Source: Candidatus Woesearchaeota archaeon (GTDB taxonomy: Archaea; Nanobdellota; Nanobdellia; Woesearchaeales; ARS49). From it: a stretch of DNA of 64,000 bases. The notes beneath the pieces were generated by a model, which worked only from the letters and a program-made list of their open reading frames with translations, was not told the DNA's origin and did no database searches. The stretch covers positions 114,492 through 178,491 of the forward strand of contig JAHWHZ010000003.1 of NCBI GenBank assembly GCA_019322895.1. Reading direction: 5' to 3'. Below are positions 1-64,000 of the stretch, one piece after another. The stretch's first letter is position 1. Every line of letters begins with the position of its first letter. Position numbers and translations under genes: made by a program.

Positions 1-344
1 CTGTACTGCAAAGCATTCAAAATCCCCCTAATCCTGAACGTCTTAGATTTGGTATTTGGGTGGATGATGCTTTTACAGGAACAATTAATCTCACTCCTTT
101 TGGTTCTGGCAGGTTTGAGATCGGCTATTATCTTGGCAGTGAATTTCAGAAAAGAGGTTATATGACAAGATCAGTAAAGAGAATTGTTGAATACGCATTT
201 AAAGAGAGGGATGCATCTGAAGTTTTTGCAAACGTACACCCAAATAAAACTGCAAGCATGGCTGTCCTGAAAAAAGCAGGTTTTTCTAGAATAGAAGGCA
301 GACTGTCTGAAGATGGCGATTTGTATTATTCGATATGTAAATAG
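1..344 (+). CDS. GNAT-family N-acetyltransferase (RimJ/RimL-like), N-terminus outside window
   Basis: Frame is open from base 3 to the stop at 342-344. FEIGYYLGSEFQKRGYMTRSVKRIVEYAF...MAVLKKAGF resembles the acetyl-CoA loop and KxGF tail of GNAT enzymes. Confidence 0.6.
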   Translation, partial: VLQSIQNPPNPERLRFGIWVDDAFTGTINLTPFGSGRFEIGYYLGSEFQKRGYMTRSVKRIVEYAFKERDASEVFANVHPNKTASMAVLKKAGFSRIEGRLSEDGDLYYSICK

Positions 345-352
345 TGCTGAAG

Positions 353-520
353 TTATTTCAACAGCCTGAATTTTGATGTTGCAATCAAGGCAATTCCTAT
401 GATGCCTATAGTGATTCTTGCTGATAATGGAAGAATTCCAAAGAACATCAGGATTGCACTAATCAAAGCTAAAATAACGCCTGCAGTGAATTGAATTATT
501 GCAAATTTCTTTTTATTCAT
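353..520 (-). CDS. small two-TM membrane protein (55 aa), below ORF-track cutoff
   Basis: Hand translation gives MNKKKFAIIQFTAGVILALISAILMFFGILPLSARITIGIIGIALIATSKFRLLK*. Basic N-terminus followed by two hydrophobic helices. Confidence 0.3.
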   Translation of the reverse strand: MNKKKFAIIQFTAGVILALISAILMFFGILPLSARITIGIIGIALIATSKFRLLK

Positions 521-535
521 ATTAATCAACCAAAA

Positions 536-748
536 TCACATTCCTAAAAACTTCATCAGCTCATACACAAGAAAAGCTGGCCAAACTAACGCTTTCAAGA
601 CACCCAGAACTCCGTTCCAGAATCCTGTTGCAGTTGATATGTAATACACTGCTGCTCCGATAAATCCCAGGAAGTAGAATCCTCCTGCAGGACCGTGCCT
701 GTGAATGTGCTTTGTTGGTCTGATTCTTTGTCTTTTCTTTTTCGCCAT
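536..748 (-). CDS. small membrane protein
   Basis: Track ORF 536..757. The likely start is MAKKKRQRIR, with a basic N-terminus and then two hydrophobic segments. It lies just downstream of the co-oriented 754..1182 gene. Confidence 0.4.
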   Translation of the reverse strand: MAKKKRQRIRPTKHIHRHGPAGGFYFLGFIGAAVYYISTATGFWNGVLGVLKALVWPAFLVYELMKFLGM

Positions 749-753
749 TAATA

Positions 754-1182
754 TCACTTAAGTTTTCTTATTATGGTCATCTTCATGCCATACTTATTGA
801 AGAACCTGATGAGATTAGGTGTTATTATCAGCCAAACCATATCGCCGTAAGGCTTTTTCTTCAGGTAGATTGCACTTCCAGGCCTTTTCTTGATGAACAT
901 CTTCTGGAGTGCAGCTGCTTTTTCCTCAGGAATTAATTTAACTATGCCGTCTATCTGCGCCCCTTTAGTATATTTTGCATCTGCATATACCAAAGAAACT
1001 TTCTTGTTCTTTGCAAGATTCACATATTTCCTGCTGCTCTTGGATGTAACTAAAACTATCTGTTTGCCTTTCCAGACAGAAGTCATTATAGCAGACTCAG
1101 GTTTTCCAGCTGGACTGCTTGTGGAAAGTACACAGAATCTTTGCCTTTCCAGAAAAGTCTTTATATTTTTTGGGATTCTCAT
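754..1182 (-). CDS. pyridoxamine 5'-phosphate oxidase-like FMN-binding split-barrel protein
   Basis: 142 aa. FLERQRFCVLSTSSPAGKPESAIMTSV...VLVTSKSSRKYVNLAKNKKVSLVY matches the general PNPOx-like pattern. Confidence 0.55.
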   Translation of the reverse strand: MRIPKNIKTFLERQRFCVLSTSSPAGKPESAIMTSVWKGKQIVLVTSKSSRKYVNLAKNKKVSLVYADAKYTKGAQIDGIVKLIPEEKAAALQKMFIKKRPGSAIYLKKKPYGDMVWLIITPNLIRFFNKYGMKMTIIRKLK

Positions 1183-1290
1183 TTTAGATAGAATTTGATT
1201 TTTGTGTATTTAAACTTTTCTTTTTAAATCAACTCAAAACAAATCGCAAATCTTATTAATGATGCCCGTTTTCTGCACTGTGGTGGGATT

Positions 1291-1986
1291 ATGGATCCAG
1301 ATTATAAGTTGCAGTTTGCATCATTTTTATTTGCGAGAAATGCCTTGCAGTTTGGAAGATTTGAATTGAGAAGCAAAAGAATTTCTCCTTATTACTTGGA
1401 TCTAGGCCAGATAAATAGCGGTCCAGGACTGGTGACACTGGGGAATTATTATGTGCAGTTCATCAATCACTTGATTGGAGAAGAGCAGATTCGCATACCT
1501 GACTGCTTGTTTGGCCCTGCTTACAAGGGAATCTCTATAGCAAATGCAGCAGTCATTCAGTGCGAGAATAAATTTAAATTTGATGTTAAGTTCAGTTCTG
1601 CAAGAAAAGAAAAAAAAGAGCATGGTGATGCAAGTGAGTTCCTGGGCTATACGCCAACTAAGGATGATGTTGTCTTGATTCTTGATGATGCTTTTTCAAC
1701 AGGCAGGTCAATTGAAGATGCTCGGCTTTCTATACTCCGCAGCACAGAAGAAAAATCCAGCATTGATGCTGTTGTTGTTGCTTTAGATAGAAAAGAGACC
1801 ACAATAAACAAAAGAAGTGCTGCCAAGAATTTCTGGGCCAAATATGGAATTCCAGTGTTCAGCCTTCTGACAGTATATGACTTGATTGATAACCTGCATA
1901 ATAAGGAAATAGAAGGCAGAATCGCCTTGACAGATGAAAACAAGGCAGATATAGAAAAGTATCTAGAACAATACGGTGCTGATTAG
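1291..1986 (+). CDS. pyrE: orotate phosphoribosyltransferase
   Basis: N-terminal ALQFGRFELRSKRISPYYLDLG and the PRPP-binding loop VVLILDDAFSTGRSI. Confidence 0.8.
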   Translation: MDPDYKLQFASFLFARNALQFGRFELRSKRISPYYLDLGQINSGPGLVTLGNYYVQFINHLIGEEQIRIPDCLFGPAYKGISIANAAVIQCENKFKFDVKFSSARKEKKEHGDASEFLGYTPTKDDVVLILDDAFSTGRSIEDARLSILRSTEEKSSIDAVVVALDRKETTINKRSAAKNFWAKYGIPVFSLLTVYDLIDNLHNKEIEGRIALTDENKADIEKYLEQYGAD

Positions 1987-2648
1987 CGTCCGCCATATGC
2001 TGGCAGTCTTTTTCCTATGGTTTCTCCAAGATATAAGTCAGGAACACGTAATGCCTGGCGCATAATCCTTGTTTTTGTCGGTATCTCTGTTCCTTTTAGC
2101 CGGCCTTCCATTGCATACTTGTTAAACAGGTCTGCTGTTGCCTGCACTTCTTCTCCGCTGTAGCCTGTGATTACAACATAGATATGGCTGTATGCCTGCA
2201 CTACTTTTATGAGCCCTTGTTTTGGCTGGAAATAATCCCTGCAGTTTCCTTTTACGCCTAATAGTGTTGCGACAAGAGGATTGTTGCATGGAGTTCCTAC
2301 CACAATTCCATTGCTCATCCGATAGTCAAAATCACTTTCTCCAATTGTTTTCACTGGAAATTCCTGCGGGTACACCTCTACCTGATATGTTCCGTCAAAA
2401 GGCTTTCCTGCTCTGTAAAGATATGGCAGCATTTTGATGATATCATTGATTGCATTTATTTCGCCGCTATCCAGTCTTGAACCTCCTTTAATTATGTTTG
2501 CATTGAATGTATGTCCTGTAAAGAAATAATAAGGATATCCTGATAATGTATAATCCTGGAATACAGGCAGTCCTGTTTTTCCTGGCACAATCAATATGAC
2601 AAGTATTAATATTGCAACTCCTGCAATGAACAATGTGTTTATTTTCAT
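1983..2648 (-). CDS. membrane-anchored extracellular protein, paralog of 2695..3363
   Basis: N-terminal TM helix. Blocks shared with the neighbour: IIKGGSRLDSGEINAINDIIKMLP / IIKGKTRDMGEITAANLIIERLP, VVGTPCNN / LVGIPCHN, YVVITGYSGEEV / YLIITGHSDGDV. Confidence 0.65.
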   Translation of the reverse strand: MKINTLFIAGVAILILVILIVPGKTGLPVFQDYTLSGYPYYFFTGHTFNANIIKGGSRLDSGEINAINDIIKMLPYLYRAGKPFDGTYQVEVYPQEFPVKTIGESDFDYRMSNGIVVGTPCNNPLVATLLGVKGNCRDYFQPKQGLIKVVQAYSHIYVVITGYSGEEVQATADLFNKYAMEGRLKGTEIPTKTRIMRQALRVPDLYLGETIGKRLPAYGGR

Positions 2649-2694
2649 TGTATCTCTCTTTTTTATGCAAATAAGGAGGTCTGTTATTTAAATC

Positions 2695-3363
2695 TTATTC
2701 AAATCCGATATAAAATCGCATTCCAAGTGCGGATAATTCGTCTGTTCTTGTTGTGCGCGCGCTTGGCGTTGTTCTCGCTCCCCTCAATGGCGTTCCTTCT
2801 GCCTGCCTGCTGACACTTATCTGGTTGCTGTCAAGCTTTCCAAGCTGCAGAGCTGAAAGAAAATATCTTGCAGCATTCAATACATCGCCGTCACTGTGGC
2901 CTGTTATTATGAGATATGTGTGTCCGTCTTTGTCCATGAGCTTGACAAACCCTTCTCCTGGCGGGAAAAAGGTCCTGCAGTCCTGTGCATTCAATAGTTC
3001 TGCGATTGCCTTGTTGTGGCAGGGTATTCCAACAAGTATTGCGTCTGTTGTCTTGTAGTCAATCTCGTCTTCTACAAACACCCTGTTTGCAAGTCCTTCT
3101 GGCGGCAGGCTCATCACTAAATCCGGGCGGATTCTTTTCATGAGCATGTACTGATCTGGCAGTCTTTCTATTATCAGGTTTGCTGCAGTTATCTCTCCCA
3201 TGTCTCTTGTCTTTCCCTTTATTATAACTGCATCAAATTCAGGGCCAAAGAATGTGGGATATTGGGATAATGTAGGTGCCATTCCTGTTGTCTGCCCAGG
3301 CATCATGAAGCCCAGTGCAGCTACTAAAACAACCATGAGAAGTATTATTAGTGCGTTTCTCAT
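2695..3363 (-). CDS. membrane-anchored extracellular protein, paralog of 1983..2648
   Basis: Same architecture and conserved blocks as 1983..2648, with an N-terminal TM helix. Confidence 0.65.
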   Translation of the reverse strand: MRNALIILLMVVLVAALGFMMPGQTTGMAPTLSQYPTFFGPEFDAVIIKGKTRDMGEITAANLIIERLPDQYMLMKRIRPDLVMSLPPEGLANRVFVEDEIDYKTTDAILVGIPCHNKAIAELLNAQDCRTFFPPGEGFVKLMDKDGHTYLIITGHSDGDVLNAARYFLSALQLGKLDSNQISVSRQAEGTPLRGARTTPSARTTRTDELSALGMRFYIGFE

Positions 3364-3486
3364 TTTCCTCTTTTTTAGAGGATTAGAATTTACCTGTATT
3401 TAAGCTTTTTTCTTATTTAGAAGCAAATATGCTTTATTTCTTAATGTGCTTTGCTTCTAAACTGAAAAAGACAAACTATCTGACTC

Positions 3487-4092
3487 TTAATTTGTCTTTT
3501 TCTTGTTTCTGCCCCGAGACTGCACTTTCTCTAGTCTTTTCAATACTTTTTCAGCATCTGGATAAGCTTCTTTATAGCCTTCTAGAACTGCTTTAAGGCA
3601 TTCTTCATAGATTTCATGATGCTTTGATTCTAATGCGCGATCTAACAAATGCAGATCAACTGCCTTGTCTTCTTCTTTTGTTGAGAAAAAGCTCAATCCA
3701 AAGTCAATGAAATGAATCTCATCACCTAAAATCATGTTTGATGTGGTCAAGTCTGCGTGGATTATGTCATTTGCATGAAGTTTTGCGACTTTTCTTCCGA
3801 TTTCCTTTGATAATTCAATATGATTCTTGTGCAAGACATCTCTTAACTTATCACCTTCAACAAAACTCATGCTTATCTGCATGTTCTTGTCATCCATCTC
3901 CAATAATTCTGGTCCAGGAACACCAATCTCTTTTAATTTAGTGAGAACTTTTGCTTCCCTTCTTGTTCTTGCTTTTCTTAGAGAAGTATCTAGATCTTTC
4001 TGCCGATAATCCTTGCTTATCCTGTCTTTCAAGACTTTATTTTCTTCTTTATACAGGATTGCTTCTGCTCCTTGGCCGATTATCTCTGTCAT
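3487..4092 (-). CDS. bud32: Kae1-associated serine/threonine kinase Bud32 (KEOPS subunit)
   Basis: 201 aa atypical small kinase. GQGAEAILYK glycine loop, IIHADLTTSNMIL catalytic loop, IDFGLS, and C-terminal EDKAVDLHLL. Confidence 0.9.
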   Translation of the reverse strand: MTEIIGQGAEAILYKEENKVLKDRISKDYRQKDLDTSLRKARTRREAKVLTKLKEIGVPGPELLEMDDKNMQISMSFVEGDKLRDVLHKNHIELSKEIGRKVAKLHANDIIHADLTTSNMILGDEIHFIDFGLSFFSTKEEDKAVDLHLLDRALESKHHEIYEECLKAVLEGYKEAYPDAEKVLKRLEKVQSRGRNKKKTN

Positions 4093-4130
4093 AGAATTAA
4101 AAATAGGATTAGGTGTTTAAAAAGATTTGC

Positions 4131-4718
4131 TTAAACCTGTTTCTTAGGTATGATCAATTCAATATTTCTTATCTCAGAACCAGCTATTGGGTATGTTTTT
4201 CTTAATGAGTCCTGCATTGTTCTTTGGAACTTGCCTTGGAGTATCTCTCTCATCAGGACTTCGTATTTTGTTTTTGTTATTATTTTAGAAAGATATTCTT
4301 TTATTTGTTTTCTTATTGCTGACTTGACACCGCCCTGCGCTCTTCCTCTTGTCACTATGAGCGGTTTTACCCTGACTTTCTTTTCATCTGCTGTCTTGAA
4401 CAGCATAGAATCATCGATTTTTGACCTGTTTCTTCGCATCATTCTTTTTGTTGCAGCTGTGTTCAGCCTGTAGCCAATAAGGTCTGTCTGCAGTTTCTCG
4501 CCGACAACACTGCTTATCAGGAATTTCAGCATAGTGTTCTGCTTTCTCGGGTCTCCTGTCACAGCAGCCATGCTGACAGTCAGTTTCCTGCCTATTGTTG
4601 CCTGCGGCTCTTCTACATGCATCTCTCCTATCTCTTTCTCATTGAAGAGCTTTGGGGCTATCACAGGAACCCATCTCTTCTTCTTCACTACTACTTTTGC
4701 TGCCTTTTTTTTAGCCAT
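4131..4718 (-). CDS. rps3ae: 30S ribosomal protein S3Ae (eS1)
   Basis: KKKRWVPVIAPKLFNEKEIGE... with the length and basic composition typical of archaeal S3Ae. Confidence 0.9.
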   Translation of the reverse strand: MAKKKAAKVVVKKKRWVPVIAPKLFNEKEIGEMHVEEPQATIGRKLTVSMAAVTGDPRKQNTMLKFLISSVVGEKLQTDLIGYRLNTAATKRMMRRNRSKIDDSMLFKTADEKKVRVKPLIVTRGRAQGGVKSAIRKQIKEYLSKIITKTKYEVLMREILQGKFQRTMQDSLRKTYPIAGSEIRNIELIIPKKQV

Positions 4719-4781
4719 GTTATTCTCAGAATTGATGTTTGGTTTATAAAGCTTTTTATTCTGCTATGCTGCCACAAGAAA

Positions 4782-4964
4782 CATTGCTGCCTGCGGAGTT
4801 CTCAAGTTTGCATGCCTGCTTTGATAAACCTGAGTTACAAGCAGGTTAAACAGCGTAACGAAGCGCAGCATTGCTGCATTGCGAAGTTCTCAGATTCTTA
4901 TGCTTGATATGATAAATCTGAATTACAGGCAGTTTCAGCAGCAGAATGGAGCGCAGCATTGCTG
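4782..4964 (+). repeat. tandem repeat family 2: two full units (4782-4868, 4869-4956) plus an 8-nt start of a third
   Basis: Both units share cattgctgc..gcgaagttctca..gcttgata(a/t)..ctga.ttaca.gcag.tt.a.cag....agcgcag. A third copy lies at 9161..9255. Confidence 0.85.
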
Positions 4965-4966
4965 TC

Positions 4967-5278
4967 TTATTCTTCTACAACCTGTGGCTGGCTTAGCTCG
5001 CACTTGTCCTTGTAAGGGCATGGATTTTTTTGCCTGTTCTGCCACTCAATGCACTGTCTTTTATCCTGCCCGTCTTTAGTATCCTTGTATTCAATAAAAT
5101 ATGCTTTCCTGCCAGACAGCGGGCAATCTCCCACGCATAAGATTGCAAAAGAAACTGTCTTTCTTTTCCTGTACCTGGATGCAATCTTTTCTGCAGAATC
5201 AATTATCATAGGGTCTTCATTGAACCTTTCTTCAGCTAAAATTTCTAAGTTTTTCTTGTCTGATTTTCCCATCTTCAC
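4967..5278 (-). CDS. hypothetical protein (103 aa, Cys-containing)
   Basis: Track ORF with no recognisable motif. Its stop abuts the family-2 repeat array. Confidence 0.45.
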   Translation of the reverse strand: MKMGKSDKKNLEILAEERFNEDPMIIDSAEKIASRYRKRKTVSFAILCVGDCPLSGRKAYFIEYKDTKDGQDKRQCIEWQNRQKNPCPYKDKCELSQPQVVEE

Positions 5279-5332
5279 CCACCAATACTTTAGAAAGTAC
5301 TTGTCCTTTATAAAATTATTCAGATATCCAGC

Positions 5333-5450
5333 AAATTTTTAAAAAATTTGACTAAAGCGCTCTTCGTTCAGGCTCCAGAAGCACCCCATTAGCTGTTTGC
5401 TTCGCAAACAGGGGCTCTACTCTTCTCTCGCCTTCACGATATCGCGCGAA
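5333..5450 (+). mobile_element. R-element copy 1 (AT hairpin aaatttttaaaaaattt plus 91-nt core 5357-5447), abutting the gyrB stop codon
   Basis: The core aligns by eye along its whole length with 31711-31802 and with the reverse complement of 57912-58003. It is flanked by ttagatatcaagc (gyrB end) and ttcagatatccagc. Confidence 0.6.
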
Positions 5451-7496
<2,046 letters not shown>

Positions 7497-7752
7497 TTAC
7501 AGCGAGGATAAATGCCTATTTTTATATATGGAAAAAAACTAAAAATGCTTTCTTTCTTTTTCTCTTAGCCATTTCAAATAATCTACTTCAGAGTCTTTCA
7601 GGCCAAGGAGTTCTTGTATTGTTTTAGGGGTTGGGTGCACAGTTATCACCTCTTTAATGCTTTCAGATATCCATTTATTAATACCCTATGAAGCGCGGAT
7701 ACAGGCAGGATTTCCATAAGATTTATAAAGCGAAATCCTATATAAAGCAAGT

Positions 7753-8478
7753 ATGGTCACTCAAGTAATGATTAGTCCGAATTGGTTTCTTACTAAAGAC
7801 ATGCTTATTCATATATTCAGTGTAATTACTTTGATTCTTATAGCAGCATTCAGCATGAGATTCTATTTTTTCAGGAAAAAAGAGAACAAGAATTACCTTT
7901 ATTTTGCAGCATCGTTTATCCTGATAGCAATCTCATTCCTTTGGAAGATAGTTACTGATATAACAATCTATTCTGACATTATTCACACTAAAAAGCTGGG
8001 GATTTTCACTATAACATACAAGACAATATATGCAGAGAAGCTCTTGTTTGTGGCAGGCCATTTTGCGCATTACCTGCTTATGCTTCTGGGATTATACATC
8101 CTGTATGTTGTATTGAACAGGAGATCAACGATGAACCATTTGTTGATACTTTATTTCATCGTCATAACAACTGTGTTCAGTAATTTCTCATATTTCATAT
8201 TTCACTTGACGGCTGGCGCTTTATTGCTTGGCATAGCATACAGGTATTACACAATCTACAGAACTAACAAGAGACGTCTGACAAAGGTAATCTTCATAAG
8301 CTTTGGCATACTTGCCTTGGCTCAGGCATTGTTCATGCCTGTTAAATTATATGCAAACATCTATGTTGCTGCACAGGTAGTGCAATTGACTGGATTTTTG
8401 CTCTTATTGACGGCCTTTGTTTTGGTATTAAAAAATGGCAAGAAGAAGTCGAACAAATATCATAAGCGACATGCTTGA
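7753..8478 (+). CDS. polytopic membrane protein (about 7 TM)
   Basis: 241 aa and strongly hydrophobic throughout. No family recognised. Confidence 0.6.
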   Translation: MVTQVMISPNWFLTKDMLIHIFSVITLILIAAFSMRFYFFRKKENKNYLYFAASFILIAISFLWKIVTDITIYSDIIHTKKLGIFTITYKTIYAEKLLFVAGHFAHYLLMLLGLYILYVVLNRRSTMNHLLILYFIVITTVFSNFSYFIFHLTAGALLLGIAYRYYTIYRTNKRRLTKVIFISFGILALAQALFMPVKLYANIYVAAQVVQLTGFLLLLTAFVLVLKNGKKKSNKYHKRHA

Positions 8479-8704
8479 TTCTATTCAAGCTAAGGGAGGC
8501 AGGATCAGGCAGACACACCTGATGTATAAAGCTAATCTGTCGCATAATCAATTGAAGAATTACCTAGATGATTTAATCAAGGGCGATATGGTCAAGAAGA
8601 TAAAGAACAAGAACTGCTCTTATTTGATAATCACAGACAAGGGCTGCGATTTCTTGGAGAAATTCCGCCAGGTCAAGGAATTCGAGAAAGCATTTGGATT
8701 ATAG
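8435..8704 (+). CDS. winged-helix DNA-binding protein (archaeal HTH_45-like)
   Basis: RRSRTNIISDMLDSIQAKGGRIRQTHLMYKANLSHNQLKNYLDDLIKGDMV...ITDKGCDFLEKF matches the small archaeal wHTH pattern. Confidence 0.65.
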   Translation: MARRSRTNIISDMLDSIQAKGGRIRQTHLMYKANLSHNQLKNYLDDLIKGDMVKKIKNKNCSYLIITDKGCDFLEKFRQVKEFEKAFGL

Positions 8705-9103
8705 ATACAGTATCCTATGCAGTCTTAATGCTCTTTCCTTGAGTGCAGGGTCAGCAAACTGCGTGTATGGGAATGCAGCATCACTAACAGTATTTATCGG
8801 ATCAAATAGTTTTCTTGCTGATTCCTTTCTTCCCAGGCCATATTCTTTTTCTGCAGCCACTAGATGCGCCTTAGCCAGGATACTGTTTGGATTGCTTGCA
8901 TCATTAACAATTCTTTCTGGCATCAAATCAAGTAAAGAATCAAGGTCTCCTGCTGATATTTTAATAACATCAAAATGCCTTTCCATTATCTGCACTTCGC
9001 GCGCAGTCTCATCAACATTCCCTGCCTCAGCAAACTCTCTTGCATTGGCGCGGGCTTTAGCCATCATATCATAAACATCTTGTAATGTTGCCTTCATAAC
9101 CAC
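8699..9103 (-). CDS. hypothetical helical protein (134 aa)
   Basis: Track ORF with no motif recognised. The family-2 repeat lies about 60 nt upstream of its start. Confidence 0.5.
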   Translation of the reverse strand: MVMKATLQDVYDMMAKARANAREFAEAGNVDETAREVQIMERHFDVIKISAGDLDSLLDLMPERIVNDASNPNSILAKAHLVAAEKEYGLGRKESARKLFDPINTVSDAAFPYTQFADPALKERALRLHRILYL

Positions 9104-9160
9104 TCACCCAGCTTGAGAAGGATTGATTTGTTTAAAAAATTATGTGTTTTCAGGCAGCGG

Positions 9161-9255
9161 CAATGCTGCCTGCGAAGTTCTCAGATGCATATTTGTGCTT
9201 TGATAAGTCTGAGTTACGGGCAGGTTCAGCAGCAGAACAAAGCGCAGCATGGCTG
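9161..9255 (+). repeat. tandem repeat family 2, solitary third copy
   Basis: caatgctgcctgcgaagttctcagat...gctttgataagtctgagttacgggcaggttcagcagcagaacaaagcgcagcatggctg aligns with the 4782-4964 units. Confidence 0.8.
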
Positions 9256-9462
9256 TTTTCGCTCTTTTCCCCTTTTTAAACCTTGTGATATTTTGGCCTG
9301 TAACAGCCTTTCACAGCGTATTTATAAAGGCTTTACTTTCTTGTTCTTGAGGTGAATAAAAATGTTCAATGACAAGACACTCAAAGCATTGCCTGTAGAA
9401 AGGCACGAAGTTTCATACTTAAGAATGCTTGGTGCAAAGCAGCAAAGAAGCAAGCACTGGTG

Positions 9463-10128
9463 CTAATTTTTTATTATTATTCCTATACCGCCCCAGTCAT
9501 CTTCGTTTTTATCAATGAATTCTTTATGCTCGTATTTGTCCTTGATTTCATTCCATAACTTGTCAACCTGGCATTCAGGGACAGTTGCGTGCTTGCAGAT
9601 ATCGTGGAAGATTATCACTCCGCCTTTCTTCACAAAGGGAGAATACATCTCAAAGTCTTTCTTGACACCTTCATAAGTGTGGTCGCCGTCAATGAACAAT
9701 ACATCAATCTGCTTGTCTTTTAGCCTGTCAAGCAGGTCTTTTTTTGTGGCTTCGTCATGAGAATCTTTTGGAATCAAGAAAAGAGTCTGGCCTATTTTTG
9801 CATAAGTCTTGAAAATGTGTGCATCACTTGGATCATAACCTCCTCCAAAAGGCCCGCCTGGCAGATCAATGCTTATTATGTGCGCATCTGCAGGAGCTGT
9901 CTGGCATAATGCAAAGAATGTTCCCCCTCCTGCTGTTCCAATCTCAACAACAGTATTCATCTGCCTGCCTTGAAGAAATTCCAATAACCCATGAAGTTCA
10001 GACAATTTCTGCATAGCTCCTCTGTTCATAGCCCCTTTTGCTATCTGCATGGCAGAAGAATCGTCTGAAAATATCTGCTCGCCTAGGTTGATCTCTTCTG
10101 TGTATGAGAATTCTATTTTGTCATCCAT
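9463..10128 (-). CDS. class I SAM-dependent methyltransferase (Methyltransf_24 / CmcI-like)
   Basis: VVEIGTAGGGTFFAL (motif I) and DVLFIDGDHTYEGVKKDFEMY. Confidence 0.7.
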   Translation of the reverse strand: MDDKIEFSYTEEINLGEQIFSDDSSAMQIAKGAMNRGAMQKLSELHGLLEFLQGRQMNTVVEIGTAGGGTFFALCQTAPADAHIISIDLPGGPFGGGYDPSDAHIFKTYAKIGQTLFLIPKDSHDEATKKDLLDRLKDKQIDVLFIDGDHTYEGVKKDFEMYSPFVKKGGVIIFHDICKHATVPECQVDKLWNEIKDKYEHKEFIDKNEDDWGGIGIIIKN

Positions 10129-10163
10129 AGCAGAGCAGAATAAGAGACGATTTATATGTTTTG

Positions 10164-10418
10164 CTATTTATTGAGGCCAAGCTTTTTCCTCACCCATTTG
10201 AACCAATGCACCCTGTCAACAATAAGCTCGCCCAGCGCTGCAAATGGAACAGTAACTAATAATACTATCAAGAAGACCTGCGGTGTTATCTTTGCATCTG
10301 TGGCAAACCATATTGCAACAATATCCTCAACTATACCTAATGCTATGCCGAATATCAGGAATTCAAAGAAAACTTCTAGGCGCTTTCTTCTTGCCTTGTT
10401 CATACAGCCAATTTTCAT
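10164..10418 (-). CDS. small membrane protein (84 aa)
   Basis: Two hydrophobic helices with a basic C-terminus. The antisense ORF 10156..10461 is judged spurious. Confidence 0.45.
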   Translation of the reverse strand: MKIGCMNKARRKRLEVFFEFLIFGIALGIVEDIVAIWFATDAKITPQVFLIVLLVTVPFAALGELIVDRVHWFKWVRKKLGLNK

Positions 10419-10461
10419 TATAGAGTATTTAAATTTTACTCAAAAGGGGAAAATGTTTTAA

Positions 10462-10806
10462 ATGAGCACAAAATCCAAAGGTGATATCAGTAACGAGGTT
10501 GATAAAATGAAAGTAAATGAACTGAAAGACAAGACAAAGGTTGACGAGCTAACACTTAAGATAACTGCTAAAGAAGAGCCAAAGGATGTTCGCGGCGGAA
10601 CACTCAAGATGTGCAACTGCACAGGAGAGGACGAAACCGGTTCTGTCACAGTCACATTATGGCAGGCAGATGTTGACAAGGTCAATGTCGGTGATACAAT
10701 CAAGATAACAGGCGGATGGTCGCAGATGTATCAGGACAAGCTGCAGGTCTCTTCAGGAAGATTCGGCAAATTAGAGGTTGTCGGCAAGGAAGAAGCTGCT
10801 GAATAA
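10462..10806 (+). CDS. OB-fold nucleic-acid-binding protein (SSB/RPA-like)
   Basis: ELTLKITAKEEPKDVRGGTLKMCNCTGEDETGSVTVTLWQADVDKVNVGDTIKITGG follows the beta-barrel OB pattern seen in archaeal single-OB proteins. Confidence 0.6.
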   Translation: MSTKSKGDISNEVDKMKVNELKDKTKVDELTLKITAKEEPKDVRGGTLKMCNCTGEDETGSVTVTLWQADVDKVNVGDTIKITGGWSQMYQDKLQVSSGRFGKLEVVGKEEAAE

Positions 10807-10968
10807 TTTTTATTTTTTAATTTGCCTTTAGAGGCGCTCTAACCAGCGAATTCTGCGTTTTACTTAAATAAACCGAAAACTTTAAATAGTATTATGAATA
10901 TATATTCATTATTATATACTGAATTATGATTCAAATCGACCAAAGAGTTGGTTTGGGAGGAAAACAAA

Positions 10969-11394
10969 ATGCCATATGGAGATGGAACAGGTCCTGATGG
11001 AATAGGACCAATGACTGGAAGAGGCGCAGGATATTGCGCAGGCTATGATAGCCCTGGCTTTACAAGAGGAATGCCAAGAGGAGGCCGTGGAAGAGGCTTT
11101 GGTAGAGGCCGAGGCTATGGAAGAGGAATGGGCCGTGGAAGAGGCTTTGGTTTTGGAAGAGGATTCTTTGGCTTTGCCAGAGGACTTGGAAGAAGCCTTT
11201 TCGGCTATAGAAGACAAGCATACGGGCCGGCATATGCAGAACCTGCATGGGAGCCGTATGCAGAGCCGACAAAAGAAGAGCAAAAAGCAATGATGGAAAA
11301 CGAAGCAAAAGCAATTGAAGAAGAGCAAAAAGCTTTAAAAGAAGAACTGGAATACATTAAAAAGAAACTAGCAGAAATGAACAAAAAGAGGTAA
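10969..11394 (+). CDS. DUF5320-like protein (Gly/Arg-rich centre, C-terminal coiled coil)
   Basis: The likely start MPYGDGTGPDGIGPMTGRGAGYCAGY lies after a GGGAGG Shine-Dalgarno at about 10956. It is followed by (GRG)n repeats and a C-terminal EEQKALKEELEYIKKKLAEM. Confidence 0.6.
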   Translation: MPYGDGTGPDGIGPMTGRGAGYCAGYDSPGFTRGMPRGGRGRGFGRGRGYGRGMGRGRGFGFGRGFFGFARGLGRSLFGYRRQAYGPAYAEPAWEPYAEPTKEEQKAMMENEAKAIEEEQKALKEELEYIKKKLAEMNKKR

Positions 11395-11395
11395 A

Positions 11396-11821
11396 ATGCA
11401 AAAAGCCAGTTTTAAGGAAGCAGTCTTCAAGTCAGCTAAAGCCCTTTGGCATGCTTTGCCAATACTGGCAGGAGTCATGCTTCTTGTATCCTTGGCAAAT
11501 ACACTGATACCAAAACAGGCATATGCACAGCTCTTTTTCAAGAACATTCTGCTTGACTCATTCATCGGCAGTGCAGTAGGCAGTGTGCTTGCAGGCAGCC
11601 CCATAACCAGCTATATAATAGGCGGTGAACTGCTTGTCCAAGGAATAAGCATGACTGCAGTCACGGCATTTATTGTAGCATGGGTCACTGTAGGAATCGT
11701 GCAGCTGCCTGCAGAAGCAATGATGCTGGGCAAGAAATTTGCAATAACCAGAAACATCTGCGCATTTTTATTTTCCATTATTGTTGCAATAATAACAACT
11801 GCAATCATAGGTGCAATATGA
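11396..11821 (+). CDS. permease subunit (DUF318-like split permease, part 1)
   Basis: 141 aa with 4 hydrophobic helices. Starts 1 nt after the upstream stop and has an ATGA overlap with the next gene. Confidence 0.5.
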   Translation: MQKASFKEAVFKSAKALWHALPILAGVMLLVSLANTLIPKQAYAQLFFKNILLDSFIGSAVGSVLAGSPITSYIIGGELLVQGISMTAVTAFIVAWVTVGIVQLPAEAMMLGKKFAITRNICAFLFSIIVAIITTAIIGAI

Positions 11822-12324
11822 CAGGCAAAAAAACCAGCAAAACAGGATGGTATTTTCTGCTTGCTGTAATTGCGCTTTATCTTATCGTAGGATTACTGAA
11901 ACCAGAATCTATACTGCCCAGCCTGAATTTTTTCTGGCAGATTATTAAACAGATATTTTGGGTTTTTATTATTGTATTTGTGTTGTTTGTGATAATCAAC
12001 TACTTCATACAACCAAAACAGGTAGTAAAATATCTGGGGAAAAAAGCAGGCGTGAAAGGATGGCTGATGGCAATCATAGGCGGAATAATCTCCATAGGTC
12101 CGCCCTACATGTGGTATCCGTTACTGAAAGAGATGCGTAAGCACGGCACAAGAAACGGCCTGCTGGTAGCTTTTCTCTATAACTGGGCAGTAAAACCCGC
12201 CTTGCTGCCTTTATTAATATTTTATTTTGGCTGGATTTTTACAATTGTGCTGACAATAGTGATGATGGTAATGTCAATAATTCAAGGACTACTTGTAGAA
12301 AAGCTCCTGGAAATAGAAAAATGA
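11818..12324 (+). CDS. permease subunit (split permease, part 2)
   Basis: The start MTGKKTSKTGWYFLLAVIALY at 11818 overlaps the upstream stop. Hydrophobic, with a GGIISIGPPYMWYPLL motif. Confidence 0.5.
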   Translation: MTGKKTSKTGWYFLLAVIALYLIVGLLKPESILPSLNFFWQIIKQIFWVFIIVFVLFVIINYFIQPKQVVKYLGKKAGVKGWLMAIIGGIISIGPPYMWYPLLKEMRKHGTRNGLLVAFLYNWAVKPALLPLLIFYFGWIFTIVLTIVMMVMSIIQGLLVEKLLEIEK

Positions 12325-12361
12325 AAAAATTTAAAATAATCAAAGATAAGAGGAGAAACAG

Positions 12362-12850
12362 ATGCCAAGACCAAGACTTCATAGAAGGATAAGATTCTGG
12401 CCAGGAGTCACGCACTTCAAGCCGGCAGGAGTGCGGCTTGCAGAACTGCATGAAGTGGTGCTTACGATGGGAGAATTTGAAGCGATACGATTATGTGATC
12501 TTGAGGATACTAGCCAAAAAGATGCGGCAAAAAAGATGAATGTGTCACAGCCGACACTACAAAGAGTGCTTGCATCTGCAAGAAAAAAGATAGCAGATGC
12601 ACTTGCAAATGGAAAATCAATAAGAATTGAAGGAGGCGAATATAAAATGGTAGCACCAAGAGGACAAGGAAGAGGTCTTAGAAGAGGCATGGGCCCGGGA
12701 ATGGGCAGAGGAAGAATGGGAGGCATGGCAGCAGGACCTGCAGGAGAATGCATTTGCCCTAACTGCGGAGAAAGAGTGCCGCACCAGAGAGGAATCCCTT
12801 GCACAGAAAGAAAATGCCCAAAATGCGGGGCAATGATGACAAGAGGTTAA
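12362..12850 (+). CDS. DUF134 (UPF0251) DNA-binding protein with C-terminal Cys4 zinc ribbon
   Basis: MPRPRLHRRIRFWPGVTHFKPAG...LTMGEFEAIRLCDLEDTSQKDAAKKMNVSQPTLQRVLASARKKIADAL, then GMGPGMGRGRMGG, then CPNCG...CPKCG. Confidence 0.75.
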   Translation: MPRPRLHRRIRFWPGVTHFKPAGVRLAELHEVVLTMGEFEAIRLCDLEDTSQKDAAKKMNVSQPTLQRVLASARKKIADALANGKSIRIEGGEYKMVAPRGQGRGLRRGMGPGMGRGRMGGMAAGPAGECICPNCGERVPHQRGIPCTERKCPKCGAMMTRG

Positions 12851-12855
12851 AAAAA

Positions 12856-13296
12856 ATGAAGATAGCAATAAGCTCAAGCGGCGAAAATCTTGACAGCCCT
12901 ATTGACCCAAGATTCGGAAGATGTCCTTTTTTCATGATTGTTGAAATTGAGGACAAGAAAATAAAGGACAGTAATGCGATAAACAATACTGCGATGATGC
13001 AGGGCGGAGGAGCTGGCATAACTGCAGCGCAGGTTGTAGGCAATGCGGGTGCAGAAGCAGTAATTGCAGTAAACTATGGTCCCAGAGCATTCGGAGTTCT
13101 TTCAGAATTAGGTATTGAAATGTATCAAGGAGTGCAGGGCACAGTAAAGGAAAATGTGCAGCAATTAATTGAAGGAAAACTTAAAAAGCTTGAAGCAGCA
13201 ACAGGACCTATGGGAATGGGACCAAAACCCGGCATGGGTCCAGGTGGTGGCCGGGGCCAAGGACCAGGCAGAGGACAAGGAAGAGGAAACATGTAA
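12856..13296 (+). CDS. NifX/NifB-like (dinitrogenase FeMo-cofactor-binding fold) protein with Gly/Pro/Arg-rich tail
   Basis: MKIAISSSGENLDSPIDPRFGRCPFFMIVEIEDKK...GGGAGITAAQVVGNAGAEAVIAVNYGPRAF, with the tail GPMGMGPKPGMGPGGGRGQGPGRGQGRG. Confidence 0.7.
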   Translation: MKIAISSSGENLDSPIDPRFGRCPFFMIVEIEDKKIKDSNAINNTAMMQGGGAGITAAQVVGNAGAEAVIAVNYGPRAFGVLSELGIEMYQGVQGTVKENVQQLIEGKLKKLEAATGPMGMGPKPGMGPGGGRGQGPGRGQGRGNM

Positions 13297-14540
13297 TGAA
13301 AGACAAAAAAGAACTAAAGGAAGGGCAAAAAGCAGCACTATTGTCTATGCTTGTATCTTTTATACTGGCAGTATTGAAAGCAACAGTCGGCTTTTACTCA
13401 GGCGCAGTCGTGCTTATAACAGATGCGCTTGACTCTGCAGCAGATATCATAGCAAGCTTTGCAGCATATTTCGGGCTAAAACTCTCCAGCAAGAAACCCA
13501 CTGAAAAATTTCCATACGGGTTCTATAAAGCAGAGAACCTTGCTTCATTAGTGATATCTGGATTTATTATATACGCGGCAATAAGATTGCTTATTGAAGG
13601 ATACCAACGGCTGTTCATACTGCCACAGCTGTCATATCCGATACTAACACTTGCAACTGCAATTGTCTCTGGCATTGTTGCCTTGATTATATCAATCTAT
13701 CTGAAAAACAAAGGAAAAAAGATAAATTCAGAGAGCCTGATAGCGAACAGCAAGGACCGGCTGAAAGACGTGTTTGCGGCAATCGCAATATTCGCTGCAA
13801 TACTCTGCACATATTACAAAATACCTTATGTAGAGGGGATAATTACAATAATAATATCCTTGCTGATACTAAAAATAGGATTAGAAACAGTCAAGGATGC
13901 AGTTTTTGCATTGATGGATGTAAGCCCCAGCAAAGATATAGAAGAAAAAATCTGCAAAATACTTGATTCAATGCCCGGAGTGGAAAGCTATACAGGACTG
14001 AAATTAAGAAAAGCCGGCCCTTACATATTCGGAGAGGTCAAGATAAAGATAAGAAAATTTGTCAAAGTAGAAAAAGCACACGAGATAGCAGACAGGATAG
14101 AGCAAAAAATACAGAAAAAAGCAAAACAAATAGAATCATTCACAATACATACAGAGCCATTCAAACAGGAAAAACAAAAAATAGCAGTGCCTGTAAAAGA
14201 AAATAACGGCCTGAAATCCAAGGTGATGCCGCAGCTTGCAAGAGCAAACTATTTTCTTTTTATGACAATAAACAAAAAGAAAATAATTAAGCACCATATA
14301 AAGAAAAACCCCTACAAGGGAAAAAAAGTGAGGGCAGGGGTTGCAGTTACGAACTTTTTGCTGAAAGAAAAGATAGATGTGCTGGTTACAAAAGAGATAG
14401 GAAAGATAATGTTCCACACCCTAAGAGACAATCTGGTGGACGTGTTCAAGACAGATGGCAGGACTGCAAAAGAGATTGGAGAAAGATTCATAGCAGGCAA
14501 GCTGAAAAGACTTACAAAACCAACAAAGGTGAAAGTATGA
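13296..14540 (+). CDS. cation diffusion facilitator (CDF) transporter fused to a C-terminal NifX-like domain
   Basis: The N-terminal ~295 aa have 6 TM helices, DALDSAADII, and a cytoplasmic domain ending FTIHTEP. The C-terminal ~110 aa (KIAVPVKENNGLKSKV...YFLFMTI...VDVLVTKEIGKIMFHTL...FIAGKLKRL) resemble the upstream NifX-like protein. Confidence 0.75.
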   Translation: MKDKKELKEGQKAALLSMLVSFILAVLKATVGFYSGAVVLITDALDSAADIIASFAAYFGLKLSSKKPTEKFPYGFYKAENLASLVISGFIIYAAIRLLIEGYQRLFILPQLSYPILTLATAIVSGIVALIISIYLKNKGKKINSESLIANSKDRLKDVFAAIAIFAAILCTYYKIPYVEGIITIIISLLILKIGLETVKDAVFALMDVSPSKDIEEKICKILDSMPGVESYTGLKLRKAGPYIFGEVKIKIRKFVKVEKAHEIADRIEQKIQKKAKQIESFTIHTEPFKQEKQKIAVPVKENNGLKSKVMPQLARANYFLFMTINKKKIIKHHIKKNPYKGKKVRAGVAVTNFLLKEKIDVLVTKEIGKIMFHTLRDNLVDVFKTDGRTAKEIGERFIAGKLKRLTKPTKVKV

Positions 14541-15370
14541 GAATAGCAGTTACAGGAGGAAAAGGAGGCACAGGAAAAAGCGCAATAGCAACAGCAATTA
14601 CAGCGTATCTTGCTGAGAAAAATAAAGTTATGCTGATAGACCTGGATGCAGACTGCCCAAACGACCACCTGATACTAGATATAGAACGAAGAAAGGAAAA
14701 AGATGTTGAAAGCATGATTCCAGATATTGATTTCAGCAAGTGCATCAAGTGCGGAAAATGCAGCGAGGTGTGCCAATTCAAGGCAATAGTTCATGTCAAG
14801 GGGAAAAAGCCAATTCTTATCCCAGAGCAGTGCAGCGGCTGCGGAGCTTGCAAAATAGCATGCCCTGTTAAGTGCATAGGAGAGACCAAGAAAAAAATAG
14901 GCACAATATATTCCGGCAAAAAAGGCAATATAACATTCATCTCAAGCGACCTCAAGCCAGGAGAGCCCGTATCAGAATTTGTGGTAGACGCAGCAAAAGA
15001 CTTTGCAAAAACAAAAGAAAAAGAGCAGGACATCATAATAATAGACACTGCAGCAGGAACGCACTGCGACGTCATAAGCGCCTGCACTGGATGCGACCTT
15101 GCACTTGCAGTGACAGAGCCAACTCCTTTAGGAGCACATGACTTAAAGTTGATACTTGATCTTCTAAAGATACTGAAAGTGCCTGCAAAAATAGTGCTAA
15201 ACAAATCAACAGTGGGAGACAAGAGACTGATACAGGACATAGCAAAAGAATACGATGTAGAGATAACAGCAGAAGTGCCTTATGAAAAATCAATAGTAGA
15301 AGCATACTCCAAAGGAGAGCCGATTAAACACAAAAGCATAGAAAAAATTGCAGGTGAACTGGAAAAATGA
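14537..15370 (+). CDS. MinD/ParA-type P-loop ATPase with inserted 2x[4Fe-4S] ferredoxin domain
   Basis: GGKGGTGKS deviant Walker A, plus CIKCGKCSEVC and CSGCGACKIAC cluster motifs. 4-nt overlap with both neighbours. Confidence 0.85.
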   Translation: MRIAVTGGKGGTGKSAIATAITAYLAEKNKVMLIDLDADCPNDHLILDIERRKEKDVESMIPDIDFSKCIKCGKCSEVCQFKAIVHVKGKKPILIPEQCSGCGACKIACPVKCIGETKKKIGTIYSGKKGNITFISSDLKPGEPVSEFVVDAAKDFAKTKEKEQDIIIIDTAAGTHCDVISACTGCDLALAVTEPTPLGAHDLKLILDLLKILKVPAKIVLNKSTVGDKRLIQDIAKEYDVEITAEVPYEKSIVEAYSKGEPIKHKSIEKIAGELEK

Positions 15371-16257
15371 AAAGAATAACAGTATTTTCAGGAAAAGGCG
15401 GAACAGGGAAAAGCACAATAAGCTCTTCACTGGCAGTAATGCTCTCAAACAAATATAAAATAATAACAGTGGACTGTGATGTTGATGCTCCAGACCTGGG
15501 GCTGTGTTTTGGGGTGATAGACAAGCATTATGAATGGGAACCAGTACAGACCGGCCAAAAAGCAGAACTTGACGAAAGCAAATGCACACACTGCCAAAAA
15601 TGCAAAAACATCTGCAGGTTCGGTGCAATACAATGGGATGAGAAAAAGAACCAACCAATATTCAACAGGATGATATGCGAAGGATGCTGGGCCTGCAAGC
15701 TGATCTGCCCTGAACAGGCAATACACATGGTTGACGTTGAAAATGGAAGGATAGGAAATGCGAAAACAAAATACACTTTTCCCATAGTTACCGGCCAGTT
15801 AAAGATGGGAGAGACAGGCTCTGGAAAGATAGTTCTTTTTATCAAGACAAGAGCAGAAAAAATAGCACACAAAGAGCAAACAGACATAATGCTTGTAGAT
15901 TCTGCTGCAGGAATCGGCTGTCCAGTGATTGCTTCTATCAATGGCTCTGACTTTGTGCTTGCAGTAACAGAACCAACACCAAGCGCACTAAGCGACCTGA
16001 AAAAAGGGCTGCAGGTAGTAGAGCATTTCCAGATACCATACGGCATGGTAATAAACAAACATGACATAAACCCTGATTTCACCAAAGAAATAGAGAAGTT
16101 TGCAAAAGAAAACAACATTCCTATAATAGGAAAAGTGCCGTATGACAAGGAATTCGTGACTGCATTGGTAAATCTAACACCCGCAGTTGAATGGAACAAG
16201 AAGTTTGAGCAAGTGTTTGAGGAAATGCTTGATAATCTTGAAAAGGCGATAAAATGA
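15367..16257 (+). CDS. MinD/ParA-type P-loop ATPase with inserted 2x[4Fe-4S] ferredoxin domain (paralog)
   Basis: GKGGTGKST, CTHCQKCKNIC and CEGCWACKLIC. Paralog of 14537..15370. Confidence 0.85.
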   Translation: MKRITVFSGKGGTGKSTISSSLAVMLSNKYKIITVDCDVDAPDLGLCFGVIDKHYEWEPVQTGQKAELDESKCTHCQKCKNICRFGAIQWDEKKNQPIFNRMICEGCWACKLICPEQAIHMVDVENGRIGNAKTKYTFPIVTGQLKMGETGSGKIVLFIKTRAEKIAHKEQTDIMLVDSAAGIGCPVIASINGSDFVLAVTEPTPSALSDLKKGLQVVEHFQIPYGMVINKHDINPDFTKEIEKFAKENNIPIIGKVPYDKEFVTALVNLTPAVEWNKKFEQVFEEMLDNLEKAIK

Positions 16258-16592
16258 CCAAAATAGACGCATCAGAATACGGCTGGATAAAGATAGACGG
16301 CAAGACATATAATCATGATGTATACATACTGCCATCCGGCAAAGTTGAACAGAGAGAATACGGTCACACATTCACAAAAGAGCAGATAGAACACTTGCTT
16401 GAAGAAAAGCCAGAAGCAGTTGTAGTAGGCCAAGGAACATCTGGAATGGCAAAGCTAAGTGAAGACGCAAAAAAGCTTTTAGAGAAAGCAAAAGTAAAGG
16501 TTCGCGCAGACTGGACACCGAGAATACATGACACTTTTAACAAGCTTGCCAAAGAAAAGAAAACAGCGGCAATAATACATGTCACTTGCTGA
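16254..16592 (+). CDS. Mth938-like (DUF498) domain protein
   Basis: 112 aa. YGWIKIDGKTYNHDVYILPSGKV...EAVVVGQGTSGMAKL matches the Mth938 family pattern. Confidence 0.55.
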   Translation: MTKIDASEYGWIKIDGKTYNHDVYILPSGKVEQREYGHTFTKEQIEHLLEEKPEAVVVGQGTSGMAKLSEDAKKLLEKAKVKVRADWTPRIHDTFNKLAKEKKTAAIIHVTC

Positions 16593-16602
16593 GGGGATTT
16601 AA

Positions 16603-16806
16603 ATGGGATTTTTTTCATTCTTAACAAAAAGAAAACAGCTGAAATGCGACTGGTGCGGGCAGGAACTGGAAACGCCAAGATATACAAAGCAAGCAGGCAG
16701 CAAAACATACAATTTCTGTTCAGAATCCTGCAAAAAAAGTTTCAGGAAATCAGGCAAAGGAAAGGCCTGCAGGACAAGCTGCCCAACCTGCCCTTTTAGC
16801 AGGTAA
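16603..16806 (+). CDS. small Cys-rich metal-binding protein (TRASH/YHS-like)
   Basis: CDWCGQEL...YNFCSESCKKSF resembles the TRASH motif, and the C-terminal CRTSCPTCP adds further cysteines. Confidence 0.5.
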   Translation: MGFFSFLTKRKQLKCDWCGQELETPRYTKQAGSKTYNFCSESCKKSFRKSGKGKACRTSCPTCPFSR

Positions 16807-16814
16807 GAACTGTC

Positions 16815-17645
16815 TCATACGCCGATTATTCCAGGATTAATCAATAAAACAAAACCCAATAAGAGCATTATCGCTCCGCCGATGAATTTTATTATCTGCA
16901 TCTGTCGCTTGCTTATCTGTTTTGTCTTTAATGTGCATCCAAATACACCTATGACAATGCTCAAAGGCAGGATGTAAATCAGATTATAGAGCAAAAGATA
17001 TGCATAATAGCTGAAGCTGTTTTCAAGCACTTTTCCAGCCAACACACCTGTGTAAATTATAGGGAATCCTGCAGTGCAGGGCAGTTCTACAAGAGAAGCA
17101 AATGCCGCCAGCACAAGTGAGGCCAGTATCAGCATAGGTATGCTGCCTTTTACAAAGACTTCCTTGACGCGGTTTATTCTCTTAAGCAAAGGCGCCTTGT
17201 GCTTTTCCTGAATCATCAAGGTAACTCCTTTCCGGAAAAAGAAAAGTTCTTTGCAGTTTATGATGCCTGCTGCGATGGCAATGCCTGCTATTGAATATCT
17301 CAAAGGGTCAACAAATCCCACAAACTTGAAAATATTCAGCCAGGCAGCCATGAACAAGAAGTATATAATATACACTACAAAAATAAATGTGTATCCTGTG
17401 ATGTAAATCTTTTTTCTTGAATGTGACGCTGAAACAAGCAGGCCAAGCAGTAATGTAAGAACAAAAAGATTACAGGGATTAAAGCCGTCAACCAAAGCAA
17501 TAATGAAAGTGAATACAGGAAGAGGGAGGATTAATCCCAGGTTTTCTAGAAAATCAGGCGAGATGTATTTTGCAAGTACAAAGAAACCGACAAGCAAAAG
17601 GATTACCACAAATATCCAAATAAAAGTTTTTTTTCTGGCGTCCAT
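16815..17645 (-). CDS. CcdA/DsbD-like thiol:disulfide electron-transfer membrane protein
   Basis: 276 aa, polytopic. Two intramembrane Cys motifs (DGFNPCNLF and ELPCTAGFP). Immediately upstream of a thioredoxin-fold gene. Confidence 0.5.
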   Translation of the reverse strand: MDARKKTFIWIFVVILLLVGFFVLAKYISPDFLENLGLILPLPVFTFIIALVDGFNPCNLFVLTLLLGLLVSASHSRKKIYITGYTFIFVVYIIYFLFMAAWLNIFKFVGFVDPLRYSIAGIAIAAGIINCKELFFFRKGVTLMIQEKHKAPLLKRINRVKEVFVKGSIPMLILASLVLAAFASLVELPCTAGFPIIYTGVLAGKVLENSFSYYAYLLLYNLIYILPLSIVIGVFGCTLKTKQISKRQMQIIKFIGGAIMLLLGFVLLINPGIIGV

Positions 17646-17647
17646 GC

Positions 17648-18055
17648 TTATCTTGCCTCTATGAATGTATTAATGATCTCTTGATATTCTTCTTTTGTTT
17701 TAGAGCCGATATATACTGAGCAGCCTGCCAGCAAGGTCGGAGTATACATTATGCTGACACCATAGCTTTCCATAACTGCCCGGTCATCCTCTTTAGACAC
17801 ATCTAAAAACTCAAAATCCAGACCTTTTTCCTGCTCAATCTCTTTCAGGATTGGCTCTGCCATCTTGCAGTGTCCGCAGTGCTCAGATTCAAGCATTATT
17901 ATCTTGTTACTTAGGCCCCTTTCTTTGCAGGACTCTGCAGGTATGCTTGTTTCTGAATCCAAGGTTATTGTTGATGCAGTTTCTTCGCCTTGGCTGCATC
18001 CCGCAAGCAAAACCAGCAAAATCATGCTGAACATAATCAAGTTTCTTGTTTCCAT
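17648..18055 (-). CDS. secreted thioredoxin/glutaredoxin-fold lipoprotein (CGHC)
   Basis: Signal peptide with lipobox LLAGC, and the active-site-like motif EHCGHCK. Confidence 0.65.
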   Translation of the reverse strand: METRNLIMFSMILLVLLAGCSQGEETASTITLDSETSIPAESCKERGLSNKIIMLESEHCGHCKMAEPILKEIEQEKGLDFEFLDVSKEDDRAVMESYGVSIMYTPTLLAGCSVYIGSKTKEEYQEIINTFIEAR

Positions 18056-18119
18056 TCTGTGATCACCATAAATTATTTAAATCACCAGTATTTCAGAATA
18101 TGTAACCATATATAAAGGT

Positions 18120-18620
18120 TTGTTACATAAAATGAAACTCGGCATTTTTGAGAAAAATAAAAGCATTTTCCTTGTTTTAGGCATAATAACAGGCTTTGTT
18201 TTTATAGTGGCATTCAGCGCGCTTTATGTATCTGATGCCATCCAGAAAAACAATGCTTGCGGCTGTGTAATCCCAATACCGTATATGATACTGATTCTGT
18301 CATCCCTAGGAATCTTTGTTGGAAGCGCGGCATATTATTTTACTGTGTCAAAATATGTAAAAGAAGGCAAGGCAAGGAATGAGAACATTAATTATACACT
18401 GAATTTTCTAGAGCCAAAGGAAAGAAAAATAATTAAAGAGCTGATTAAAGACAAGTCCGGCCTTAAACAAGCAGATTTAGAAAGGCGCACAGGTTTTCAC
18501 AAAGTTAAAATCCATAGGATAATAAGCAGGCTTCTGGCAAATGAACTGATTGAAAAAGAGAACCATGGAAAAATAAATAAAATAAGATTAAATCCTCACT
18601 TAAAAGATCTTTTTGAATGA
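18120..18620 (+). CDS. membrane-anchored winged-helix transcriptional regulator
   Basis: Two N-terminal TM helices followed by LEPKERKIIKELIKDKSGLKQADLERRTGFHKVKIHRIISRLLANELIEKE (wHTH). Confidence 0.6.
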   Translation: MLHKMKLGIFEKNKSIFLVLGIITGFVFIVAFSALYVSDAIQKNNACGCVIPIPYMILILSSLGIFVGSAAYYFTVSKYVKEGKARNENINYTLNFLEPKERKIIKELIKDKSGLKQADLERRTGFHKVKIHRIISRLLANELIEKENHGKINKIRLNPHLKDLFE

Positions 18621-18664
18621 AACAGCAATAAGTTTAAATACTAGAAATTAAAAAAACTACATTG

Positions 18665-19063
18665 ATGAAAAAAATAGGTGTTATATCATTACTTTTTGTC
18701 TTATTATTTCTGGTTTCATGCATGCCTGAAACCCCTGAAGTAAAAGAAGTTGTTATCTATGAATTTTACGGCAAAAGCTGCCCGCATTGCAAGAAGATGA
18801 ACACGTGGCTTGAGGAAATCAAGCCAAAGTATCCTTCTTTAACTGTGGTCCAGCATGAAGTTTATTCTAATAAGGATAATCAAAAGCTGTTCCAGGACAT
18901 TACAGATGCTTACGGCAAGATAAGGGGCGGTGCTGTTCCTACAATTTTCATCGGTGATAAAAGAATAAGAGGGTTCAGCGCAGAGCTTGGAGAAAAGATT
19001 GAGGCTGAAATCCAGAACTGCCTTAAGATAGGATGCCCTTCGCCTGCAGATAAGCTAAAATGA
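18665..19063 (+). CDS. secreted thioredoxin-fold lipoprotein (CPHC)
   Basis: Signal peptide with lipobox LVSC. FYGKSCPHCKKM active site and cis-Pro region GAVPTIFIG. Confidence 0.7.
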   Translation: MKKIGVISLLFVLLFLVSCMPETPEVKEVVIYEFYGKSCPHCKKMNTWLEEIKPKYPSLTVVQHEVYSNKDNQKLFQDITDAYGKIRGGAVPTIFIGDKRIRGFSAELGEKIEAEIQNCLKIGCPSPADKLK

Positions 19064-19542
19064 AACTTCAGATAAGAAAAGGATTTGGATTTGGCTTGGT
19101 TTCAGGAGTGACAACTACCTTAGGATTGATTGTAGGCCTTGATGCAAGCACTGGCTCAACATTTGTTGTCATTGCAGGAATAATTGCAATAGCGATTTCA
19201 GATTCTCTTTCAGATGCATTAGGTGTTCATATTGCAGAAGAAGCAACTTACAGGAGGACAACCACGCAGATATGGGAAGCCACGATTGCCACGTTTTTCT
19301 TCAAGTTTGTCTTTGCATTGACTTTTATACTTCCTTTTTTCTTTCTTAATCTTCAGAAAGCAGTCATTGCATGTATTATCTGGGGTTTGATACTGGTTAC
19401 AAGCTATAGCTATCATCTTGCAAGAAAAAGAAAAACAGCTCCTTATAAGGCAATATTTGAGCACGTCCTGATAATGGCTGTTGTCATTGCAGCAGCGTAC
19501 TTTGTGGGCAAGGCAACTGCAATGATTCTTGGCTATTATTGA
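19060..19542 (+). CDS. VIT1/CCC1-family (DUF125) membrane protein
   Basis: GFGFGLVSGVTTTLGLIVGL...AISDSLSDALGVHIAEE plus three C-terminal TM helices. 4-nt overlap with the upstream gene. Confidence 0.55.
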   Translation: MKLQIRKGFGFGLVSGVTTTLGLIVGLDASTGSTFVVIAGIIAIAISDSLSDALGVHIAEEATYRRTTTQIWEATIATFFFKFVFALTFILPFFFLNLQKAVIACIIWGLILVTSYSYHLARKRKTAPYKAIFEHVLIMAVVIAAAYFVGKATAMILGYY

Positions 19543-19605
19543 AATCTAAACAGTATTTTTAAGTATAGAAAAATATATAAAACAGCAGTTCTAAGATAAA
19601 GCGGG

Positions 19606-20991
19606 GTGATAGGGTTGAAACAATCCCTAGACGAGCAAATAGCAGTAGCAAGTGTAACAGCAGACAATCAATTTGCGCAAAAGATAGCTGAATTCTGCGG
19701 AGTTGCCACAAATATTGATGATGGATTTAATCCAAGAGTCTATGGCGGAGGAGAATTCTGCCCAAAATCTGAACCTAAAATAATCGCGGGAAAAAGAGTG
19801 TATCTTGTTGCCACGCCAAGCCCAAAAGGGCCTTATGCAGAAGATTCTGGCGGCCCGCAGGACCTTTGCAAAAGGATTGAAATTGCTGCAGATTCTTTAT
19901 ATCGCGGAGGCAAGGCAAGAGAAGTGTGTCTGGTGTATCCTGACATGCATTATTCCAGGCAGGACAGGGGCCCTGATGACCAGGAAGAAGCAGAAAAAGC
20001 AGAAAAATTAGGGAAATCGCATGTAATGGAAGGAGAAGCATTTACTGCAATGCTGCAGGCAAAGGATTTGCTGGGCAAGGGCATAATAAGAGTAATAACA
20101 AAGCATCTGCACAGCGACAGGATATTCAAGATTTGGGGCGGTGCAGCAATGGGTATTGACGAGTATGATATAAAAGACTGGAATGATACAGCCAAGGCAA
20201 AAGAAATGGAAAAGAAAGGCAGGGAAATAATCACTGAACTAGATCCTGCGCCTGCACTGGCACATTACTGGAAAAATAAGTCTTATCTTTCTGATAAGAT
20301 AAAACCAGACGGATCTAATTTTGTTTTATGGGATCCAGACCAAGGCACGATTCCTTTTGGAGACCGGGTGCAGCATTATTTGGCTTTGCTTGGCTGGACA
20401 AATATTTCAAGAGTGAGCTGTGATAAATTCAGGGAAGTGCCAAATGATCCTACCCAGCTGAAAGCAAAAATAAAGGTTTGGCCAGAAGGACTGCAGCTGG
20501 CAGACAAGTACGTGGGTTTTGCAGATGACGGCTCTGATTCTGGAGGAACGCTTGAAGTGAATGCTGAAGTGATGCGAAAAATAAAGCATATCAAAAAAGA
20601 TGAGAATATCGGCTCTCCGCTGGGTGTTGTGATACATATAACACATCCATGGCTTAACGGAATGTATAACAGGGATGCACAGCTACGAATTGCAGGCATA
20701 CCTAAATTAAAAGAGATAACAGTTGGCAACACCTGGCCGTATATAGAAGACCGCAGGATTCCTAAATTCAAGAAACTGTCAACTGTTTTAAGATTTGCAA
20801 AACATTTCAGCCAGACAATCTTGTGCCTTGAGCAGGGAATGGATCCAAATGAATATTTTTCTTTTGAAACAAGAGAAGACATTGAAAGAAATATTCCGCA
20901 ATTATATGATATAAAAAGAAGCGAGATGTGGAGAATACAAAAAAAGAGCAGGAAAACCCGGCCGATAAGAGTTAATGGTTCGTGGTCTTAA
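19606..20991 (+). CDS. divergent ribose-phosphate pyrophosphokinase-like protein with large insertions
   Basis: GTG start. The N-domain pattern is FAQKIAEFCGV...GGGEFCPK...KRVYLVATPSP...LYRGGKAREVCLVYPDMHYSRQDR. The PRPP loop GFADDGSDSGGTL follows much later. At 461 aa it is far longer than the compact archaeal Prs I recall. Confidence 0.55.
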   Translation: MIGLKQSLDEQIAVASVTADNQFAQKIAEFCGVATNIDDGFNPRVYGGGEFCPKSEPKIIAGKRVYLVATPSPKGPYAEDSGGPQDLCKRIEIAADSLYRGGKAREVCLVYPDMHYSRQDRGPDDQEEAEKAEKLGKSHVMEGEAFTAMLQAKDLLGKGIIRVITKHLHSDRIFKIWGGAAMGIDEYDIKDWNDTAKAKEMEKKGREIITELDPAPALAHYWKNKSYLSDKIKPDGSNFVLWDPDQGTIPFGDRVQHYLALLGWTNISRVSCDKFREVPNDPTQLKAKIKVWPEGLQLADKYVGFADDGSDSGGTLEVNAEVMRKIKHIKKDENIGSPLGVVIHITHPWLNGMYNRDAQLRIAGIPKLKEITVGNTWPYIEDRRIPKFKKLSTVLRFAKHFSQTILCLEQGMDPNEYFSFETREDIERNIPQLYDIKRSEMWRIQKKSRKTRPIRVNGSWS

Positions 20992-21099
20992 AATTTCTTT
21001 TTCTTTACTTTTTTCATCAGATATTTCAAAAAAAAGAAAAGGATTATGATTGCAATAATCCATTCAAAATATTCTATCGGAACGCCCAGTAATTCCATA

Positions 21100-21333
21100 T
21101 TACATTCTTCCTGCAACGCCAGGAGGCATTGCTTGTCTTGGCGGGTATGCTGCGCGCGCAGGGGCCCGCATTGCCGGTGCAGGAGCGCCTCCTTCTGCAA
21201 ATTTGTCTATTCCTGTGATGATCAATGCTATTGCCAGCAGTATCAGCGCAAAAAACATCTGGTCTATGAAGCCCAACAGCACTGCAAAAATAGCGCAGGC
21301 TATCTGAACACCTCCAACAATCTTTGGATTCAT
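21100..21333 (-). CDS. small membrane protein with Pro/Ala-rich tail
   Basis: 77 aa with two TM helices, then APAPAMRAPARAAYPPRQAMPP. Confidence 0.4.
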   Translation of the reverse strand: MNPKIVGGVQIACAIFAVLLGFIDQMFFALILLAIALIITGIDKFAEGGAPAPAMRAPARAAYPPRQAMPPGVAGRM

Positions 21334-21351
21334 TGGTTCACCTCCATTTTC

Positions 21352-21537
21352 TTAAGCTTCTTTGGCTCTTTTTTTCAGCCAAGGTATTGCAACATATGCT
21401 ATGAATGCTGCCATTATGATTATGACCCAGAAGAATTTCCAGTCCATTATTCCTGCTGCAACCATGACCAAGGATAAAATAACTATTATCACAAAGATAA
21501 TTGCGATTATTTTTATGAATTTTTTCATTGCAGTCAT
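21352..21537 (-). CDS. small two-TM membrane protein
   Basis: 61 aa. 4-nt overlap with the upstream DUF1385 gene. Confidence 0.45.
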   Translation of the reverse strand: MTAMKKFIKIIAIIFVIIVILSLVMVAAGIMDWKFFWVIIIMAAFIAYVAIPWLKKRAKEA

Positions 21538-22373
21538 TTTACAGTATTCAATGCCTTAATGGCAACCTCAATCTGTTTTAAGGTAGGTTCTTTTGTTGTT
21601 AATTTCTGCGTCCAGATTCCTGGCATGATGATTATCTTGACCAATGGATTTTTCTTGAATCTTGATGCTATCCTCACTGCTTCATATGCAATGCCTGCTA
21701 TCAATGGAACAAATAATATCCTTATCGGGATGTTTACATACCATCTTGGGTCTTTTATCAAAGAGAATAATAATATGCTTACTACAATCACGATGACCAA
21801 CAAGCTTGTTCCGCATCTTATGTGCTCTTTCGGATATTTTTTGGCATTCTTTGGAGTCAATGGAACACCTGCTTCATAGCAATTGACTGCTTTATGCTCT
21901 GCCCCGTGATACCTGAATATCTCTTTCATGTCTGACATGAAGCCTATCAATACAAGGTATGCGAAAAATATGATTACCCTGAAGATGCCGTCAACCAGAT
22001 TGAATAAAAAGTTTGTCTGCTCTATGAAAAGTCTTGTCAAGTAATAAGGCGCAATAATGAATATGACTATTGTTGCCAATAAAGAGACAAGCATTGTTAT
22101 TCCTATCTCTTTTTTTGATATTTTTTCTGATTTTTCTGCCTGCTCATTTGCAGACCATGCAAGTGCTTTTGTTCCCAGTACAAGCATCTCAATAAGATTT
22201 ACAACGCCTCTTAATATCGGCGCCTTGAAAATAGTGTATTTTCTTGATATCGGCTTGTAGCGCATTCTTTTTGTCTTGATCTTGCCTTTCTTTCTCACAG
22301 AAACAGCCACTTTAGAGTCTGACTTCATCATGACTCCTTCAATTACTGCCTGTCCGCCGATATGTTTTTTCAT
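21534..22373 (-). CDS. DUF1385 (YqhQ-like) membrane protein
   Basis: N-terminal IGGQAVIEGVMMK and later FRYHGAEHKAVNCYE are the hallmarks I recall for this family. Confidence 0.7.
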   Translation of the reverse strand: MKKHIGGQAVIEGVMMKSDSKVAVSVRKKGKIKTKRMRYKPISRKYTIFKAPILRGVVNLIEMLVLGTKALAWSANEQAEKSEKISKKEIGITMLVSLLATIVIFIIAPYYLTRLFIEQTNFLFNLVDGIFRVIIFFAYLVLIGFMSDMKEIFRYHGAEHKAVNCYEAGVPLTPKNAKKYPKEHIRCGTSLLVIVIVVSILLFSLIKDPRWYVNIPIRILFVPLIAGIAYEAVRIASRFKKNPLVKIIIMPGIWTQKLTTKEPTLKQIEVAIKALNTVK

Positions 22374-23005
22374 AATGTTACCTCTTTCAACGGTTCTAAT
22401 ATAATAACTTTTATGTTTTTCGCTTCAAGTATCTCCTTGAACCATTCTGCGTCATCTGCTGAGCCGATGAAAGAGCCGTAATGCGACGGTATTGCTATCT
22501 TTGGGTCAATCACTTCTGCTGCTCTTGCAGCTTCTCTTGCACCCATCACAAAAGTCCCGCCAACAGGCAAAATAACAATGTCTGCTTTTATTTTTGTCAT
22601 CTCTGGTATGAAGCCAGTGTCATCTGCATAATAAAGTGTCTTTCCTTCGCTCTCTATCAAGAAGCCGTAGCCAGAGCCTTTAGGATGCGGTCTTGGCTTA
22701 TTGACTGTGTATGCATCAACAGGTGTTATCTTCACATCATCCCCAAAATGCCATGCCTTGCCTGGAATTGCAAGGATTCCTCCAGTGTATTCTCTTGTTT
22801 CTCTTGTTGTCATCACGACAGTAGTCTCCTGCCTTATCTTGCGCACCAATGTAAGGCTGCAGTCACTGAAGTCCCATCTTGACACAAGAATCACGTCTGC
22901 AAGGTCTTTGTAATCGCCTGGCTCTCCTTTGTAAGGGTTGATGTATATTGTCTTTCCACCGGTCTTTAATTCATAGCTTCCGTGGCCAAACCATTTTATT
23001 TGCAT
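22370..23005 (-). CDS. MBL-fold metal-dependent hydrolase (UPF0173-like)
   Basis: MQIKWFGHGSYELKTGGKTIYINPY...ILVSRWDFSDC...IPSHYGSF. 4-nt overlap with the downstream gene. Confidence 0.7.
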   Translation of the reverse strand: MQIKWFGHGSYELKTGGKTIYINPYKGEPGDYKDLADVILVSRWDFSDCSLTLVRKIRQETTVVMTTRETREYTGGILAIPGKAWHFGDDVKITPVDAYTVNKPRPHPKGSGYGFLIESEGKTLYYADDTGFIPEMTKIKADIVILPVGGTFVMGAREAARAAEVIDPKIAIPSHYGSFIGSADDAEWFKEILEAKNIKVIILEPLKEVTL

Positions 23006-23091
23006 GAAATAAAAATAATCAATTCTGTATATAAATATTGTGTCAAAATCTTTAAATACCGCCGACTTTTTCTTTCACTTGGTGGAGATTT

Positions 23092-23415
23092 GTGAGTGAA
23101 ATAAGATTCAGCAGAAGAGCTTTTAGAAGAAACAAGGAAATCTGCAAGATACAAGGAACACCTTTTAGTCCTGATATGCAGGTATCTTATTCTGAGCTGG
23201 AAAAGATTGCTTCTGCTTTCAGGACAGTCTGCCACATCCGACAGATTGATGGAAAAGATATCGTTCCTGTTGAGTTTGCTGTGATTAGAAATGCCAGCGG
23301 AACATTCCTTTACAGGATGAGATATAAAAGGCCGGATTCAAAAGAAGCGCACAGCAAATTTTATTCTGACGCAAGAATGGACAAATTAATTGCCCAATAC
23401 AAGAATAAAGTTTAA
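23092..23415 (+). CDS. hypothetical protein (107 aa)
   Basis: GTG start preceded by GGTGGAG. No motif recognised. Confidence 0.4.
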   Translation: MSEIRFSRRAFRRNKEICKIQGTPFSPDMQVSYSELEKIASAFRTVCHIRQIDGKDIVPVEFAVIRNASGTFLYRMRYKRPDSKEAHSKFYSDARMDKLIAQYKNKV

Positions 23416-23443
23416 ATATAAGTTCTTATTAAACAGCACTAAC

Positions 23444-24061
23444 ATGAAAAAGAGGGTGCTATTTATACTGATGACAGTGTTATTTGCTAGTCTTGTTTAT
23501 GCAGCAGATTCAATGCCCCTGACTGATTCTGTAACAGATCTTCCAAAGATAGAGAGGCAGACTAATTTCATGGGAGACAATGTCCATATCCTTCTGATAG
23601 AAGACCTTGCCAAGAAGATGGGTGTGCAGGTAGAAGAATTGGACCAGAAACTGATAGAGATGCAGCAGAGGATTGATGAGCTGGAGCAGATGAAATCATC
23701 TGTGTCTGGCATAAAAACAACTGGACATGCTGTGCAATTAAGTACCATAAATAATGAATTAGGCAGTTTAAGGCAGTCTGTAAATGACATAAAGCAGCTG
23801 AACACAAAGATGCAGATGGATAAAGATGAGGCCAGTCTTGGCGGATACATAATGCTTTTATTGGGATTAAATGGCGCTTTGCTGATTATTGTGTCCAGCA
23901 TCATCATAAAGAAGTCTACGCAAAAAGAGCAGACAAAGACATTGCATGAATATATTGCAAATTGCCTTGATGCAGGAGAATCTGAAAAAGAAATAAAAGA
24001 AGATTTGCTTGCAGAAGGATGGCCTGAAGAAAGAATTGAAAAAGCTCTTGATGAGCTTTAA
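23444..24061 (+). CDS. secreted coiled-coil protein with C-terminal TM anchor
   Basis: Likely start MKKRVLFILMTVLFASLVYA (signal peptide) after the TATA-like gtttaaatataag. Coiled-coil middle, then the TM helix IMLLLGLNGALLIIVSSIII. Confidence 0.6.
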   Translation: MKKRVLFILMTVLFASLVYAADSMPLTDSVTDLPKIERQTNFMGDNVHILLIEDLAKKMGVQVEELDQKLIEMQQRIDELEQMKSSVSGIKTTGHAVQLSTINNELGSLRQSVNDIKQLNTKMQMDKDEASLGGYIMLLLGLNGALLIIVSSIIIKKSTQKEQTKTLHEYIANCLDAGESEKEIKEDLLAEGWPEERIEKALDEL

Positions 24062-25887
24062 TCCACTTTCAGGGCAGCTAATGCTTTTCTCTGGAGTTCT
24101 GGATATTGGAGCGATAAATCTCCGTTTGTTTTCTCTGTTGCGAGAACTCCGTATCTTGTCTGCCCGACTTCATCGCCAGATGCTTTCTCATAAGTGTGCT
24201 TGTTAAGGTTAACGTCAATCGCTGCATCTTCTCTTTCAAACTCAATGTCAATGTTTTCTGGCTGGTTGTAATCCAGTCTAGAAGCTTCTGTGTGGATTCT
24301 TGCAGTGATTGAGTCAGTGCCAGTTGTTGGAACGCTTATTCTCGCACCATATTTATCAACAACATCAACAGATGATCCATCTACTTTTCCATCGCCGTTC
24401 AAGTCAATAGCCAGTTTTCCTGTTGTCATGTCAACATAAGCAAGGAATGTATGATCGCCCCGCTTAATGCTCGCTGTTGCTGAATCAACAGCAATTATTT
24501 CCTCAACAGTGCCTGAATAATCTGTAATTCCGATATCGTAGCCGCCAATGTCAGTATCTTCCTGGAAACTGGTGTATTTGAAGGCAAAAGTGTCGCCGTC
24601 TTTTGACAATATAACTGTGTCGCCGATATTCACGTGATATTCTGTCTCGCTTGAAGATTCTGTAAATATCAGGTTTCCATCTGCATCGCCAAGCTTTAGG
24701 CTGTTTCCATCATTATGAACTAATGGAACATTGGTGTATGTGCTGCCTTCCTTATTTGTAAAAGAGAAAGTGTATGAACTGTCTGTTGCAGTTGATGTGT
24801 ATGTGAAGTTTATGTCAGACTTGTTGAATGGAGTCTCCAGTCCGTCGAAGGTAACGTCAACAATTGCAGCATCTTTGTTTTCAAGCTTATCTACAAGTGT
24901 CTCTCCTTTCTTGACAAATATGTCTTGCTGCTGTGCATTTGTCGGCATTAGCTGGTAAGCCAGCTCATTCAAAGTGATTGTTCCTGCATTTGGGTCGACT
25001 TTTGCCTTGACCCTGTCTTTTGAGTCATTATCAGCTTCTGCAAAAGCAGTGTCGTTAACATTGTCATCTTTGATATTTACTTTTTTTACGCCGACTCCTA
25101 TCTCTGCCATGTCTGATTCAGTGTCAAAGACGCCTGCATATGATCCGTCTGCTAACTGTACAGCATCTCCTGGCTTCATCCAGCCGAGATTTTGATTGTT
25201 TACAATGACATTTGCTTCTATTACACCGTCTGCTGCTGTCCTGCTGCCAGCATAAGTCACTTCATATGATTTTCCATCAAATGTAAAAGTCTGTGTTGGA
25301 GCTATATCACACAGCGGCACGATTACTTCTCCTGTCATCAGGCCAAGATTAACTTCATCAACATCTCCGCCGTTCCAGGTGGTTGTTGCTTTTGTTATCC
25401 TGTATCTTTTTCCGCACATGAAAAGGTTTTTCTGTATCAGGTCTGTCATGTTTCCGTCTGCATCTACGCTTGATGTCAATCCATCTGCAAAAGTCAGTCT
25501 CCATGTGTAGACTGGCTCTGAATGTGCTGCATGCAAAAACACAGCAACATTTCCAGCATCATCTTTTGTTAATTTAGGGGTGATGTTGCCAAAGTCTAGT
25601 GTCTGGCTGCAGTTTACATCTGCCTGCCCGCCATTTCCGTCTGGCTCCTGCATCTTGAATTCTTGAAGAATGTTTGAATAATCATCTTTTGTGAGGGTTC
25701 CAAAATGGTCCTTAAGTGTCTCTTCTAATTCTAATATGGTTGAATTAGAAACAACTGGCCAGTTTTCTTCAGGGTTTACTGCTGCTGTGTTGTCCTTGTC
25801 TTTGCAGCCAGAAGCCAATCCTAATATAATCATCGCTAATGTTGATAATCCTGCTTTCTTGATAAATCCAGTCTTCCTTGTTTTCAT
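24058..25887 (-). CDS. large Thr/Asp-rich surface lipoprotein with Ca-binding-like DxNGDGKVD loop
   Basis: The likely start MKTRKTGFIKKAGLSTLAMIILGLASGC (lipobox) follows a GGGGG/GGTG Shine-Dalgarno. Beta-rich composition. DLNGDGKVDGSSVD is EF-hand/dockerin-like. Confidence 0.65.
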   Translation of the reverse strand: MKTRKTGFIKKAGLSTLAMIILGLASGCKDKDNTAAVNPEENWPVVSNSTILELEETLKDHFGTLTKDDYSNILQEFKMQEPDGNGGQADVNCSQTLDFGNITPKLTKDDAGNVAVFLHAAHSEPVYTWRLTFADGLTSSVDADGNMTDLIQKNLFMCGKRYRITKATTTWNGGDVDEVNLGLMTGEVIVPLCDIAPTQTFTFDGKSYEVTYAGSRTAADGVIEANVIVNNQNLGWMKPGDAVQLADGSYAGVFDTESDMAEIGVGVKKVNIKDDNVNDTAFAEADNDSKDRVKAKVDPNAGTITLNELAYQLMPTNAQQQDIFVKKGETLVDKLENKDAAIVDVTFDGLETPFNKSDINFTYTSTATDSSYTFSFTNKEGSTYTNVPLVHNDGNSLKLGDADGNLIFTESSSETEYHVNIGDTVILSKDGDTFAFKYTSFQEDTDIGGYDIGITDYSGTVEEIIAVDSATASIKRGDHTFLAYVDMTTGKLAIDLNGDGKVDGSSVDVVDKYGARISVPTTGTDSITARIHTEASRLDYNQPENIDIEFEREDAAIDVNLNKHTYEKASGDEVGQTRYGVLATEKTNGDLSLQYPELQRKALAALKVD

Positions 25888-25972
25888 TGTATTCCCCCAC
25901 TTAACCATATTAATGAAGAATAAGAGCATGATTCTTTATAAAGTTGATGTTTTTTTAATTACTTTTCAGTAA

Positions 25973-28900
25973 CTAACCTGTCAGTCTTCTGTAGATGCCT
26001 GGCAGTTTAGCAGGCACGTCTTCCATCCTGTTGACATGCGCAAACCTGAACCCTCTTGCAATCTTTTCCATCACTTCTTTCTCAGCATCTCCTGTAAATA
26101 TCACTATTGGATGCAGCCCTGCATTCCTTGCCTCGCGCAAGGCTTCTCTTGTGTCTGCAATCGCGTATTCTCCTTTATATTCAATATCATTAGGCGCGCC
26201 TTCAAGCAAGTATGCAAGTATCTTGTGTTTTTCAGGACGTCTGCTCAATACATGGGTTGCGTATCTTATTCCTGCACCATCCCTGTTCTGCTGTAGTGCC
26301 TTTAATGAGCCGATTCTCCGCTGTGTTTCACGATTATATTTTTCATTGAATCCTTTTATCTGGTAAACATCAACCTGCTCTCTTGTTTTTCCGCTGTAGG
26401 CAATGATTGAGTATGCATCTCCTGTCTGATCTATTGCTTCGCACATGTAAAGGCAGGTCTTCTTGCTGATGTCTATGAATCTTCCTTTTCTTGGATTGTC
26501 AAGGTCGAGGAATTTTCTCAGAGAGCCGCTCACTTCTGTCAATAAAAGTGTTGCAACAGACCGTTGGTTCTTGTATGTTCTTATGAATAATTTTTCGCTC
26601 GGCGTCACTCCTGCAGCTATCTGGCCTTTTGCTTCCACAATCGCATTAAAGTCAGGCTCTCCTGACAATTGTTTTTTCAGGGCTTTTCGCTCTTCTGGCT
26701 TCAGCCTTTCAAATTCCCTGCGTATTCTCTCAAGATGAACATAATCCTCGTCAAGCACGCTTGTGACAAAATCATTTTCAACAACTTCTATTGGTCTTTC
26801 ATACACAAGAACATAATTTTCTTTAAGCTGTCCTGTGTCTGCGTCCCATTCTGGGAATAGTATCGGCTTTCCTTCCTGCTCGTCAAGAAGTATTTCTTCT
26901 TCTTTTGGGGCCAGGCCGCTTTCCACTGTGACTGCCTCTTCAAGGTTTATTTCAGATACTGGTTCTGGCGGCTCAACACGTTTTGCGACTTCATCTGCTT
27001 TCATTATATCGTAAAGCCGGTCAGTAAGATGCAGCGAATCTATCACAGTTGCAGAAGGCATTCTTATGTGCTCGTCGATTTCTGACTTGAGTTTTGCTGC
27101 CAGCTTGCTTTTTCGTTTTGAGCTTCCTGTCATGCATATCTGGTAAAGCGCCTCAAACGAACTTTTTGGCTTATTGAAGTTTGAAGATATGTATTCATCA
27201 AATATCGCCATATCATTTCTCAGTCCAGGATATGTTTCCAATAGTTTTGACTTCACTCTTGCTGTCTCAAGCATTGTGAATATGAATTTTGCAGCTTCGC
27301 TGTTTGGATAAGTGCTCATCAGTCTTGCAAGAGATACTTCATCAATCTCTTCTTTGCTGCCTGATTTTTCCATGCAGTCTTGGATCAATTCTTTCAATGC
27401 AGATTCATCAATCTCATAAGTCCCGAATTCAAGGAATGCTGTCTGGTAGGATGTCAAGACCTTGTATATGCTGAAGTTCTGTTCGTCATCCTCAAATGCA
27501 TGCACTGATATCGGCAGGACTATCTTGCCTTCCTGCAGCGAGGATTTCAGCTCAACAGAATCTGTTTTCTCGACTGCAAGCCTTTTGTTGGACAGTGCCT
27601 CTGCATATACTTTTAATTTTCCTACAACATCATCAAATTTCAGTCCTTGCAGGAATTTATCCACGCTTATGCTGCTCGTGTAGCTTCTCCTGCCGTAGAA
27701 CTTGACTGCAGCATCAACAGAATCCAGCTTTGCCCCTTCTTCAGCCCATGCCTGGGCAGTCTCAACTCCGAAAGAATCTATCATCTTCGGCAGGTTGTCA
27801 AAATAATTATCAATGAGCTGTTCAAGCTTCTCGCGAAACTCCCGCCATCTTGCTTCATATTTTTCCTTTTCTCTCAAAGTGCTGTCTTGCTTCTTCAAAA
27901 TCATTCTTGTTTTTTCCACATAAGGAGCGAACATTTGATTGAGCTCATCCATGAAGAATCTTTGGTTTTCTTTAGGTATCTGCTGGAATTTGCGCAGAAA
28001 ACTGTAAAGAAGCAAATCTGGCTGCTTTATTTTTGCTGCACTCATAATTGTTTCAGGCCGCACCACATTCAGGTAATAGCAGAAAAATCCGCAGAAATCA
28101 AACAGCACGTCATTTTCAACATCATCTCCTGCCTGCGCGCGTGCCCTGAGAAAAACAAGGTCTGCATCCAGGAATTCGTCTGGCATGTAATTAAGCTTTC
28201 CAGGAAGCTTTCTTACAATAAGCTGTCTCAAGACATCGTCTCTCTCTTGATACGGCTTGCGAAGCTCTATTGCAAGGTCTCTTATGTTGCTTGCATGCTC
28301 AATAGTCTCTTCATCTGCCTGCGCATATAATGGCGCGCTTTGCAAGATATACGAGCTGAGCGAAGACTGGCCTGGTTTTTGCGTGTCCATTTTCTTCTCA
28401 AGCGCATTCACCCAGGCCTGGAAATTTTCTTTGGAAAACTCATCTGCCAGAAGAGACAGCTGATTGGAAAGTGTTGTCAGATGCCTTCGCAGTTCCCTAT
28501 CATTGGAAGTCATTGCATTTTGAAGCAAGTGATCTATAAATTCTTTGAGGAATTTGCCTTGTTTTTTTGTTATCTGGCACAGGCTTGCATAATTGTCAAG
28601 AAACTCTGCCAGGTCCTGCCCTCCATTGCGCACCAGGTGCAGTCCATTCTCCAGAAATGCATCTCCTGCAGAAAACACCTCCTGCTTGTCCTGCCTTTGC
28701 AGTCCAAAGATGTTTTCCAGCGCATTTTTGGTATCATGGAAAAGATTCACATAACTGCGTTTTTCTTTTTCTGCGCGTGTTTTGTGTCCAAAAGCGATTA
28801 AAAGATAAGAAAGATATCTCTTGAATTCATCTGCAGATGTTTTTTGGGCTGCAATGCCCGGTATATGATTAAGGTATGCATGTAAGAGCTTGTCAAACCT

Positions 28901-29884
28901 CCATCTCCTCCTGAATCTTGCTGCATATTCTATTGCAGGGACAAGCTTTTGCACATCATCTATTTCTGCTATTGCTTCATTTATAGGGTCTATTCTTTCT
29001 ATTTCCCGCGCATCTCCTGCAAAAAGTATGTTTTTTGTGTGCTCAGCCACTTTTTCCTGCACTTTAGAATCAAAAGGCGCAATATTATTGACTAAATCAG
29101 TTAGTTTTTCTGCAACTATTTTTTCTTTTTTCTCAGGCTCCTGCCTGCTCATTGATTCATTTCTTATCTCATAAAGGCGCTGGTATGTCTTGAGAGAAAC
29201 TTTTTGTGCATTGTCTACGAATTCTTTTGCAAATTTTATCTTCTCTTCTGCTTCTTTTTCTTCTGAAACAGCAGCAAGCTTGATGAAGTAAGGCTCTCTT
29301 CCGCGCATTTCTTTGTCAGCGTGCATTACAGCCATTATTTCCTGCCAGTTCACGCAGTATCGTGTAAGGACATGTATGCTGGTGCGCGCATATTCCTCCC
29401 GCATCTTTGTTGGCACGCGCATGCTTATCTGTTCAGCAAGGATTTCAAGCCAGGTATAGCATCCTTTTTTCCTGAAAGTCCCGAACATTGCAGGAAGGTC
29501 TCCTATCATCCTGGGATAATGCGGGAAAAAACAAGCATTTTTTGAAAAAGCATGGTCAAGAAAATCAAAAAGGTCTTTTGAGCCTTTTTCGCCTTTCCTT
29601 TTATCCTGGTCTGCAAATTTCGCAGTAGTTGCTCCTTTGCTGAGCAAAGTGCTTAGATACTTGTCTCTTGTTATTTCATCTTCAACAGAAAGCTTTCTTT
29701 TTCTGTACTTTTTCAGAAGAGAGAATAACGGCTCCTTATATCTTTCTTCCATAGAATTTACAGCGTTTTCAAGTCGCTCGTCAGTAGTTTTTACTCGGAT
29801 ATTATATTTTTTTGCAAGAAGTTCTATTACTTGTGCCTTGTTCAGTCGTGGCTTCTTTGTCTTTTTCTTCTTGCCATCTTGCAT
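25973..29884 (-). CDS. giant CbbO/NorD-like protein with C-terminal von Willebrand factor A domain
   Basis: 1303 aa. The C-terminal ~350 aa follow the NorD/CbbO pattern: FPEWDADTGQLKENYVLVYER, then SVATLLLTEVSGSL (MIDAS-like, with E in place of D), DGAGIRYATHVL and ILAYLLEGAPNDIEY. The start lies 4 nt downstream of the AAA+ gene stop. Confidence 0.8.
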   Translation of the reverse strand: MQDGKKKKTKKPRLNKAQVIELLAKKYNIRVKTTDERLENAVNSMEERYKEPLFSLLKKYRKRKLSVEDEITRDKYLSTLLSKGATTAKFADQDKRKGEKGSKDLFDFLDHAFSKNACFFPHYPRMIGDLPAMFGTFRKKGCYTWLEILAEQISMRVPTKMREEYARTSIHVLTRYCVNWQEIMAVMHADKEMRGREPYFIKLAAVSEEKEAEEKIKFAKEFVDNAQKVSLKTYQRLYEIRNESMSRQEPEKKEKIVAEKLTDLVNNIAPFDSKVQEKVAEHTKNILFAGDAREIERIDPINEAIAEIDDVQKLVPAIEYAARFRRRWRFDKLLHAYLNHIPGIAAQKTSADEFKRYLSYLLIAFGHKTRAEKEKRSYVNLFHDTKNALENIFGLQRQDKQEVFSAGDAFLENGLHLVRNGGQDLAEFLDNYASLCQITKKQGKFLKEFIDHLLQNAMTSNDRELRRHLTTLSNQLSLLADEFSKENFQAWVNALEKKMDTQKPGQSSLSSYILQSAPLYAQADEETIEHASNIRDLAIELRKPYQERDDVLRQLIVRKLPGKLNYMPDEFLDADLVFLRARAQAGDDVENDVLFDFCGFFCYYLNVVRPETIMSAAKIKQPDLLLYSFLRKFQQIPKENQRFFMDELNQMFAPYVEKTRMILKKQDSTLREKEKYEARWREFREKLEQLIDNYFDNLPKMIDSFGVETAQAWAEEGAKLDSVDAAVKFYGRRSYTSSISVDKFLQGLKFDDVVGKLKVYAEALSNKRLAVEKTDSVELKSSLQEGKIVLPISVHAFEDDEQNFSIYKVLTSYQTAFLEFGTYEIDESALKELIQDCMEKSGSKEEIDEVSLARLMSTYPNSEAAKFIFTMLETARVKSKLLETYPGLRNDMAIFDEYISSNFNKPKSSFEALYQICMTGSSKRKSKLAAKLKSEIDEHIRMPSATVIDSLHLTDRLYDIMKADEVAKRVEPPEPVSEINLEEAVTVESGLAPKEEEILLDEQEGKPILFPEWDADTGQLKENYVLVYERPIEVVENDFVTSVLDEDYVHLERIRREFERLKPEERKALKKQLSGEPDFNAIVEAKGQIAAGVTPSEKLFIRTYKNQRSVATLLLTEVSGSLRKFLDLDNPRKGRFIDISKKTCLYMCEAIDQTGDAYSIIAYSGKTREQVDVYQIKGFNEKYNRETQRRIGSLKALQQNRDGAGIRYATHVLSRRPEKHKILAYLLEGAPNDIEYKGEYAIADTREALREARNAGLHPIVIFTGDAEKEVMEKIARGFRFAHVNRMEDVPAKLPGIYRRLTG

Positions 29885-29888
29885 TTTT

Positions 29889-30797
29889 CTAAGGGAATTT
29901 GGTTTTAACTACCTCTTCTAATCCCTCTTTTATGTCCTTGTAGACGTCTGCCTTGTCTGTCAATGTGTCAAGAATCGCTACATTTATCGCTTCCTGCGGA
30001 GCTATTCCTTCCTGCATCAGCTCTGCAGCGTAGATAAGAAGTCTTGTGCTCGCTCCTTCGTCAAGGCCTTTTCCTTTAAGGTTCCTTATCTTTCCAGCAA
30101 CCTCGACAAGCGGCTTTGATAATTTGCTGTCTACACCTGCTTCTGTCTCAATGATTTTTTGCTCAATATCTGCAGGAGGATAATTGAATTCAAGTGTGAT
30201 AAATCTTTGTTTTGTGCTTTGCTTAAGCTCTTTTCCGACATTCTGGTACCCGGGATTATAGCTCATAACAAGCATGAAATTCGGGTCTGCCTCATAGACC
30301 TGGCCGGTCTTTTCTACTGAGATTGTCCTTACGCGCTCTTTTCCTGCACGGTCTGCAAGAGGGTGTGTAATGACTGTGACGTCTTTTCTTGCCTCCACAA
30401 CCTCGTCAAGATAAAGTATTCCTCCGTGCTTGACTGCAACAAGCGCAGGGCCGTCCATAAATTCGCCATTAAGCAGGTATCTTCCTATCAAATCATCTGA
30501 GCATAAATCTTCATGGCAATGCACTGAAACCAAAGGCCCAAGGCCGTCTTTTGGTTTTGCTTTATCTGCTTTTTTTGCTCCTTTTGCAGGCTTTACATGT
30601 GTCAAGTCTACACTCAGCTTATGTGCCATGTAATGTATAAATCTTGATTTTCCGCACCCTGTAGGGCCCTTAAGAAGTACTGGTATGTGTCTTTTGAAAG
30701 CTATCTCAAAAAGCTTTATTTCATTGCCAACAGGCTCATAATATGGCTCTTCTGTAATCCTGTAAGATTCTATTGTGTATTCACTTGATTTAGCCAT
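29889..30797 (-). CDS. CbbQ/NirQ/NorQ-family (MoxR-class) AAA+ ATPase
   Basis: Walker A LLKGPTGCGKSRFIHYMA and Walker B GGILYLDEV. MLVMSYNPGYQ is typical of CbbQ/NorQ. Contains a Lys-rich insertion. Confidence 0.88.
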   Translation of the reverse strand: MAKSSEYTIESYRITEEPYYEPVGNEIKLFEIAFKRHIPVLLKGPTGCGKSRFIHYMAHKLSVDLTHVKPAKGAKKADKAKPKDGLGPLVSVHCHEDLCSDDLIGRYLLNGEFMDGPALVAVKHGGILYLDEVVEARKDVTVITHPLADRAGKERVRTISVEKTGQVYEADPNFMLVMSYNPGYQNVGKELKQSTKQRFITLEFNYPPADIEQKIIETEAGVDSKLSKPLVEVAGKIRNLKGKGLDEGASTRLLIYAAELMQEGIAPQEAINVAILDTLTDKADVYKDIKEGLEEVVKTKFP

Positions 30798-30818
30798 TTT
30801 TCAACCCCCCAAAAAGAA

Positions 30819-31346
30819 TTAATCTTCGTCGCTTCTCTTTGGTGTAACGTCCATGTATAAGTTTGGAAAAAACGGAGTTCTGCCTGCTTCAAGATTTAAA
30901 AACATCCTCTGCAAGATAACTTCATTATCTATGTTTTCTATCTCTCTTTCCAGTGCTGCTTGAACATCTTCTCTTTCTGTTGCAGATAGATATCTTAATG
31001 TTTCCTCAACATCCAGCTGCAGTCCCTGCTCGCCATACTTGAATGCCCTTTTTCCAGGACCGATCTCAGAATCATATTCCCATCCAGGAATATGTGAAAG
31101 AACATTATCTGGCTGTCTTGATGTGTCTATTAGTGCATAGCGATGCTTGCTCTGCTTTGGGCCAGATATCTCTGCTAGTTTAAAACCTGTATGATTTTCT
31201 TCACCAAAGTAAATATTTCGCCTAAGCTGGCTTTGCAGCAAAGCTGTATGAGCATCTCCGCCATCTTCTTGATTAGGCCAGAATTTAGTTATATCTTCAC
31301 CGTCATTGATTCTATCTTCAATATTTTCATCATGATATCTTGCCAT
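30819..31346 (-). CDS. hypothetical acidic protein, first gene of the CbbQ/CbbO-like operon
   Basis: 175 aa with no motif recognised. Sits 21 nt upstream of the AAA+ gene on the same strand. Confidence 0.55.
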   Translation of the reverse strand: MARYHDENIEDRINDGEDITKFWPNQEDGGDAHTALLQSQLRRNIYFGEENHTGFKLAEISGPKQSKHRYALIDTSRQPDNVLSHIPGWEYDSEIGPGKRAFKYGEQGLQLDVEETLRYLSATEREDVQAALEREIENIDNEVILQRMFLNLEAGRTPFFPNLYMDVTPKRSDED

Positions 31347-31619
31347 CGTGTCTTTCCTCCCAAATATCTCTTGTTTTTAAAGTATAAATAACTTTCTATA
31401 TACTTATAGGTAACAGTGACCATTTATAAAGCTTATGGTTTTTTAACTACTTTTCAGTGTCAAAAACAAAAGATTTAAATACTACTAGTGTTTACCTATT
31501 ATTACCATGAAACGAGTTGATTGTATTCATTGTGGATAAACTGAATTCTTATTTTATTAGTTCCAGCTCTATGATGCGAAGTGATTGTATTCATCATCGC
31601 TAGTTCTAAATTCATTCTT

Positions 31620-31687
31620 GGCGGCAGTGGCGTAATGGTAGCGTATGGGACTGTGGCTCCCATGGCGCGGGTTCGATTCCCACCTAA
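31620..31687 (+). pseudogene. truncated tRNA-His relic (5' 62 nt identical to the functional copy, no 3' acceptor strand)
   Basis: 31620-31681 is identical to 31815-31876. The sequence then diverges (cccacctaac vs cccgcctgcc), so the acceptor stem cannot close. Confidence 0.8.
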
Positions 31688-31802
31688 CTTTGAAAAAGTT
31701 AGGATCAAAATGCGTTCTTTGTTCAGGCTCCAGAAGCAATCTATAGGCTGTTTGCTCTGCAAACAGGGATTCAACTCTTCTCTCACCCTCACAATATCAC
31801 GC
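31683..31802 (+). mobile_element. R-element copy 2 (hairpin cctaactttgaaaaagttagg plus core 31711-31802) between the tRNA-His relic and the intact tRNA-His
   Basis: Aligns with 5333-5450 and with the reverse complement of 57912-58032. Confidence 0.6.
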
Positions 31803-31814
31803 AATATTAATTAT

Positions 31815-31886
31815 GGCGGCAGTGGCGTAATGGTAGCGTATGGGACTGTGGCTCCCATGGCGCGGGTTCGATTCCCGCCTGCCGCC
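31815..31886 (+). tRNA. tRNA-His: tRNA-His (GUG) with genome-encoded G-1
   Basis: 8-bp acceptor GGCGGCAG/CTGCCGCC, D arm GGCG..., anticodon arm TGGGA-CTGTGGC-TCCCA (anticodon GTG), T arm GCGGG-TTCGATT-CCCGC. Confidence 0.9.
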
Positions 31887-31936
31887 CTTGATTCTCAAAA
31901 AGATTTATATATAATAATGAATGCAGGTGAATTAAA

Positions 31937-33196
31937 ATGAAATACCAAGCACCAAAAGGGATGGAAGACTATTACCCTGAGAGAGAAGCTGTAAAGAATA
32001 AGATATTTCAGGTATTTAGAGAGGTAGCCATAAGATACGGCTATCAGGAAGTGAGCACTCCTGCAATGGAGTCTTTCAAGCTATTATCTGCTAAGTCTGG
32101 TGAAGAGATAAAACAGCAGATTTTCATGATAGAGAAAAGAGGCGCTGAAAGCCTTGGCTTGAGATTTGATTTGACTGTTCCTATCACAAGGTTATTTATC
32201 ACAAAGCAAAAAGAGCTTGTAAAGCCGGTTAAGTGGTTTTCTATAGGAAAGATGTGGCGCTATGAAGCTCCGCAAAAAGGAAGATTAAGGGAATTCAACC
32301 AATTGAGTGTTGAATTGTTTGGCTCTGACAAGCCAGAGGCAGATGCAGAATTATTGAACATGATAATTGACATAATGAAAGCTCTTGGATTAAGTGACAG
32401 GGATTTCTTTATCAAGATGAACAACAGGAAATTGCTGGAAGGCCTTTTATTGACTGCAATCAAGAAAGACCAGCTGGAAGCAGTTACAAGAGTTATTGAC
32501 AAGAAAAACAAGCTCACAGATGCAGAGTTTGAGCAGGAACTGCTTGACTTGGGGCTGGATAATTTCAAGATCCAGAGGATAAGGCATGCTATACAGTTCA
32601 ATGGCAAGCCGAGCAAGGTCTTGAAAGATATTAAAGAGCATTTTGCAGATGTTCCTGAAGAGACCAAGAGAGGAATAATTGAGATGGAGAATATCTGCAA
32701 GCTAGTTTCAGAAAAATATGTTGTACTGGACTTGTCAGTAGCCCGCGGCCTGGCTTATTACACAGGGACCGTGTTTGAGGTGTTTGACAGGCAGGAAAAA
32801 TTCCGCTCAATGGCAGGCGGAGGCAGGTATGACAATATGGTGAAATTATTTGGAGGAGAAGACTGCCCTGCAACCGGCTTTGCTATCGGAGAAGCTGTAA
32901 CAACTTTAGTGTTAAAGGACTGCAACAAGCTTCCAGAGCCAGAATTAGAGCCAGACTATTTCATAGCTGTCGTGAGCGAGGATGTAAGAAAAGATGCAAT
33001 GAAGCTTGCAGAGAAATTAAGGAAAAAATACAAGGTTGACATTGACCTGATGGGCAGGAAACTGAAAAAGCAATTTGAATATGCGAATTCTATCAAGGCA
33101 AAGAAAGTGATTGTTGTGGGCCCTGATGAAGTCAAGGCAAAGACTTTCACAGTTAAGGACATGAAGACTGGAAAAGAAGAGAAAAAGAAGCTTTAA
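31937..33196 (+). CDS. hisS: histidine--tRNA ligase
   Basis: APKGMEDYYP, class II motif 2 (KMWRYEAPQKGRLREFNQ) and motif 3 (GGGRYDNMV). AGGTGA Shine-Dalgarno upstream. Confidence 0.93.
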   Translation: MKYQAPKGMEDYYPEREAVKNKIFQVFREVAIRYGYQEVSTPAMESFKLLSAKSGEEIKQQIFMIEKRGAESLGLRFDLTVPITRLFITKQKELVKPVKWFSIGKMWRYEAPQKGRLREFNQLSVELFGSDKPEADAELLNMIIDIMKALGLSDRDFFIKMNNRKLLEGLLLTAIKKDQLEAVTRVIDKKNKLTDAEFEQELLDLGLDNFKIQRIRHAIQFNGKPSKVLKDIKEHFADVPEETKRGIIEMENICKLVSEKYVVLDLSVARGLAYYTGTVFEVFDRQEKFRSMAGGGRYDNMVKLFGGEDCPATGFAIGEAVTTLVLKDCNKLPEPELEPDYFIAVVSEDVRKDAMKLAEKLRKKYKVDIDLMGRKLKKQFEYANSIKAKKVIVVGPDEVKAKTFTVKDMKTGKEEKKKL

Positions 33197-33227
33197 ATAG
33201 TTTCATATATTTCTTAAGCAGCATAAA

Positions 33228-33665
33228 ATGACAGAAGAAGCAGATTTACTAAAAATGATAGAAGAATGTGATGAAATTCTCAGTAAAGACAGCAGTAATG
33301 CCAAGGCATATTTGGATAGAGGCTCAGCAGAGTGCAACCTTGCAGCAGAATACATTGACACGAGCAAGGAAAAGATGTATCTTGAAAAAGCGATTGCAGA
33401 TTTCAACAAAGTGATAGACCTAACCTCAGACAAGTCACTCTTGCAGGAAGCACACCATGAAATAGGCAATGCTTACTCTGAAATAGAGCAGCATGAAGAA
33501 GCAGTAAAGCATTTTACAGCAGCAATAGAAATTACATCAGACGTACATGCTTTGACTCCATTGTACCTCAGCCGTTCCTGCTCTTACCAAGAGCTTGGAG
33601 AAGAAGAGCTTGCCAATACGGATCATGAAAAATACGAGGCCTTGGTAAAGGTTACTAGAGGCTGA
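33228..33665 (+). CDS. TPR-repeat protein
   Basis: AKAYLDRGSAECNL..., EKAIADFNKVIDL and GNAYSEIEQHEEAVKHFTAAIEI form repeated 34-aa TPR-like units. Confidence 0.65.
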   Translation: MTEEADLLKMIEECDEILSKDSSNAKAYLDRGSAECNLAAEYIDTSKEKMYLEKAIADFNKVIDLTSDKSLLQEAHHEIGNAYSEIEQHEEAVKHFTAAIEITSDVHALTPLYLSRSCSYQELGEEELANTDHEKYEALVKVTRG

Positions 33666-33765
33666 TTAGCCAAGAAAATAAGTTCTAGAGTAAAGCCCAT
33701 TTAACCGATGCATTTATATATCAAAACTCTACAGACTGCACTATAATCAATTGGGGTGAGCTAAC

Positions 33766-34770
33766 TTGAAAAAAATAAAATTCTGGCATGTTCTGATAGC
33801 GCTTGTAGCTATTGTCTTGATTATTGCAGTAATAGGATATTTTCAGATAACTAAAAGCACCACTGTTGTTGCGTTCCTGAATGTTGAGGAAGGAAACGTG
33901 CAGGTCAATCATGGAAAAGGATGGATTGATGCAGTGGACGAGATGGAACTGGGATTAAAAGACAGGATAAAAACTTTAGAAGACGGATACGCATCTGTTG
34001 TCTTGTTTGAAAGCACAATCATAAGCCTTGACCCTGGAACAGAGATATTAATAGAGAACCTGGAAAAAGCTCACCAGAAAATAAAGCAGGAAGCTGGCTC
34101 TACCTGGAACAAATTTACAGGACTTGCTGGTGTTGAGGGGCTGAGCATTGAGACTCCTACAACTGTGGCTACTGTCAGAGGAACTTCTTTTGGAGTTGAC
34201 ATGAAATCTGTTGTGGTTGGCGAAGGCGAGGTTGAAGTTGATTTTGAGGGAGAGAAATTCATGGTACAAGCAGATGAAAAAGTTGAGATAGAAGAAGTGA
34301 TGGAAGCAGGAAAATTAAGAAGAAGAGCTGTGAAGAAAGCCTTGACACAAGCTGACCGCGAGAGAGTGCTCAAGAAGATGAAGAGAGCTATCAATGTAAT
34401 GAAGAAATTAAGAAAGCTTGAGATAAAGAAAAAAGAGTTCATTGCAAGAAGGCTGCAGAAAAAATACGATATCTCTGACAGGCAGGTAGATGAATACCTG
34501 GAAAAAGCCGACAAAGGAGAGTATGATCTTGAGGAGGTTGAAAGAAAATCTCCTGTAAAGATGGAATCTGTAAGCAAGATAAGGCGCGTGACAGAAAAGA
34601 TTGTTGAGGAAAACAAAGCGATTGAAAGGCTACTGAAAAAAAGGGCTGCAAAAGTGCCTCTTGAAGACAAAACAGAACAGCGCCTGCTGCCTGAAAAACC
34701 TCCTGAGCCTGCAAGAGAAGACATTTCTCCTGTGCAAGCTCCTGAGAAAACAACTGTAGAAAGAAGATGA
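33766..34770 (+). CDS. FecR-domain protein with N-terminal TM anchor and Lys/Glu-rich tail
   Basis: TTG start and a TM helix. EGNVQVNHGKGWIDA...ETPTTVATVRGTSFGVD is the FecR beta-sandwich pattern. 4-nt overlap with the cyclase gene. Confidence 0.7.
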   Translation: MKKIKFWHVLIALVAIVLIIAVIGYFQITKSTTVVAFLNVEEGNVQVNHGKGWIDAVDEMELGLKDRIKTLEDGYASVVLFESTIISLDPGTEILIENLEKAHQKIKQEAGSTWNKFTGLAGVEGLSIETPTTVATVRGTSFGVDMKSVVVGEGEVEVDFEGEKFMVQADEKVEIEEVMEAGKLRRRAVKKALTQADRERVLKKMKRAINVMKKLRKLEIKKKEFIARRLQKKYDISDRQVDEYLEKADKGEYDLEEVERKSPVKMESVSKIRRVTEKIVEENKAIERLLKKRAAKVPLEDKTEQRLLPEKPPEPAREDISPVQAPEKTTVERR

Positions 34771-36683
34771 AAGTAAAACTGAAGAACTGCATATTGATTG
34801 CAGTTATTTGTTCTTTTATTTTATCTGTTATGCTTTACTTGGGAGTTTTCTCAAATATTCAATTAAAATTAAGTGATAATCTTTACGGCGGAAAGACCGC
34901 ATTGGATGGCATAGTGATTGTTGCAATTGATGACAAGAGTCTGCAGGAGATTGGAAGATGGCCTTGGGACAGGTCTGTTTTTGCAAAGACAATTGAATAT
35001 CTTGATTCTAGCAAGGCAATTGGTGTTGATGTTGCTTTTTTTGAAGCGTCTAAGTTAGAGCAAGACAAATTATTAGGCTATGCACTCTCTGACAAGATCG
35101 TGATTCCAGTTGAATACACTGCCTTTGCTAAGGAGAATGGAAAGATTATGGGCAAGAGATTATTGAAGCCTATCAAAGAGCTGGAAAATGCAAAAACAGG
35201 CTATGTAAATATTGTCACAGATAAAGATGGAGTAACAAGAGCAGTGAATATGGACATCAGCGATGAGTATGAGAATTTTGCTTATGTCTTGTATAAATTG
35301 TACTGGAAAAAAGAATTAAAAGAGCTTCCAGGCAGGTTCTTGGTCAATTTTGTAGGGCCTCCTAACAGCTTCAAGTATTATTCCTTGACAGATGTGTATA
35401 ATGAACGGGTTGGTGCAGATGAATTCAAGGACAAATTGGTCTTTATTGGAGCGACCAGTCCTGACATGCATGATGATTATTTTGTTCCTACGTCTAAAGG
35501 AAAGGCAATGCCTGGTGTTGAGATCCATGCAAACACTGTGCAGACAATGATTAACAAGGATTTTCTTCAAGAGCAGTCAAAATTAACTGTTGTCTTATTG
35601 ATGCTTGCAGTCTCTTTATTACTGGCTTTTGCTGTTTACAAGTTCAGGATAGGCGGCGAGATTATCCTGGCTCCTGCATTGATAGTTGCTTATTTGTTCT
35701 TGGCAATCTATGTTTTTAATTATGGAATATTGATGAATCTTGTCTATGTTCCTTTGGCAATTGCTGTGACATTCACTTTTGAGATAATTTATTTTTATCA
35801 CAGCGAGAAAAAAGAAAGGAAAAAGGTTCGCGGAGCTTTCTCAAAATATGTTGCTCCTGCTGTTGTTGATGAATTGATGAAAGATCCTGAAAAATTGAAA
35901 TTAGGCGGTGTCAGGAAAGAGATTACCGTGTTTTTCTCAGACATCCGCGGGTTTACCACGATTTCAGAGAAACTGAGCCCTGAGAAGCTTGTTCATATCC
36001 TGAATGAATACCTTACTGCAATGACTGACATCATAATGAGGCATGCAGGTGTTGTTGACAAGTACATCGGCGATGCTATCATGGCTTTCTGGGGCGCTCC
36101 GATGAAGCAGCCAAATCACGCGGAGATGGCCTGCTCAACATCTCTTGATATGATAAAAAAATTACTTGAGTTGCAGAAAAAATGGGCTAAAGAAAAATTT
36201 CCAGAGATTAACATTGGAATCGGTCTTAATACAGGGCATGCTGTAATCGGAAACATGGGATCTTATGAAAGATTTGATTTTACTGCAATGGGTGACACGA
36301 TTAACATTGGTTCTAGATTAGAAGGTTTGACAAAAGCATATGGAGTTAAAATCATTGCAAGCGAAAATACTAAAAAGGCTGTTAAAGGAAAGTTTATTTT
36401 CAGAAAATTAGATTTAGTCCGCGTCAAAGGAAAGAAAAAGCCAGTTACAATATATGAGCTTGTCTGCAGGAAAAAAGAATCGAATAAAGAGATTGAAGAT
36501 AAGATCAAGTCATACGAATCTGGATTGAAACTCTATTTGAGCAGGAAGTGGGACAAAGCAGTCAAAGAATTCAAGAAAGTCAATGATTTTGCTTCAAAAG
36601 AATTCATGAAAAGATGCAAACTGTTCAAGAAAAATCCTCCTCCAAAAGATTGGGATGGGGCGTGGGTCATGAGGAGTAAATAG
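34767..36683 (+). CDS. CHASE2 sensor / class III adenylate-guanylate cyclase
   Basis: Periplasmic CHASE2 pattern (IVIVAIDDKSLQEIGRWPWDR) and 3 TM helices. Cyclase core: ITVFFSDIRGFTTISE, KYIGDAIMAFWGAP, IGLNTGHAVIGNMGS and FDFTAMGDTINIGSRLEG. Confidence 0.93.
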   Translation: MKVKLKNCILIAVICSFILSVMLYLGVFSNIQLKLSDNLYGGKTALDGIVIVAIDDKSLQEIGRWPWDRSVFAKTIEYLDSSKAIGVDVAFFEASKLEQDKLLGYALSDKIVIPVEYTAFAKENGKIMGKRLLKPIKELENAKTGYVNIVTDKDGVTRAVNMDISDEYENFAYVLYKLYWKKELKELPGRFLVNFVGPPNSFKYYSLTDVYNERVGADEFKDKLVFIGATSPDMHDDYFVPTSKGKAMPGVEIHANTVQTMINKDFLQEQSKLTVVLLMLAVSLLLAFAVYKFRIGGEIILAPALIVAYLFLAIYVFNYGILMNLVYVPLAIAVTFTFEIIYFYHSEKKERKKVRGAFSKYVAPAVVDELMKDPEKLKLGGVRKEITVFFSDIRGFTTISEKLSPEKLVHILNEYLTAMTDIIMRHAGVVDKYIGDAIMAFWGAPMKQPNHAEMACSTSLDMIKKLLELQKKWAKEKFPEINIGIGLNTGHAVIGNMGSYERFDFTAMGDTINIGSRLEGLTKAYGVKIIASENTKKAVKGKFIFRKLDLVRVKGKKKPVTIYELVCRKKESNKEIEDKIKSYESGLKLYLSRKWDKAVKEFKKVNDFASKEFMKRCKLFKKNPPPKDWDGAWVMRSK

Positions 36684-36718
36684 CAAAGTTTTTAAGATAT
36701 GACAGTTTATACTGCCTT

Positions 36719-37330
36719 ATGAAGAACATAATAAAAGTTTCATTCTTGCTTTTGCTTTTATCTATTCTTGTTGCTTGTGGAAATACTTCAGAAAAACCGG
36801 CTGTTGATTCTTCAGAAAAAACACTGCCTGAATTGATGGAGGAACTTGAAGAACAGATAGATTCAGCAGAAAAAACAATGCCTGAGCTAATGGTTGAGCT
36901 TGGGCAAAAAATGGAAGAAATCGAGCCAGAGGTGCCGCAAGAAGAGCCTCTTAAGCTTGATCCTGAGAAATACGGCGAATTGATTGACAAGTATTGCAAA
37001 GAATACTTTTTGCTTAAAGGAAAATACATAGGCAGATCTGCTGAAAACGTTTGTTATACAGATATTGCTAAAGCAACTGAAGATATCTCTTTGTGTGAGC
37101 TGATTATAGATGATGAATTTTTTCCCAGGGAAGAAAATGTGGCTAATTGCTATATCGCCATTGCAGAACTGAAAAAAGATATAAGCATCTGTGAAAACAT
37201 ACCTGACTTGATTAATCACGAATACTGCAGGGCCGCTGTTTGGGTGGAGTTAAAAAAACCTCCGGAGATATGCGATACCTTAAAAACAGAAGAATCAAAG
37301 AAAAGATGTCATGGGGATTTGGATGAATAA
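36719..37330 (+). CDS. acidic lipoprotein with Cys-rich C-terminal half
   Basis: Signal peptide with lipobox ILVACG, a repeated EKT(L/M)PELM unit, and multiple Cys residues later. Confidence 0.55.
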   Translation: MKNIIKVSFLLLLLSILVACGNTSEKPAVDSSEKTLPELMEELEEQIDSAEKTMPELMVELGQKMEEIEPEVPQEEPLKLDPEKYGELIDKYCKEYFLLKGKYIGRSAENVCYTDIAKATEDISLCELIIDDEFFPREENVANCYIAIAELKKDISICENIPDLINHEYCRAAVWVELKKPPEICDTLKTEESKKRCHGDLDE

Positions 37331-37332
37331 AT

Positions 37333-37524
37333 CTATTTCTTTAACTTCTTCCTAAAATCTTCTATCTCTTCTTCTTTTACTTCAGGAAAAATCTTTGCCT
37401 TGAAGCCGCAGGCCTGGCAGATGAAATCCAAAGGTGCTCCGAATCTTACTTTTGCAGGGTTGTCTAATTCTTCCTTTATATCAATGCTTCCGCATTTTGG
37501 GCATATTTTGATGTATTTTTGCAT
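37333..37524 (-). CDS. small zinc-ribbon protein
   Basis: Likely start MQKYIKICPKCGS...FICQACGF (CxxC...CxxC). The longer track ORF start is considered unlikely. Confidence 0.5.
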   Translation of the reverse strand: MQKYIKICPKCGSIDIKEELDNPAKVRFGAPLDFICQACGFKAKIFPEVKEEEIEDFRKKLKK

Positions 37525-37589
37525 CTTGTTCAGGCGTCTGGCTTGATTCAAAGAATAAAGAAAAAAAAAATGCGTTTTATCGCATAGAA

Positions 37590-37850
37590 TCAGAATCTTC
37601 TTCGTGGCTTCTTTTTCTGAAAACAATCTCTGCAGTAAACCGGCCTGTCGCCGCTTGGTTTAAACGGTACAGTGCATTTCTTGCCGCATTCAGCACAAGT
37701 TGCTTCATGTTCTTCGCGCGGACCGCGATCTCCACCACGACCACCTCTGCGAAAGCCTCCGCCGCCTCCGCCAAAGCCTCCTTCATTTCTGCCGCGTCGT
37801 TCCCCAAATCTGCCCCCGCGCCTTCCGCGTGAGCCTTTATTATCTCTCAT
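37590..37850 (-). CDS. CxxC-x17-CxxC domain protein with RGG-rich N-terminus
   Basis: CAEC, then 17 residues (GKKCTVPFKPSGDRPVY), then CRDC. Preceded by GRRGGRFGERRGR...GGGGGGFRRGGRGG. Confidence 0.75.
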   Translation of the reverse strand: MRDNKGSRGRRGGRFGERRGRNEGGFGGGGGGFRRGGRGGDRGPREEHEATCAECGKKCTVPFKPSGDRPVYCRDCFQKKKPRRRF

Positions 37851-37978
37851 GTTTTGCCTCCGAATAATTTGTTATTTATGTGATAAAAGAGTGTTGGGGT
37901 TTATAAACGTTGAGGTTTTAAATCAGTTTAGTTTGTGCACCAACCTTTATAAATCTCTTAAACTTATTAAAAACAACA

Positions 37979-38536
37979 ATGGCGCAAGGGATGGAAAAAG
38001 TTATTCTCAATGCAGGATTAGACAAGATTGCACAAGGTATTGACGTGGAAGAGAATGTCGAAGATTGTGTAGAGGTCTTGATGAAGTTTGCAAGACGGTC
38101 TGATAATGCAAGGATGTTTCAGCGAAAAAGGCAGGGCAGCGAGATATTGCAGGAGACTATTGAACAGCTGGACCTGCCCAAAGTAGGGCTGTATTCTTCT
38201 GCGCGAGTCAAGAAAGGAAAATACTGGATAATTTCCTTCCATAAATCTGGTTATTCTGTCGCGTTTTATTTCAAAAGAGGAGAAGTTGACCAAGGCAAGA
38301 ATTTATTAGAAATGGCAGAAAGAAATGAAGTGACTGATGAAGAAAAGGCTGCAGGCTTATTAAGTGCAGTAATGTCAGACAAGCATCATCATGAAGTCCT
38401 GCTGGGCAGCGAAGCAAGAGCATTGGACTTCTACGAATTAGCCAGAGTTGATGTCTTAACGCAAAAACCCAGAACATTGTTTGGCATGACCCTGCCCCTG
38501 AAAAAGACTGTGGCTAAAACTGTTTATGAGAAATAA
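37979..38536 (+). CDS. hypothetical protein (185 aa)
   Basis: Track ORF preceded by the TATA-like ctttataaat. No motif recognised. Confidence 0.5.
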   Translation: MAQGMEKVILNAGLDKIAQGIDVEENVEDCVEVLMKFARRSDNARMFQRKRQGSEILQETIEQLDLPKVGLYSSARVKKGKYWIISFHKSGYSVAFYFKRGEVDQGKNLLEMAERNEVTDEEKAAGLLSAVMSDKHHHEVLLGSEARALDFYELARVDVLTQKPRTLFGMTLPLKKTVAKTVYEK

Positions 38537-38645
38537 ATTCTTGTGCAGAAGCCCTGTTAGCTCACACAATTTCTGCATAGAAAAGCGTTAGATATTTATA
38601 TAAGAAACGCCATTTTTCTCTTAAAACCTAAAAGGAGGTAATAGT

Positions 38646-39029
38646 ATGACACCAATACAAATAATGGCGCTTATTGTAGCCTTGCTTGGCGCAGTCAAGC
38701 TGATTGTAGTTTTGATGAGCCCGCGGGCTTGGTTGAATAAGATTGTGAAGCCGATCTATGCAAACCCAATGGTTACAGCTGTAGTTGCATTGATAATCGG
38801 CGGAATTTCTTTGTGGTACCTGCTTAAGGAATTGACAATTGTCTATATTTTTGCAGTGATGCTGTTTGTCATGTCCTTGATGCTGCTGGGATTCTCAGCA
38901 TATTCTAAAGAAGCAATAGCAATGGCACAAAAGGTACTGAAAGACAAGGACGCCATAAAAAGAGCATGGCTTCCGATAATAGTCTGGATTTTATTGTTAA
39001 TCTGGGTATTTTACGCACTTTTTGCGTAA
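38646..39029 (+). CDS. membrane protein (4 TM)
   Basis: The Shine-Dalgarno AGGAGGT lies 6 nt upstream. Hydrophobic throughout. Confidence 0.6.
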   Translation: MTPIQIMALIVALLGAVKLIVVLMSPRAWLNKIVKPIYANPMVTAVVALIIGGISLWYLLKELTIVYIFAVMLFVMSLMLLGFSAYSKEAIAMAQKVLKDKDAIKRAWLPIIVWILLLIWVFYALFA

Positions 39030-39083
39030 ATTTTTTATTTTCTTTTCCTAATCTTTTTAAATTACAATTAATTCTATTTAGAC

Positions 39084-39776
39084 ATGCCTGCAATTGATGA
39101 TTTAACTGCACTTCTGAAAGAAAAGATTGATCCTTTAGAGTTCTACAAGGACCATGCACATGATATGGCGCTGTTCTTGAAAAAAAGTTTTGAGTCTGGC
39201 AAGAATATCGGTGATGTTGTTGATGCAGTGGACTTTATTGAGATTCTTGGAGTGTGTGTTTTTGGACCAACCACTCCAGAAGAAGACCGCAAATCTCTTT
39301 TAGAAAAACAAAATCTTGGAGAAGGCATGCCAGAAGCTGGCCTTGTAAAAGGTGTTTCTGACGGAATGTGTGAGCTGACTGAGGCATCTAAAGAATGGTA
39401 TGATAAATTAAGCAAGTATTATGAGACAGAAAGCAAGGATGACTTGACTGAGCTGGCCTTGTATCTGCAGCAAAAGTTTGATGATGCAGACAAGCGGTTT
39501 AGGGCATATGCGCATCACATGGCTCATTTACTGCATACTGAGATTCATCACTGCGGAACTGCTGTTGGAGAAAGATTTGTAAAATACGATGAAGATGAAG
39601 TATTAGAACAATACATGGTTCAGATAGGCATTCTCACAGGCAGCGGATTTGTCTATGAAATAACAGAAGCAGCAAAACAGTGGCATGATAAATTACAAGT
39701 AGAAGGTTTTTACAAAGATGATGAAGATATTACAAATGTTACAGAAGAAATTTCTGATGATGAGGTTCCTTTTTGA
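39084..39776 (+). CDS. acidic hypothetical protein with internal duplication
   Basis: The two halves align: DDLTALLKEK...HAHDMALFL...TEASKEWYDKL versus DDLTELALYL...YAHHMAHLL...TEAAKQWHDKL. Confidence 0.55.
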   Translation: MPAIDDLTALLKEKIDPLEFYKDHAHDMALFLKKSFESGKNIGDVVDAVDFIEILGVCVFGPTTPEEDRKSLLEKQNLGEGMPEAGLVKGVSDGMCELTEASKEWYDKLSKYYETESKDDLTELALYLQQKFDDADKRFRAYAHHMAHLLHTEIHHCGTAVGERFVKYDEDEVLEQYMVQIGILTGSGFVYEITEAAKQWHDKLQVEGFYKDDEDITNVTEEISDDEVPF

Positions 39777-39832
39777 TTATCCTTTTAGCGTTTCAATAGC
39801 TTTTTAAACAATCATAGTTTTCTTTTTATTAA

Positions 39833-40450
39833 TTGGGGGATACAAAAATGAAGATGCGGCCACCTACTGATGAAGAAGCAAAAGATTTAGCACAGTATAC
39901 AGAAGAACAACTAACTTATTGGGATGATATTCGCGCAAAACACAAGACACTTCCTAAAGATACAATGATTATGGCAGGGTTCTTCAAGGGTATTCTGGCA
40001 GATGTTAGGGAAAAATTTCCAAAATCCCGATTGTTGAGGGATGTTTTACACGAATATGCAAAAAGATTAGAAAGACTTGGCACTTACAAGTTAGAAGATA
40101 CTGATCCAAAAATAAGATCAGATCTTTTGCTTCATGCTGCCAATTTATATCAAGAAGCTGATGAAATCTGGGGATACTTGTCTGATAATGGATTCAGGCA
40201 GATGGAGTGCTATGCAGGAGCAATACATTTCAGGAGAGAAGCAGGATTAGAAAATGAAATTGAACAGTTGGGCCTTGCAGAAAGGAAAAGTGCTTTGGTA
40301 AAAGCCGTTTTTGGCAGAGAACCTGACGCTGTGATATCAAGAGAGCAAGCAAAAGAACTGTTTGGTTATGCAGAACAAACTGTTGATGACACTGTTAAAG
40401 TTTATGTTGTTAATATTGAGGAAAAAGACAATCAAAATTCAGGGGGATAA
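39833..40450 (+). CDS. hypothetical protein (205 aa)
   Basis: Track ORF with no motif recognised. Start uncertain (an alternative Met lies at 39848). Confidence 0.5.
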   Translation: MGDTKMKMRPPTDEEAKDLAQYTEEQLTYWDDIRAKHKTLPKDTMIMAGFFKGILADVREKFPKSRLLRDVLHEYAKRLERLGTYKLEDTDPKIRSDLLLHAANLYQEADEIWGYLSDNGFRQMECYAGAIHFRREAGLENEIEQLGLAERKSALVKAVFGREPDAVISREQAKELFGYAEQTVDDTVKVYVVNIEEKDNQNSGG

Positions 40451-40487
40451 AATGCAAGGATATTTCATCACAAAAAAAAGATAGTCA

Positions 40488-40733
40488 GTGACTGATAAAG
40501 AATTTGAAGCTGCTCTTGGAGAGCCGGGCGGGGATTATGAAATCGGAGACGTAAGAAAAGTAGGAAAAACAACAATGAAAGTTTATGGAATCAAGGAAGA
40601 AGGCGCGGTTGCAGGCAGGATTGACGCATCTTTCAGGCCCACTCAAACTTCTGTCGTGATTACAGGAAGCCAGGCAGAAGATATTGCTAACAAATTAATT
40701 GAAGAAACTGATTTTGATTGGGAGCCGCAGTAA
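40488..40733 (+). CDS. hypothetical protein (81 aa)
   Basis: Track ORF, non-ATG start. Confidence 0.4.
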   Translation: MTDKEFEAALGEPGGDYEIGDVRKVGKTTMKVYGIKEEGAVAGRIDASFRPTQTSVVITGSQAEDIANKLIEETDFDWEPQ

Positions 40734-40745
40734 ATCTTTCTTAAG

Positions 40746-41330
40746 ATGGTAGCTAAAATAGAGTCAAAGATAATAAAGTTTGACAAGAAATTCCAGCATT
40801 TATGCAAAAGAAAGTATCGCGGTCATCCGAAAGGCTGCCCAAACTATGGCAAAAAGCCAGGATGTCCGCCAGGCCCTTTGCTTGATGAAGTTTTTGATTT
40901 AAACAAAGAAATGTGCGTTCTCTATACTGAATATGCTGTGGGAGAGCGCGCAGAAATAATGAAGCAAAATCCAAAATTGAAGACACCCGGGCAATGGTAT
41001 AATTCAAGGTATTGGCAGGATGCAGCAAGATCACAGCATGCAAAAGAAATACTTGCCGATGCTGCGCCGATGCTGAACATCACTCCAGACAGACTTCTCA
41101 GACTGAACCTTAACATTTTTTTTGGCTTGGGCACAGTCAAGCCGTCTGAAAGAAAAGCGTTTTTTAATCTGGGTGATTTAGTGCTGGATAAGACACCAGA
41201 AGCAAGAGGAGTTAATGTAACAGACCTGATGCAGAAGTTAGGCATAGAGCTCCGTTGGGGACAATGGCCTCCTCCGCACAGCTTAGATAACACAACATAC
41301 GTTGTTTCCCTGCTTGGGCATCCTTTATGA
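40746..41330 (+). CDS. Cys-motif protein, possibly DUF2284-like metal-binding
   Basis: HLCKRKYRGHPKGCPNYGKKPGCPPGP recalls the CxxYG....CPP signature I associate with DUF2284. This is from memory only. Confidence 0.4.
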   Translation: MVAKIESKIIKFDKKFQHLCKRKYRGHPKGCPNYGKKPGCPPGPLLDEVFDLNKEMCVLYTEYAVGERAEIMKQNPKLKTPGQWYNSRYWQDAARSQHAKEILADAAPMLNITPDRLLRLNLNIFFGLGTVKPSERKAFFNLGDLVLDKTPEARGVNVTDLMQKLGIELRWGQWPPPHSLDNTTYVVSLLGHPL

Positions 41331-41366
41331 GAAAAATTTTTATAATAAAGCCTATTTCCTTAAAAT

Positions 41367-41750
41367 ATGAAACTAAAACCAGGCATAGGTTCTGAGATGT
41401 ATCAATTTCTTTTTGCACAGATGCTTGACCACAATGCAATAATTTACATAGGAGACACTGTAAGGACAGTAATAAACACAGAAAGAAAAGGCATAGCAGG
41501 AAAAGTAGTAGAAGCAAAAGTGACAGGAGTGCATTTTGATGGAGTGATGATGGCTGAGATGGATGACGCAAAATACATTCTTGATGTTCAAGGCAAAAGG
41601 CATTATGCAGGAAGGATGGACTTGGAAAGAATCTCGCAAACTCCAAAAAATGAAGAATTAGAAGAATCTATTCGCGAAGCAATGGATACGCTGGATGAAC
41701 CTGTATATAACCCAGCATATAAGCGCCTAACTCCTAGCTCGAGGAAATAA
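41367..41750 (+). CDS. hypothetical protein (127 aa)
   Basis: Track ORF with no motif recognised. Confidence 0.45.
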   Translation: MKLKPGIGSEMYQFLFAQMLDHNAIIYIGDTVRTVINTERKGIAGKVVEAKVTGVHFDGVMMAEMDDAKYILDVQGKRHYAGRMDLERISQTPKNEELEESIREAMDTLDEPVYNPAYKRLTPSSRK

Positions 41751-41798
41751 TTTCTAAATCCAAAAGCTATTTAAAACAAAGCAATTTTCTAGTATTTT

Positions 41799-42074
41799 AT
41801 GGGGGAAGACACTTATGTTGCAGTTGGATTAATCGCACATACTGACAGGGATCCCACTCCTGTGGGCTTCAAGACATGGGCGGCATATGTTGATATGTTG
41901 ATGAATGGCAACCAAGTCCAGGATGGAGAATACTTTGGTCTTGCTCCAAAATATGCAACAGTAGCAATACATGTTCCGTTGAAAGAGCCAGTGAAAGAAA
42001 GCGGTCTTGAAAGAATAAGCGAACAGCTGCAGGAAGCTCTTAGAACAGGACAGGATATTAGAATCGAGTTGTAA
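41799..42074 (+). CDS. hypothetical protein (91 aa)
   Basis: Track ORF with no motif recognised. Confidence 0.45.
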   Translation: MGEDTYVAVGLIAHTDRDPTPVGFKTWAAYVDMLMNGNQVQDGEYFGLAPKYATVAIHVPLKEPVKESGLERISEQLQEALRTGQDIRIEL

Positions 42075-42150
42075 TTCTTTAATTTGAACCGAAAATCCTC
42101 CGGAAAATTCTCAGCAAGGCATATAAAGAGTAAAAATAAAGAAATAAGCA

Positions 42151-42184
42151 TCGCTTAACCAGGCGACGCAGAGAGCTTACACCT
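42151..42184 (+). pseudogene. relic of the 5' half (positions ~8-41) of the adjacent tRNA
   Basis: tcgcttaaccaggcgacgcagagagcttacacct versus tRNA 42231-42264 tcgcttaatctggtagagcggagagcttacacct (27/34 identical). There is no acceptor strand. Confidence 0.6.
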
Positions 42185-42223
42185 AAAGTACATTAAACAT
42201 TTGAAGTATATAAAGTTTTTCAT

Positions 42224-42338
42224 GCCGGCGTCGCTTAATCTGGTAGAGCGGAGAGCTTACACCTCTCTGCCCGAAAGGGTTTCTGGGTTCAAAACCAGGA
42301 TGAGGTAATCTCTCTGGGTGAAAATCCCAGCGCCGGCG
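42224..42338 (+). tRNA. tRNA-Val: intron-containing tRNA, anticodon UAC (Val) by loop reading
   Basis: Acceptor GCCGGCG/CGCCGGC, D arm GCTT-AATCTGGTA-GAGC, anticodon arm GAGAG-CTTACAC-CTCTC. The T arm CTGGG-TTCA[...]AAT-CCCAG is interrupted by a ~31-nt insert that folds as bulge-helix-bulge. An extra GCCC-GAAA-GGGT hairpin sits in the variable region. Confidence 0.6.
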
Positions 42339-42373
42339 AACTTCAAAATAAAAAGAATTAGAAAATAAAAAAT

Positions 42374-43444
42374 TTAAAGTGTTTCTATTCCAAGCTCTTC
42401 ATTAAAGTGTTTTGCTTGAGGGCTTGATTGGGTTGGATCTGCTTTGCCAAGGATCCACGGTGATTTTACTCCAGTAACGATGGTCATCACCATAAGTTTT
42501 CCTTTCATGTCTTCTGAGACTCTTGCGCCCCAGATAACATTGGCGTCATCATCCATGCTTTCTGTGACTAATTCTCCTGCTCTGCTGATTTCATCAAGGG
42601 TCAGATCAGGTCCCCCACAGACATGTATCAGAGCCCCGGTTGCACCATTATAACTTATGTCCAGAAGAGGATTGCTTAATGCTCCTTTGACAGCTTCTTC
42701 TACCCTGTTGTTTGTGTCAGAGCTTCCTACTCCGATAGCTGCCACTCCGCCATTTGTCATTATTGCCTTTACGTCTGCATAGTCTAGATTGACAAGGCTT
42801 GGAACTGCTATTGTCTCAACTATTCCTTTTATCATTGTGGAAATCAATTCATTTGCCACTGCAAATGCCTGCTGTACAGGTAAATTTCCTGCAATACAAA
42901 CCAGTCTGTTGTTATCAATTACAATAACAGTATCGCAGACTTCTCTTAATTGCTGAAGGCCAAATTCTGCTTTGTCTATTCTTGCTCTTTCAATATTAAA
43001 CGGCATGGTCACTGTGCCAATTACAATGGAACCCATTTCTTTTGCTACTGAAGCCACCACAGGGGCTGCTCCTGTTCCAGTTCCTCCGCCTTGTCCTGCA
43101 CAGACAAATACCATGTCTGTGCCTCTTAGTGCTTCTTTTATCTGAAGCATGCTTTCTTGAGCAGCTTCAGCACCTCTTTGTGGATAGCCGCCGCATCCAA
43201 GTCCGCGTGTCAAGTCACGCCCAATCAAGAACTTGCGGTCAGCTGAAGAAATATCAACATGCTGTTTGTCTGTATTCACAGCGATTATCTCTGCACCACG
43301 GATGCCTTTCTTGTATAGCCAGGAAACCATGTTATTTCCTGCACCGCCGATGCCGATGACTTTTATGTTTGCCTGCCCGAAGTCAGCTTCTTGCGGAGCA
43401 GCTTTTTGTTCCATTGCGCTTTTTACGATGAATTCCATTTTCAC
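42374..43444 (-). CDS. ftsZ: cell division protein FtsZ
   Basis: IKVIGIGGAGNNMV, the tubulin signature GQGGGTGTGAAPVVA, and NIERARI...VIVIDNNRL. Confidence 0.95.
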   Translation of the reverse strand: MKMEFIVKSAMEQKAAPQEADFGQANIKVIGIGGAGNNMVSWLYKKGIRGAEIIAVNTDKQHVDISSADRKFLIGRDLTRGLGCGGYPQRGAEAAQESMLQIKEALRGTDMVFVCAGQGGGTGTGAAPVVASVAKEMGSIVIGTVTMPFNIERARIDKAEFGLQQLREVCDTVIVIDNNRLVCIAGNLPVQQAFAVANELISTMIKGIVETIAVPSLVNLDYADVKAIMTNGGVAAIGVGSSDTNNRVEEAVKGALSNPLLDISYNGATGALIHVCGGPDLTLDEISRAGELVTESMDDDANVIWGARVSEDMKGKLMVMTIVTGVKSPWILGKADPTQSSPQAKHFNEELGIETL

Positions 43445-43770
43445 TCAAAACCTCCTCGATCTTTGGTTGTCTTTGGTATGAATAAGATAAGGCTCTCCAA
43501 ATGTTTGTGGGTTTGGGGGGGTGGTCTTTTAGAGAAACAGTGGAGAGCCTTTGTGACAGCATGATACCGTTCCTCTATGCTAATATCCAAATGTCAATAA
43601 TTTGTATACTGATATAACCAATTCTCAACTCATATATAAATGTTTCTATATTTTTATATACTACAGCGGTCATGTCGGGATTTTATAGTACAGTATAGAA
43701 AACACAACATTTATATAGGATTTAGTATTCCCGTCTATTCGGGTGTGGTATTAGAGAAAGGTGCGAGAGA

Positions 43771-44172
43771 ATGGTAATCTTATTTGATCGATTTAATCTG
43801 CCGTCAGATGTTTTTGAAGTGATATTTTCTACTGAGCAGCAGAGAATTGTGGCAAAAGAATTGATTAAATTCATGGCAGACCATAACTGCGAGATTACCA
43901 AGACACAGATGAGCTTCTTTGCAACGCAGCTGCACGACGGCAAATATGAGTGTGTTCTCGACGAGGGGCCGCACAAGGGAAAGAAAGCAAAACTGAGTTA
44001 CAACAAAAGGCAGTTTTATGACAGGATTCTTACGCCGATGAAATCAATGGGCCTGATTGACTACGACCTTTACAAGAAGACATACAAGATTTCCAACAAG
44101 TTCTCTAATGACCTTATGAAGATAGGCCTGATGTGGAAGGCAGAATTAAGGAAGTATGGCATCAATAGTTGA
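43771..44172 (+). CDS. hypothetical protein, possible winged-helix DNA binder
   Basis: 133 aa. Its promoter/leader (cacaacatttatat...tattccc...tagagaaaggtg) is shared with the Rrf2 gene at 58.4 kb. C-terminal YDRILTPMKSMGLIDYD is wHTH-like. Confidence 0.45.
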   Translation: MVILFDRFNLPSDVFEVIFSTEQQRIVAKELIKFMADHNCEITKTQMSFFATQLHDGKYECVLDEGPHKGKKAKLSYNKRQFYDRILTPMKSMGLIDYDLYKKTYKISNKFSNDLMKIGLMWKAELRKYGINS

Positions 44173-44199
44173 TGTTTTTTAAGATTATCCTCTATTTCT

Positions 44200-44475
44200 T
44201 TAAATAGGAAGATAAAGAGGTTCTCTATTGCTGCTGCGCGCTGTTTTTTTAACTGTCTTGTATAACTTCCGGATTTTCTCTCCGCTGAATGTCTTGACTG
44301 CACGCTCTCCTTCAAATACCCTCAACAGATAAAGCCCGCGGCCTGTTTCACTCAAGCCAAGCACGATTTCTCCATCAACCTCCTTATAGAAATTAAAGCG
44401 AAAAATACCCATTCCCCGCTTTTTTTTTGCTGCTGCCATACCAATGCCCTGAAAGAAATGACAGCATATTTTCAA
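44200..44475 (-). CDS. hypothetical protein (91 aa)
   Basis: Track ORF only. Start uncertain. Confidence 0.3.
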   Translation of the reverse strand: MKICCHFFQGIGMAAAKKKRGMGIFRFNFYKEVDGEIVLGLSETGRGLYLLRVFEGERAVKTFSGEKIRKLYKTVKKTARSSNREPLYLPI

Positions 44476-44598
44476 GAGTTAAATTGCTCATATCCATTAT
44501 ATCATCCCCCACAAAACAAGAAAAAATGTTAAGAATATTTAAAGGTTTTCTAAAAGGATAAAATGGTAAATTTGGTCGCTGCGCAGAATTATCATCTC

Positions 44599-44640
44599 TT
44601 AGTTACTTTAAAGTAGTTACGAAACACAACATTTATAAAT
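44599..44640 (+). promoter_or_regulatory. palindrome (ttagttactttaaagtagttac) plus TATA box (tttataaat)
   Basis: The same palindrome-then-TATA layout occurs at 45793, 47202 and 48486. Lies 22 nt upstream of the 44662 start. Confidence 0.5.
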
Positions 44641-44661
44641 AAGCAAAACATCATATGCACT

Positions 44662-45417
44662 ATGATATTAGACAATCTTGAAGCCCGGTTAAAAAAGAAC
44701 GGCACTCTTGAAGCATTTAATAAAGATACTGCTGAAATAGATGAAGATGTTAGAAATCTACTAAAATTGCTCTTTGGTGTTGCTTCTGAATTAGATAACG
44801 CAAAACAAGAATATGTGATTCATGGAGGATACGCAGTATTGGTTCATCTGGCAGATTGTTTAGGAACTAAAGCCATACCTAAATGGCGAGGGTCTCACGA
44901 CCTAGATTTAGTTGCTAATGAAAGAATAGTGACTATGCTTAAGAGCTATCTTAATATCCTTAGCGATAGGGAAAGCCAAAGAGTCAAAGGAAAAAGAACC
45001 TTAAAAGTCCTACTTGAAGAATCTGAAAAACCGTATAAATTAGACTTGAGAATGATTGAACAGTTCGCAGACGATTCTGCAGAGACATACCGTGGCGAAG
45101 TAGATACTTTAACTGTGTATGGCATCTCTGTTAGAGTTCCTAAACTAATGCGATTATTAAAAGATAAACTGAGTGTTTCAAGAAATCTTGAAAGAGATAA
45201 CGTAGACATCTTAAATTTGATTGGTGTGCTTTATCTTAGAAAAACTCCTGCAGAAAGAGTAATTGGCGGACTTGATTTAAAGGAACGAAAAAGATTGTAT
45301 TCCTTGATTGCTGCCGACTCTGCCAAGGAAAAATTTATAAAGGAGAATGTCTTGATAGAGGTTAGTGACAAGTATCTGCTGCGTTTTAAAAAACAACTTA
45401 AAAAACGAATAAAATGA
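44662..45417 (+). CDS. AbiEii/AbiGii-like nucleotidyltransferase (toxin-type NTase fold)
   Basis: VIHGGYAVLVHL...RGSHDLDLV (the GG...DxD NTase core) and the C-terminal KDKLSVSRNLERDNVDILNL pattern typical of AbiEii (DUF1814). Confidence 0.55.
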   Translation: MILDNLEARLKKNGTLEAFNKDTAEIDEDVRNLLKLLFGVASELDNAKQEYVIHGGYAVLVHLADCLGTKAIPKWRGSHDLDLVANERIVTMLKSYLNILSDRESQRVKGKRTLKVLLEESEKPYKLDLRMIEQFADDSAETYRGEVDTLTVYGISVRVPKLMRLLKDKLSVSRNLERDNVDILNLIGVLYLRKTPAERVIGGLDLKERKRLYSLIAADSAKEKFIKENVLIEVSDKYLLRFKKQLKKRIK

Positions 45418-45785
45418 AAATACAAACATATCAAGGAGAAAATATTAGAGCCATCTTAGATAAAGCCCCTTATGATTGGAGAGCTACAGGGACATATGGT
45501 GTAGAAAGATCATTAAAAAATGGCAAGATATCGAACATATTACTAATCTATGTCAATTCCAGAGATTTAAAAGAGTGGGATAAATATCTAACAGCTAATT
45601 CTGTCAAATCAACAAAAGTTTTGCCCGATCTAAAACTTGTCGGTGTTGATACCCTTCCAGAATCTTCAAAAAAAGATAGAAACGTAGTGGATATAAGCCA
45701 CCTTATTGCTGATTTAGAGAAAGTCGCTCCACGGTATCGTGAAACACATCCTGAAATCGTAGAGCATTTAAGCGATGTTGCTTAA
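45414..45785 (+). CDS. hypothetical protein, translationally coupled to the AbiEii-like gene
   Basis: 4-nt ATGA overlap with the upstream gene. No motif recognised. Confidence 0.5.
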   Translation: MKIQTYQGENIRAILDKAPYDWRATGTYGVERSLKNGKISNILLIYVNSRDLKEWDKYLTANSVKSTKVLPDLKLVGVDTLPESSKKDRNVVDISHLIADLEKVAPRYRETHPEIVEHLSDVA

Positions 45786-45795
45786 TTCTTAGTCA
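45782..45795 (-). repeat. 14-nt stump of a map 3'-end relic
   Basis: ttaattcttagtca is identical to 49768-49781. It encodes TKN* in map sense and is fused directly to the palindrome tcactaaatagtga. Confidence 0.5.
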
Positions 45796-45830
45796 CTAAA
45801 TAGTGATTACAAACCAAAAGCTTTATAAAG
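45793..45830 (+). promoter_or_regulatory. palindrome (tcactaaatagtga) plus TATA box (ctttataaag)
   Basis: Same layout as 47202 and 48486. Confidence 0.5.
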
Positions 45831-45875
45831 GGCGTTTGCCTTTAGTAAATCAATTACCTTTAGAGGGGTGGAAAA

Positions 45876-46556
45876 ATGAGTGAAGAAAAATTAGAAAATA
45901 TGATTCAAAATGGACGAGCAGTAATTGATGCTTCTCCTGATGGTTTTATTTGGTGTCCTTTAGATGATGGATTTATGTGTGACTTAGACAGAAGGGCAGA
46001 GTTAATAGAAAAATATAATTCTGGAGATACTGACGAGCTAAATAAAGAGCTGCTGCCTGGAGCAGTGTATGCAACCTTTGAAGAAATAGAAGGCGCAAGC
46101 AGGTCAAGCGGTGGAGTTGTCAAGATTGATCCTGTAACAGGCAAAATCGTAAGTCTTCATACCCAAGATGAAGGAACTCGAACATACTTGACAGCGGCTT
46201 TTGGAGGCCCGCATATTAACTTTTTTGCATTTAATGATAAAAAGCCAACAGAAAAACCAACAGTCACAATAAAGATTGAATACAACGCTAAAACCGGCAA
46301 ATGGAACTTTGAAGGGCCGCTTCTAAAAACACAAAAAAGCGACTTGATTAAGGGGTTCTTAAATATACATCCCTTTGCAAAAGATTCTGGGAAGACAAAT
46401 CAGCAGGACAAATATACTATCGAACTGAACTGGTACCACAAGACAGATCATGCTGAAATTGTCAGCGACAATACAGGAAATCCCCACTATAGAAATATCC
46501 TTTTAGAAGGCGCGTGGGCAGAATTAAGAAGCGCGGAATTAAAAGGTAAACTTTAG
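45876..46556 (+). CDS. hypothetical protein (226 aa)
   Basis: The Shine-Dalgarno GAGGGGTGG lies upstream. No motif recognised. Confidence 0.55.
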   Translation: MSEEKLENMIQNGRAVIDASPDGFIWCPLDDGFMCDLDRRAELIEKYNSGDTDELNKELLPGAVYATFEEIEGASRSSGGVVKIDPVTGKIVSLHTQDEGTRTYLTAAFGGPHINFFAFNDKKPTEKPTVTIKIEYNAKTGKWNFEGPLLKTQKSDLIKGFLNIHPFAKDSGKTNQQDKYTIELNWYHKTDHAEIVSDNTGNPHYRNILLEGAWAELRSAELKGKL

Positions 46557-46569
46557 GAGGAAAACCAAA

Positions 46570-47094
46570 ATGACTGAAGAAAAATTTATCCCAAAAAAAG
46601 ACTTTAAAGAAGATCTCACGCAAACTTACTTACTAGGTAAAGAGAACTTTCAAAATCCTGAAAGTCCTATTGTAAAACATGAAACCTTATGCAATAAATT
46701 GTTTGCAATGGAACTTGCACCTTCTATTGACATGTCAAACGTAAGAGCAGAAGACAGGCCTTATGTTCACGAGGTTGTGCAATACCTTAGACAGAATGGT
46801 TTAAGACCAGAACTAAAAGGCAGTGCGCTTATGGGAAACATGTATGGTGATATTGACATTCTTGCAACAGGAAGTCTTGAAGATCTAACAAACGTGACAC
46901 GGGCGCTTAATGGAGCACAAGATATTGCAAATCCATTCTACAGCACAGCTGCAGACGGTGAAGAGTATACTGTTGCGCATGAAGGCGAAAATGTTGCTTA
47001 CATGCACGAGAATCTTGCACAGCTGTTCAATATACTTGTCGGCGACACAAAAATTCATCTCGGCCTTAAAGGATCAGGCGTGATAGGAAGTTAA
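46570..47094 (+). CDS. Pol-beta-superfamily nucleotidyltransferase-fold protein
   Basis: KGSALMGNMYGDIDILATGS matches the GS-x(n)-DxD minimal NTase motif. AGGAGG Shine-Dalgarno upstream. Confidence 0.5.
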   Translation: MTEEKFIPKKDFKEDLTQTYLLGKENFQNPESPIVKHETLCNKLFAMELAPSIDMSNVRAEDRPYVHEVVQYLRQNGLRPELKGSALMGNMYGDIDILATGSLEDLTNVTRALNGAQDIANPFYSTAADGEEYTVAHEGENVAYMHENLAQLFNILVGDTKIHLGLKGSGVIGS

Positions 47095-47103
47095 TTTTTT
47101 TAT

Positions 47104-47199
47104 TTATTCTATTTTTGTCAGAATCTCAACTTTATCGTCTACAAGCAATGTATGTTCTGCCTGTGATACAATTCCTTTGTTTTTCTCGACCAAAGGAAA
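47104..47199 (-). repeat. relic A of the map 3' terminus
   Basis: In map sense it reads FPLVEKNKGIVSQAEHTLLVDDKVEILTKIE*. The native map end is FPPLPEKNKGIVSQAEHTLLIEDKVEILTKNTTFK*. Confidence 0.85.
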
Positions 47200-47201
47200 A
47201 A

Positions 47202-47243
47202 TTAATCACTATTAAGTGATTAGAAAACCGAAGATTTAAATAC
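47202..47243 (+). promoter_or_regulatory. perfect palindrome (ttaatcact atta agtgattaa-type) plus TATA box (atttaaatac)
   Basis: TAATCACT/AGTGATTA 8-bp arms. TATA about 25-35 nt upstream of the 47268 start. Confidence 0.55.
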
Positions 47244-47267
47244 TTTTGAATATTAACATGTAGCACC

Positions 47268-48038
47268 ATGAGCAAAGATGAATCTGCGGAATTTCAAACA
47301 AAGGAATTTCAAGAGGATGAATTTAGACAGGTAATTGAAAGGTCTAAAGAATTAATAGCCAGAGGGTATTTTACTGGAATAAATTTTCTGCAATCAGAGG
47401 AGCCTCTGCCGACAAATTCTATAATCGTACACTTTCTTCATGATAGCAAACAGCATTTGGATGAAATCATATCCACTGTGCCTGCTGCGCGTTTGGTAGT
47501 CCCTAGATTCACTTGCTATATGTTAGATCCTAAATATTTTCAAAAGCCCAATTTTGCTGAAGAATACAAAGATGCGGTTTTTTTCGATTCTAATTTCAAG
47601 ATAATTACAGTTGAGGATGCGATTGCAAACCCTTTGGGTACGACAGTACTCAATAGAGAGTTGGATTTAATAGTCCCTCTTCACGACAGTAAAGATTTAT
47701 ACGATACTGTGCATGCTTTGCAAGAGGCAGACGAAGAAGGCCCGTATCAATGGATAGATCCAGTTCTTATTGTAAAAACAAAAACGCCCGTTACTGCTCT
47801 AGAAGGTTTTGTTGACAAACAGTACGTTAGTATCGCAAAAGAAAGAGAAGAGTTTTATTCAATCTTAACCGACGAGGAAAGAACAGATGCCCTATCAAAA
47901 TATTTAGATAAATTATGTGCTGCCACAAAAATAGGGACATTACAAAGAAGCGATATTGTTTTCAATACAAGTCAGGTAAACGAAAAGTTTGCAGACTTTC
48001 TAGTTAATATTCAGAACCAGCTTCAAATCTTTGAATAG
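47268..48038 (+). CDS. hypothetical protein (256 aa)
   Basis: Track ORF with no motif recognised. Confidence 0.55.
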   Translation: MSKDESAEFQTKEFQEDEFRQVIERSKELIARGYFTGINFLQSEEPLPTNSIIVHFLHDSKQHLDEIISTVPAARLVVPRFTCYMLDPKYFQKPNFAEEYKDAVFFDSNFKIITVEDAIANPLGTTVLNRELDLIVPLHDSKDLYDTVHALQEADEEGPYQWIDPVLIVKTKTPVTALEGFVDKQYVSIAKEREEFYSILTDEERTDALSKYLDKLCAATKIGTLQRSDIVFNTSQVNEKFADFLVNIQNQLQIFE

Positions 48039-48321
48039 TTTCTCTCAACTTTTGTTTAGAATAAACATCAGTAAGTTTTTGAGGTCCTCCGCCACGCACT
48101 CCTTTTTCAAACGCCTCTTGTAATGGATTAGAAATACCGTTTTTATGTATGCGGTACTTATATTCTATTTCTCCCCAGCCATATCGCCATTCACTAATAC
48201 ATCCGTCATTGGGCAATTCTGCAAGAACTTCAATTAATTTTGGTAGATTCTCCTGACTAATACAGTCTAAACCTTCTATTTCTGGATCTTCTGATGCTTT
48301 TCTTAGTGTTTCTACTAACAT
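48004..48321 (-). CDS. hypothetical protein (105 aa), convergent and overlapping 47268..48038 by 35 nt
   Basis: Track ORF with no motif recognised. Confidence 0.4.
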   Translation of the reverse strand: MLVETLRKASEDPEIEGLDCISQENLPKLIEVLAELPNDGCISEWRYGWGEIEYKYRIHKNGISNPLQEAFEKGVRGGGPQKLTDVYSKQKLRETIQRFEAGSEY

Positions 48322-48393
48322 TTTCCTATGTGTTATATGCCTCCAGAAGTATATAAATCTTTTGAAATAAATCTGGCAACATGCGTAAAATAA

Positions 48394-48473
48394 CTAATTC
48401 TTAGTCAGAATCTCAACTTTATCATCTACAAGCAAAGTATGCTCTGCCTGAGAGACAATTCCTTTGTTTTTTT
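48394..48473 (-). repeat. relic B of the map 3' terminus
   Basis: In map sense it reads QKNKGIVSQAEHTLLVDDKVEILTKN*. Confidence 0.85.
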
Positions 48474-48485
48474 GTTAAACAACAA

Positions 48486-48537
48486 TTAATTACTATTTAG
48501 TAGTTATAAACCAGAAGATTTAAATATCCTGCTAATT
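48486..48537 (+). promoter_or_regulatory. near-palindrome (ttaattactatttagtagttataa) plus TATA box (atttaaatat)
   Basis: Same layout and position relative to the relic as at 47202. Confidence 0.5.
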
Positions 48538-48549
48538 TAGAAATACTCA

Positions 48550-49407
48550 ATGATACTTATCCATGATTTGACAGGGATTTGTGAAGATAAGAGAAAAGAA
48601 GTGATTGCCTGCTTAGACGAATTATTGACATATAGAGATTCAGATGGTTTGTTAGTTCCGGTGATTTCTGGATACAATTGGTACGCAAAATTAACAAAAT
48701 CTGACCGCGTAATTACTTTCTCTAATATTCATGAAACAGAATCCTACAAAGAAGATATGTTAAGAGATTTAGAAGAATTAGGATATGACCATAAAGATAT
48801 ACTAAATCAAATAAGGGAAAAAGCAGGTGCGTTCATACATGACCTTGAATTCAGACTAAGAGATGATGACGGCAATCTGCTCCCTGGATTGAGAATAAAA
48901 GACACTCGAACAGGAAAATACATTGACTTGGAGAACTACCAAGATGCCTTGATAAATTACCAAGAATTTACTGATGCAGAAGGTTGTTTGATTGATGAAG
49001 ACCAAGGGTGGGAGTTAGATATGCCATTTAAAGGGGAGCGAGAATTAATGAGTCTTGTGAATCTCTTTCTAAAAAAATCCGGAAAGCATATTTATGATGT
49101 AAGAGGCAACATAATCAAAGAAACAGACGAAGAACAAGACGCGCGAGCTCCTTGGTCTGATGCATACAAAGTTCCTGTTTTGCTCTTAGGCGAAACCGCT
49201 TTGCGTTATGCAGATAAATTGCCTCAGTTTGTTCCAGTAACTAAATTTGCACTAAAAGAAAACAACAACGAAATAAGTTTCATAATCCATAACAACATAA
49301 AATATTTAAAAAGCTTGAATCAATATACTCAATTACTTAGATTTGGATTTGCTGAAGAAGAATGTCTGGGGAATAAACCGTTCATAAGGTATGTTGACGA
49401 AATATAA
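48550..49407 (+). CDS. hypothetical protein (285 aa)
   Basis: Track ORF with no motif recognised. Confidence 0.55.
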   Translation: MILIHDLTGICEDKRKEVIACLDELLTYRDSDGLLVPVISGYNWYAKLTKSDRVITFSNIHETESYKEDMLRDLEELGYDHKDILNQIREKAGAFIHDLEFRLRDDDGNLLPGLRIKDTRTGKYIDLENYQDALINYQEFTDAEGCLIDEDQGWELDMPFKGERELMSLVNLFLKKSGKHIYDVRGNIIKETDEEQDARAPWSDAYKVPVLLLGETALRYADKLPQFVPVTKFALKENNNEISFIIHNNIKYLKSLNQYTQLLRFGFAEEECLGNKPFIRYVDEI

Positions 49408-49454
49408 ACAAATAAGTCGATACCTTTAAATAGTTAAATAACTATGTAATAACC

Positions 49455-49736
49455 ATGCCAACAGAAACAATCGTAAAAGATCCTAAGCGAATGACCCTTT
49501 CTGAAATAAAGCAGACACTAACAAATATTATCGCTTATGAGCAAGAAACAAGAGAGTCTTGGGTAGTCCTTAAAATGCAAAACAGGCAATTAGGCGCGAT
49601 TCACTATGTAACATCACAAAAAGAAGCAGAAAAAGAGATTAATGCACCAGTATCCAGCAATCCAAGAACGTGTGAATGGGGCTTAAAATTTTATTCTCGT
49701 TCTGATTTAGAGCAATTAAAAGAAAAATATAGTTAA
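49455..49736 (+). CDS. hypothetical protein (93 aa)
   Basis: The TATA-like cctttaaatag and the palindrome atagttaaataactat lie just upstream. Confidence 0.5.
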   Translation: MPTETIVKDPKRMTLSEIKQTLTNIIAYEQETRESWVVLKMQNRQLGAIHYVTSQKEAEKEINAPVSSNPRTCEWGLKFYSRSDLEQLKEKYS

Positions 49737-49767
49737 ATAAGAAAAACAAAATTATATTCTTGGATTT

Positions 49768-49823
49768 TTAATTCTTAGTCAAAATCTCAACTTTATCATC
49801 TATACGCAATATGCACTCTGCCT
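49768..49823 (-). repeat. relic C of the map 3' terminus (more diverged, truncated)
   Basis: In map sense it reads AECILRIDDKVEILTKN*. Similarity ends exactly at the stop codon of the HEPN gene. Confidence 0.7.
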
Positions 49824-50246
49824 TTACTCCTCGACTAATGACATTAAGAACTGGATAATCTTCATTATTTCTTCCTTGTTTTTCTCATAAAAAGAGATAT
49901 CAACTGCTTCACCGTAATAATTTAGCCTGTTCCTTAAGTAACTCATTTCTGAAATCAAATTAGCTTCAAACTCGCGGTCTGAATGCTTTCGGTAAAAATA
50001 AGAGATGAGGCATTGATGATTCTTTGATTTCAAACCGTGTTTTAGCAATAATGCCACAAGCAATTCCTTGATAATCTCATAATAACCCTCAATGATAAAA
50101 GAAACATTGTCTTTATTAACTTGCTGGCTGTCAATAAATTTTCTTCTTTTACTGACTGTATCGAGTATGGAATTGATCTTTTCCTTGTCAGGAGTCACGG
50201 TTCTGATAAATTGCCGCTTGCATTCGCCCCAATCCATCAAATTCAT
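49824..50246 (-). CDS. HEPN-domain protein (partner of the MNT nucleotidyltransferase)
   Basis: 140 aa, all-helical. The MSYLRNRLNYYGE region resembles the RNxxxY/H HEPN motif. 4-nt overlap with the upstream NTase gene. Confidence 0.6.
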   Translation of the reverse strand: MNLMDWGECKRQFIRTVTPDKEKINSILDTVSKRRKFIDSQQVNKDNVSFIIEGYYEIIKELLVALLLKHGLKSKNHQCLISYFYRKHSDREFEANLISEMSYLRNRLNYYGEAVDISFYEKNKEEIMKIIQFLMSLVEE

Positions 50247-50749
50247 CTTATTTTAAAAAACCCCTCAATCTTGATCCCGTTAACCACGTTATTAAATAAG
50301 TTGTCTGGCAAATCATTGATATCCCGCTCAGCAAAAAGCTGGATTTTGTGGCCTAGTATCTTCTCAAATTGGGCCAGGTCCAAATCCTGCTTCTTTAAGG
50401 CTTCAACAAACAAGTCAATATCACTTTCTTTAGCTGATTCGCCTTTCCTGAAACTGCCAAAAAGAATTATGCACGCAGGCCTTAACTGCTCAGCAAGATA
50501 TGCTATCAAGCCGCTTTCAAATAACTCCTTGATATAAAAAAAGGTCTTTTCTGTCTTAAACAAAGCAGTATTGGCTGCCTTGTTTTCTTTAGTCACCCTC
50601 CTGCTCTTTTTAAGCTCTCTTAGATACTTGTGAACAGTTGATTTTGGAATCCTTGTCTTTTTGGCTAGTTCCCGGACTGTAAACCGCTTCTCAGGATACT
50701 CGTAAAAAATCCTCAGAATTTTGTCCAGATTATTGTACTTTAGTCCCAT
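50243..50749 (-). CDS. wHTH-fused minimal nucleotidyltransferase (MNT)
   Basis: N-terminal wHTH (FTVRELAKKTRIPKSTVHKYLRELKK), then the canonical IILFGSFRKGESAKESDIDLFV NTase motif. Confidence 0.8.
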   Translation of the reverse strand: MGLKYNNLDKILRIFYEYPEKRFTVRELAKKTRIPKSTVHKYLRELKKSRRVTKENKAANTALFKTEKTFFYIKELFESGLIAYLAEQLRPACIILFGSFRKGESAKESDIDLFVEALKKQDLDLAQFEKILGHKIQLFAERDINDLPDNLFNNVVNGIKIEGFFKIR

Positions 50750-50781
50750 TTTATGTCCTTAAGTCCCAATAAATGGACTAA

Positions 50782-51711
50782 CTATTTAAATGTTGTGTTC
50801 TTGGTCAGAATCTCAACTTTATCCTCTATCAGCAAAGTATGCTCTGCCTGTGAGACAATTCCTTTGTTTTTCTCTGGCAGTGGAGGAAACTGCTTTATTA
50901 TGTCGTTTTTCAGAAGTTCTCTTAAAGCAAAATTAGTCTTTCCTAAGCCGAATTTTCTTGAAAGCCATCTTGTTGTAAATGGCAAAGTTTTGTAGTTCTC
51001 TGCAACAAATTTCAGGATTTCCCGTGCAAAAGGGCTGCGGACAGGCTTTGGATTTGTGAGCATAAAGATGTTTGCTCTTTCTTTTTCATATATCATTCCT
51101 GCCCCGTTTGTTGCAAACGGCTCTATTGCGATTATCATACCTTTTTTTAATTCTGTCTTGTCTCCTGTGTCAAAATTAGGTATTGTTGGTTTTGTGTGGA
51201 TGTCATAATAATCCAGCCCATGGCCAGATAAGTTTTTTACAGGCGAGAATCCATAGCTTGATATTGTCTCTTGTATTGTCTTGCCTATCTCTCCCAAGGA
51301 AGTTCCTATCTGGACTATCTTTATTGCATTGTTCAATGCCTCTCTTGATGCTTTCACTAATTCACTCCATTTTCCGCTTAAGTCAACTGTCAGTGCATTG
51401 TCGCCAATAGCGCCACTGACATGAACACCAACATCCAAGCAGGCCACCTGGTTCTCAAAGATGGTCTTGTCATCTGGGTCTGCGCAGTAATGTGCAGCGA
51501 TATTATCGCAGCTTATCTGCGCTGGAAAAGCAATCTGCCCTCCTAAGTCAATTATTTTTTTCTCTATCATGTCAGAGACTTCAAGCAAAGAAGCTCCTTT
51601 CTTGATTAATCCGCCGCCATATTCAAGGGCTTGCGCTGCTATTTTTCCTGCTTTTCTCCAGTGCTCTAAATCCTCTGGAGTTAGGCCGTCTAAGACACTT
51701 TTCTCTTCCAT
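50782..51711 (-). CDS. map: type 2 (archaeal/eukaryotic-like) methionine aminopeptidase
   Basis: IAAHYCADPDD, LDVGVHVSGAIGD, NLSGHGL, IIAIEPFAT and SQAEHTLLI supply the five metal-ligand regions in the expected order. Confidence 0.92.
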   Translation of the reverse strand: MEEKSVLDGLTPEDLEHWRKAGKIAAQALEYGGGLIKKGASLLEVSDMIEKKIIDLGGQIAFPAQISCDNIAAHYCADPDDKTIFENQVACLDVGVHVSGAIGDNALTVDLSGKWSELVKASREALNNAIKIVQIGTSLGEIGKTIQETISSYGFSPVKNLSGHGLDYYDIHTKPTIPNFDTGDKTELKKGMIIAIEPFATNGAGMIYEKERANIFMLTNPKPVRSPFAREILKFVAENYKTLPFTTRWLSRKFGLGKTNFALRELLKNDIIKQFPPLPEKNKGIVSQAEHTLLIEDKVEILTKNTTFK

Positions 51712-51735
51712 GAAAAACGAGAAGAATTAAGACAT

Positions 51736-52362
51736 TTATAATTGTTTGGGTATCAGGCTTTCTTTAAGCTGATCTAGCTGTTCTTTGACTGATGCAAACT
51801 CGTTCTTGCGCCTGTCTATCTCATTCTCAAAAGCATACATCTTGTCAAGCGTTCCTTTTGTGTCAAGTATCTTCTTGTCTGCTGCTTTGCCTGCCGCAAT
51901 ATCCAGCCGGTCTATGCTTTCTTTTATCTTGTCAATCAGCTCAAGTATCTCATTTATAGACTCGCGCGCAAGGTCAAGCTTGTCAATTTCCTTGTGCTCA
52001 AGCGCTTCCATAAGCGGTCTGGACGCCTCAAGTTTCTGCACGACATCAGCCATCAGGATCAGTGTCTTGAATTCTACTGAAAGAAATTCATAATCGCTTT
52101 TCACCCTGCTGATTGTCTCAGGGTCTTCTTCTCTCTCTTCTGCCTTGTTTATCCATTTGTTTATCTTTTCAAGAGACTCGTTTGCAGATATGACCCTGTG
52201 CTTGAACCCGTCAAAGTTCTGCACACTGGCAAGGCCTTCAAGCTGACTCAGCTCGCCTGCCATGTTGTCCATTTCCTGCAATACCTGATCAAGCTCATTT
52301 TCCTGCAGAGTGCATCCTGCAGTCAGAACAAGTGCAATGAATAAAATCAAAATCTTTTTCAT
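51736..52362 (-). CDS. coiled-coil lipoprotein
   Basis: Signal peptide with lipobox LTAGC, followed by heptad-rich acidic sequence. Confidence 0.6.
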   Translation of the reverse strand: MKKILILFIALVLTAGCTLQENELDQVLQEMDNMAGELSQLEGLASVQNFDGFKHRVISANESLEKINKWINKAEEREEDPETISRVKSDYEFLSVEFKTLILMADVVQKLEASRPLMEALEHKEIDKLDLARESINEILELIDKIKESIDRLDIAAGKAADKKILDTKGTLDKMYAFENEIDRRKNEFASVKEQLDQLKESLIPKQL

Positions 52363-52411
52363 ACTGACTGATAAACAAGAGGAATATAAAAAAGTTCTGT
52401 TATTAACCGCG

Positions 52412-52870
52412 TCAGCACATCATAGGATGATCTTCCAGCAATATTCCTGGCTCATCATAGACAACACTGATGCATACTTCAAATATTTCTTCGCCAGTTC
52501 TTTCGTCTACTGAGTCAAATACAATTGCTTCTATGCTGTCTTCGCTTGTGTACTTTCCTGAGAAAAAGTTTTTTGCAAGGCCTGGAAGTATATTTTCGCA
52601 TATATCTCTGCTGTCTTTTGCGCCTTTGCAATTCAATCTCCTAACATAAGCTTTAGGTATCTTTAAAGTAAAGTTAAATCCTAGAGGATAATCTGCGTCT
52701 GTTGTTTTCCAGCCTCTTCGTGCTCTGTTTGTGTCTTCTTCTTTTGTGTCAAAAGGCTTGAAAACAGCATTTTGAGCTATTAAATTATCATATCCTTTCT
52801 CTAGAACAAGCATGTCTAGAAAATATTCTTTTTCTTTCTCAAGGAATTCATGGTAATATTCGTCTTCCAT
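52412..52870 (-). CDS. hypothetical protein (152 aa)
   Basis: Track ORF with no motif recognised. Confidence 0.5.
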   Translation of the reverse strand: MEDEYYHEFLEKEKEYFLDMLVLEKGYDNLIAQNAVFKPFDTKEEDTNRARRGWKTTDADYPLGFNFTLKIPKAYVRRLNCKGAKDSRDICENILPGLAKNFFSGKYTSEDSIEAIVFDSVDERTGEEIFEVCISVVYDEPGILLEDHPMMC

Positions 52871-52929
52871 CTTAGTTACCTTTGGTTCTCAAATTATTTA
52901 TATATTCTGACATAAATAAAAATAAAATT

Positions 52930-53619
52930 TTAGTAGACTAAAGCTACTATTTTTCTTTGGATCTGGTCAAATCTTATTCTTCCAGGGTCTGGAACTGGAT
53001 TGTTGTCGCCTTGGAAGATAGCATACCAGCCGTCCTCGTCTTGTCCGACTTCCTTGACTCTGTGGATTATGCTTCCATACGCTGTCTTGTATGAAACCAT
53101 GTCACCGACCTGGACATCAGTTGTTCTCTGTGGAACAACCTCGATCGCGTTGTGTTTTGCGTCAAACACAGGGTCCATAGAGTTTGTGTCAGCAAAAGCA
53201 GCCAAGATAGGCTGACTGACATCTATAACAACTTTGTCTGGGTAGACGTGAATCTGATATTCTTTGATATAGTCTCCAGGAGAGTCCCTCTCAGGAATCA
53301 ATTCTGGAAATCTGCTGTATTCTGGACCAAATATGCTAAAGTCAATGTTCTGAACCTCTTCCATGGTTATCTCCCTGTAGTCAGGGATTGTTGCTGGTTC
53401 AGGTTCAGGGCATACTGGAACTTCTGGGCATACCTGTTCTTCTGTATCTTCAAAAGTCTTTACTGGTTCAAGGTCTGCACTGTCTATTGGCACAGCTACT
53501 GGAACTGTATCTTGAGTATCATTAACTGAAGTCAAGTTAGCTCCGATTGCTCCGGCTGCAGCGCCTATCGCGAATACAACCATAAGCATCACTGCGAACA
53601 GTTTTTTTTTCAGTTTCAT
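52930..53619 (-). CDS. signal peptidase I (S26, archaeal/SEC11-like) with long acidic linker
   Basis: The start MKLKKKLFAVMLMVV follows a GAGGGGTGG Shine-Dalgarno. Catalytic-type motifs: DTNSMDPVF (SMxP), IIHRV and GDNNPVPD. Confidence 0.65.
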   Translation of the reverse strand: MKLKKKLFAVMLMVVFAIGAAAGAIGANLTSVNDTQDTVPVAVPIDSADLEPVKTFEDTEEQVCPEVPVCPEPEPATIPDYREITMEEVQNIDFSIFGPEYSRFPELIPERDSPGDYIKEYQIHVYPDKVVIDVSQPILAAFADTNSMDPVFDAKHNAIEVVPQRTTDVQVGDMVSYKTAYGSIIHRVKEVGQDEDGWYAIFQGDNNPVPDPGRIRFDQIQRKIVALVY

Positions 53620-53800
53620 TTTAGTGTACCACCCCTCAGTAATCACTGTTATTACTGAATATGCATGTTCTAGTATATAAATGTTTCTATTTTTGCTACT
53701 AAGAAATAGTAAAAACCACCTAAAACGCCTGAAACCAATTTCTCTAATATAAAAAATAATATCCTTCTAATATTTTTCTATATAAAAAAGAAATCAATAT

Positions 53801-56632
53801 TTAGCTAAAAATCTCACTTAAAAGGCGGTTGAGTTTAGCATCAATATCAAGCAAGACCCTGCTTTTCTCTGCCTCAGCCTCTCTCTTGTACCTTTCTGCT
53901 GTATCTCTTGGAGCACCTTCTGCCTTTTTTTGCAGTGCTTCATCAATATCTGCAAATCTTTTCTCTCTTGACAAATAAGCGTTCAAGTAATCATGGAACA
54001 GTTTTCTTTCGTATTGTACTGCATCAATCAAGGCATCTGGGGTATTGCAGTCCCTGCCCAATATATCTGTCATTTGAGTGAAAGGCGCATATTCTGAGGC
54101 ATGCTCTCTTAATTTCTTTGAGTCAACATATGCCCGCAAGCCAGGCAAAGTTTTTTCTTCTAGCGGCAGTTTGCCTGCAAGATTCTGTATCCTTGCCTTC
54201 AAATCTTTCATCGCAGCCCTTGTATTATCCATTGCAGTTATCTGCATTGTTTTAGATTCAACCCATTTATAGAATGCATCAAAAGTCTTTATTCCAGGCA
54301 TTACATTGTATTCCTTCACAAGCTGTCTTTTTCTTTTTTCCAGTTTTTCCTGATCTTTCAATATATCATATACTTCCATTACACGTTTTGTTGCCTGAAC
54401 CTTGCTTCTCAGCCCGTCTATTTTCTTTACAGTCTTTATTAAATCCTCTGCCTCATCAAGCCTCTCTGCAGTTTGCAGTATTCTTTCAGCTGTCCTTAGA
54501 TCTCGCTCTATCTGTCTTTTTGTGACACTCTCCCAGTCAGCGTACAATCTTTTTCTTATCTTTTCATCATTTTTCTTGGCAAGAGACTCGAGGCGCGCGT
54601 GGATTGTATCCAGCCTTTTGTAAGTTTTCTTGAATCTTGACATGAATTCTTCTTCTTTTTGCTCAGCATCTTCCTGCTCTGCAATGACTTTGACTGCCTG
54701 CTTGAATTTTGTGGCGCTTGTGTAGCCGTATTTTTCTGCAAGATTCAGTTTTTCTGCATCAACAAGGTCCTGGTTCTCTGCAAGTGCCTCGCGGCATGCA
54801 TCTACATATGTCTGAAGATATATCCTGTTGTGGCTGTCTAAAAGATCGCTGTCTGCAATCTCTTGGTCAGGATCTGCAGCTCTTTCAAGCAGTCTTTTTT
54901 TGTCTGGCGCATCAGCTTCTGCAAGGATTTTGCTCAAGGCATTTTTGTCAGAATATGCAAAGTCCCTTATCTTCAGGACTTCTTCCTGCAAAAGCCCGTC
55001 CATTCTGTCCAGCATGCATGGTGCCAGGAATCTTTCATTAACAACTGTTTCAACTGCATTCAATACCAGATAATATACTCCAATCAGGTTAAAGAATGCA
55101 TTCTTGTCCTGCAGGTTTTTGTCGCCGTGCATCATTGAATAGCCAAAAATGTCTATGCTCAATCCAGGATTGTCTTCTATGTATTTGTGCACGATTTTCC
55201 TGACAGCGTGATATCTTGAGTGCAGGTCTGCAACATGCTTTGGCATGATCTTTGACATTGTTTTTGGCATGGATTCCAGCTCAAGAAGGCGCGTAGCAAG
55301 CACTGCGTTCTCTTTTCTTAGTTCTTCGATTGATGCTGCATCTGCAACAGCTTCTTTTGCTTCTAATTCTCTCACTTTTTCCTGCAGTGTTGCAACTGTT
55401 TTGTCTGCAGTCTGCAGGTTTTTCTTCAATATATTTACGGTTCTTTCTGCGTGCAGGCTGAGAAGATTTTTTGAGTCCAGCAATTCTTCTTTTGATTTAT
55501 ATATTCCTTCTACTGCTTTTTGCATGCGCTGCATGCTTTCAATCATTATCTTGAGAGAATCAATAGGATTTTTGCTGCCAAGGTCTTCTGTTTTCAGGCC
55601 AAGCAGCGCGGATAATTCACTGTATTTTCTTTCTCCTTCTTCAATAATATTTCTTATCTGCTCTGCCTGCAGATTTTTTTGTGCTAGGACAGCATTCAGT
55701 CTTTCAGTGAAGCCGTGAACTTCTTTTTTTGCGAGCAGGTATGCTTCACGAAGTTCTTCAGGAGTCTGAGGAACATCGTCAAAGTGCTTTACTTCCTGGA
55801 TTCTTTCTGGCTCTGCTTTTTCTTCTGCTTTTCTAAGCACTCTTAATATATATTCTTTTGACAAATCAGTCTCTATGCTTAATTGCTCTGCTGCCTTGTC
55901 AAGCCCTCTTTCCAGCGTGTCTCTTTGTTTTGTCTGCACAAAAGAAATATTTTTTAATTCTCCTGCAAGCAGATTGTTTAGTGCCAGTGCTGTTCTGTAA
56001 TTAAGAATTTTAACTGCAAATTCGCCGTTGTCTGCTTCTATTACATAATCATCATTCTCGCTGAATTTCCCAAGAGCCGCCTTCACGACATTCTTGTGTC
56101 TGGAATGCATCACCCCATATCCTGATGCACCAAATATCTTGGGAAGAGTGTTGACAAAAAAATTAGTCTGCTTGTTTGCCTCTGCAATCAATACAGCTTC
56201 ATCTTCTTTTCTTTCCGCAAGAGCATCTTCTACTGTTGTTGTATCCTGCACAAGCGATGCTTTTTCTTTCTCTATCCTTTGGATAGTGCTGTCTCTCTGG
56301 CTTATCTCTGCATCTCTCCTGTTTAGTTCTTTTTGAAAATAATTAAAACCATCTTCAAGTGTCTTGATCGGCTTTCCAGTTAAAGCAAGAATCTGTGTCA
56401 AAAGACTCTTTTCCTGCTTTGCAAGCTTCCTGTATTTTTGCAAAGTATCTTCCTCATAAGTGCCTGCACGCCTTTCTTCTGTCATCCTGACAGCTTCTAC
56501 AGTAAATTCCTGTTCTCGTACCGCACTTTGCAGCAGCTCCTTTAAGCCAGGATCTATTTCCTGATTATCAAGATCTGTAAGTCTGACTACCTTTTTCCTA
56601 GCTTTAGAACTAATTTCTTTTTCTTCTGCCAT
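53801..56632 (-). CDS. 943-aa coiled-coil-rich protein of unknown function
   Basis: Long uninterrupted ORF with a Glu/Lys/Leu-rich heptad-like composition. No enzymatic motif recognised. Confidence 0.75.
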   Translation of the reverse strand: MAEEKEISSKARKKVVRLTDLDNQEIDPGLKELLQSAVREQEFTVEAVRMTEERRAGTYEEDTLQKYRKLAKQEKSLLTQILALTGKPIKTLEDGFNYFQKELNRRDAEISQRDSTIQRIEKEKASLVQDTTTVEDALAERKEDEAVLIAEANKQTNFFVNTLPKIFGASGYGVMHSRHKNVVKAALGKFSENDDYVIEADNGEFAVKILNYRTALALNNLLAGELKNISFVQTKQRDTLERGLDKAAEQLSIETDLSKEYILRVLRKAEEKAEPERIQEVKHFDDVPQTPEELREAYLLAKKEVHGFTERLNAVLAQKNLQAEQIRNIIEEGERKYSELSALLGLKTEDLGSKNPIDSLKIMIESMQRMQKAVEGIYKSKEELLDSKNLLSLHAERTVNILKKNLQTADKTVATLQEKVRELEAKEAVADAASIEELRKENAVLATRLLELESMPKTMSKIMPKHVADLHSRYHAVRKIVHKYIEDNPGLSIDIFGYSMMHGDKNLQDKNAFFNLIGVYYLVLNAVETVVNERFLAPCMLDRMDGLLQEEVLKIRDFAYSDKNALSKILAEADAPDKKRLLERAADPDQEIADSDLLDSHNRIYLQTYVDACREALAENQDLVDAEKLNLAEKYGYTSATKFKQAVKVIAEQEDAEQKEEEFMSRFKKTYKRLDTIHARLESLAKKNDEKIRKRLYADWESVTKRQIERDLRTAERILQTAERLDEAEDLIKTVKKIDGLRSKVQATKRVMEVYDILKDQEKLEKRKRQLVKEYNVMPGIKTFDAFYKWVESKTMQITAMDNTRAAMKDLKARIQNLAGKLPLEEKTLPGLRAYVDSKKLREHASEYAPFTQMTDILGRDCNTPDALIDAVQYERKLFHDYLNAYLSREKRFADIDEALQKKAEGAPRDTAERYKREAEAEKSRVLLDIDAKLNRLLSEIFS

Positions 56633-56759
56633 ATTTGCCTATATAATAGGGGGGGATTTATAAATCTTGCGGATTTAACCACTGCATAGTGAGTATTTAA
56701 CCAATAAAGCAGAACTTATAAATAGAACGGCCATTTTTTCTCTTATCGGTGGGAAAATA

Positions 56760-57911
56760 ATGAATATTTCAAATATCTTGATGATAGCATTCTTGATAAT
56801 CCTTAGTCTTACGATATTCATATTCAGGAAGAAATTCAAGTTCCACAGATTTGCAAAGATATTCTATTTTGGGATGTACAAGACAAAAGTGGGATTAAGG
56901 TTGATGGATAAGTGGGCAAATAAGTATCCGAGGATATTAAGAAGATTGTGCTATGCTGCGATTGCAGTCGGATTCATCGGCATGGTTATAGTTGTAGTTG
57001 ACTTGGCCAAATCACTTTATTCAATACTTGCAGGAACATCCACCTTGACAGTTGGACTGGTATTGCCTGTTGAAGCCAAAGGAATCTTTTATGTTCCTTT
57101 TATTTACTGGATTATTGCGGTTTTTGCAATTGTTGTTGTGCACGAGTTTGCGCACGGATTGATTGCAAGGCTGCACAAGATCCGCGTGAAAAGCTCTGGC
57201 GTTGCTTTCTTGGGAGCGATAATCCCTATCATTCCAGCTGCTTTTGTTGAGCCAGATGAAAAGCAGTTAAGAAAAGCTTCAAGATTCAAGCAGTTGAGTG
57301 TCTATGCAGCAGGGCCTTTTGCAAACATTATTTTCGGCTTTGCTTGTTTAGGAATATTTGCATTACTGCTTAATCCTCTTGCAGCCTCTGTATATAATTT
57401 AGAGGGTGTCAAGGTAAATGATTTCATGGGCGTTGACAGCCCTGCAGAGATAAGCGGCATGGCAGCAGGAGATGTGATCACACAAATCAATGACAATGAA
57501 ATAAAGAATACAGATGATTTCATTAATGCGATTGACAAGGCAAATCCAGGTGATGTTGCAGAGATACAGACAAAAGAAAAAACTTATGAAGTATTGTTAG
57601 AAGAAGATCCTGTTGAAAAAGATGCTTTCCTTGGAATCTGGGTGTCAACAGAAAAGTCAATGAAAAACAAGAACCCGTTCTCTTATCTTGTAATATGGCT
57701 GACTGACTTGTTTTACTGGTTATTCTTGCTAAACTTGGGAGTAGGATTGTTCAACCTGATTCCAGTCGGCCCGATTGACGGCGGAAGGATGCTCCAGACT
57801 GTTTTAGAAAAAGTGATGCACACTAAAAAAGCAACAAAAGTGTGGCATGCTGTTAGTTTTGTTGTGCTGGCGATAATTTTAAGTAATATAATTTATGCAT
57901 TTGTGGCATAA
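56760..57911 (+). CDS. site-2 protease (M50 family) with PDZ domain
   Basis: HEFAHGLIA (HExxH) within a TM helix, a PDZ-like GMAAGDVITQINDNEI segment, and C-terminal NLIPVGPIDGG. Confidence 0.9.
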   Translation: MNISNILMIAFLIILSLTIFIFRKKFKFHRFAKIFYFGMYKTKVGLRLMDKWANKYPRILRRLCYAAIAVGFIGMVIVVVDLAKSLYSILAGTSTLTVGLVLPVEAKGIFYVPFIYWIIAVFAIVVVHEFAHGLIARLHKIRVKSSGVAFLGAIIPIIPAAFVEPDEKQLRKASRFKQLSVYAAGPFANIIFGFACLGIFALLLNPLAASVYNLEGVKVNDFMGVDSPAEISGMAAGDVITQINDNEIKNTDDFINAIDKANPGDVAEIQTKEKTYEVLLEEDPVEKDAFLGIWVSTEKSMKNKNPFSYLVIWLTDLFYWLFLLNLGVGLFNLIPVGPIDGGRMLQTVLEKVMHTKKATKVWHAVSFVVLAIILSNIIYAFVA

Positions 57912-58040
57912 GCGCGATATTGTGAAGGCGAGAGAAGAGTTAAATCCATGTTTGCGTGAGCAAACATCATATCGATTGCTTCTGGAGCCTGAACAAAGAG
58001 CGCCCTTTGATCCTAACTTTTTTAAAGTTAGGCGATCATA
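57912..58040 (-). mobile_element. R-element copy 3 (core 57912-58003, hairpin 58012-58032), inverted relative to copies 1 and 2
   Basis: Begins at the base after the S2P stop codon. Flanked by 33-nt direct repeats at 57879-57911 and 58041-58073. Confidence 0.65.
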
Positions 58041-58073
58041 TTAAGTAATATAATATACGCATTTGTGGCTTAA
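58041..58073 (+). repeat. displaced copy of the last 33 nt of the S2P protease gene
   Basis: 30/33 identical to 57879-57911. All three differences are synonymous, and both copies read LSNIIYAFVA*. Confidence 0.85.
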
Positions 58074-58074
58074 A

Positions 58075-58398
58075 ATGACGGGAGATCCTCTTTATGAATT
58101 TTTGAAAACTGCATCAGCTGAACAGCTGGACTTGCTGGCAAATGTTGTAGAAGCGCTTGCAAGAGAGAGGCAATTATCTGAACAGATAACAAACATATCT
58201 GACAGAAATGATATCTCTGCTGTCTGCCACCGGACTATTTCTGAAGACCCAACATTGATTCCATCTGCTTTAAAGCTGGAGCGTAAAGAAACAAGAGCTG
58301 AAATAAAAGCCTATTTGCAAACAGCAATAAAACAGTTTGGCAATGTGGATTTTATTAGAAGCTGCTATCGAGATTATGTTGGAGATTTGCCTGAATAA
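58075..58398 (+). CDS. hypothetical protein (107 aa)
   Basis: The ATG at 58075 is preferred over the TTG in the track, which lies inside the duplicated segment. Confidence 0.5.
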   Translation: MTGDPLYEFLKTASAEQLDLLANVVEALARERQLSEQITNISDRNDISAVCHRTISEDPTLIPSALKLERKETRAEIKAYLQTAIKQFGNVDFIRSCYRDYVGDLPE

Positions 58399-58467
58399 TT
58401 CTTTCACAACATTTATATATATGTTATTTTCTATTCCCTAGTAACTCACTAGAGAAAGGTGGTTTAA

Positions 58468-58875
58468 ACGAAACTGTCAACAAAATCAGAGTATGCCTGC
58501 CTTGCACTGGTTGAACTGTCAAAACAATATAATAAAGGGCTTGTCAAGATAGAAGATATCTCAAAAAGACAGCATATACCGAGAAAATATCTTGAGCAGA
58601 TACTTTTGATACTTAAAAGAGCAGGATATCTTCGCAGTAAAAGGGGGGCAGAAGGGGGATACATGCTGGCAAAACCGCCAAAGAAGATTTCCCTTGCAGA
58701 AATTGTGAGATTAATGGATGGCGCATTGGCTCCAGTAGAATCTGTGAGCAAATATTTCTATGACAAGACGCCCATATCAAAGAACAAGCAGCTGATAAAG
58801 ACTTTCAAGGACATAAGAGATTTCATCGCAAACAAGATGGAGAAAACAACATTCGCAGATCTCATCAAAAAATAA
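58468..58875 (+). CDS. Rrf2-family transcriptional regulator (start codon unclear)
   Basis: From 58468 the frame reads TKLSTKSEYACLALVELSKQYNKGLVKIEDISKRQHIPRKYLEQILLILKRAGYLRSKRGAEGGYMLAKPP, a canonical Rrf2 wHTH. A stop lies at 58465-58467, and the first in-frame ATG is at 58606. Confidence 0.8.
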   Translation, partial: TKLSTKSEYACLALVELSKQYNKGLVKIEDISKRQHIPRKYLEQILLILKRAGYLRSKRGAEGGYMLAKPPKKISLAEIVRLMDGALAPVESVSKYFYDKTPISKNKQLIKTFKDIRDFIANKMEKTTFADLIKK

Positions 58876-58936
58876 TTTTTTTGTCATCATTTGTATAGTA
58901 AAACCATAGAGAAAGTATAAATTTAGAGGTGAAATA

Positions 58937-59803
58937 ATGGCAATATTTGAACTGGCGTTAGCTGCCGGCTTGTTAGTAACAATACTTGCATTTTTCGGGG
59001 AATTCATAGATTCAACACTTGGGATGGGTTATGGAACAACATTAACGCCTGTTTTGATGATATTTGGTTTTGAGCCGCTGCAGATAGTGCCGACAGTGCT
59101 TCTTTCTGAATTGATTACAGGATTATTGGCCGGGTTCACGCACCATTTTGTCGGCAATGTTGATTTCAGGCCAAGAACAATGAACCTGTCAAGGATATTT
59201 GCGGCTTTCAAAAAATATGGCATTAAAGAATCCTGGGAAAAAGGAGTGCCTCTTCCATTAAAAGTTGCACTTGTGCTGGCTTTATGCAGTATTGTGGGAA
59301 CAGTTGCAGCGGTTTTCATAGCAATCAGTCTTCCGAAATTGTATCTGAAGCTTTACATAGGAATGCTGGTGCTTGTTATCGGCATTGTGATACTTGCAAC
59401 CATGCATAAACAGTATGGCTTTTCCTGGAAAAAGATAACTGCGCTTGGCACAATAGCTGCATTCAACAAGGGAATGAGCGGAGGCGGCTACGGTCCTGTA
59501 GTTACAGGGGGACAGTTATTGTCAGGAGTGAATGGCAAGAATGCAATAGGAATAACTTCTCTTGCAGAAGGATTGACTTGTGTTGTTGGCGTTATTGTCT
59601 TTGTCATCACAGGAGCAGCAGCTGACTGGACTCTTGCGCCATACTTGATAATTGGAGCAGTGGCTTCAGTTCCCTTGTCTGCATTGTGCGTAAAAAAGAT
59701 GAACATAAATAATCTTAAAATAGTTATAGGAATAGCAACAGTTGCTCTGGGATTATTCACCTTAGGAAAAGTGCTTTGGCCCTTAATTCATTTTATTCTT
59801 TAA
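58937..59803 (+). CDS. TauE/SafE-family anion exporter
   Basis: 288 aa with about 8 TM helices. The IDSTLGMGYGT and FNKGMSGGGYGPV motifs are typical of the family. Confidence 0.7.
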   Translation: MAIFELALAAGLLVTILAFFGEFIDSTLGMGYGTTLTPVLMIFGFEPLQIVPTVLLSELITGLLAGFTHHFVGNVDFRPRTMNLSRIFAAFKKYGIKESWEKGVPLPLKVALVLALCSIVGTVAAVFIAISLPKLYLKLYIGMLVLVIGIVILATMHKQYGFSWKKITALGTIAAFNKGMSGGGYGPVVTGGQLLSGVNGKNAIGITSLAEGLTCVVGVIVFVITGAAADWTLAPYLIIGAVASVPLSALCVKKMNINNLKIVIGIATVALGLFTLGKVLWPLIHFIL

Positions 59804-60847
59804 TTTTCCCTTGCTGTCTGCAAAATAAACTTTTCTGACAGGCCAGGCAATCTCTATCTTTTCTTTGTCATATCTTTTCTTCAGTGCTTTCATAAACTCG
59901 TGCTTCACAAGATATTTGTCAACATAGTTCTCAATCCTTAAAATCACAGAGAAATTTATGTTTGAATCAGCAAACTCGTTATAACGAATAAAAGGCTTGA
60001 AATCCTTTACAGCTCCTTTTATTTTCTTCTGGATTTGTTTTGCGACATCAATCGTCACTTTCTCAACTTTCTCTAGATTAGATTCATAAGCTACGCCTAC
60101 AGGAATCACCAGGCCCATTTCCTGAATAGGCATTGAATTATTCACAAGAGTGCTTTCAGCAAGCTTTGCATTAGGCACAATAACAAAAGAATTTGACAGT
60201 GTTTTTATTCTTGTTGAGCGCCAGCCAATATCCTCAACATAACCAGAGAGGTCTGCATCAGTTAACTGGATAAAATCACCCACCTTGATTGGCTGGTCTG
60301 ATATGATGTGCAGTCCTGCAAAAAAATTAGATAAGGTATTCTGCAAAGCAAGGCCCACTGCAAGGCCGCCCACACCCAATGCAGTTATCAAGGGAGTTAT
60401 CTCTACATCAAAATAACTCAGAATGATTATAAATGCAAATAAGTAGACTATAACAATCACGACTTTGTTCAATAACTGCGGAGTCTTTTGATATCTTTTA
60501 TGGACCTGAAGCCACTTGCTGATTAAAGCGCTTAACAGGCCTGCAACAAACCATGCGACAAGCAGGGAGATGACGACAAAAAATGTGCCATGCACCCAGA
60601 CGGCGTATTTTGTCAGGTAAGAAAGGTATTTCAAGGAAAAATAGACGCCAAGAAATATTACAAACACTGCTATTGGCGCTGTTATTCTCCTTACCGCAAT
60701 GTCATCTAACTTGCTTTTTGTCTTTGCAGTAAGTTCAAGCAGGAATTTCTTCAATACAAAATGAATAAGATACGCAGCAATAAATGAGCCTAGAAGAATG
60801 CTGATTGCGCGGACATAAGGATCATACATCCATATTGGAAGTGCCAT
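59783..60847 (-). CDS. small-conductance mechanosensitive channel (MscS family)
   Basis: TM3-like GVGGLAVGLALQNTLSNFFAGLHIISDQPIKVGDFI followed by a beta domain. Confidence 0.85.
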   Translation of the reverse strand: MALPIWMYDPYVRAISILLGSFIAAYLIHFVLKKFLLELTAKTKSKLDDIAVRRITAPIAVFVIFLGVYFSLKYLSYLTKYAVWVHGTFFVVISLLVAWFVAGLLSALISKWLQVHKRYQKTPQLLNKVVIVIVYLFAFIIILSYFDVEITPLITALGVGGLAVGLALQNTLSNFFAGLHIISDQPIKVGDFIQLTDADLSGYVEDIGWRSTRIKTLSNSFVIVPNAKLAESTLVNNSMPIQEMGLVIPVGVAYESNLEKVEKVTIDVAKQIQKKIKGAVKDFKPFIRYNEFADSNINFSVILRIENYVDKYLVKHEFMKALKKRYDKEKIEIAWPVRKVYFADSKGKLKNKMN

Positions 60848-60924
60848 GCTTTCTTGCTTTACTAAGTAGTATAAAAATGTTGCGAATAGAAAAACATTTA
60901 TACTGAAACAAAAACATCAATAAA

Positions 60925-61152
60925 ATGAACAAGGCAAAACTAAATTATCTTGTTGACATTGGACTGGCAGTCTCTTTTTGTATTGTAGTCGTAACAGGCA
61001 TATTGAAACTTCCTGCATTAGGGAAAAGAACAAGAGAGTATATGCTTCTCCATGACTGGGCAGGCATTGCCTTGGCAGTTTTTGTCTTATTGCATCTGAT
61101 TCTGCACTGGAACTGGATAGTATACATGACAAAAAGTTTTTTCAAGAAATAA
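60925..61152 (+). CDS. small two-TM protein, DUF4405-like
   Basis: YLVDIGLAVSF...HDWAGIALAVFVLLHLILHWNW. Family assignment is from memory only. Confidence 0.4.
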   Translation: MNKAKLNYLVDIGLAVSFCIVVVTGILKLPALGKRTREYMLLHDWAGIALAVFVLLHLILHWNWIVYMTKSFFKK

Positions 61153-61220
61153 TCTGCAAAACTTCTTTTAGATTTTAATTAAAATAATTTAAAGTTCAAA
61201 ACAACGAATGTAGCAATAAA

Positions 61221-61520
61221 TACAATTTATGTAACATTACTTTTTTTCTAGATTACAATTTATGTGAAAACAAAAAACTTTACATGTAAATTTTTCTGAA
61301 ATCCTTTGTACAACTTATGTAGGACAACAAAAATATATAAATACTCTCCATGTAATTGCTTTTTGTGAGGTTTGAGGGAATATTAAGAAATGTACCTACA
61401 ATCTATAACTTGGAATAAGCTGTTTTGCAGAAAAACAAAGTGCCACATACAGAGTACAATATTCCCTACATACAAAGTAAAAAGTACTACATAGAAAGTA
61501 CAAGTACTACATGCGAAGTA
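61221..61520 (+). promoter_or_regulatory. dense array of two palindromic motif classes upstream of the 61535 gene
   Basis: TACAAnTTATGTA-type sites at 61221, 61254, 61279 (TTTACATGTAAA) and 61309. Four (GTA)CTACAT-NNN-AAGTA sites with their CAT at 61446, 61469, 61490 and 61510 (spacing 23/21/20 nt). Confidence 0.6.
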
Positions 61521-61534
61521 TAGGGGTTTGAGTT

Positions 61535-61954
61535 TTGGAAAAGAGGGATGGTCAAAAAAAGAGAGATTTAGCTAGTTCTATCCAGGTTCCAGTAGAGATA
61601 TTCAGCATCGAACTAAGCCCTGCAGAAGCAGTAGTCAAATACCTCAAGGATTATGAAAAGCTAACTTACAGCCAGATAGGCAAGGTGCTCAACAGGGACC
61701 AGAGAGGAATCTGGGGAGCATACCGCAGAGCATTGCAAAAACAAGTCAGCAGCTTCCAAGTAAGCCCGTCACAACTTCTCATTCCAGTCAAGATCTTTCA
61801 GGACAGGACATATCCAATTCTCGAAAAACTTGTCCTGTATCTCAAAGAAAAACAAAACATTCCAGTTGCGCAGATAGCAGAAATGCTTGACAAGAGCAAA
61901 AGCACAATCTGGACAGTATATAACAGAGCAAGGAGGAAGAGCAATGAAGAATAA
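61535..61954 (+). CDS. DNA-binding protein with two tandem HTH repeats
   Basis: TTG start. The repeats are LSPAEAVVKYLKDYEKLTYSQIGKVLNRDQRGIWGAYRRALQK and YPILEKLVLYLKEKQNIPVAQIAEMLDKSKSTIWTVYNRARRK. Confidence 0.6.
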   Translation: MEKRDGQKKRDLASSIQVPVEIFSIELSPAEAVVKYLKDYEKLTYSQIGKVLNRDQRGIWGAYRRALQKQVSSFQVSPSQLLIPVKIFQDRTYPILEKLVLYLKEKQNIPVAQIAEMLDKSKSTIWTVYNRARRKSNEE

Positions 61955-64000
61955 GCTAGCCATACTGCTGATCATTGTGCTTCTGACTAGCTTTGCTGCT
62001 GCGTTTGAGATGAACCTCTCAGGACTGCAGGACCAGCCAGCACAATCTCCTGCGCAAAATATCACACCAGACCAATCACCAAGCGGATTTGACTTCACAG
62101 ATCTGCTTGCAGACAATTCAACAATTGACAGTTCTGCATCACCAGGACAAAATGAATCAAAGCCAGAAAAAGGGCTGGTTCTGTTAGAGCCACTTGCAAA
62201 CAAACAAGAACAAGAAACCCTCAAACCTCAAGAAGACTTGTTCTCTAACCTTGCATCACAGCTTGAAGACTCAAGCCCGGAAAACAAAACCGAGCAAAGC
62301 ACAGAGCCGGTCCTTGAAGGCCTTGAAGATGAAGAGCCCGCAGGAGATATTGAATCAATGCTTGCAGGCAGACTGCAGGACAGCAAGAAACCAGAGAAAA
62401 TAAAAACAAAACCAAGAAGAAAATCACCAGGCGAGCCAGTAAGAAGAGGAGCAAAGATAGTTGTGCCAGAACCAAAAGCATACAAGCCAAGACAGGGAAT
62501 GAAGCTTGAAATCAAGGAAAAAATAGAGAGAACGCAGGCAAAACATTACGCTGGAGAGACAGAAGCATTTGACTACACAATCAAGCAAAGAGAAAACAAG
62601 CATGACCTTGAAATAAAAGACAAGATTGCAAAAATAAAAGACAAGCGCGTAGAAGCAAGAATAACAGGCATAAAAGAATTAAAAGACATAAAAATATTCT
62701 CAGACAGAATACCTGAAGAAAAAATAGAACTGCAGAGAGACAGACTAGTTGCAAGGCATGTGCATGCAGAAATCAGGACACCTGTATTCGCAGTTAATGA
62801 AAGCCTTGAATTTGAAAACGCAACAATAACACTGCCTGTTGCAGGACCTGTTGATACAATACTGCACTGCCCTGACTTTAATCAAGAGAACGGAACATGC
62901 CCAAGCTGGCACAACACAACAACACCATTCAAGCAGGAAAATGGAACAGTTACATTCAGCGTGGAAAAATTCTCAGCATGGTGTGCTGCACAGGTCACAA
63001 TACTAAACGTGCACAGCTCTCCAACAATCAACGGCAACTGGACAGTCAGGTTCACCACAAAAGGAACAGCAAACCTCACAATAACCGCAGTTCAGGGAAC
63101 ATTGTTTGGAAGAGACCTTAAATTCCTCACACTAAAATGCGGAAATACCGTGCTAAATGCAACATACGCAAACAACAAGATAACCTACCCTAATTACGCC
63201 TGCCAACACCAAACAAGCTATGAAATATCACAAGTAAAAACACCAGGAGAGCACGTGCTAAGGTTTGACTTTGGAGGAGCCACTGACCACGCATACAACT
63301 TGGTAAACCTTGACCCGCCAAGCGTCTTGATAGACATCAACATCTCAGGAAAAGCATACGGCCACTATCTGCTGTGGAAGACAAACGCAACAGGCACTTA
63401 TGATGAATTCGGAGGGCCAGTAATCCTGGACGACAGGCTGTTCATAACATCAAAAGAAGGATGGCCAACACCAGGACCAGGACAATACGGACACACATGG
63501 ATTGCATGCCTGAACCACACAACAGGAGCATTCATATGGAACCATACCTACGGAAACAGTGACGCCACACCAGCAGTAAAAGGCGAGAGAGTCTATCATT
63601 TGACATACAACGGATTCAGCACAGCATTCATCTACAACGCAACAACAGGAGCGCAGATATGCAATTACACATTTGAAGGAACAGCAACATACGACGGAGC
63701 AGCAAATTCTCCGCTGGTAGCAGACGGAAGATTCTACTTTTCAGAACTGTATGGAACAAACTCAAAAGCATGGGCTCTCAATGCAACAGACTGCACGCCG
63801 ATTTGGAACGTGACAATTTCCAATAACTGGTGCACGCCAGGCTCATCACTGTCCTACTATGACGACAAAGTGTACATACCAAACTATAACAACAGAAGAG
63901 TATATGTCAAAAACGCAACAACAGGAGCAGCCTTGTTTGACACAGGAGCACTGCAAAATATCTGGGACAGCTCGCCAGTGATTGCAGATGACAAAGAAGT
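61944..64000 (+). CDS. large secreted surface protein, sequon-rich, C-terminus outside window
   Basis: Not in the ORF track because it runs off the window. Hand translation from the ATG at 61944 gives MKNKLAILLIIVLLTSFAAA (signal peptide) with no stop through 64000. There are about 20 N-x-S/T sequons. The later part shows repeated aromatic/Gly beta-propeller-like (PQQ-type) units. Confidence 0.8.
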   Translation, partial: MKNKLAILLIIVLLTSFAAAFEMNLSGLQDQPAQSPAQNITPDQSPSGFDFTDLLADNSTIDSSASPGQNESKPEKGLVLLEPLANKQEQETLKPQEDLFSNLASQLEDSSPENKTEQSTEPVLEGLEDEEPAGDIESMLAGRLQDSKKPEKIKTKPRRKSPGEPVRRGAKIVVPEPKAYKPRQGMKLEIKEKIERTQAKHYAGETEAFDYTIKQRENKHDLEIKDKIAKIKDKRVEARITGIKELKDIKIFSDRIPEEKIELQRDRLVARHVHAEIRTPVFAVNESLEFENATITLPVAGPVDTILHCPDFNQENGTCPSWHNTTTPFKQENGTVTFSVEKFSAWCAAQVTILNVHSSPTINGNWTVRFTTKGTANLTITAVQGTLFGRDLKFLTLKCGNTVLNATYANNKITYPNYACQHQTSYEISQVKTPGEHVLRFDFGGATDHAYNLVNLDPPSVLIDINISGKAYGHYLLWKTNATGTYDEFGGPVILDDRLFITSKEGWPTPGPGQYGHTWIACLNHTTGAFIWNHTYGNSDATPAVKGERVYHLTYNGFSTAFIYNATTGAQICNYTFEGTATYDGAANSPLVADGRFYFSELYGTNSKAWALNATDCTPIWNVTISNNWCTPGSSLSYYDDKVYIPNYNNRRVYVKNATTGAALFDTGALQNIWDSSPVIADDKE

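What the first reader, a model, noticed from the sequence alone, without database searches (positions are those of the whole stretch)
45782..50880. Ladder of decaying map 3'-end copies bracketing cassette-sized inserts, with no recombinase in sight
The last ~70-95 nt of map are the native copy at 50782-50875 (minus strand), encoding ...EKNKGIVSQAEHTLLIEDKVEILTKNTTFK*. The same sequence recurs as same-orientation direct repeats at 47104-47199, 48394-48473 and 49768-49823. A 14-nt stump (ttaattcttagtca) at 45782-45795 is identical to the end of the 49768 copy. Each relic still reads in frame to its own stop: FPLVEKNKGIVSQAEHTLLVDDKVEILTKIE*, QKNKGIVSQAEHTLLVDDKVEILTKN* and AECILRIDDKVEILTKN*. 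In relics A and B the differences from the native end are mostly synonymous or conservative (I->V, E->D), while relic C is more diverged. They therefore look like termini of other functional map alleles rather than chance similarity. The segments between copies are about 1.0-1.3 kb. The segments following relics A and B each carry their own palindrome plus TATA promoter and two orphan ORFs. The copy nearest map is cut exactly at the stop codon of a HEPN/MNT pair. This pattern is expected if DNA molecules carrying a copy of the map terminus were inserted repeatedly, each event displacing the previous terminus. The unit size is integron-cassette-like, and no integrase, transposase or other recombinase is encoded in or next to the ladder.
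Basis: partly seen in the sequence, partly recalled or inferred. Interest (0 to 1): 0.85.

Follow-up and report, generated by a model that had tools for sequence, protein, structure and literature searches.

The report
Stacked gene cassettes behind archaeal map
Behind an essential gene of a tiny uncultured archaeon, five small two-gene cassettes are stacked one after another, most still followed by a leftover copy of that gene's tail; related genomes carry different sets, so the cassettes move, yet no enzyme for moving them was found in about 75 kb.

Summary
The last 56-96 nt of map (type-2 methionine aminopeptidase, 50782-51711, minus strand) recur three times as same-orientation repeats, plus a 14-nt stump. 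These copies bracket units of 1.0-1.4 kb.

The host is a Woesearchaeota-like DPANN archaeon.
- Three relatives have an essentially empty map-ORF133-ftsZ site.
- Three others have ladders with different cassette sets and a different order.
- Cassette and core-gene identities disagree: 90-93% against 77-81% in one pair, and 78-86% against 89-96% in another. That indicates horizontal exchange.
- In L040 the last 34 nt of a relic are identical to window relic C but unlike L040's own map end. Relics therefore travel with cassettes.

The palindrome beside each cassette also sits in two promoters outside the island, so it is more likely an operator than a recombination site.

This is not an integron: no IntI was found, there is no attC-like fold, and each cassette has its own promoter.

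No recombinase was found in about 75 kb. The enzyme is unknown; it could be homologous recombination or a recombinase acting in trans. The closest known analogues are tandem integrations at tRNA genes (tycheposon islands) and dif modules. I rate it a new variant of a known kind, of moderate to high interest.

The parts
50782..51711 (-). map, type-2 (archaeal) methionine aminopeptidase; this is the target gene.
   Evidence: Pfam Peptidase_M24 at 5e-32. Orthologues at 53-95% identity in Woesearchaeota-like MAGs.
50782..50880 (-). Native map terminus (M0). Its last five codons and stop (NTTFK*) read into the cassette X1 promoter.
   Evidence: L001, L006 and L040 keep an own stop plus [ag]gaaaaa(g) before C[AG]CAA[CT]ATTTAAATA; the window has a deletion there.
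49824..50797 (-). Cassette X1: own TATA and operator-like palindrome, MNT (wHTH + nucleotidyltransferase, 50243-50749) and a HEPN-like partner (49824-50246). It runs in the same direction as map.
   Evidence: Pfam Polbeta 1.5e-8, NTP_transf_2 and HTH; HEPN only 0.049. The same unit with the same ends is in L001, L006 and L040. It is 90.5-93.4% nt identical to L001, against 77-81% for core genes.
49768..49823 (-). Relic C, 56 nt of map terminus starting directly after the HEPN stop.
   Evidence: Its last 34 nt are identical to the relic after HEPN in L040.
48474..49767 (+). Cassette X2: palindrome 48487-48506, TATA 48519-48526, ORF285 (48550-49407) and ORF93 (49455-49736).
   Evidence: No Pfam, PADLOC or NCBIfam match. 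In L006 the same cassette lies directly next to map at only 78-86% nt identity.
48394..48473 (-). Relic B, 80 nt of map terminus.
   Evidence: 93% identical to the native end, E = 7e-26.
47200..48393 (+). Cassette X3: palindrome 47203-47222, TATA 47235-47242, ORF256 (47268-48038) and a convergent, overlapping ORF105 (48004-48321, minus strand).
   Evidence: About 91.5% nt identical in L001, also between two map relics. Homologous gene pairs lie at other loci in DPANN genomes, one inside a ladder of tRNA-Lys 3' ends. The ORF256 model has pLDDT 87 and no PDB fold match.
47104..47199 (-). Relic A, 96 nt of map terminus, carrying a PLVEKNK...LVDD allele.
   Evidence: PLVEKNK matches the native map of L001, L002 and L008 rather than the window's; LVDD matches the native map of L016.
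45796..47103 (+). Cassette X4: palindrome 45790-45809, TATA 45822-45829, ORF226 (45876-46556) and ORF174 (46570-47094).
   Evidence: ORF174 is 68% identical to the ORF155 of an L001 cassette that carries a 203-nt map relic.
45782..45795 (-). Stump: the last 13-14 nt of a map relic, fused to the X4 palindrome.
   Evidence: Identical to the end of relic C. The junction GACTAAGAATTAA|GCAACATC is the same as the end of a complete 56-nt relic in L040.
44594..45781 (+). Cassette X5: palindrome 44600-44619, TATA 44632-44639, ORF251 (44662-45417) and ORF123 (45414-45785).
   Evidence: (family D2). The ORF123 homologue (81% aa) follows the relic in L040. A decayed relic to its left is not statistically supported.
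43771..44494 (.). Far boundary of the island: ORF133 (43771-44172, plus strand) and a frameshifted remnant of the ancestral neighbour gene (44200-44494, minus strand; homologue of L002 ORF122).
   Evidence: Synteny map ... ORF133-ftsZ in all close relatives.

Best explanation
**Proposed mechanism**

The 6.6 kb between map and ORF133/ftsZ is an insertion hotspot. It holds five stacked, non-autonomous two-gene cassettes (X1-X5). Each cassette carries at one end its own copy of the last 56 to about 200 nt of map.

I infer that a circular form of a cassette recombines with the chromosomal map terminus by a single crossover (Campbell-type). This leaves map intact, with part of its terminus now supplied by the cassette, and pushes the former terminus downstream as a relic. 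Repeating the event builds the ladder. Recombination between relics can delete or reorder cassettes.

**Other components**
- Cassettes X2-X5 bring a shared promoter module: a 20-bp palindrome, about 13 nt, then a TATA box. The palindrome is most simply an operator.
- X1 is an MNT/HEPN toxin-antitoxin-like pair. The other cargo proteins have no recognisable family.

**Shown versus inferred**
- Shown: repeat architecture, empty and occupied sites, different order, horizontal exchange, and relic sequence travelling with cassettes.
- Inferred: the circular intermediate and the enzyme.

**Enzyme**
No recombinase is encoded in or near the island. My preferred reading is host homologous recombination across the shared map homology. 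A site-specific recombinase acting in trans is nearly as likely.
For: - **Direct repeats.** In-frame copies of the map terminus bracket units of 1.0-1.4 kb.
- **Empty sites.** L002/L007 and L009 have empty sites.
- **Other arrangements.** L006 is map|X2|relic|X1|relic. L001 is map|X1|relic|X4-like|203-nt relic|X3|relic. L040 is map|X1|relic|X5.
- **Incongruent identities.** Window against L001: core genes 77-81% nt, X1 and X3 90.5-93.4%. Window against L006: core 89-96%, X2 78-86%.
- **Relic travels with the cassette.** The last 34 nt of L040's relic equal window relic C and differ from L040's own map end at roughly a third of positions (read by eye).
- **Relics look like functional alleles.** Changes are mostly synonymous or conservative, and relic A carries the allele of another lineage.
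- **Unit ends are conserved across genomes.** X1 runs from C[AG]CAA[CT]ATTTAAATA to the HEPN TAA followed by AGG[CT]AGA. X3 runs from stop|TTATTTTACG to the palindrome and spacer followed by GAGAAAAAC.
- **Signs pointing to homologous recombination.** Relic length varies from 56 to 203 nt. A second target exists: in L001, 104 nt of the ORF133 3' end, 97% identical, bracket an 850-nt two-ORF insert. In L001 the middle of every map copy is of the host-clade type, which looks like mosaic or gene conversion.
- **Not an assembly artefact.** An identical ladder was assembled independently (L022, 100% over 15.7 kb).
Against: - No circular or excised form has been seen, and no read data were available.
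- No enzyme has been identified.
- The map copies are short and similar, so crossover points cannot be mapped firmly.
- For X1, the switch from host-like to cassette-like sequence falls near the same Thr-Lys codons in several genomes. That would fit a fixed, site-specific crossover as well as inheritance of one original junction.
- X4 retains only a 14-nt stump. This is too short for homologous recombination unless a later deletion occurred.
- Elsewhere in the window, a non-coding 118-nt repeat (E) is flanked by duplications of whichever gene end it sits at: about 10, 43 and 69 nt. That hints at an insertion process which itself duplicates the target, and this model does not require such a process.
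Confidence: 0.55

Rival explanations
1. The topology is the same (a circular cassette inserts at the map terminus), but the reaction is site-specific. A tyrosine or serine recombinase encoded elsewhere in the genome, or by a helper element, or the host XerA, acts in trans on a core site within the last 56 nt or so of map. The cassettes would then be satellites, comparable to integrase-less islands, IMEX elements or dif modules.
For: - This is the classical signature of integrase-mediated tandem integration: displaced 3'-end copies and a restored target gene. It is described for tRNA islands and tycheposons and for archaeal tandem elements.
- A homologue of cassette X3 sits in a ladder of tRNA-Lys 3'-end relics about 35-45 nt long in another DPANN contig (L032). 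A tRNA 3' end is a typical integrase target.
- All relics share the last 56 nt of map.
- The X1 junctions fall at the same positions in four genomes.
- The X4 stump leaves only 14 nt of identity.
Against: - No recombinase domain was found in about 75 kb or in any cassette. Only Pfam was used for this, and seven of the ORFs tested outside the island have no match at all.
- Relic length varies fourfold.
- A second, unrelated target (the ORF133 end) is used in L001.
- The map copies in L001 are homogenised to the host type, which a fixed crossover does not predict.
- No dif-like 11-6-11 site was found. The only palindrome lies on one side of each cassette and also occurs in promoters outside the island.
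Confidence: 0.3
2. The duplications are made from the target at the time of insertion. Staggered breaks tens to hundreds of nt apart are filled in, giving very long target-site duplications. The inserted DNA would carry no copy of map at all.
For: - The 118-nt element E is flanked by duplications of three unrelated targets: 69 nt of tRNA-His at 99% identity, 43 nt of the M50 protease gene end, and about 10 nt of the gyrB end.
- X1 and X3 are flanked by host-clade-like map copies in both the window and L001, although the cassettes themselves are about 91% identical.
Against: - L040's relic is identical to the window's relic C over 34 nt but unlike L040's own map end.
- The youngest relic by position (C) is the most diverged from the native end, whereas B is 93% identical.
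- Relic A carries another lineage's allele.
- The stop regions of paired copies differ (TAG, TAA or a read-through).
- To my knowledge no transposase is known to make duplications of 50-200 nt.
Confidence: 0.1
3. The ladder is the decayed remains of several full-size integrated viruses or plasmids. Each originally had an integrase and was later trimmed to about 1 kb.
For: Loss of the integrase after integration, and tandem integration, are both reported for archaeal elements.
Against: - Unit sizes are uniform (1.0-1.4 kb).
- ORFs are intact and have their own promoters.
- There are no integrase fragments.
- The same units with the same ends occur in four genomes and in different order.
- The viral contig collection has no match to ORF256, ORF285 or the map-terminus pattern.
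Confidence: 0.05

Closest known systems
Tandem site-specific integration at gene 3' ends, for example tRNA-linked genomic islands and tycheposons of Prochlorococcus, and tandem integrated elements in archaea
   Same: - Successive insertions at one site push older ones outward.
- Each unit is separated from the next by a partial copy of the target's 3' end.
- The target gene is restored after each insertion.
- Content varies between strains (bioRxiv 10.1101/2020.12.28.424599, PMC8371274).
   Different: - The units here are only 1.0-1.4 kb and hold two genes.
- None has an integrase or a fragment of one.
- The target is a protein-coding gene (map) in a DPANN archaeon.
- The displaced copies vary from 56 to about 200 nt.
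Integron cassette arrays, including the integrons reported in Archaea (PMC9668308)
   Same: - Small cassettes are stacked at one site.
- The cargo is of unknown function and includes a toxin-antitoxin-like pair.
- Order and content differ between relatives.
   Different: - No IntI was found.
- There are no attC-type folded sites.
- Each cassette has its own promoter rather than a common Pc.
- Most cassettes hold two genes.
- The repeat is a copy of a coding gene's end.
dif modules of Acinetobacter plasmids and IMEX elements that use the host Xer recombinase (PMC6449649, PMC13141974)
   Same: - Small modules, often toxin-antitoxin pairs, lack a recombinase of their own.
- They are shuffled between replicons, and the enzyme is supplied by the host.
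   Different: - Those modules are bounded on both sides by 28-bp XerC/D sites.
- No dif-like site was found here. The boundary is a 56-203-nt copy of the map terminus.
- The only palindrome is a promoter element.
Campbell-type ('pop-in/pop-out') integration of a circle by homologous recombination, and minimal mobile elements exchanged between conserved flanking genes
   Same: - A single crossover in a shared segment duplicates that segment on both sides of the insert.
- Duplication length varies.
- A site between conserved genes holds different cassettes in different strains.
   Different: Not described as a natural, repeated cassette-stacking process with a portable copy of an essential gene's terminus.

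Membership tests
Integron | An intI tyrosine recombinase gene next to the array | tested here: not met
   No Phage_integrase or other recombinase domain in the window ORFs scanned or in the gene tables for flanking DNA.
Integron | attC sites: imperfect inverted repeats that fold as a long bulged hairpin at each cassette boundary | tested here: not met
   Boundaries folded as single-stranded DNA give only short local hairpins. z-scores range from -0.1 to -2.3. No attC covariance model was available.
Integron | Promoterless cassettes expressed from a common Pc promoter | tested here: not met
   Cassettes X2-X5 each carry a palindrome and TATA module directly upstream of their first ORF, and X1 has its own TATA (family D2). 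These promoters are inferred from sequence only.
Tandem integrative elements at a gene 3' end (tRNA-island / tycheposon type) | Direct repeats of the target's 3' end flank each unit, and the target gene stays intact | tested here: met
   map is full length.
Tandem integrative elements at a gene 3' end (tRNA-island / tycheposon type) | The element encodes its own integrase | tested here: not met
   No recombinase domain in any cassette protein. No protein is shared between cassettes.
Tandem integrative elements at a gene 3' end (tRNA-island / tycheposon type) | Empty and occupied sites occur among relatives | tested here: met
   L002/L007 and L009 are empty. L001, L006 and L040 are occupied differently.
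Tandem integrative elements at a gene 3' end (tRNA-island / tycheposon type) | An excised circular form with a joined att site | not testable with these tools
   No read data. Short cassette-sized contigs are common for the MNT family, but contigs of that size are the norm in the collection.
dif modules / IMEX (Xer-dependent) | 28-bp sites (11-6-11 inverted arms) at both ends of each module | tested here: not met
   The only recurrent palindrome is 20 bp and lies on one side of a cassette at a fixed distance from a TATA box. It is also present in two promoters outside the island. The dif site of this lineage is unknown.
MNT/HEPN toxin-antitoxin pair (cassette X1) | A minimal nucleotidyltransferase next to a HEPN-domain protein, with overlapping genes | tested here: inconclusive
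   The MNT is clear (Polbeta 1.5e-8, NTP_transf_2 2e-7, plus an N-terminal HTH). HEPN scores only E = 0.049, 14 bits against a cut-off of 22. The genes overlap by 4 nt.

The most novel reading that the evidence does not exclude
DPANN archaea may have a cassette-capture system that is not an integron. In it, small two-gene cassettes, each with its own operator-controlled promoter and a portable copy of a host gene's terminus (map here, tRNA-Lys or ORF133 elsewhere), would be stacked, reordered and traded between lineages. No recombinase would be needed in cis. The enzyme could be the host's homologous recombination machinery or an undescribed one. The long target duplications around the non-coding element E could be a product of the same machinery.
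Probability: 0.3. Interest if true: 0.8.

Novelty: new variant of a known kind. Interest (0 to 1): 0.62.

Why it matters
DPANN archaea have tiny genomes and few recognisable mobile elements, and how they gain and exchange genes is poorly understood. This locus shows a concrete route. Gene pairs of kilobase size move between lineages whose core genes are only about 77-81% identical. They pile up behind an essential gene without disrupting it, and they carry no mobility gene of their own.

If the reaction is homologous recombination through a carried copy of the target's end, it is a very simple way to build a variable island. If a trans-acting recombinase is responsible, these cassettes are its substrates and could lead to its identification.

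The locus also gives defined sequence junctions (relic to relic, and empty site) that can be searched for directly in reads.

Tried and rejected
- **Integron.** Rejected: no IntI, no attC-like fold, and each cassette has its own promoter.
- **Palindrome as recombination site.** Downgraded. The same palindrome-N13-TATA module precedes a 623-aa ORF (25956) and a 175-aa ORF (31423) outside the island.
- **dif/Xer.** No 11-6-11 site was found. The archaeal dif paper (PMC2958812) gives no sequence in its text that I could compare.
- **A mobility protein shared by the cassettes.** All-against-all BLASTP found none; the only clear cassette-to-cassette match is ORF174 to L001's ORF155 (68%), the X4-like relation.
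- **Cargo function.** Pfam, PADLOC and NCBIfam gave nothing for eight orphan proteins. The ORF256 model is confident (pLDDT 87) but has no PDB fold match.
- **Viral origin.** Three scans of viral contigs found nothing.
- **A sixth, decayed relic left of X5 (44500-44600).** Not significant against shuffles.
- **Assembly artefact.** Rejected, because an identical independent assembly exists.
- **Flanking repeats around X3 homologues at other loci.** Present at map and tRNA-Lys. Absent in L033, L035, L036 and L037.
- **Mapping crossover points within the map copies.** Inconclusive, because the copies are too short and too similar.

Full report
**1. What is in the window**

The minus-strand ORF 50782-51711 is a type-2 methionine aminopeptidase (Peptidase_M24, 5e-32). 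Its last 56-96 nt recur in the same orientation at 49768-49823 (C), 48394-48473 (B) and 47104-47199 (A).
- The repeat finder places four copies in register, with spacing of 1287, 1374 and 1026 nt.
- blastn-short gives E = 7e-26 for B, 1e-21 for A and 1e-5 for C. No other hit in 64 kb has E < 0.05.
- Each copy reads in frame to a stop codon.
- In A and B, 9 of 14 changed codons are synonymous and the others are conservative. A and B share three of these changes.

On the plus strand, the stump, A and B are each followed by three things: a 20-bp palindrome (TAAYYACT-N4-AGTRRTTA), about 13 nt later a TATA box, and then two ORFs. A fourth such module starts at 44594 (family D2).

In map orientation the island reads: map | X1 (MNT, HEPN) | C | X2 (ORF93, ORF285) | B | X3 (ORF105, ORF256) | A | X4 (ORF174, ORF226) | stump | X5 (ORF123, ORF251) | a frameshifted remnant of an older neighbour gene | ORF133 | ftsZ.

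Only X1 has recognisable domains: a wHTH plus nucleotidyltransferase, and a weak HEPN match. The other eight proteins match nothing in Pfam, PADLOC or NCBIfam. They also do not resemble one another.

**2. Relatives**

The map protein retrieved loci from Woesearchaeota-like MAGs and metagenomes. A search with the MNT protein added L040. The synteny map ... ORF133-ftsZ is conserved.
- **Empty sites.** In L002/L007 (map 84% aa) and L009 (78%), map is followed by at most one small gene before ORF133.
- **L006** (map 95% aa, ftsZ 99.7%): map | X2 | relic | X1 | relic | ORF133. X1 and X2 are in the opposite order to the window, and X3-X5 are absent.
- **L001** (85%): map | X1 | relic | a cassette related to X4 | a 203-nt relic | X3 | relic. 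In addition, a 104-nt duplication (97% identical) of the ORF133 3' end brackets an 850-nt two-ORF insert.
- **L040** (85.5%): map | X1 | 56-nt relic | X5 (partly deleted) | ORF133.
- **More distant map loci** have no relics.

The ladder is not an assembly artefact. An independent assembly (L022) is 100% identical over 15.7 kb.

**3. Evidence that the cassettes move**

Nucleotide identities are incongruent.
- Window against L001: core genes are 77.0% (map), 80.9% (ftsZ) and 80.4% (ORF133). X1 is 90.5-93.4% and X3 is about 91.5%.
- Window against L006: core genes are 89-96%, but X2 is 78-86%.

Unit ends are conserved across genomes.
- X1 always starts at C[AG]CAA[CT]ATTTAAATA, which is its own TATA box. 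It always ends at the HEPN stop followed by AGG[CT]AGA of the map copy.
- X3 starts just after a map stop codon (|TTATTTTACG). It ends with its promoter, palindrome and a 14-nt spacer, followed by GAGAAAAAC of the next map copy.

The window's map has lost its own stop at the junction with X1 and reads on to a TAG inside X1's TATA box. This explains the odd NTTFK* tail.

**4. Do the relics come with the cassette or from the host?**

In L040, the last 34 nt of the relic after HEPN are identical to the window's relic C. They differ from L040's own map end at roughly a third of positions (read by eye). Core genes in that pair are only 72-83% identical. The relic's junction with X5 (GACTAAGAATTAA|GCAACATC) is exactly the window's stump junction, which shows the stump is a true relic end.

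Relic A has PLVEKNK, the allele of L001, L002 and L008, not the window's PLPEKNK. The LVDD variant of A and B occurs as a native allele in L016.

These facts fit cassettes that carry their own map copy and insert by a single crossover. They argue against a duplication made from the host allele at insertion.

In L001, however, every copy is of the L001-clade type in its middle part, even next to the horizontally shared X1 and X3. Homogenisation by variable crossovers or gene conversion must therefore also occur.

**5. The enzyme**

Pfam found no recombinase domain in any of the 50 window ORFs tested (all clearly non-overlapping ORFs of at least 175 aa, plus the cassette genes). None appears in gene tables reaching about 3 kb and 7 kb beyond the window. 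Only Pfam was used for this, and seven of the ORFs tested outside the island had no match at all.

The palindrome is unlikely to be the recombination site. The same palindrome-N13-TATA module precedes two genes outside the island (25956 and 31423), and it occurs on only one side of each cassette. The boundaries do not fold like attC sites.

Features that favour homologous recombination:
- Relic length varies from 56 to 203 nt.
- A second target, the ORF133 end, is used in L001.
- The map copies are mosaic.

Features that favour a trans-acting site-specific enzyme:
- The X1 junction positions are constant across four genomes.
- The stump leaves only 14 nt of identity.
- A homologue of X3 lies inside a ladder of tRNA-Lys 3'-end relics in another DPANN contig. 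The relics are at L032 7934, 9152, 11148 and 12405, and the intact tRNA is at 4014-4089.

I put homologous recombination slightly ahead, but this step is inference.

**6. Comparison with known systems**

The logic of successive insertions pushing older ones outward, separated by partial copies of the target, is established. It is described for tRNA islands and tycheposons and for tandem archaeal elements.

Four features are unusual here:
- The units are minimal two-gene cassettes.
- None has an integrase.
- They share a promoter/operator backbone.
- The target is the end of an essential protein-coding gene in a DPANN archaeon.

The locus fails the integron tests (IntI, attC, Pc). It also fails the dif-module test, which requires Xer sites on both sides of each module. 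I classify it as a new variant of a known kind.

**7. A side observation that bears on mechanism**

A structured, non-coding element of about 118 nt (E) lies directly after three gene ends in the window: 31686-31813, 57912-58030 and 5338-5447. It is also found in L001.
- Each copy is flanked by a duplication of the local target: 69 nt of tRNA-His at 99% identity, 43 nt of the M50 protease gene end, and about 10 nt of the gyrB end.
- Its predicted fold has 34 base pairs, of which 5 show compensatory changes among only four copies.
- A search of the tRNA-His copy found no Rfam family for it.

E may be a separate phenomenon, or it may be a sign that insertion in this lineage generally produces long duplications of gene ends. 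I could not resolve this.

Noticed in passing
window 31619-31887; 57869-58073; 5338-5460; L001 7536-7722: A structured non-coding element of about 118 nt (E) sits directly after gene ends (tRNA-His, the M50 protease gene, gyrB). Each copy is flanked by a duplication of the local target: 69 nt at 99% identity, 43 nt at 88%, about 10 nt, and 32 nt at 97% in L001. The tRNA-His duplication gives a truncated second tRNA copy 195 nt upstream of the intact gene. A search of the tRNA-His copy found no Rfam match for E. The predicted fold has 34 pairs, 5 with compensatory changes.
   Followed up: partly
window 25956-25975 and 31423-31458: The cassette promoter module (palindrome, about 13 nt, TATA) also precedes a 623-aa ORF (24058-25929, minus strand) and a 175-aa ORF (30819-31346, minus strand). 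These flank a VWA and MoxR-like AAA gene cluster. This suggests one regulator controls the cassettes and these genes.
   Followed up: partly
window 50782-50797: Map has lost its own stop codon and extends five codons (NTTFK) to a TAG that lies inside the TATA box of the downstream MNT cassette. Relatives keep a separate stop and an 8-nt spacer.
   Followed up: yes
window 44200-44494 (minus strand): A homologue of L002's 122-aa gene, the ancestral neighbour of map, is interrupted by a frameshift at a poly-A run. It is either a pseudogene or a sequencing error.
   Followed up: partly
window 4792-4968 and 9171-9259: An 89-nt repeat is present three times (two copies in tandem and one 4.3 kb away) at 76-82% identity. 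Its nature is unknown; it may be a small RNA family.
   Followed up: no
window 42148-42184 and 42228-42264: A 37-nt repeat (78% identity) occurs 80 nt apart, just downstream of ftsZ.
   Followed up: no
window 49572-49588, 50169, 50677: Contigs of the same strain (at least 99.5% identical) from seven other assemblies all end inside the first 1.2 kb of the island: three at 49572-49588, three at 50169 and one at 50677. On the other side they extend up to 10 kb. This suggests co-existing cassette variants in those samples.
   Followed up: partly
L032 4014-12562 (ERZ27293411 k141_635173): Another DPANN contig has a ladder of tRNA-Lys 3'-end relics at 7934, 9152, 11148 and 12405. They bracket cassettes of 1.2-2.0 kb. 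The first cassette is a homologue of X3 (ORF256/ORF105); others carry PP-loop ATPase-like and 2-thiouracil desulfurase genes.
   Followed up: partly
L001 15656-16611: A 104-nt copy (97% identical) of the ORF133 3' end brackets an 850-nt insert with two ORFs (109 and 101 aa). The 109-aa protein has a D...E-x-K pattern resembling a PD-(D/E)xK nuclease; this was judged by eye only.
   Followed up: no
L030 6565-9664: A different palindrome (GTATATACGTATATAC) plus TATA module recurs at 6565 and 7856. The part downstream of the palindrome, including the TATA, recurs a third time at 9624. The modules sit around another X3 homologue in a 'Nanoarchaeota' MAG, so cassette-type promoter modules with other palindromes exist.
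   Followed up: no

What the first reader, a model, noticed from the sequence alone, without database searches (positions are those of the whole stretch)
57879..58073. 129-nt R-element inserted at the S2P protease stop codon, flanked by a 33-nt duplication that differs only at synonymous sites
The R-element (57912-58040) starts at the first base after the S2P stop codon. The gene's last 33 nt are ttaagtaatataatttatgcatttgtggcataa. They reappear after the element as ttaagtaatataatatacgcatttgtggcttaa, which is 30/33 identical. All three differences are synonymous (att/ata, tat/tac, gca/gct), so both copies encode LSNIIYAFVA*. A replication-type target-site duplication would be identical when it forms, and a non-coding relic drifting freely would not be expected to change only at synonymous positions. 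Exclusively synonymous divergence suggests that one copy came from a different functional allele. In that case the element carries or exchanges a gene terminus when it inserts, as att-site-bearing integrative elements do, yet it is only about 130 nt long and non-coding.
Basis: seen in the sequence. Interest (0 to 1): 0.8.

Follow-up and report, generated by a model that had tools for sequence, protein, structure and literature searches.

The report
Small archaeal repeat that swaps gene ends
A 120-base, tightly folded, non-coding repeat of Woesearchaeota sits exactly at the ends of genes, with a working gene end on one side and a displaced spare copy on the other; the two copies come from different functional alleles, so the repeat seems to move between genomes with a gene end attached.

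Summary
The repeat (E) is 121 nt (57912-58032). The duplicated S2P terminus is 43 nt, not 33 (57869-57911 vs 58031-58073). It is 38/43 identical, and all 5 differences are synonymous.

E is a structured, non-coding repeat family of a Woesearchaeota clade: 33 base pairs, 11 of them with compensatory changes, and no Rfam match. All three window copies lie at gene ends (S2P, tRNA-His, gyrB), each flanked by a duplicated gene terminus of 12-76 nt. So do 8 of the 12 distinct copies tested in relatives.

Across seven coding duplicates, differences are 16 synonymous or stop-to-stop against 2 nonsynonymous (p about 1e-5). Relic tRNA copies differ by compensatory pairs. Empty S2P sites exist in relatives.

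At an FtsY locus, the copy after E matches the closest E-less relative at all three differing features. The copy joined to E's 5' end carries a tail typical of other lineages.

My best reading is that E-bearing and E-less alleles recombine. This needs a homologous crossover in the terminus and a microhomology join at E's 3' palindrome, not a transposase target duplication. How E reaches a new gene is unknown, and I found no described family like it.

The parts
56760..57911 (+). S2P (peptidase M50 + PDZ) gene whose stop codon TAA (57909-57911) abuts the element
   Evidence: ORF. Pfam PF02163/PF13180/PF17820. Homologues are named Woesearchaeota site-2 protease.
57869..57911 (+). Left copy of the duplicated terminus (X_L): the last 13 codons plus the stop of the working S2P gene, joined to the 5' end of E
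   Evidence: It encodes AIILSNIIYAFVA*.
57912..58032 (+). Element E, copy 1. A long irregular hairpin (about 57912-58003) with two conserved G-A internal loops is followed by the linker CCTTTGAT and a terminal 9-bp palindromic hairpin with a T6 loop (58012-58032).
   Evidence: Covariance model hit at 143.5 bits. MFE -42.8 kcal/mol, z = -5.1. 33 pairs, 99% of cells paired, 11 pairs with compensatory changes, 0/500 shuffles as good.
58031..58073 (+). Right copy of the terminus (X_R, the spare copy). It is 38/43 identical to X_L with 5 synonymous differences, and is preceded by an in-frame TAG at 58029-58031. Its first two bases overlap the last GG of E's hairpin (microhomology).
58075..58398 (+). 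107-aa gene that starts 1 nt after the spare copy's stop (TAAaATG). This is the resident downstream neighbour of the displaced terminus.
   Evidence: A homologue (38% identical) sits at the same place in L022 and is absent from E-less relatives.
31683..31803 (-). Element E, copy 2
   Evidence: 140.7 bits.
31804..31887 (+). Working tRNA-His(GTG) (31816-31887) plus a 12-nt spacer (31804-31815), joined to the 5' end of E copy 2. Here the gene's 5' end faces E.
   Evidence: ARAGORN and Rfam at 68 bits. The same 12-nt spacer lies next to E in L013.
31620..31682 (+). Spare copy of the 5' 62 nt of tRNA-His, 62/62 identical to the working gene. It is joined to E's 3' hairpin and followed by the resident upstream region.
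   Evidence: Rfam 44 bits; 76-nt alignment including the spacer.
5332..5448 (-). Element E, copy 3
   Evidence: 127.5 bits.
5451..5462 (-). End of gyrB (ctt gat atc TAA = LDI*), 3 nt from the 5' end of E copy 3
5320..5332 (-). Short spare copy of the gyrB end (g ctg gat atc TGA = LDI*), directly after E's 3' hairpin
   Evidence: It is weak on its own (p about 0.2) but positioned exactly as at the other loci.

Best explanation
**What E is.** E is a non-coding, about 120-nt structured repeat confined, as far as I could search, to a clade of Woesearchaeota. It lives at gene boundaries.

**Architecture at each occupied site.**
- The 5' end of E is fused, 0-17 nt away, to an intact gene terminus that completes the gene.
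- The base of E's 3' palindromic hairpin is fused to a truncated second copy of that terminus.
- The second copy continues into the resident flanking DNA.

**How I think the duplicate arises.** It is not a decaying transposase target-site duplication. It is two allelic versions of one gene end placed side by side by recombination between an E-bearing allele and an E-less functional allele. Two joins are needed:
- a homologous crossover inside the terminus on E's 5' side, which explains why the reading frame and protein length are restored exactly;
- a join at the base of E's 3' palindrome that uses 1-4 nt of microhomology.

Mechanistically this could be a Campbell-type single crossover of an excised 'E plus terminus' circle. 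It could also be one-sided homologous plus illegitimate recombination, or repair of a break at the palindrome using an E-less template.

**Consequences.**
- Sequence next to E (the stop codon or tail, the spacer, and the first codons of the spare copy) stays linked to E.
- Parts further away are replaced by resident functional sequence. That gives synonymous-only or compensatory differences.
- Recombination between the two copies would remove E precisely and regenerate an empty site.

**Shown.**
- The architecture and its recurrence.
- The allelic origin of the differences.
- Empty sites in relatives.
- Exchange of E-bearing blocks between lineages by homologous recombination.
- The conserved fold of E.

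**Inferred.**
- The circle or break intermediate.
- The direction of transfer at the window's S2P locus.
- What E does for the cell. The T-run in its hairpin would fit an archaeal terminator / 3'-end module.
For: 1. **Recurrence.** All 3 window copies, and 8 of the 12 distinct copies tested from relatives, have a flanking direct duplicate of the adjoining gene end. Lengths are 12-76 nt. The ends are either 3' (S2P, gyrB, FtsY) or 5' (tRNA-His, the L002 gene). The intact gene is always on E's 5' side.
2. **Selection-filtered differences.** 16 synonymous or stop-to-stop against 2 nonsynonymous, p = 1.6e-5 under the most lenient neutral model. Both nonsynonymous changes lie in the three codons next to E's hairpin. 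Relic tRNAs keep compensatory stem pairs, e.g. TGGGA/TCCCA vs CAGGA/TCCTG.
3. **FtsY locus.** L014 has ...IIAS-MGL*-E-...IIAS-LF*. The closest relative, P0122 (97% identical, no E), ends ...IIASLF* and matches the spare copy at all 3 differing features. 'S(I/M)GL' is the common tail elsewhere (92 of 120 homologues).
4. **S2P locus.** Four lineages carry E at the stop codon: window, L022, L024, L030. Five have empty sites with one terminus: L019, L028, L029, L031, L033. The stop next to E is TAA in all four. The spare copies keep TGA (the type found in four of the five E-less relatives), TAG or TAA, plus the resident downstream DNA.
5. **The spare copy is not an old fossil.** S2P genes of these lineages are about 75% identical, with third codon positions about 50% identical. 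Yet each spare copy is 88-97% identical to its own genome's terminus.
6. **Linkage to E.** The 12-nt spacer next to E is identical in the window and L013, although the adjoining tRNAs differ at many positions.
7. **Block exchange.** L022 and L019 are about 99% identical up to 56 nt before the S2P stop and then 71% identical, so E-bearing blocks are exchanged by homologous recombination.
8. **Microhomology at the right-hand junctions**, read from the sequences: GG, TTAG, AGG, TG, GTT.
9. **No sign of a transposon.** No terminal inverted repeats and no constant duplication length. No transposase, integrase or reverse transcriptase domain in the 20 largest window ORFs, although 9 of those 20 matched no Pfam family.
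Against: - No intermediate (a circle, or a broken palindrome) has been observed.
- Homologous recombination on 12-43 nt is inefficient, and a 160-200 bp circle is stiff.
- The model does not explain how E first reaches a new gene.
- Three loci (L004/L008, L005, L023) show E without a detectable duplicate.
- In L022 both copies are of the same foreign type. In the window's tRNA-His locus the copies are identical. So at those sites duplication within one lineage, or gene conversion, fits equally well.
- The sample is about 15 copies from roughly 7 loci, several of them orthologous. The counts are therefore not fully independent.
- The direction of transfer at L014 could be reversed, i.e. E-less DNA overwriting an E-bearing allele.
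Confidence: 0.5

Rival explanations
1. E is a MITE-like non-autonomous transposon. An unidentified enzyme makes widely and variably staggered cuts, giving long target-site duplications of 12-76 nt that happen to preserve the gene. The two copies are identical at birth. Later differences come from gene conversion, and from homologous recombination of either copy with functional alleles circulating in the population.
For: - Direct repeats flank a multi-copy element at several unrelated genes.
- The copies are identical or nearly so at the window's tRNA-His locus, L024 and L002.
- There is a precedent for long, variable duplications of 8-514 bp in IS1634/IS1549 (PMC2266710).
- Frequent allelic recombination is demonstrated.
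- L009 and L002 are near-identical strains that differ in the spare copy by two adjacent synonymous changes, which looks like an imported patch.
Against: - No terminal inverted repeats, and no transposase in the 20 largest window ORFs.
- The 5' junction restores the reading frame and protein length exactly at S2P (four lineages) and gyrB. At FtsY it supplies a homologous tail, MGL*, not random filler.
- The stop codon next to E is TAA regardless of the resident stop.
- Explaining L014 still requires an E-bearing FtsY allele from another lineage.
Confidence: 0.27
2. The duplication is a local replication error. E's stable hairpins stall the polymerase, and the nascent strand switches template by microhomology and re-copies the gene end. 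Concerted evolution by gene conversion then keeps the spare copy similar to the gene.
For: - 1-4 nt microhomology at the junction with E's 3' palindrome.
- In L022 the spare copy is followed by the first 10 nt of E again.
- Tandem arrays of E and tRNA pieces occur in L001 and L008.
- E has a very stable fold.
Against: - Template switching within one genome cannot produce the foreign MGL* tail next to E together with a resident-type LF* spare copy in L014.
- It cannot explain the TAA versus TGA/TAG stops.
- Gene conversion with a freely mutating spare copy predicts mostly nonsynonymous-type differences, but 16:2 is observed.
Confidence: 0.1
3. The spare copy is functional. For example, it could be a guide-like 3' extension of an E RNA that targets the gene or E-less alleles, as flank-derived guides of transposon-encoded RNA-guided nucleases do. 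Alternatively it could be needed for regulated excision. Selection would then keep it matched to the gene.
For: - The spare copy always directly follows E's 3' hairpin.
- E has a conserved RNA-like fold with G-U pairs on this strand.
- The spare copy stays 88-97% identical to the gene in lineages whose genes have diverged to saturation at silent sites.
Against: - No nuclease gene is linked to E.
- No common motif precedes the left copies, by inspection of the sequences.
- Lengths vary from 12 to 76 nt.
- Polarity relative to the gene's RNA is sense at S2P, gyrB and FtsY but antisense at tRNA-His and L002.
- Some E copies have no duplicate.
Confidence: 0.06
4. Chance similarity, or a metagenome assembly artefact that merged two strain variants across a repeat.
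For: E is longer than typical assembly k-mers, and some contigs break inside it (L016, L018). L023 joins S2P-E to the tRNA-His locus and could be chimeric.
Against: - The same architecture appears in independent assemblies from JGI, ENA, NCBI and Logan, and at several loci and lineages.
- The alignment score is far above all shuffles.
Confidence: 0.02

Closest known systems
Integrative elements (proviruses, integrated plasmids, genomic islands) whose attachment site overlaps the end of a tRNA or protein gene and which carry a replacement gene end
   Same: - After integration, an intact gene made partly of element-borne sequence lies at one junction, and a displaced partial copy of the gene end lies at the other.
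- The two copies are allelic, not identical by descent within the genome.
- Recombination between them removes the element.
   Different: - E is 120 nt and non-coding, with no linked integrase.
- One family occupies at least five different genes, at either their 5' or 3' ends.
- Repeat length varies between loci from 12 to 76 nt.
- The junction at the 3' side shows microhomology rather than a fixed core.
MITEs and insertion sequences that make long variable target duplications (IS1634/IS1549: 8-514 bp; PMC2266710)
   Same: A small multi-copy element flanked by direct repeats of target DNA of unusual and variable length.
   Different: - No terminal inverted repeats and no cognate transposase seen.
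- The flanking copies differ in the manner of functional alleles (16:2 synonymous; foreign FtsY tail).
- The E-adjacent stop codon or tail travels with E.
Campbell-type insertion-duplication and homology-facilitated illegitimate recombination, known from natural transformation in bacteria (cited from general knowledge; the term occurs in papers listed)
   Same: One homologous anchor plus a microhomology join, or a single crossover of a circle, inserts foreign DNA and can duplicate the anchor. The products are hybrid donor/recipient repeats.
   Different: Those are general DNA-uptake outcomes, not properties of a specific conserved element with defined ends. They have not been shown in archaea of this group.
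Structured intergenic repeats at gene ends (REP/BIME, ERIC, Correia/NEMIS elements)
   Same: Abundant short repeats with a strong fold, located just after stop codons, which can act as terminators or RNA-stability elements.
   Different: Those are not flanked by duplicated gene termini. E has a much longer conserved irregular hairpin with invariant G-A loops and is unrelated in sequence (no Rfam match).
Homing introns and inteins, which co-convert flanking markers
   Same: The element spreads to the homologous site in other genomes, and adjacent gene sequence is exchanged with it. Examples are L022 vs L019, the L014 tail, and the spacer shared by the window and L013.
   Different: Homing leaves no duplication and needs an endonuclease. 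E lies outside the coding sequence.

Membership tests
MITE / DDE-transposon derivative | Terminal inverted repeats | tested here: not met
   The 5' end TGCGCGATATTGTGAAGG and the 3' end ...CCTAACTTTTTTAAAGTTAGG are not inverted copies of each other in any of 13 aligned copies.
MITE / DDE-transposon derivative | Target-site duplication of fixed, short length, identical at birth | tested here: not met
   Duplicates range from 12 to 76 nt, are absent at 3 loci, and differ mainly at synonymous or compensatory positions.
MITE / DDE-transposon derivative | Cognate transposase encoded by a full-length relative in the genome | tested here: inconclusive
   No transposase domain in the 20 largest ORFs of the 64-kb window, although 9 of the 20 matched no Pfam family. 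The rest of the genome was not available.
Integrase-type integrative element with att site in a gene end | Tyrosine or serine recombinase encoded by, or linked to, the element | tested here: not met
   The 121 nt between the repeats are non-coding. A frame-breaking indel between copies, together with compensatory pairs, argues for a fold rather than an ORF. No integrase domain was found nearby.
Integrase-type integrative element with att site in a gene end | Direct repeats of a gene end flank the element, with the intact gene at one junction | tested here: met
Integrase-type integrative element with att site in a gene end | One specific target gene per element family | tested here: not met
   The same family sits at S2P, tRNA-His (both sides), gyrB, FtsY, a phosphoesterase-like gene start (assignment from memory of its N-terminus, not tested) and other sites.
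Diversity-generating retroelement (template/variable repeat pair at a gene's 3' end) | Differences between the repeats confined to adenines of the template repeat; a reverse transcriptase nearby | tested here: not met
   The differences are A/C, T/A, T/A, T/C and A/T, with no adenine rule in either direction. No reverse transcriptase domain in the ORFs scanned.
Any described RNA family (Rfam 15) | A covariance-model match at or near the gathering score | tested here: not met
   Only tRNA hits in the window. Around E the best hits are 9-14 bits with E-values of 1 or more.
IS200/IS605-type elements and their right-end guide RNAs | A flank-derived guide next to the element end, a conserved short motif beside the target, and a linked TnpB/IscB-type nuclease | tested here: not met
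   No shared motif upstream of the left copies (sequences, by inspection). No nuclease domain found. Duplicate lengths are 12-76 nt.
Structured non-coding repeat (generic) | A conserved secondary structure supported by covariation | tested here: met
   33 pairs, 99.1% of cells paired, 11 pairs with changes on both sides, covariation 0.231 vs 0.106 in shuffles (0/500 as high). Slid controls give 35-48% paired.

The most novel reading that the evidence does not exclude
E may be a new kind of mobile element that needs no enzyme of its own. It would be a structured 120-nt module that travels as 'E plus the adjoining gene end'. It would use that carried gene end as a homology arm to knock itself into the same gene of another genome, replacing the resident terminus and leaving it behind as a spare copy. 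It could leave again by recombination between the two copies. That amounts to a natural knock-in cassette that remodels gene ends: stop codons, C-terminal tails, tRNA 5' halves and upstream regions.
Probability: 0.3. Interest if true: 0.85.

Novelty: new variant of a known kind. Interest (0 to 1): 0.72.

Why it matters
**If the reading is right.**
- These very small symbiotic archaeal genomes harbour a selfish or semi-domesticated element that spreads by borrowing host homologous recombination and a piece of the host gene.
- That would be a route of mobility between classical transposition and integrase-mediated integration.
- It would show how gene termini, stop codons, C-terminal tails and tRNA genes can be swapped between lineages without disrupting essential genes.
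- It would explain why metagenome assemblies of these organisms break at such sites.
- It would supply a conserved, so far undescribed structured RNA/DNA motif whose binding partner could be sought.

**If the rival (long target duplications plus allelic recombination) is right.** E would still be an archaeal small element without inverted repeats that makes 12-76-nt duplications, which I did not find described in these searches.

Tried and rejected
- **E as a protein-coding ORF.** The 49-aa ORF 57895-58044 is not conserved. Copies differ by a 1-nt indel in a loop and keep base pairs by compensatory change.
- **Known RNA family.** No Rfam match at the gathering or lax threshold.
- **Diversity-generating retroelement.** No adenine pattern and no reverse transcriptase.
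- **Guide-RNA-like reading.** No common motif next to the left copies, and mixed polarity.
- **Old neutral fossil of one ancient duplication.** Excluded because silent sites between lineages are saturated, while each spare copy matches its own gene at 88-97%.
- **Tandem duplication of [terminus + E].** Excluded for L024 and L014, because the junction of the spare copy with downstream DNA equals the empty-site junction of relatives.
- **Viral or plasmid origin.** No hit in IMG/VR (two patterns), in phage records or in plasmids.
- **Search for a mobilising enzyme.** 20 window ORFs were scanned against Pfam with no candidate; 9 of the 20 matched no family.
- **Literature searches for a described equivalent.** Four searches found none.
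- **More diverged E copies.** A covariance-model search of the window with filters off, and of 23 loci, found none beyond those already known.
- **Clustering of E copies by locus or by genome.** No clean pattern.
Full report
**1. The observation**

- The M50/PDZ site-2 protease gene runs from 56760 to 57911 on the plus strand and ends in TAA.
- The next base starts a repeat with two further copies in the window, both on the minus strand: 31683-31803 and 5332-5448.
- Those copies and a covariance model place the conserved element (E) at 57912-58032. It is 121 nt, not 129.
- It extends 10 nt further upstream. The pair 57869-57911 and 58031-58073 is 43 nt and 38/43 identical.
- All five differences are synonymous (AIILSNIIYAFVA*).
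- The flank alignment exceeds all 300 shuffles.
- The same structure is present in independent JGI and ENA assemblies.
- The organism is an archaeon of the candidate phylum Woesearchaeota. Evidence: an N-terminus that I recognise as ribosomal protein S3Ae (not tested), homologue names, and 39.7% G+C.

**2. What E is**

- Thirteen distinct copies from the window and relatives are 68-94% identical.
- They share a fold made of a long irregular hairpin closed by GCGC/GCGC. It has two invariant internal loops (GA/GA and GAG/GGA) and an apical hairpin.
- The linker TTTGAT follows, then a terminal 8-9-bp palindromic hairpin whose loop holds a run of 4-6 T.
- On the alignment, 99.1% of pair cells are standard pairs and 11 of 33 pairs show changes on both sides. 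The covariation score is 0.231 against 0.106 in shuffles (0 of 500 as high). Sliding the partners drops pairing to 35-48%.
- The minimum free energy is -42.8 kcal/mol (z = -5.1).
- G-U pairs are more frequent on the strand shown than on its complement (about 10 against 4 cells), a mild hint of an RNA in this orientation.
- E is not coding. Copies differ by a frame-breaking indel in a loop.
- It matches no Rfam family.
- It has no terminal inverted repeats.
- It is absent from the phage, plasmid and IMG/VR collections.
- Only three copies exist in the window, even with an unfiltered model search.

**3. The flanks are the interesting part**

Oriented as E, every informative copy has an intact gene end 0-17 nt from its 5' end. 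A truncated second copy of that same gene end starts at the base of its 3' hairpin.

| Locus | Working copy (5' side of E) | Spare copy (3' side of E) |
|---|---|---|
| Window S2P | 43-nt 3' end | 38/43 identical |
| Window gyrB | ctt gat atc TAA + ttc | ctg gat atc TGA |
| Window tRNA-His | whole tRNA (5' end facing E) + 12-nt spacer | 62/62-identical copy of the tRNA's 5' part, continuing into the resident upstream region |
| L014 (FtsY) | 55-57-nt 3' end | see section 5 |
| L002/L009 | 37-nt start of a gene (MKILAFTDLHSN) | same 37 nt |
| L013, L001 (orthologous tRNA-His locus) | tRNA-His | partial tRNA |

- Seven of these duplicates are individually significant. The gyrB one is short. L001's first E copy shows only a tandem fragment of E.
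- L004/L008, L005 and L023 show none.

**4. The S2P locus in relatives**

Homologues 71-80% identical were located on contigs.

- *Empty sites.* Five lineages have one terminus and no E.
  - Four end in TGA followed by GTTCT.TTTCACAA.ATTTATATA: L019, L029, L031, L033.
  - L028 ends in TAG with a different downstream gene.
  - L027 has a different gene order.
- *Occupied sites.* Three further lineages carry E exactly at the stop codon with a spare terminus after it.
  - L024: differences atc/att, gtc/gac and TAA/TGA. Its spare copy runs straight into the same downstream sequence as the empty sites.
  - L030: gca/gct, atc/ata and TAA/TAG.
  - L022: one codon, att/agc. The first 10 nt of E are repeated after the spare copy.
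- *Stop codons.* The stop fused to E is TAA in all four lineages. The spare copies keep TGA, TAG or TAA.

**5. The copies differ as functional alleles do**

- Over seven coding duplicates, 16 codon differences are synonymous or stop-to-stop.
  - After removing one junction codon that I had wrongly included for L009, 2 are nonsynonymous.
  - With 21% of random changes expected to be synonymous, p is below 1e-8.
  - Allowing the working copy to contribute only synonymous changes gives p = 1.6e-5.
- Both nonsynonymous differences lie within the three codons next to E's hairpin.
- The relic tRNA-His fragments of three genomes differ from each other and from the working tRNAs by compensatory changes. 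Examples are the anticodon stem (TGGGA/TCCCA vs CAGGA/TCCTG) and a D-stem U-A vs C-G pair (read from the sequences).
- The spare copies cannot be old fossils. The S2P genes of the E-bearing lineages are about 75% identical, with third codon positions about 50% identical. Each spare copy is nevertheless 88-97% identical to the terminus of its own genome.

**6. An independent locus shows which copy is which**

- In L014 the FtsY gene ends ...IIAS-MGL* (tct atg ggg ctt tga), 1 nt before E. The spare copy after E ends ...IIAS-LF* and continues into the downstream DNA.
- The closest homologue, P0122 (97% identical), lies on a contig with no E. It ends ...gcttcc tta ttt tag.
- That equals the spare copy at all three features where the two L014 copies differ (gaT, tcC, and the LF* tail).
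- The LF tail characterises that small clade. S(I/M)GL is the tail of 92 of 120 Woesearchaeota FtsY homologues.
- An MGL-type relative without E uses different codons (L036).
- Hence, in a genome of the LF clade, the terminus fused to E's 5' end comes from another functional allele. The resident terminus has been displaced to E's 3' side.
- The same linkage shows elsewhere:
  - the 12-nt spacer next to E is identical in the window and L013, although the adjoining tRNAs differ at many positions;
  - the TAA is constant at S2P.

**7. Recombination is demonstrably at work**

- L022 (with E) and L019 (empty) are 96-100% identical in windows over nt 600-1010 of S2P, and near-identical from there to a point 56 nt before the stop.
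- They are only 71% identical from there to the stop.
- In L022 both terminus copies, E and a 102-aa gene form one foreign block.
- L009 and L002 are near-identical strains that differ in the spare copy by two adjacent synonymous changes.
- L023 joins S2P-E to a tRNA-His locus. This is either a rearrangement through E or a chimeric assembly.

**8. Mechanism**

*Left junction.*
- It restores the frame and length of the protein exactly (S2P in four lineages; gyrB), or supplies a homologous tail (FtsY).
- That is what a homologous crossover does, not random insertion.

*Right junction.*
- It always lies at the base of E's 3' palindrome.
- It shows 1-4 nt of identity with the sequence left of the duplicated segment: GG, TTAG, AGG, TG, GTT (sequences).
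- That is what an illegitimate, microhomology-mediated join looks like.

*Proposal.* The two-terminus architecture arises and spreads by recombination between an E-bearing allele and an E-less functional allele. Three routes are possible:
- single-crossover integration of an excised circle containing E and one terminus;
- one-sided homologous plus illegitimate recombination;
- repair of a break at the palindrome from an E-less template.

*What this explains.*
- The constant E-linked stop, tail and spacer.
- The resident-type stop and downstream DNA of the spare copy.
- Decay only at the E-proximal edge of the spare copy.
- Synonymous or compensatory differences elsewhere.
- Similar boundaries in diverged lineages.
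- The existence of empty sites.

*What it does not explain.*
- How E first reaches a new gene.
- Why some copies lack a duplicate.

The main rival is a transposition reaction with long, variable target duplications, as reported for IS1634/IS1549 at 8-514 bp (PMC2266710), followed by allelic recombination. It is disfavoured by the absence of inverted repeats and of a transposase, and by the exact or homologous 5' junctions. It is not excluded. Template switching within one genome cannot give the L014 pattern.

**9. Function of E itself (inference)**

- The T-run inside the terminal hairpin would fit archaeal transcription termination for co-oriented upstream genes (S2P, gyrB, FtsY, the L005 gene).
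- The invariant G-A loops suggest a protein-binding RNA or DNA motif.
- At tRNA-His and L002, E faces gene starts. The L002 spacer contains GGAGG 7 nt before the ATG, so E-linked sequence may also supply expression signals.

**10. Comparison with known systems and verdict**

- The architecture works like an integrated element whose attachment site overlaps a gene end. E fails the membership tests for that family: no recombinase and many targets.
- It also fails the tests for MITEs (no inverted repeats, no fixed duplication), for diversity-generating retroelements (no adenine rule) and for every Rfam family.
- Four literature searches found no description of such an element.
- I rate it a new variant of known kinds (small non-autonomous repeats / gene-end-targeting integrative elements).
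- There is a real chance, about 0.3, that it is a new kind: an enzyme-free, homology-arm-carrying, terminus-swapping element.
- Interest is 0.72.

Noticed in passing
window 5332-5448, 31683-31803, 57912-58032: The three E copies are spaced almost equally, 26.3 kb and 26.2 kb apart. This may be coincidence, but a role in chromosome organisation was not examined.
   Followed up: no
window 31518-31530 and 31582-31594 (minus strand): A second short repeat, ATGAATACAATCA(C/A)(T/C)TCG..TCAT, occurs twice beside the tRNA-His relic (3 matches against 0.28 expected). It is conserved at the orthologous place in L001, L013 and L023. It may be part of the tRNA's native upstream region, or another small element.
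   Followed up: partly
L023 1838-2100: The S2P gene (a protein identical to that of L022) is followed by E and then directly by a complete tRNA-His and its upstream region. This is either a genome rearrangement by recombination between E copies at two loci, or a chimeric assembly through the repeat.
   Followed up: partly
L001 1295-1690 (minus strand): The locus holds an array: the 3' fragment of an E, an 11-nt scrap of the tRNA end, a full E, a complete tRNA-His, an 8-nt spacer, another E, and a partial tRNA-His. ARAGORN calls a spurious 87-nt 'tRNA-Ser' across a relic plus E's hairpin.
   Followed up: partly
L002 6379-6440 and L022 about 2815-2825: The duplicated target in L002 contains TGTGAAGGCGAG, a 12-nt match to the consensus of E's own 5' arm. 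In L022 the spare terminus is followed by GTGCGATATT, the first 10 nt of E. Both hint that sequence similarity to E's 5' end plays a part in forming the junction.
   Followed up: no
window 58075-58398; L022 2850-3158; L030 2576-2974: Small genes of variable identity sit between the spare terminus and the conserved Rrf2-family gene, but only in E-bearing S2P loci. There is a 107/102-aa family (38% identical) in the window and L022, and an unrelated 132-aa ORF in L030. None is present in L024 or in the E-less relatives, so the spot is variable.
   Followed up: partly
L001 / L024 (contig CAZXEZ010000001.1): The MAG is titled 'uncultured Methanosarcinales archaeon'. However, its S2P and HisRS genes and its E copies are those of the Woesearchaeota clade (S2P 79% identical to the window's). 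The bin is probably mislabelled or contaminated.
   Followed up: no
window 53801-56632 (minus strand): A 943-aa protein with an apparently low-complexity, charged composition and no recorded Pfam hit lies divergently upstream of S2P. It is conserved with identical length (943 aa) in other samples of the same population (L015, L016).
   Followed up: no
L004 297-422; L002 6253-6378: Longer E variants carry one or two extra small hairpins inserted between the TTTGAT linker and the terminal palindrome. So that position tolerates cargo, and a full-length autonomous relative, if any exists, might carry a gene there.
   Followed up: no
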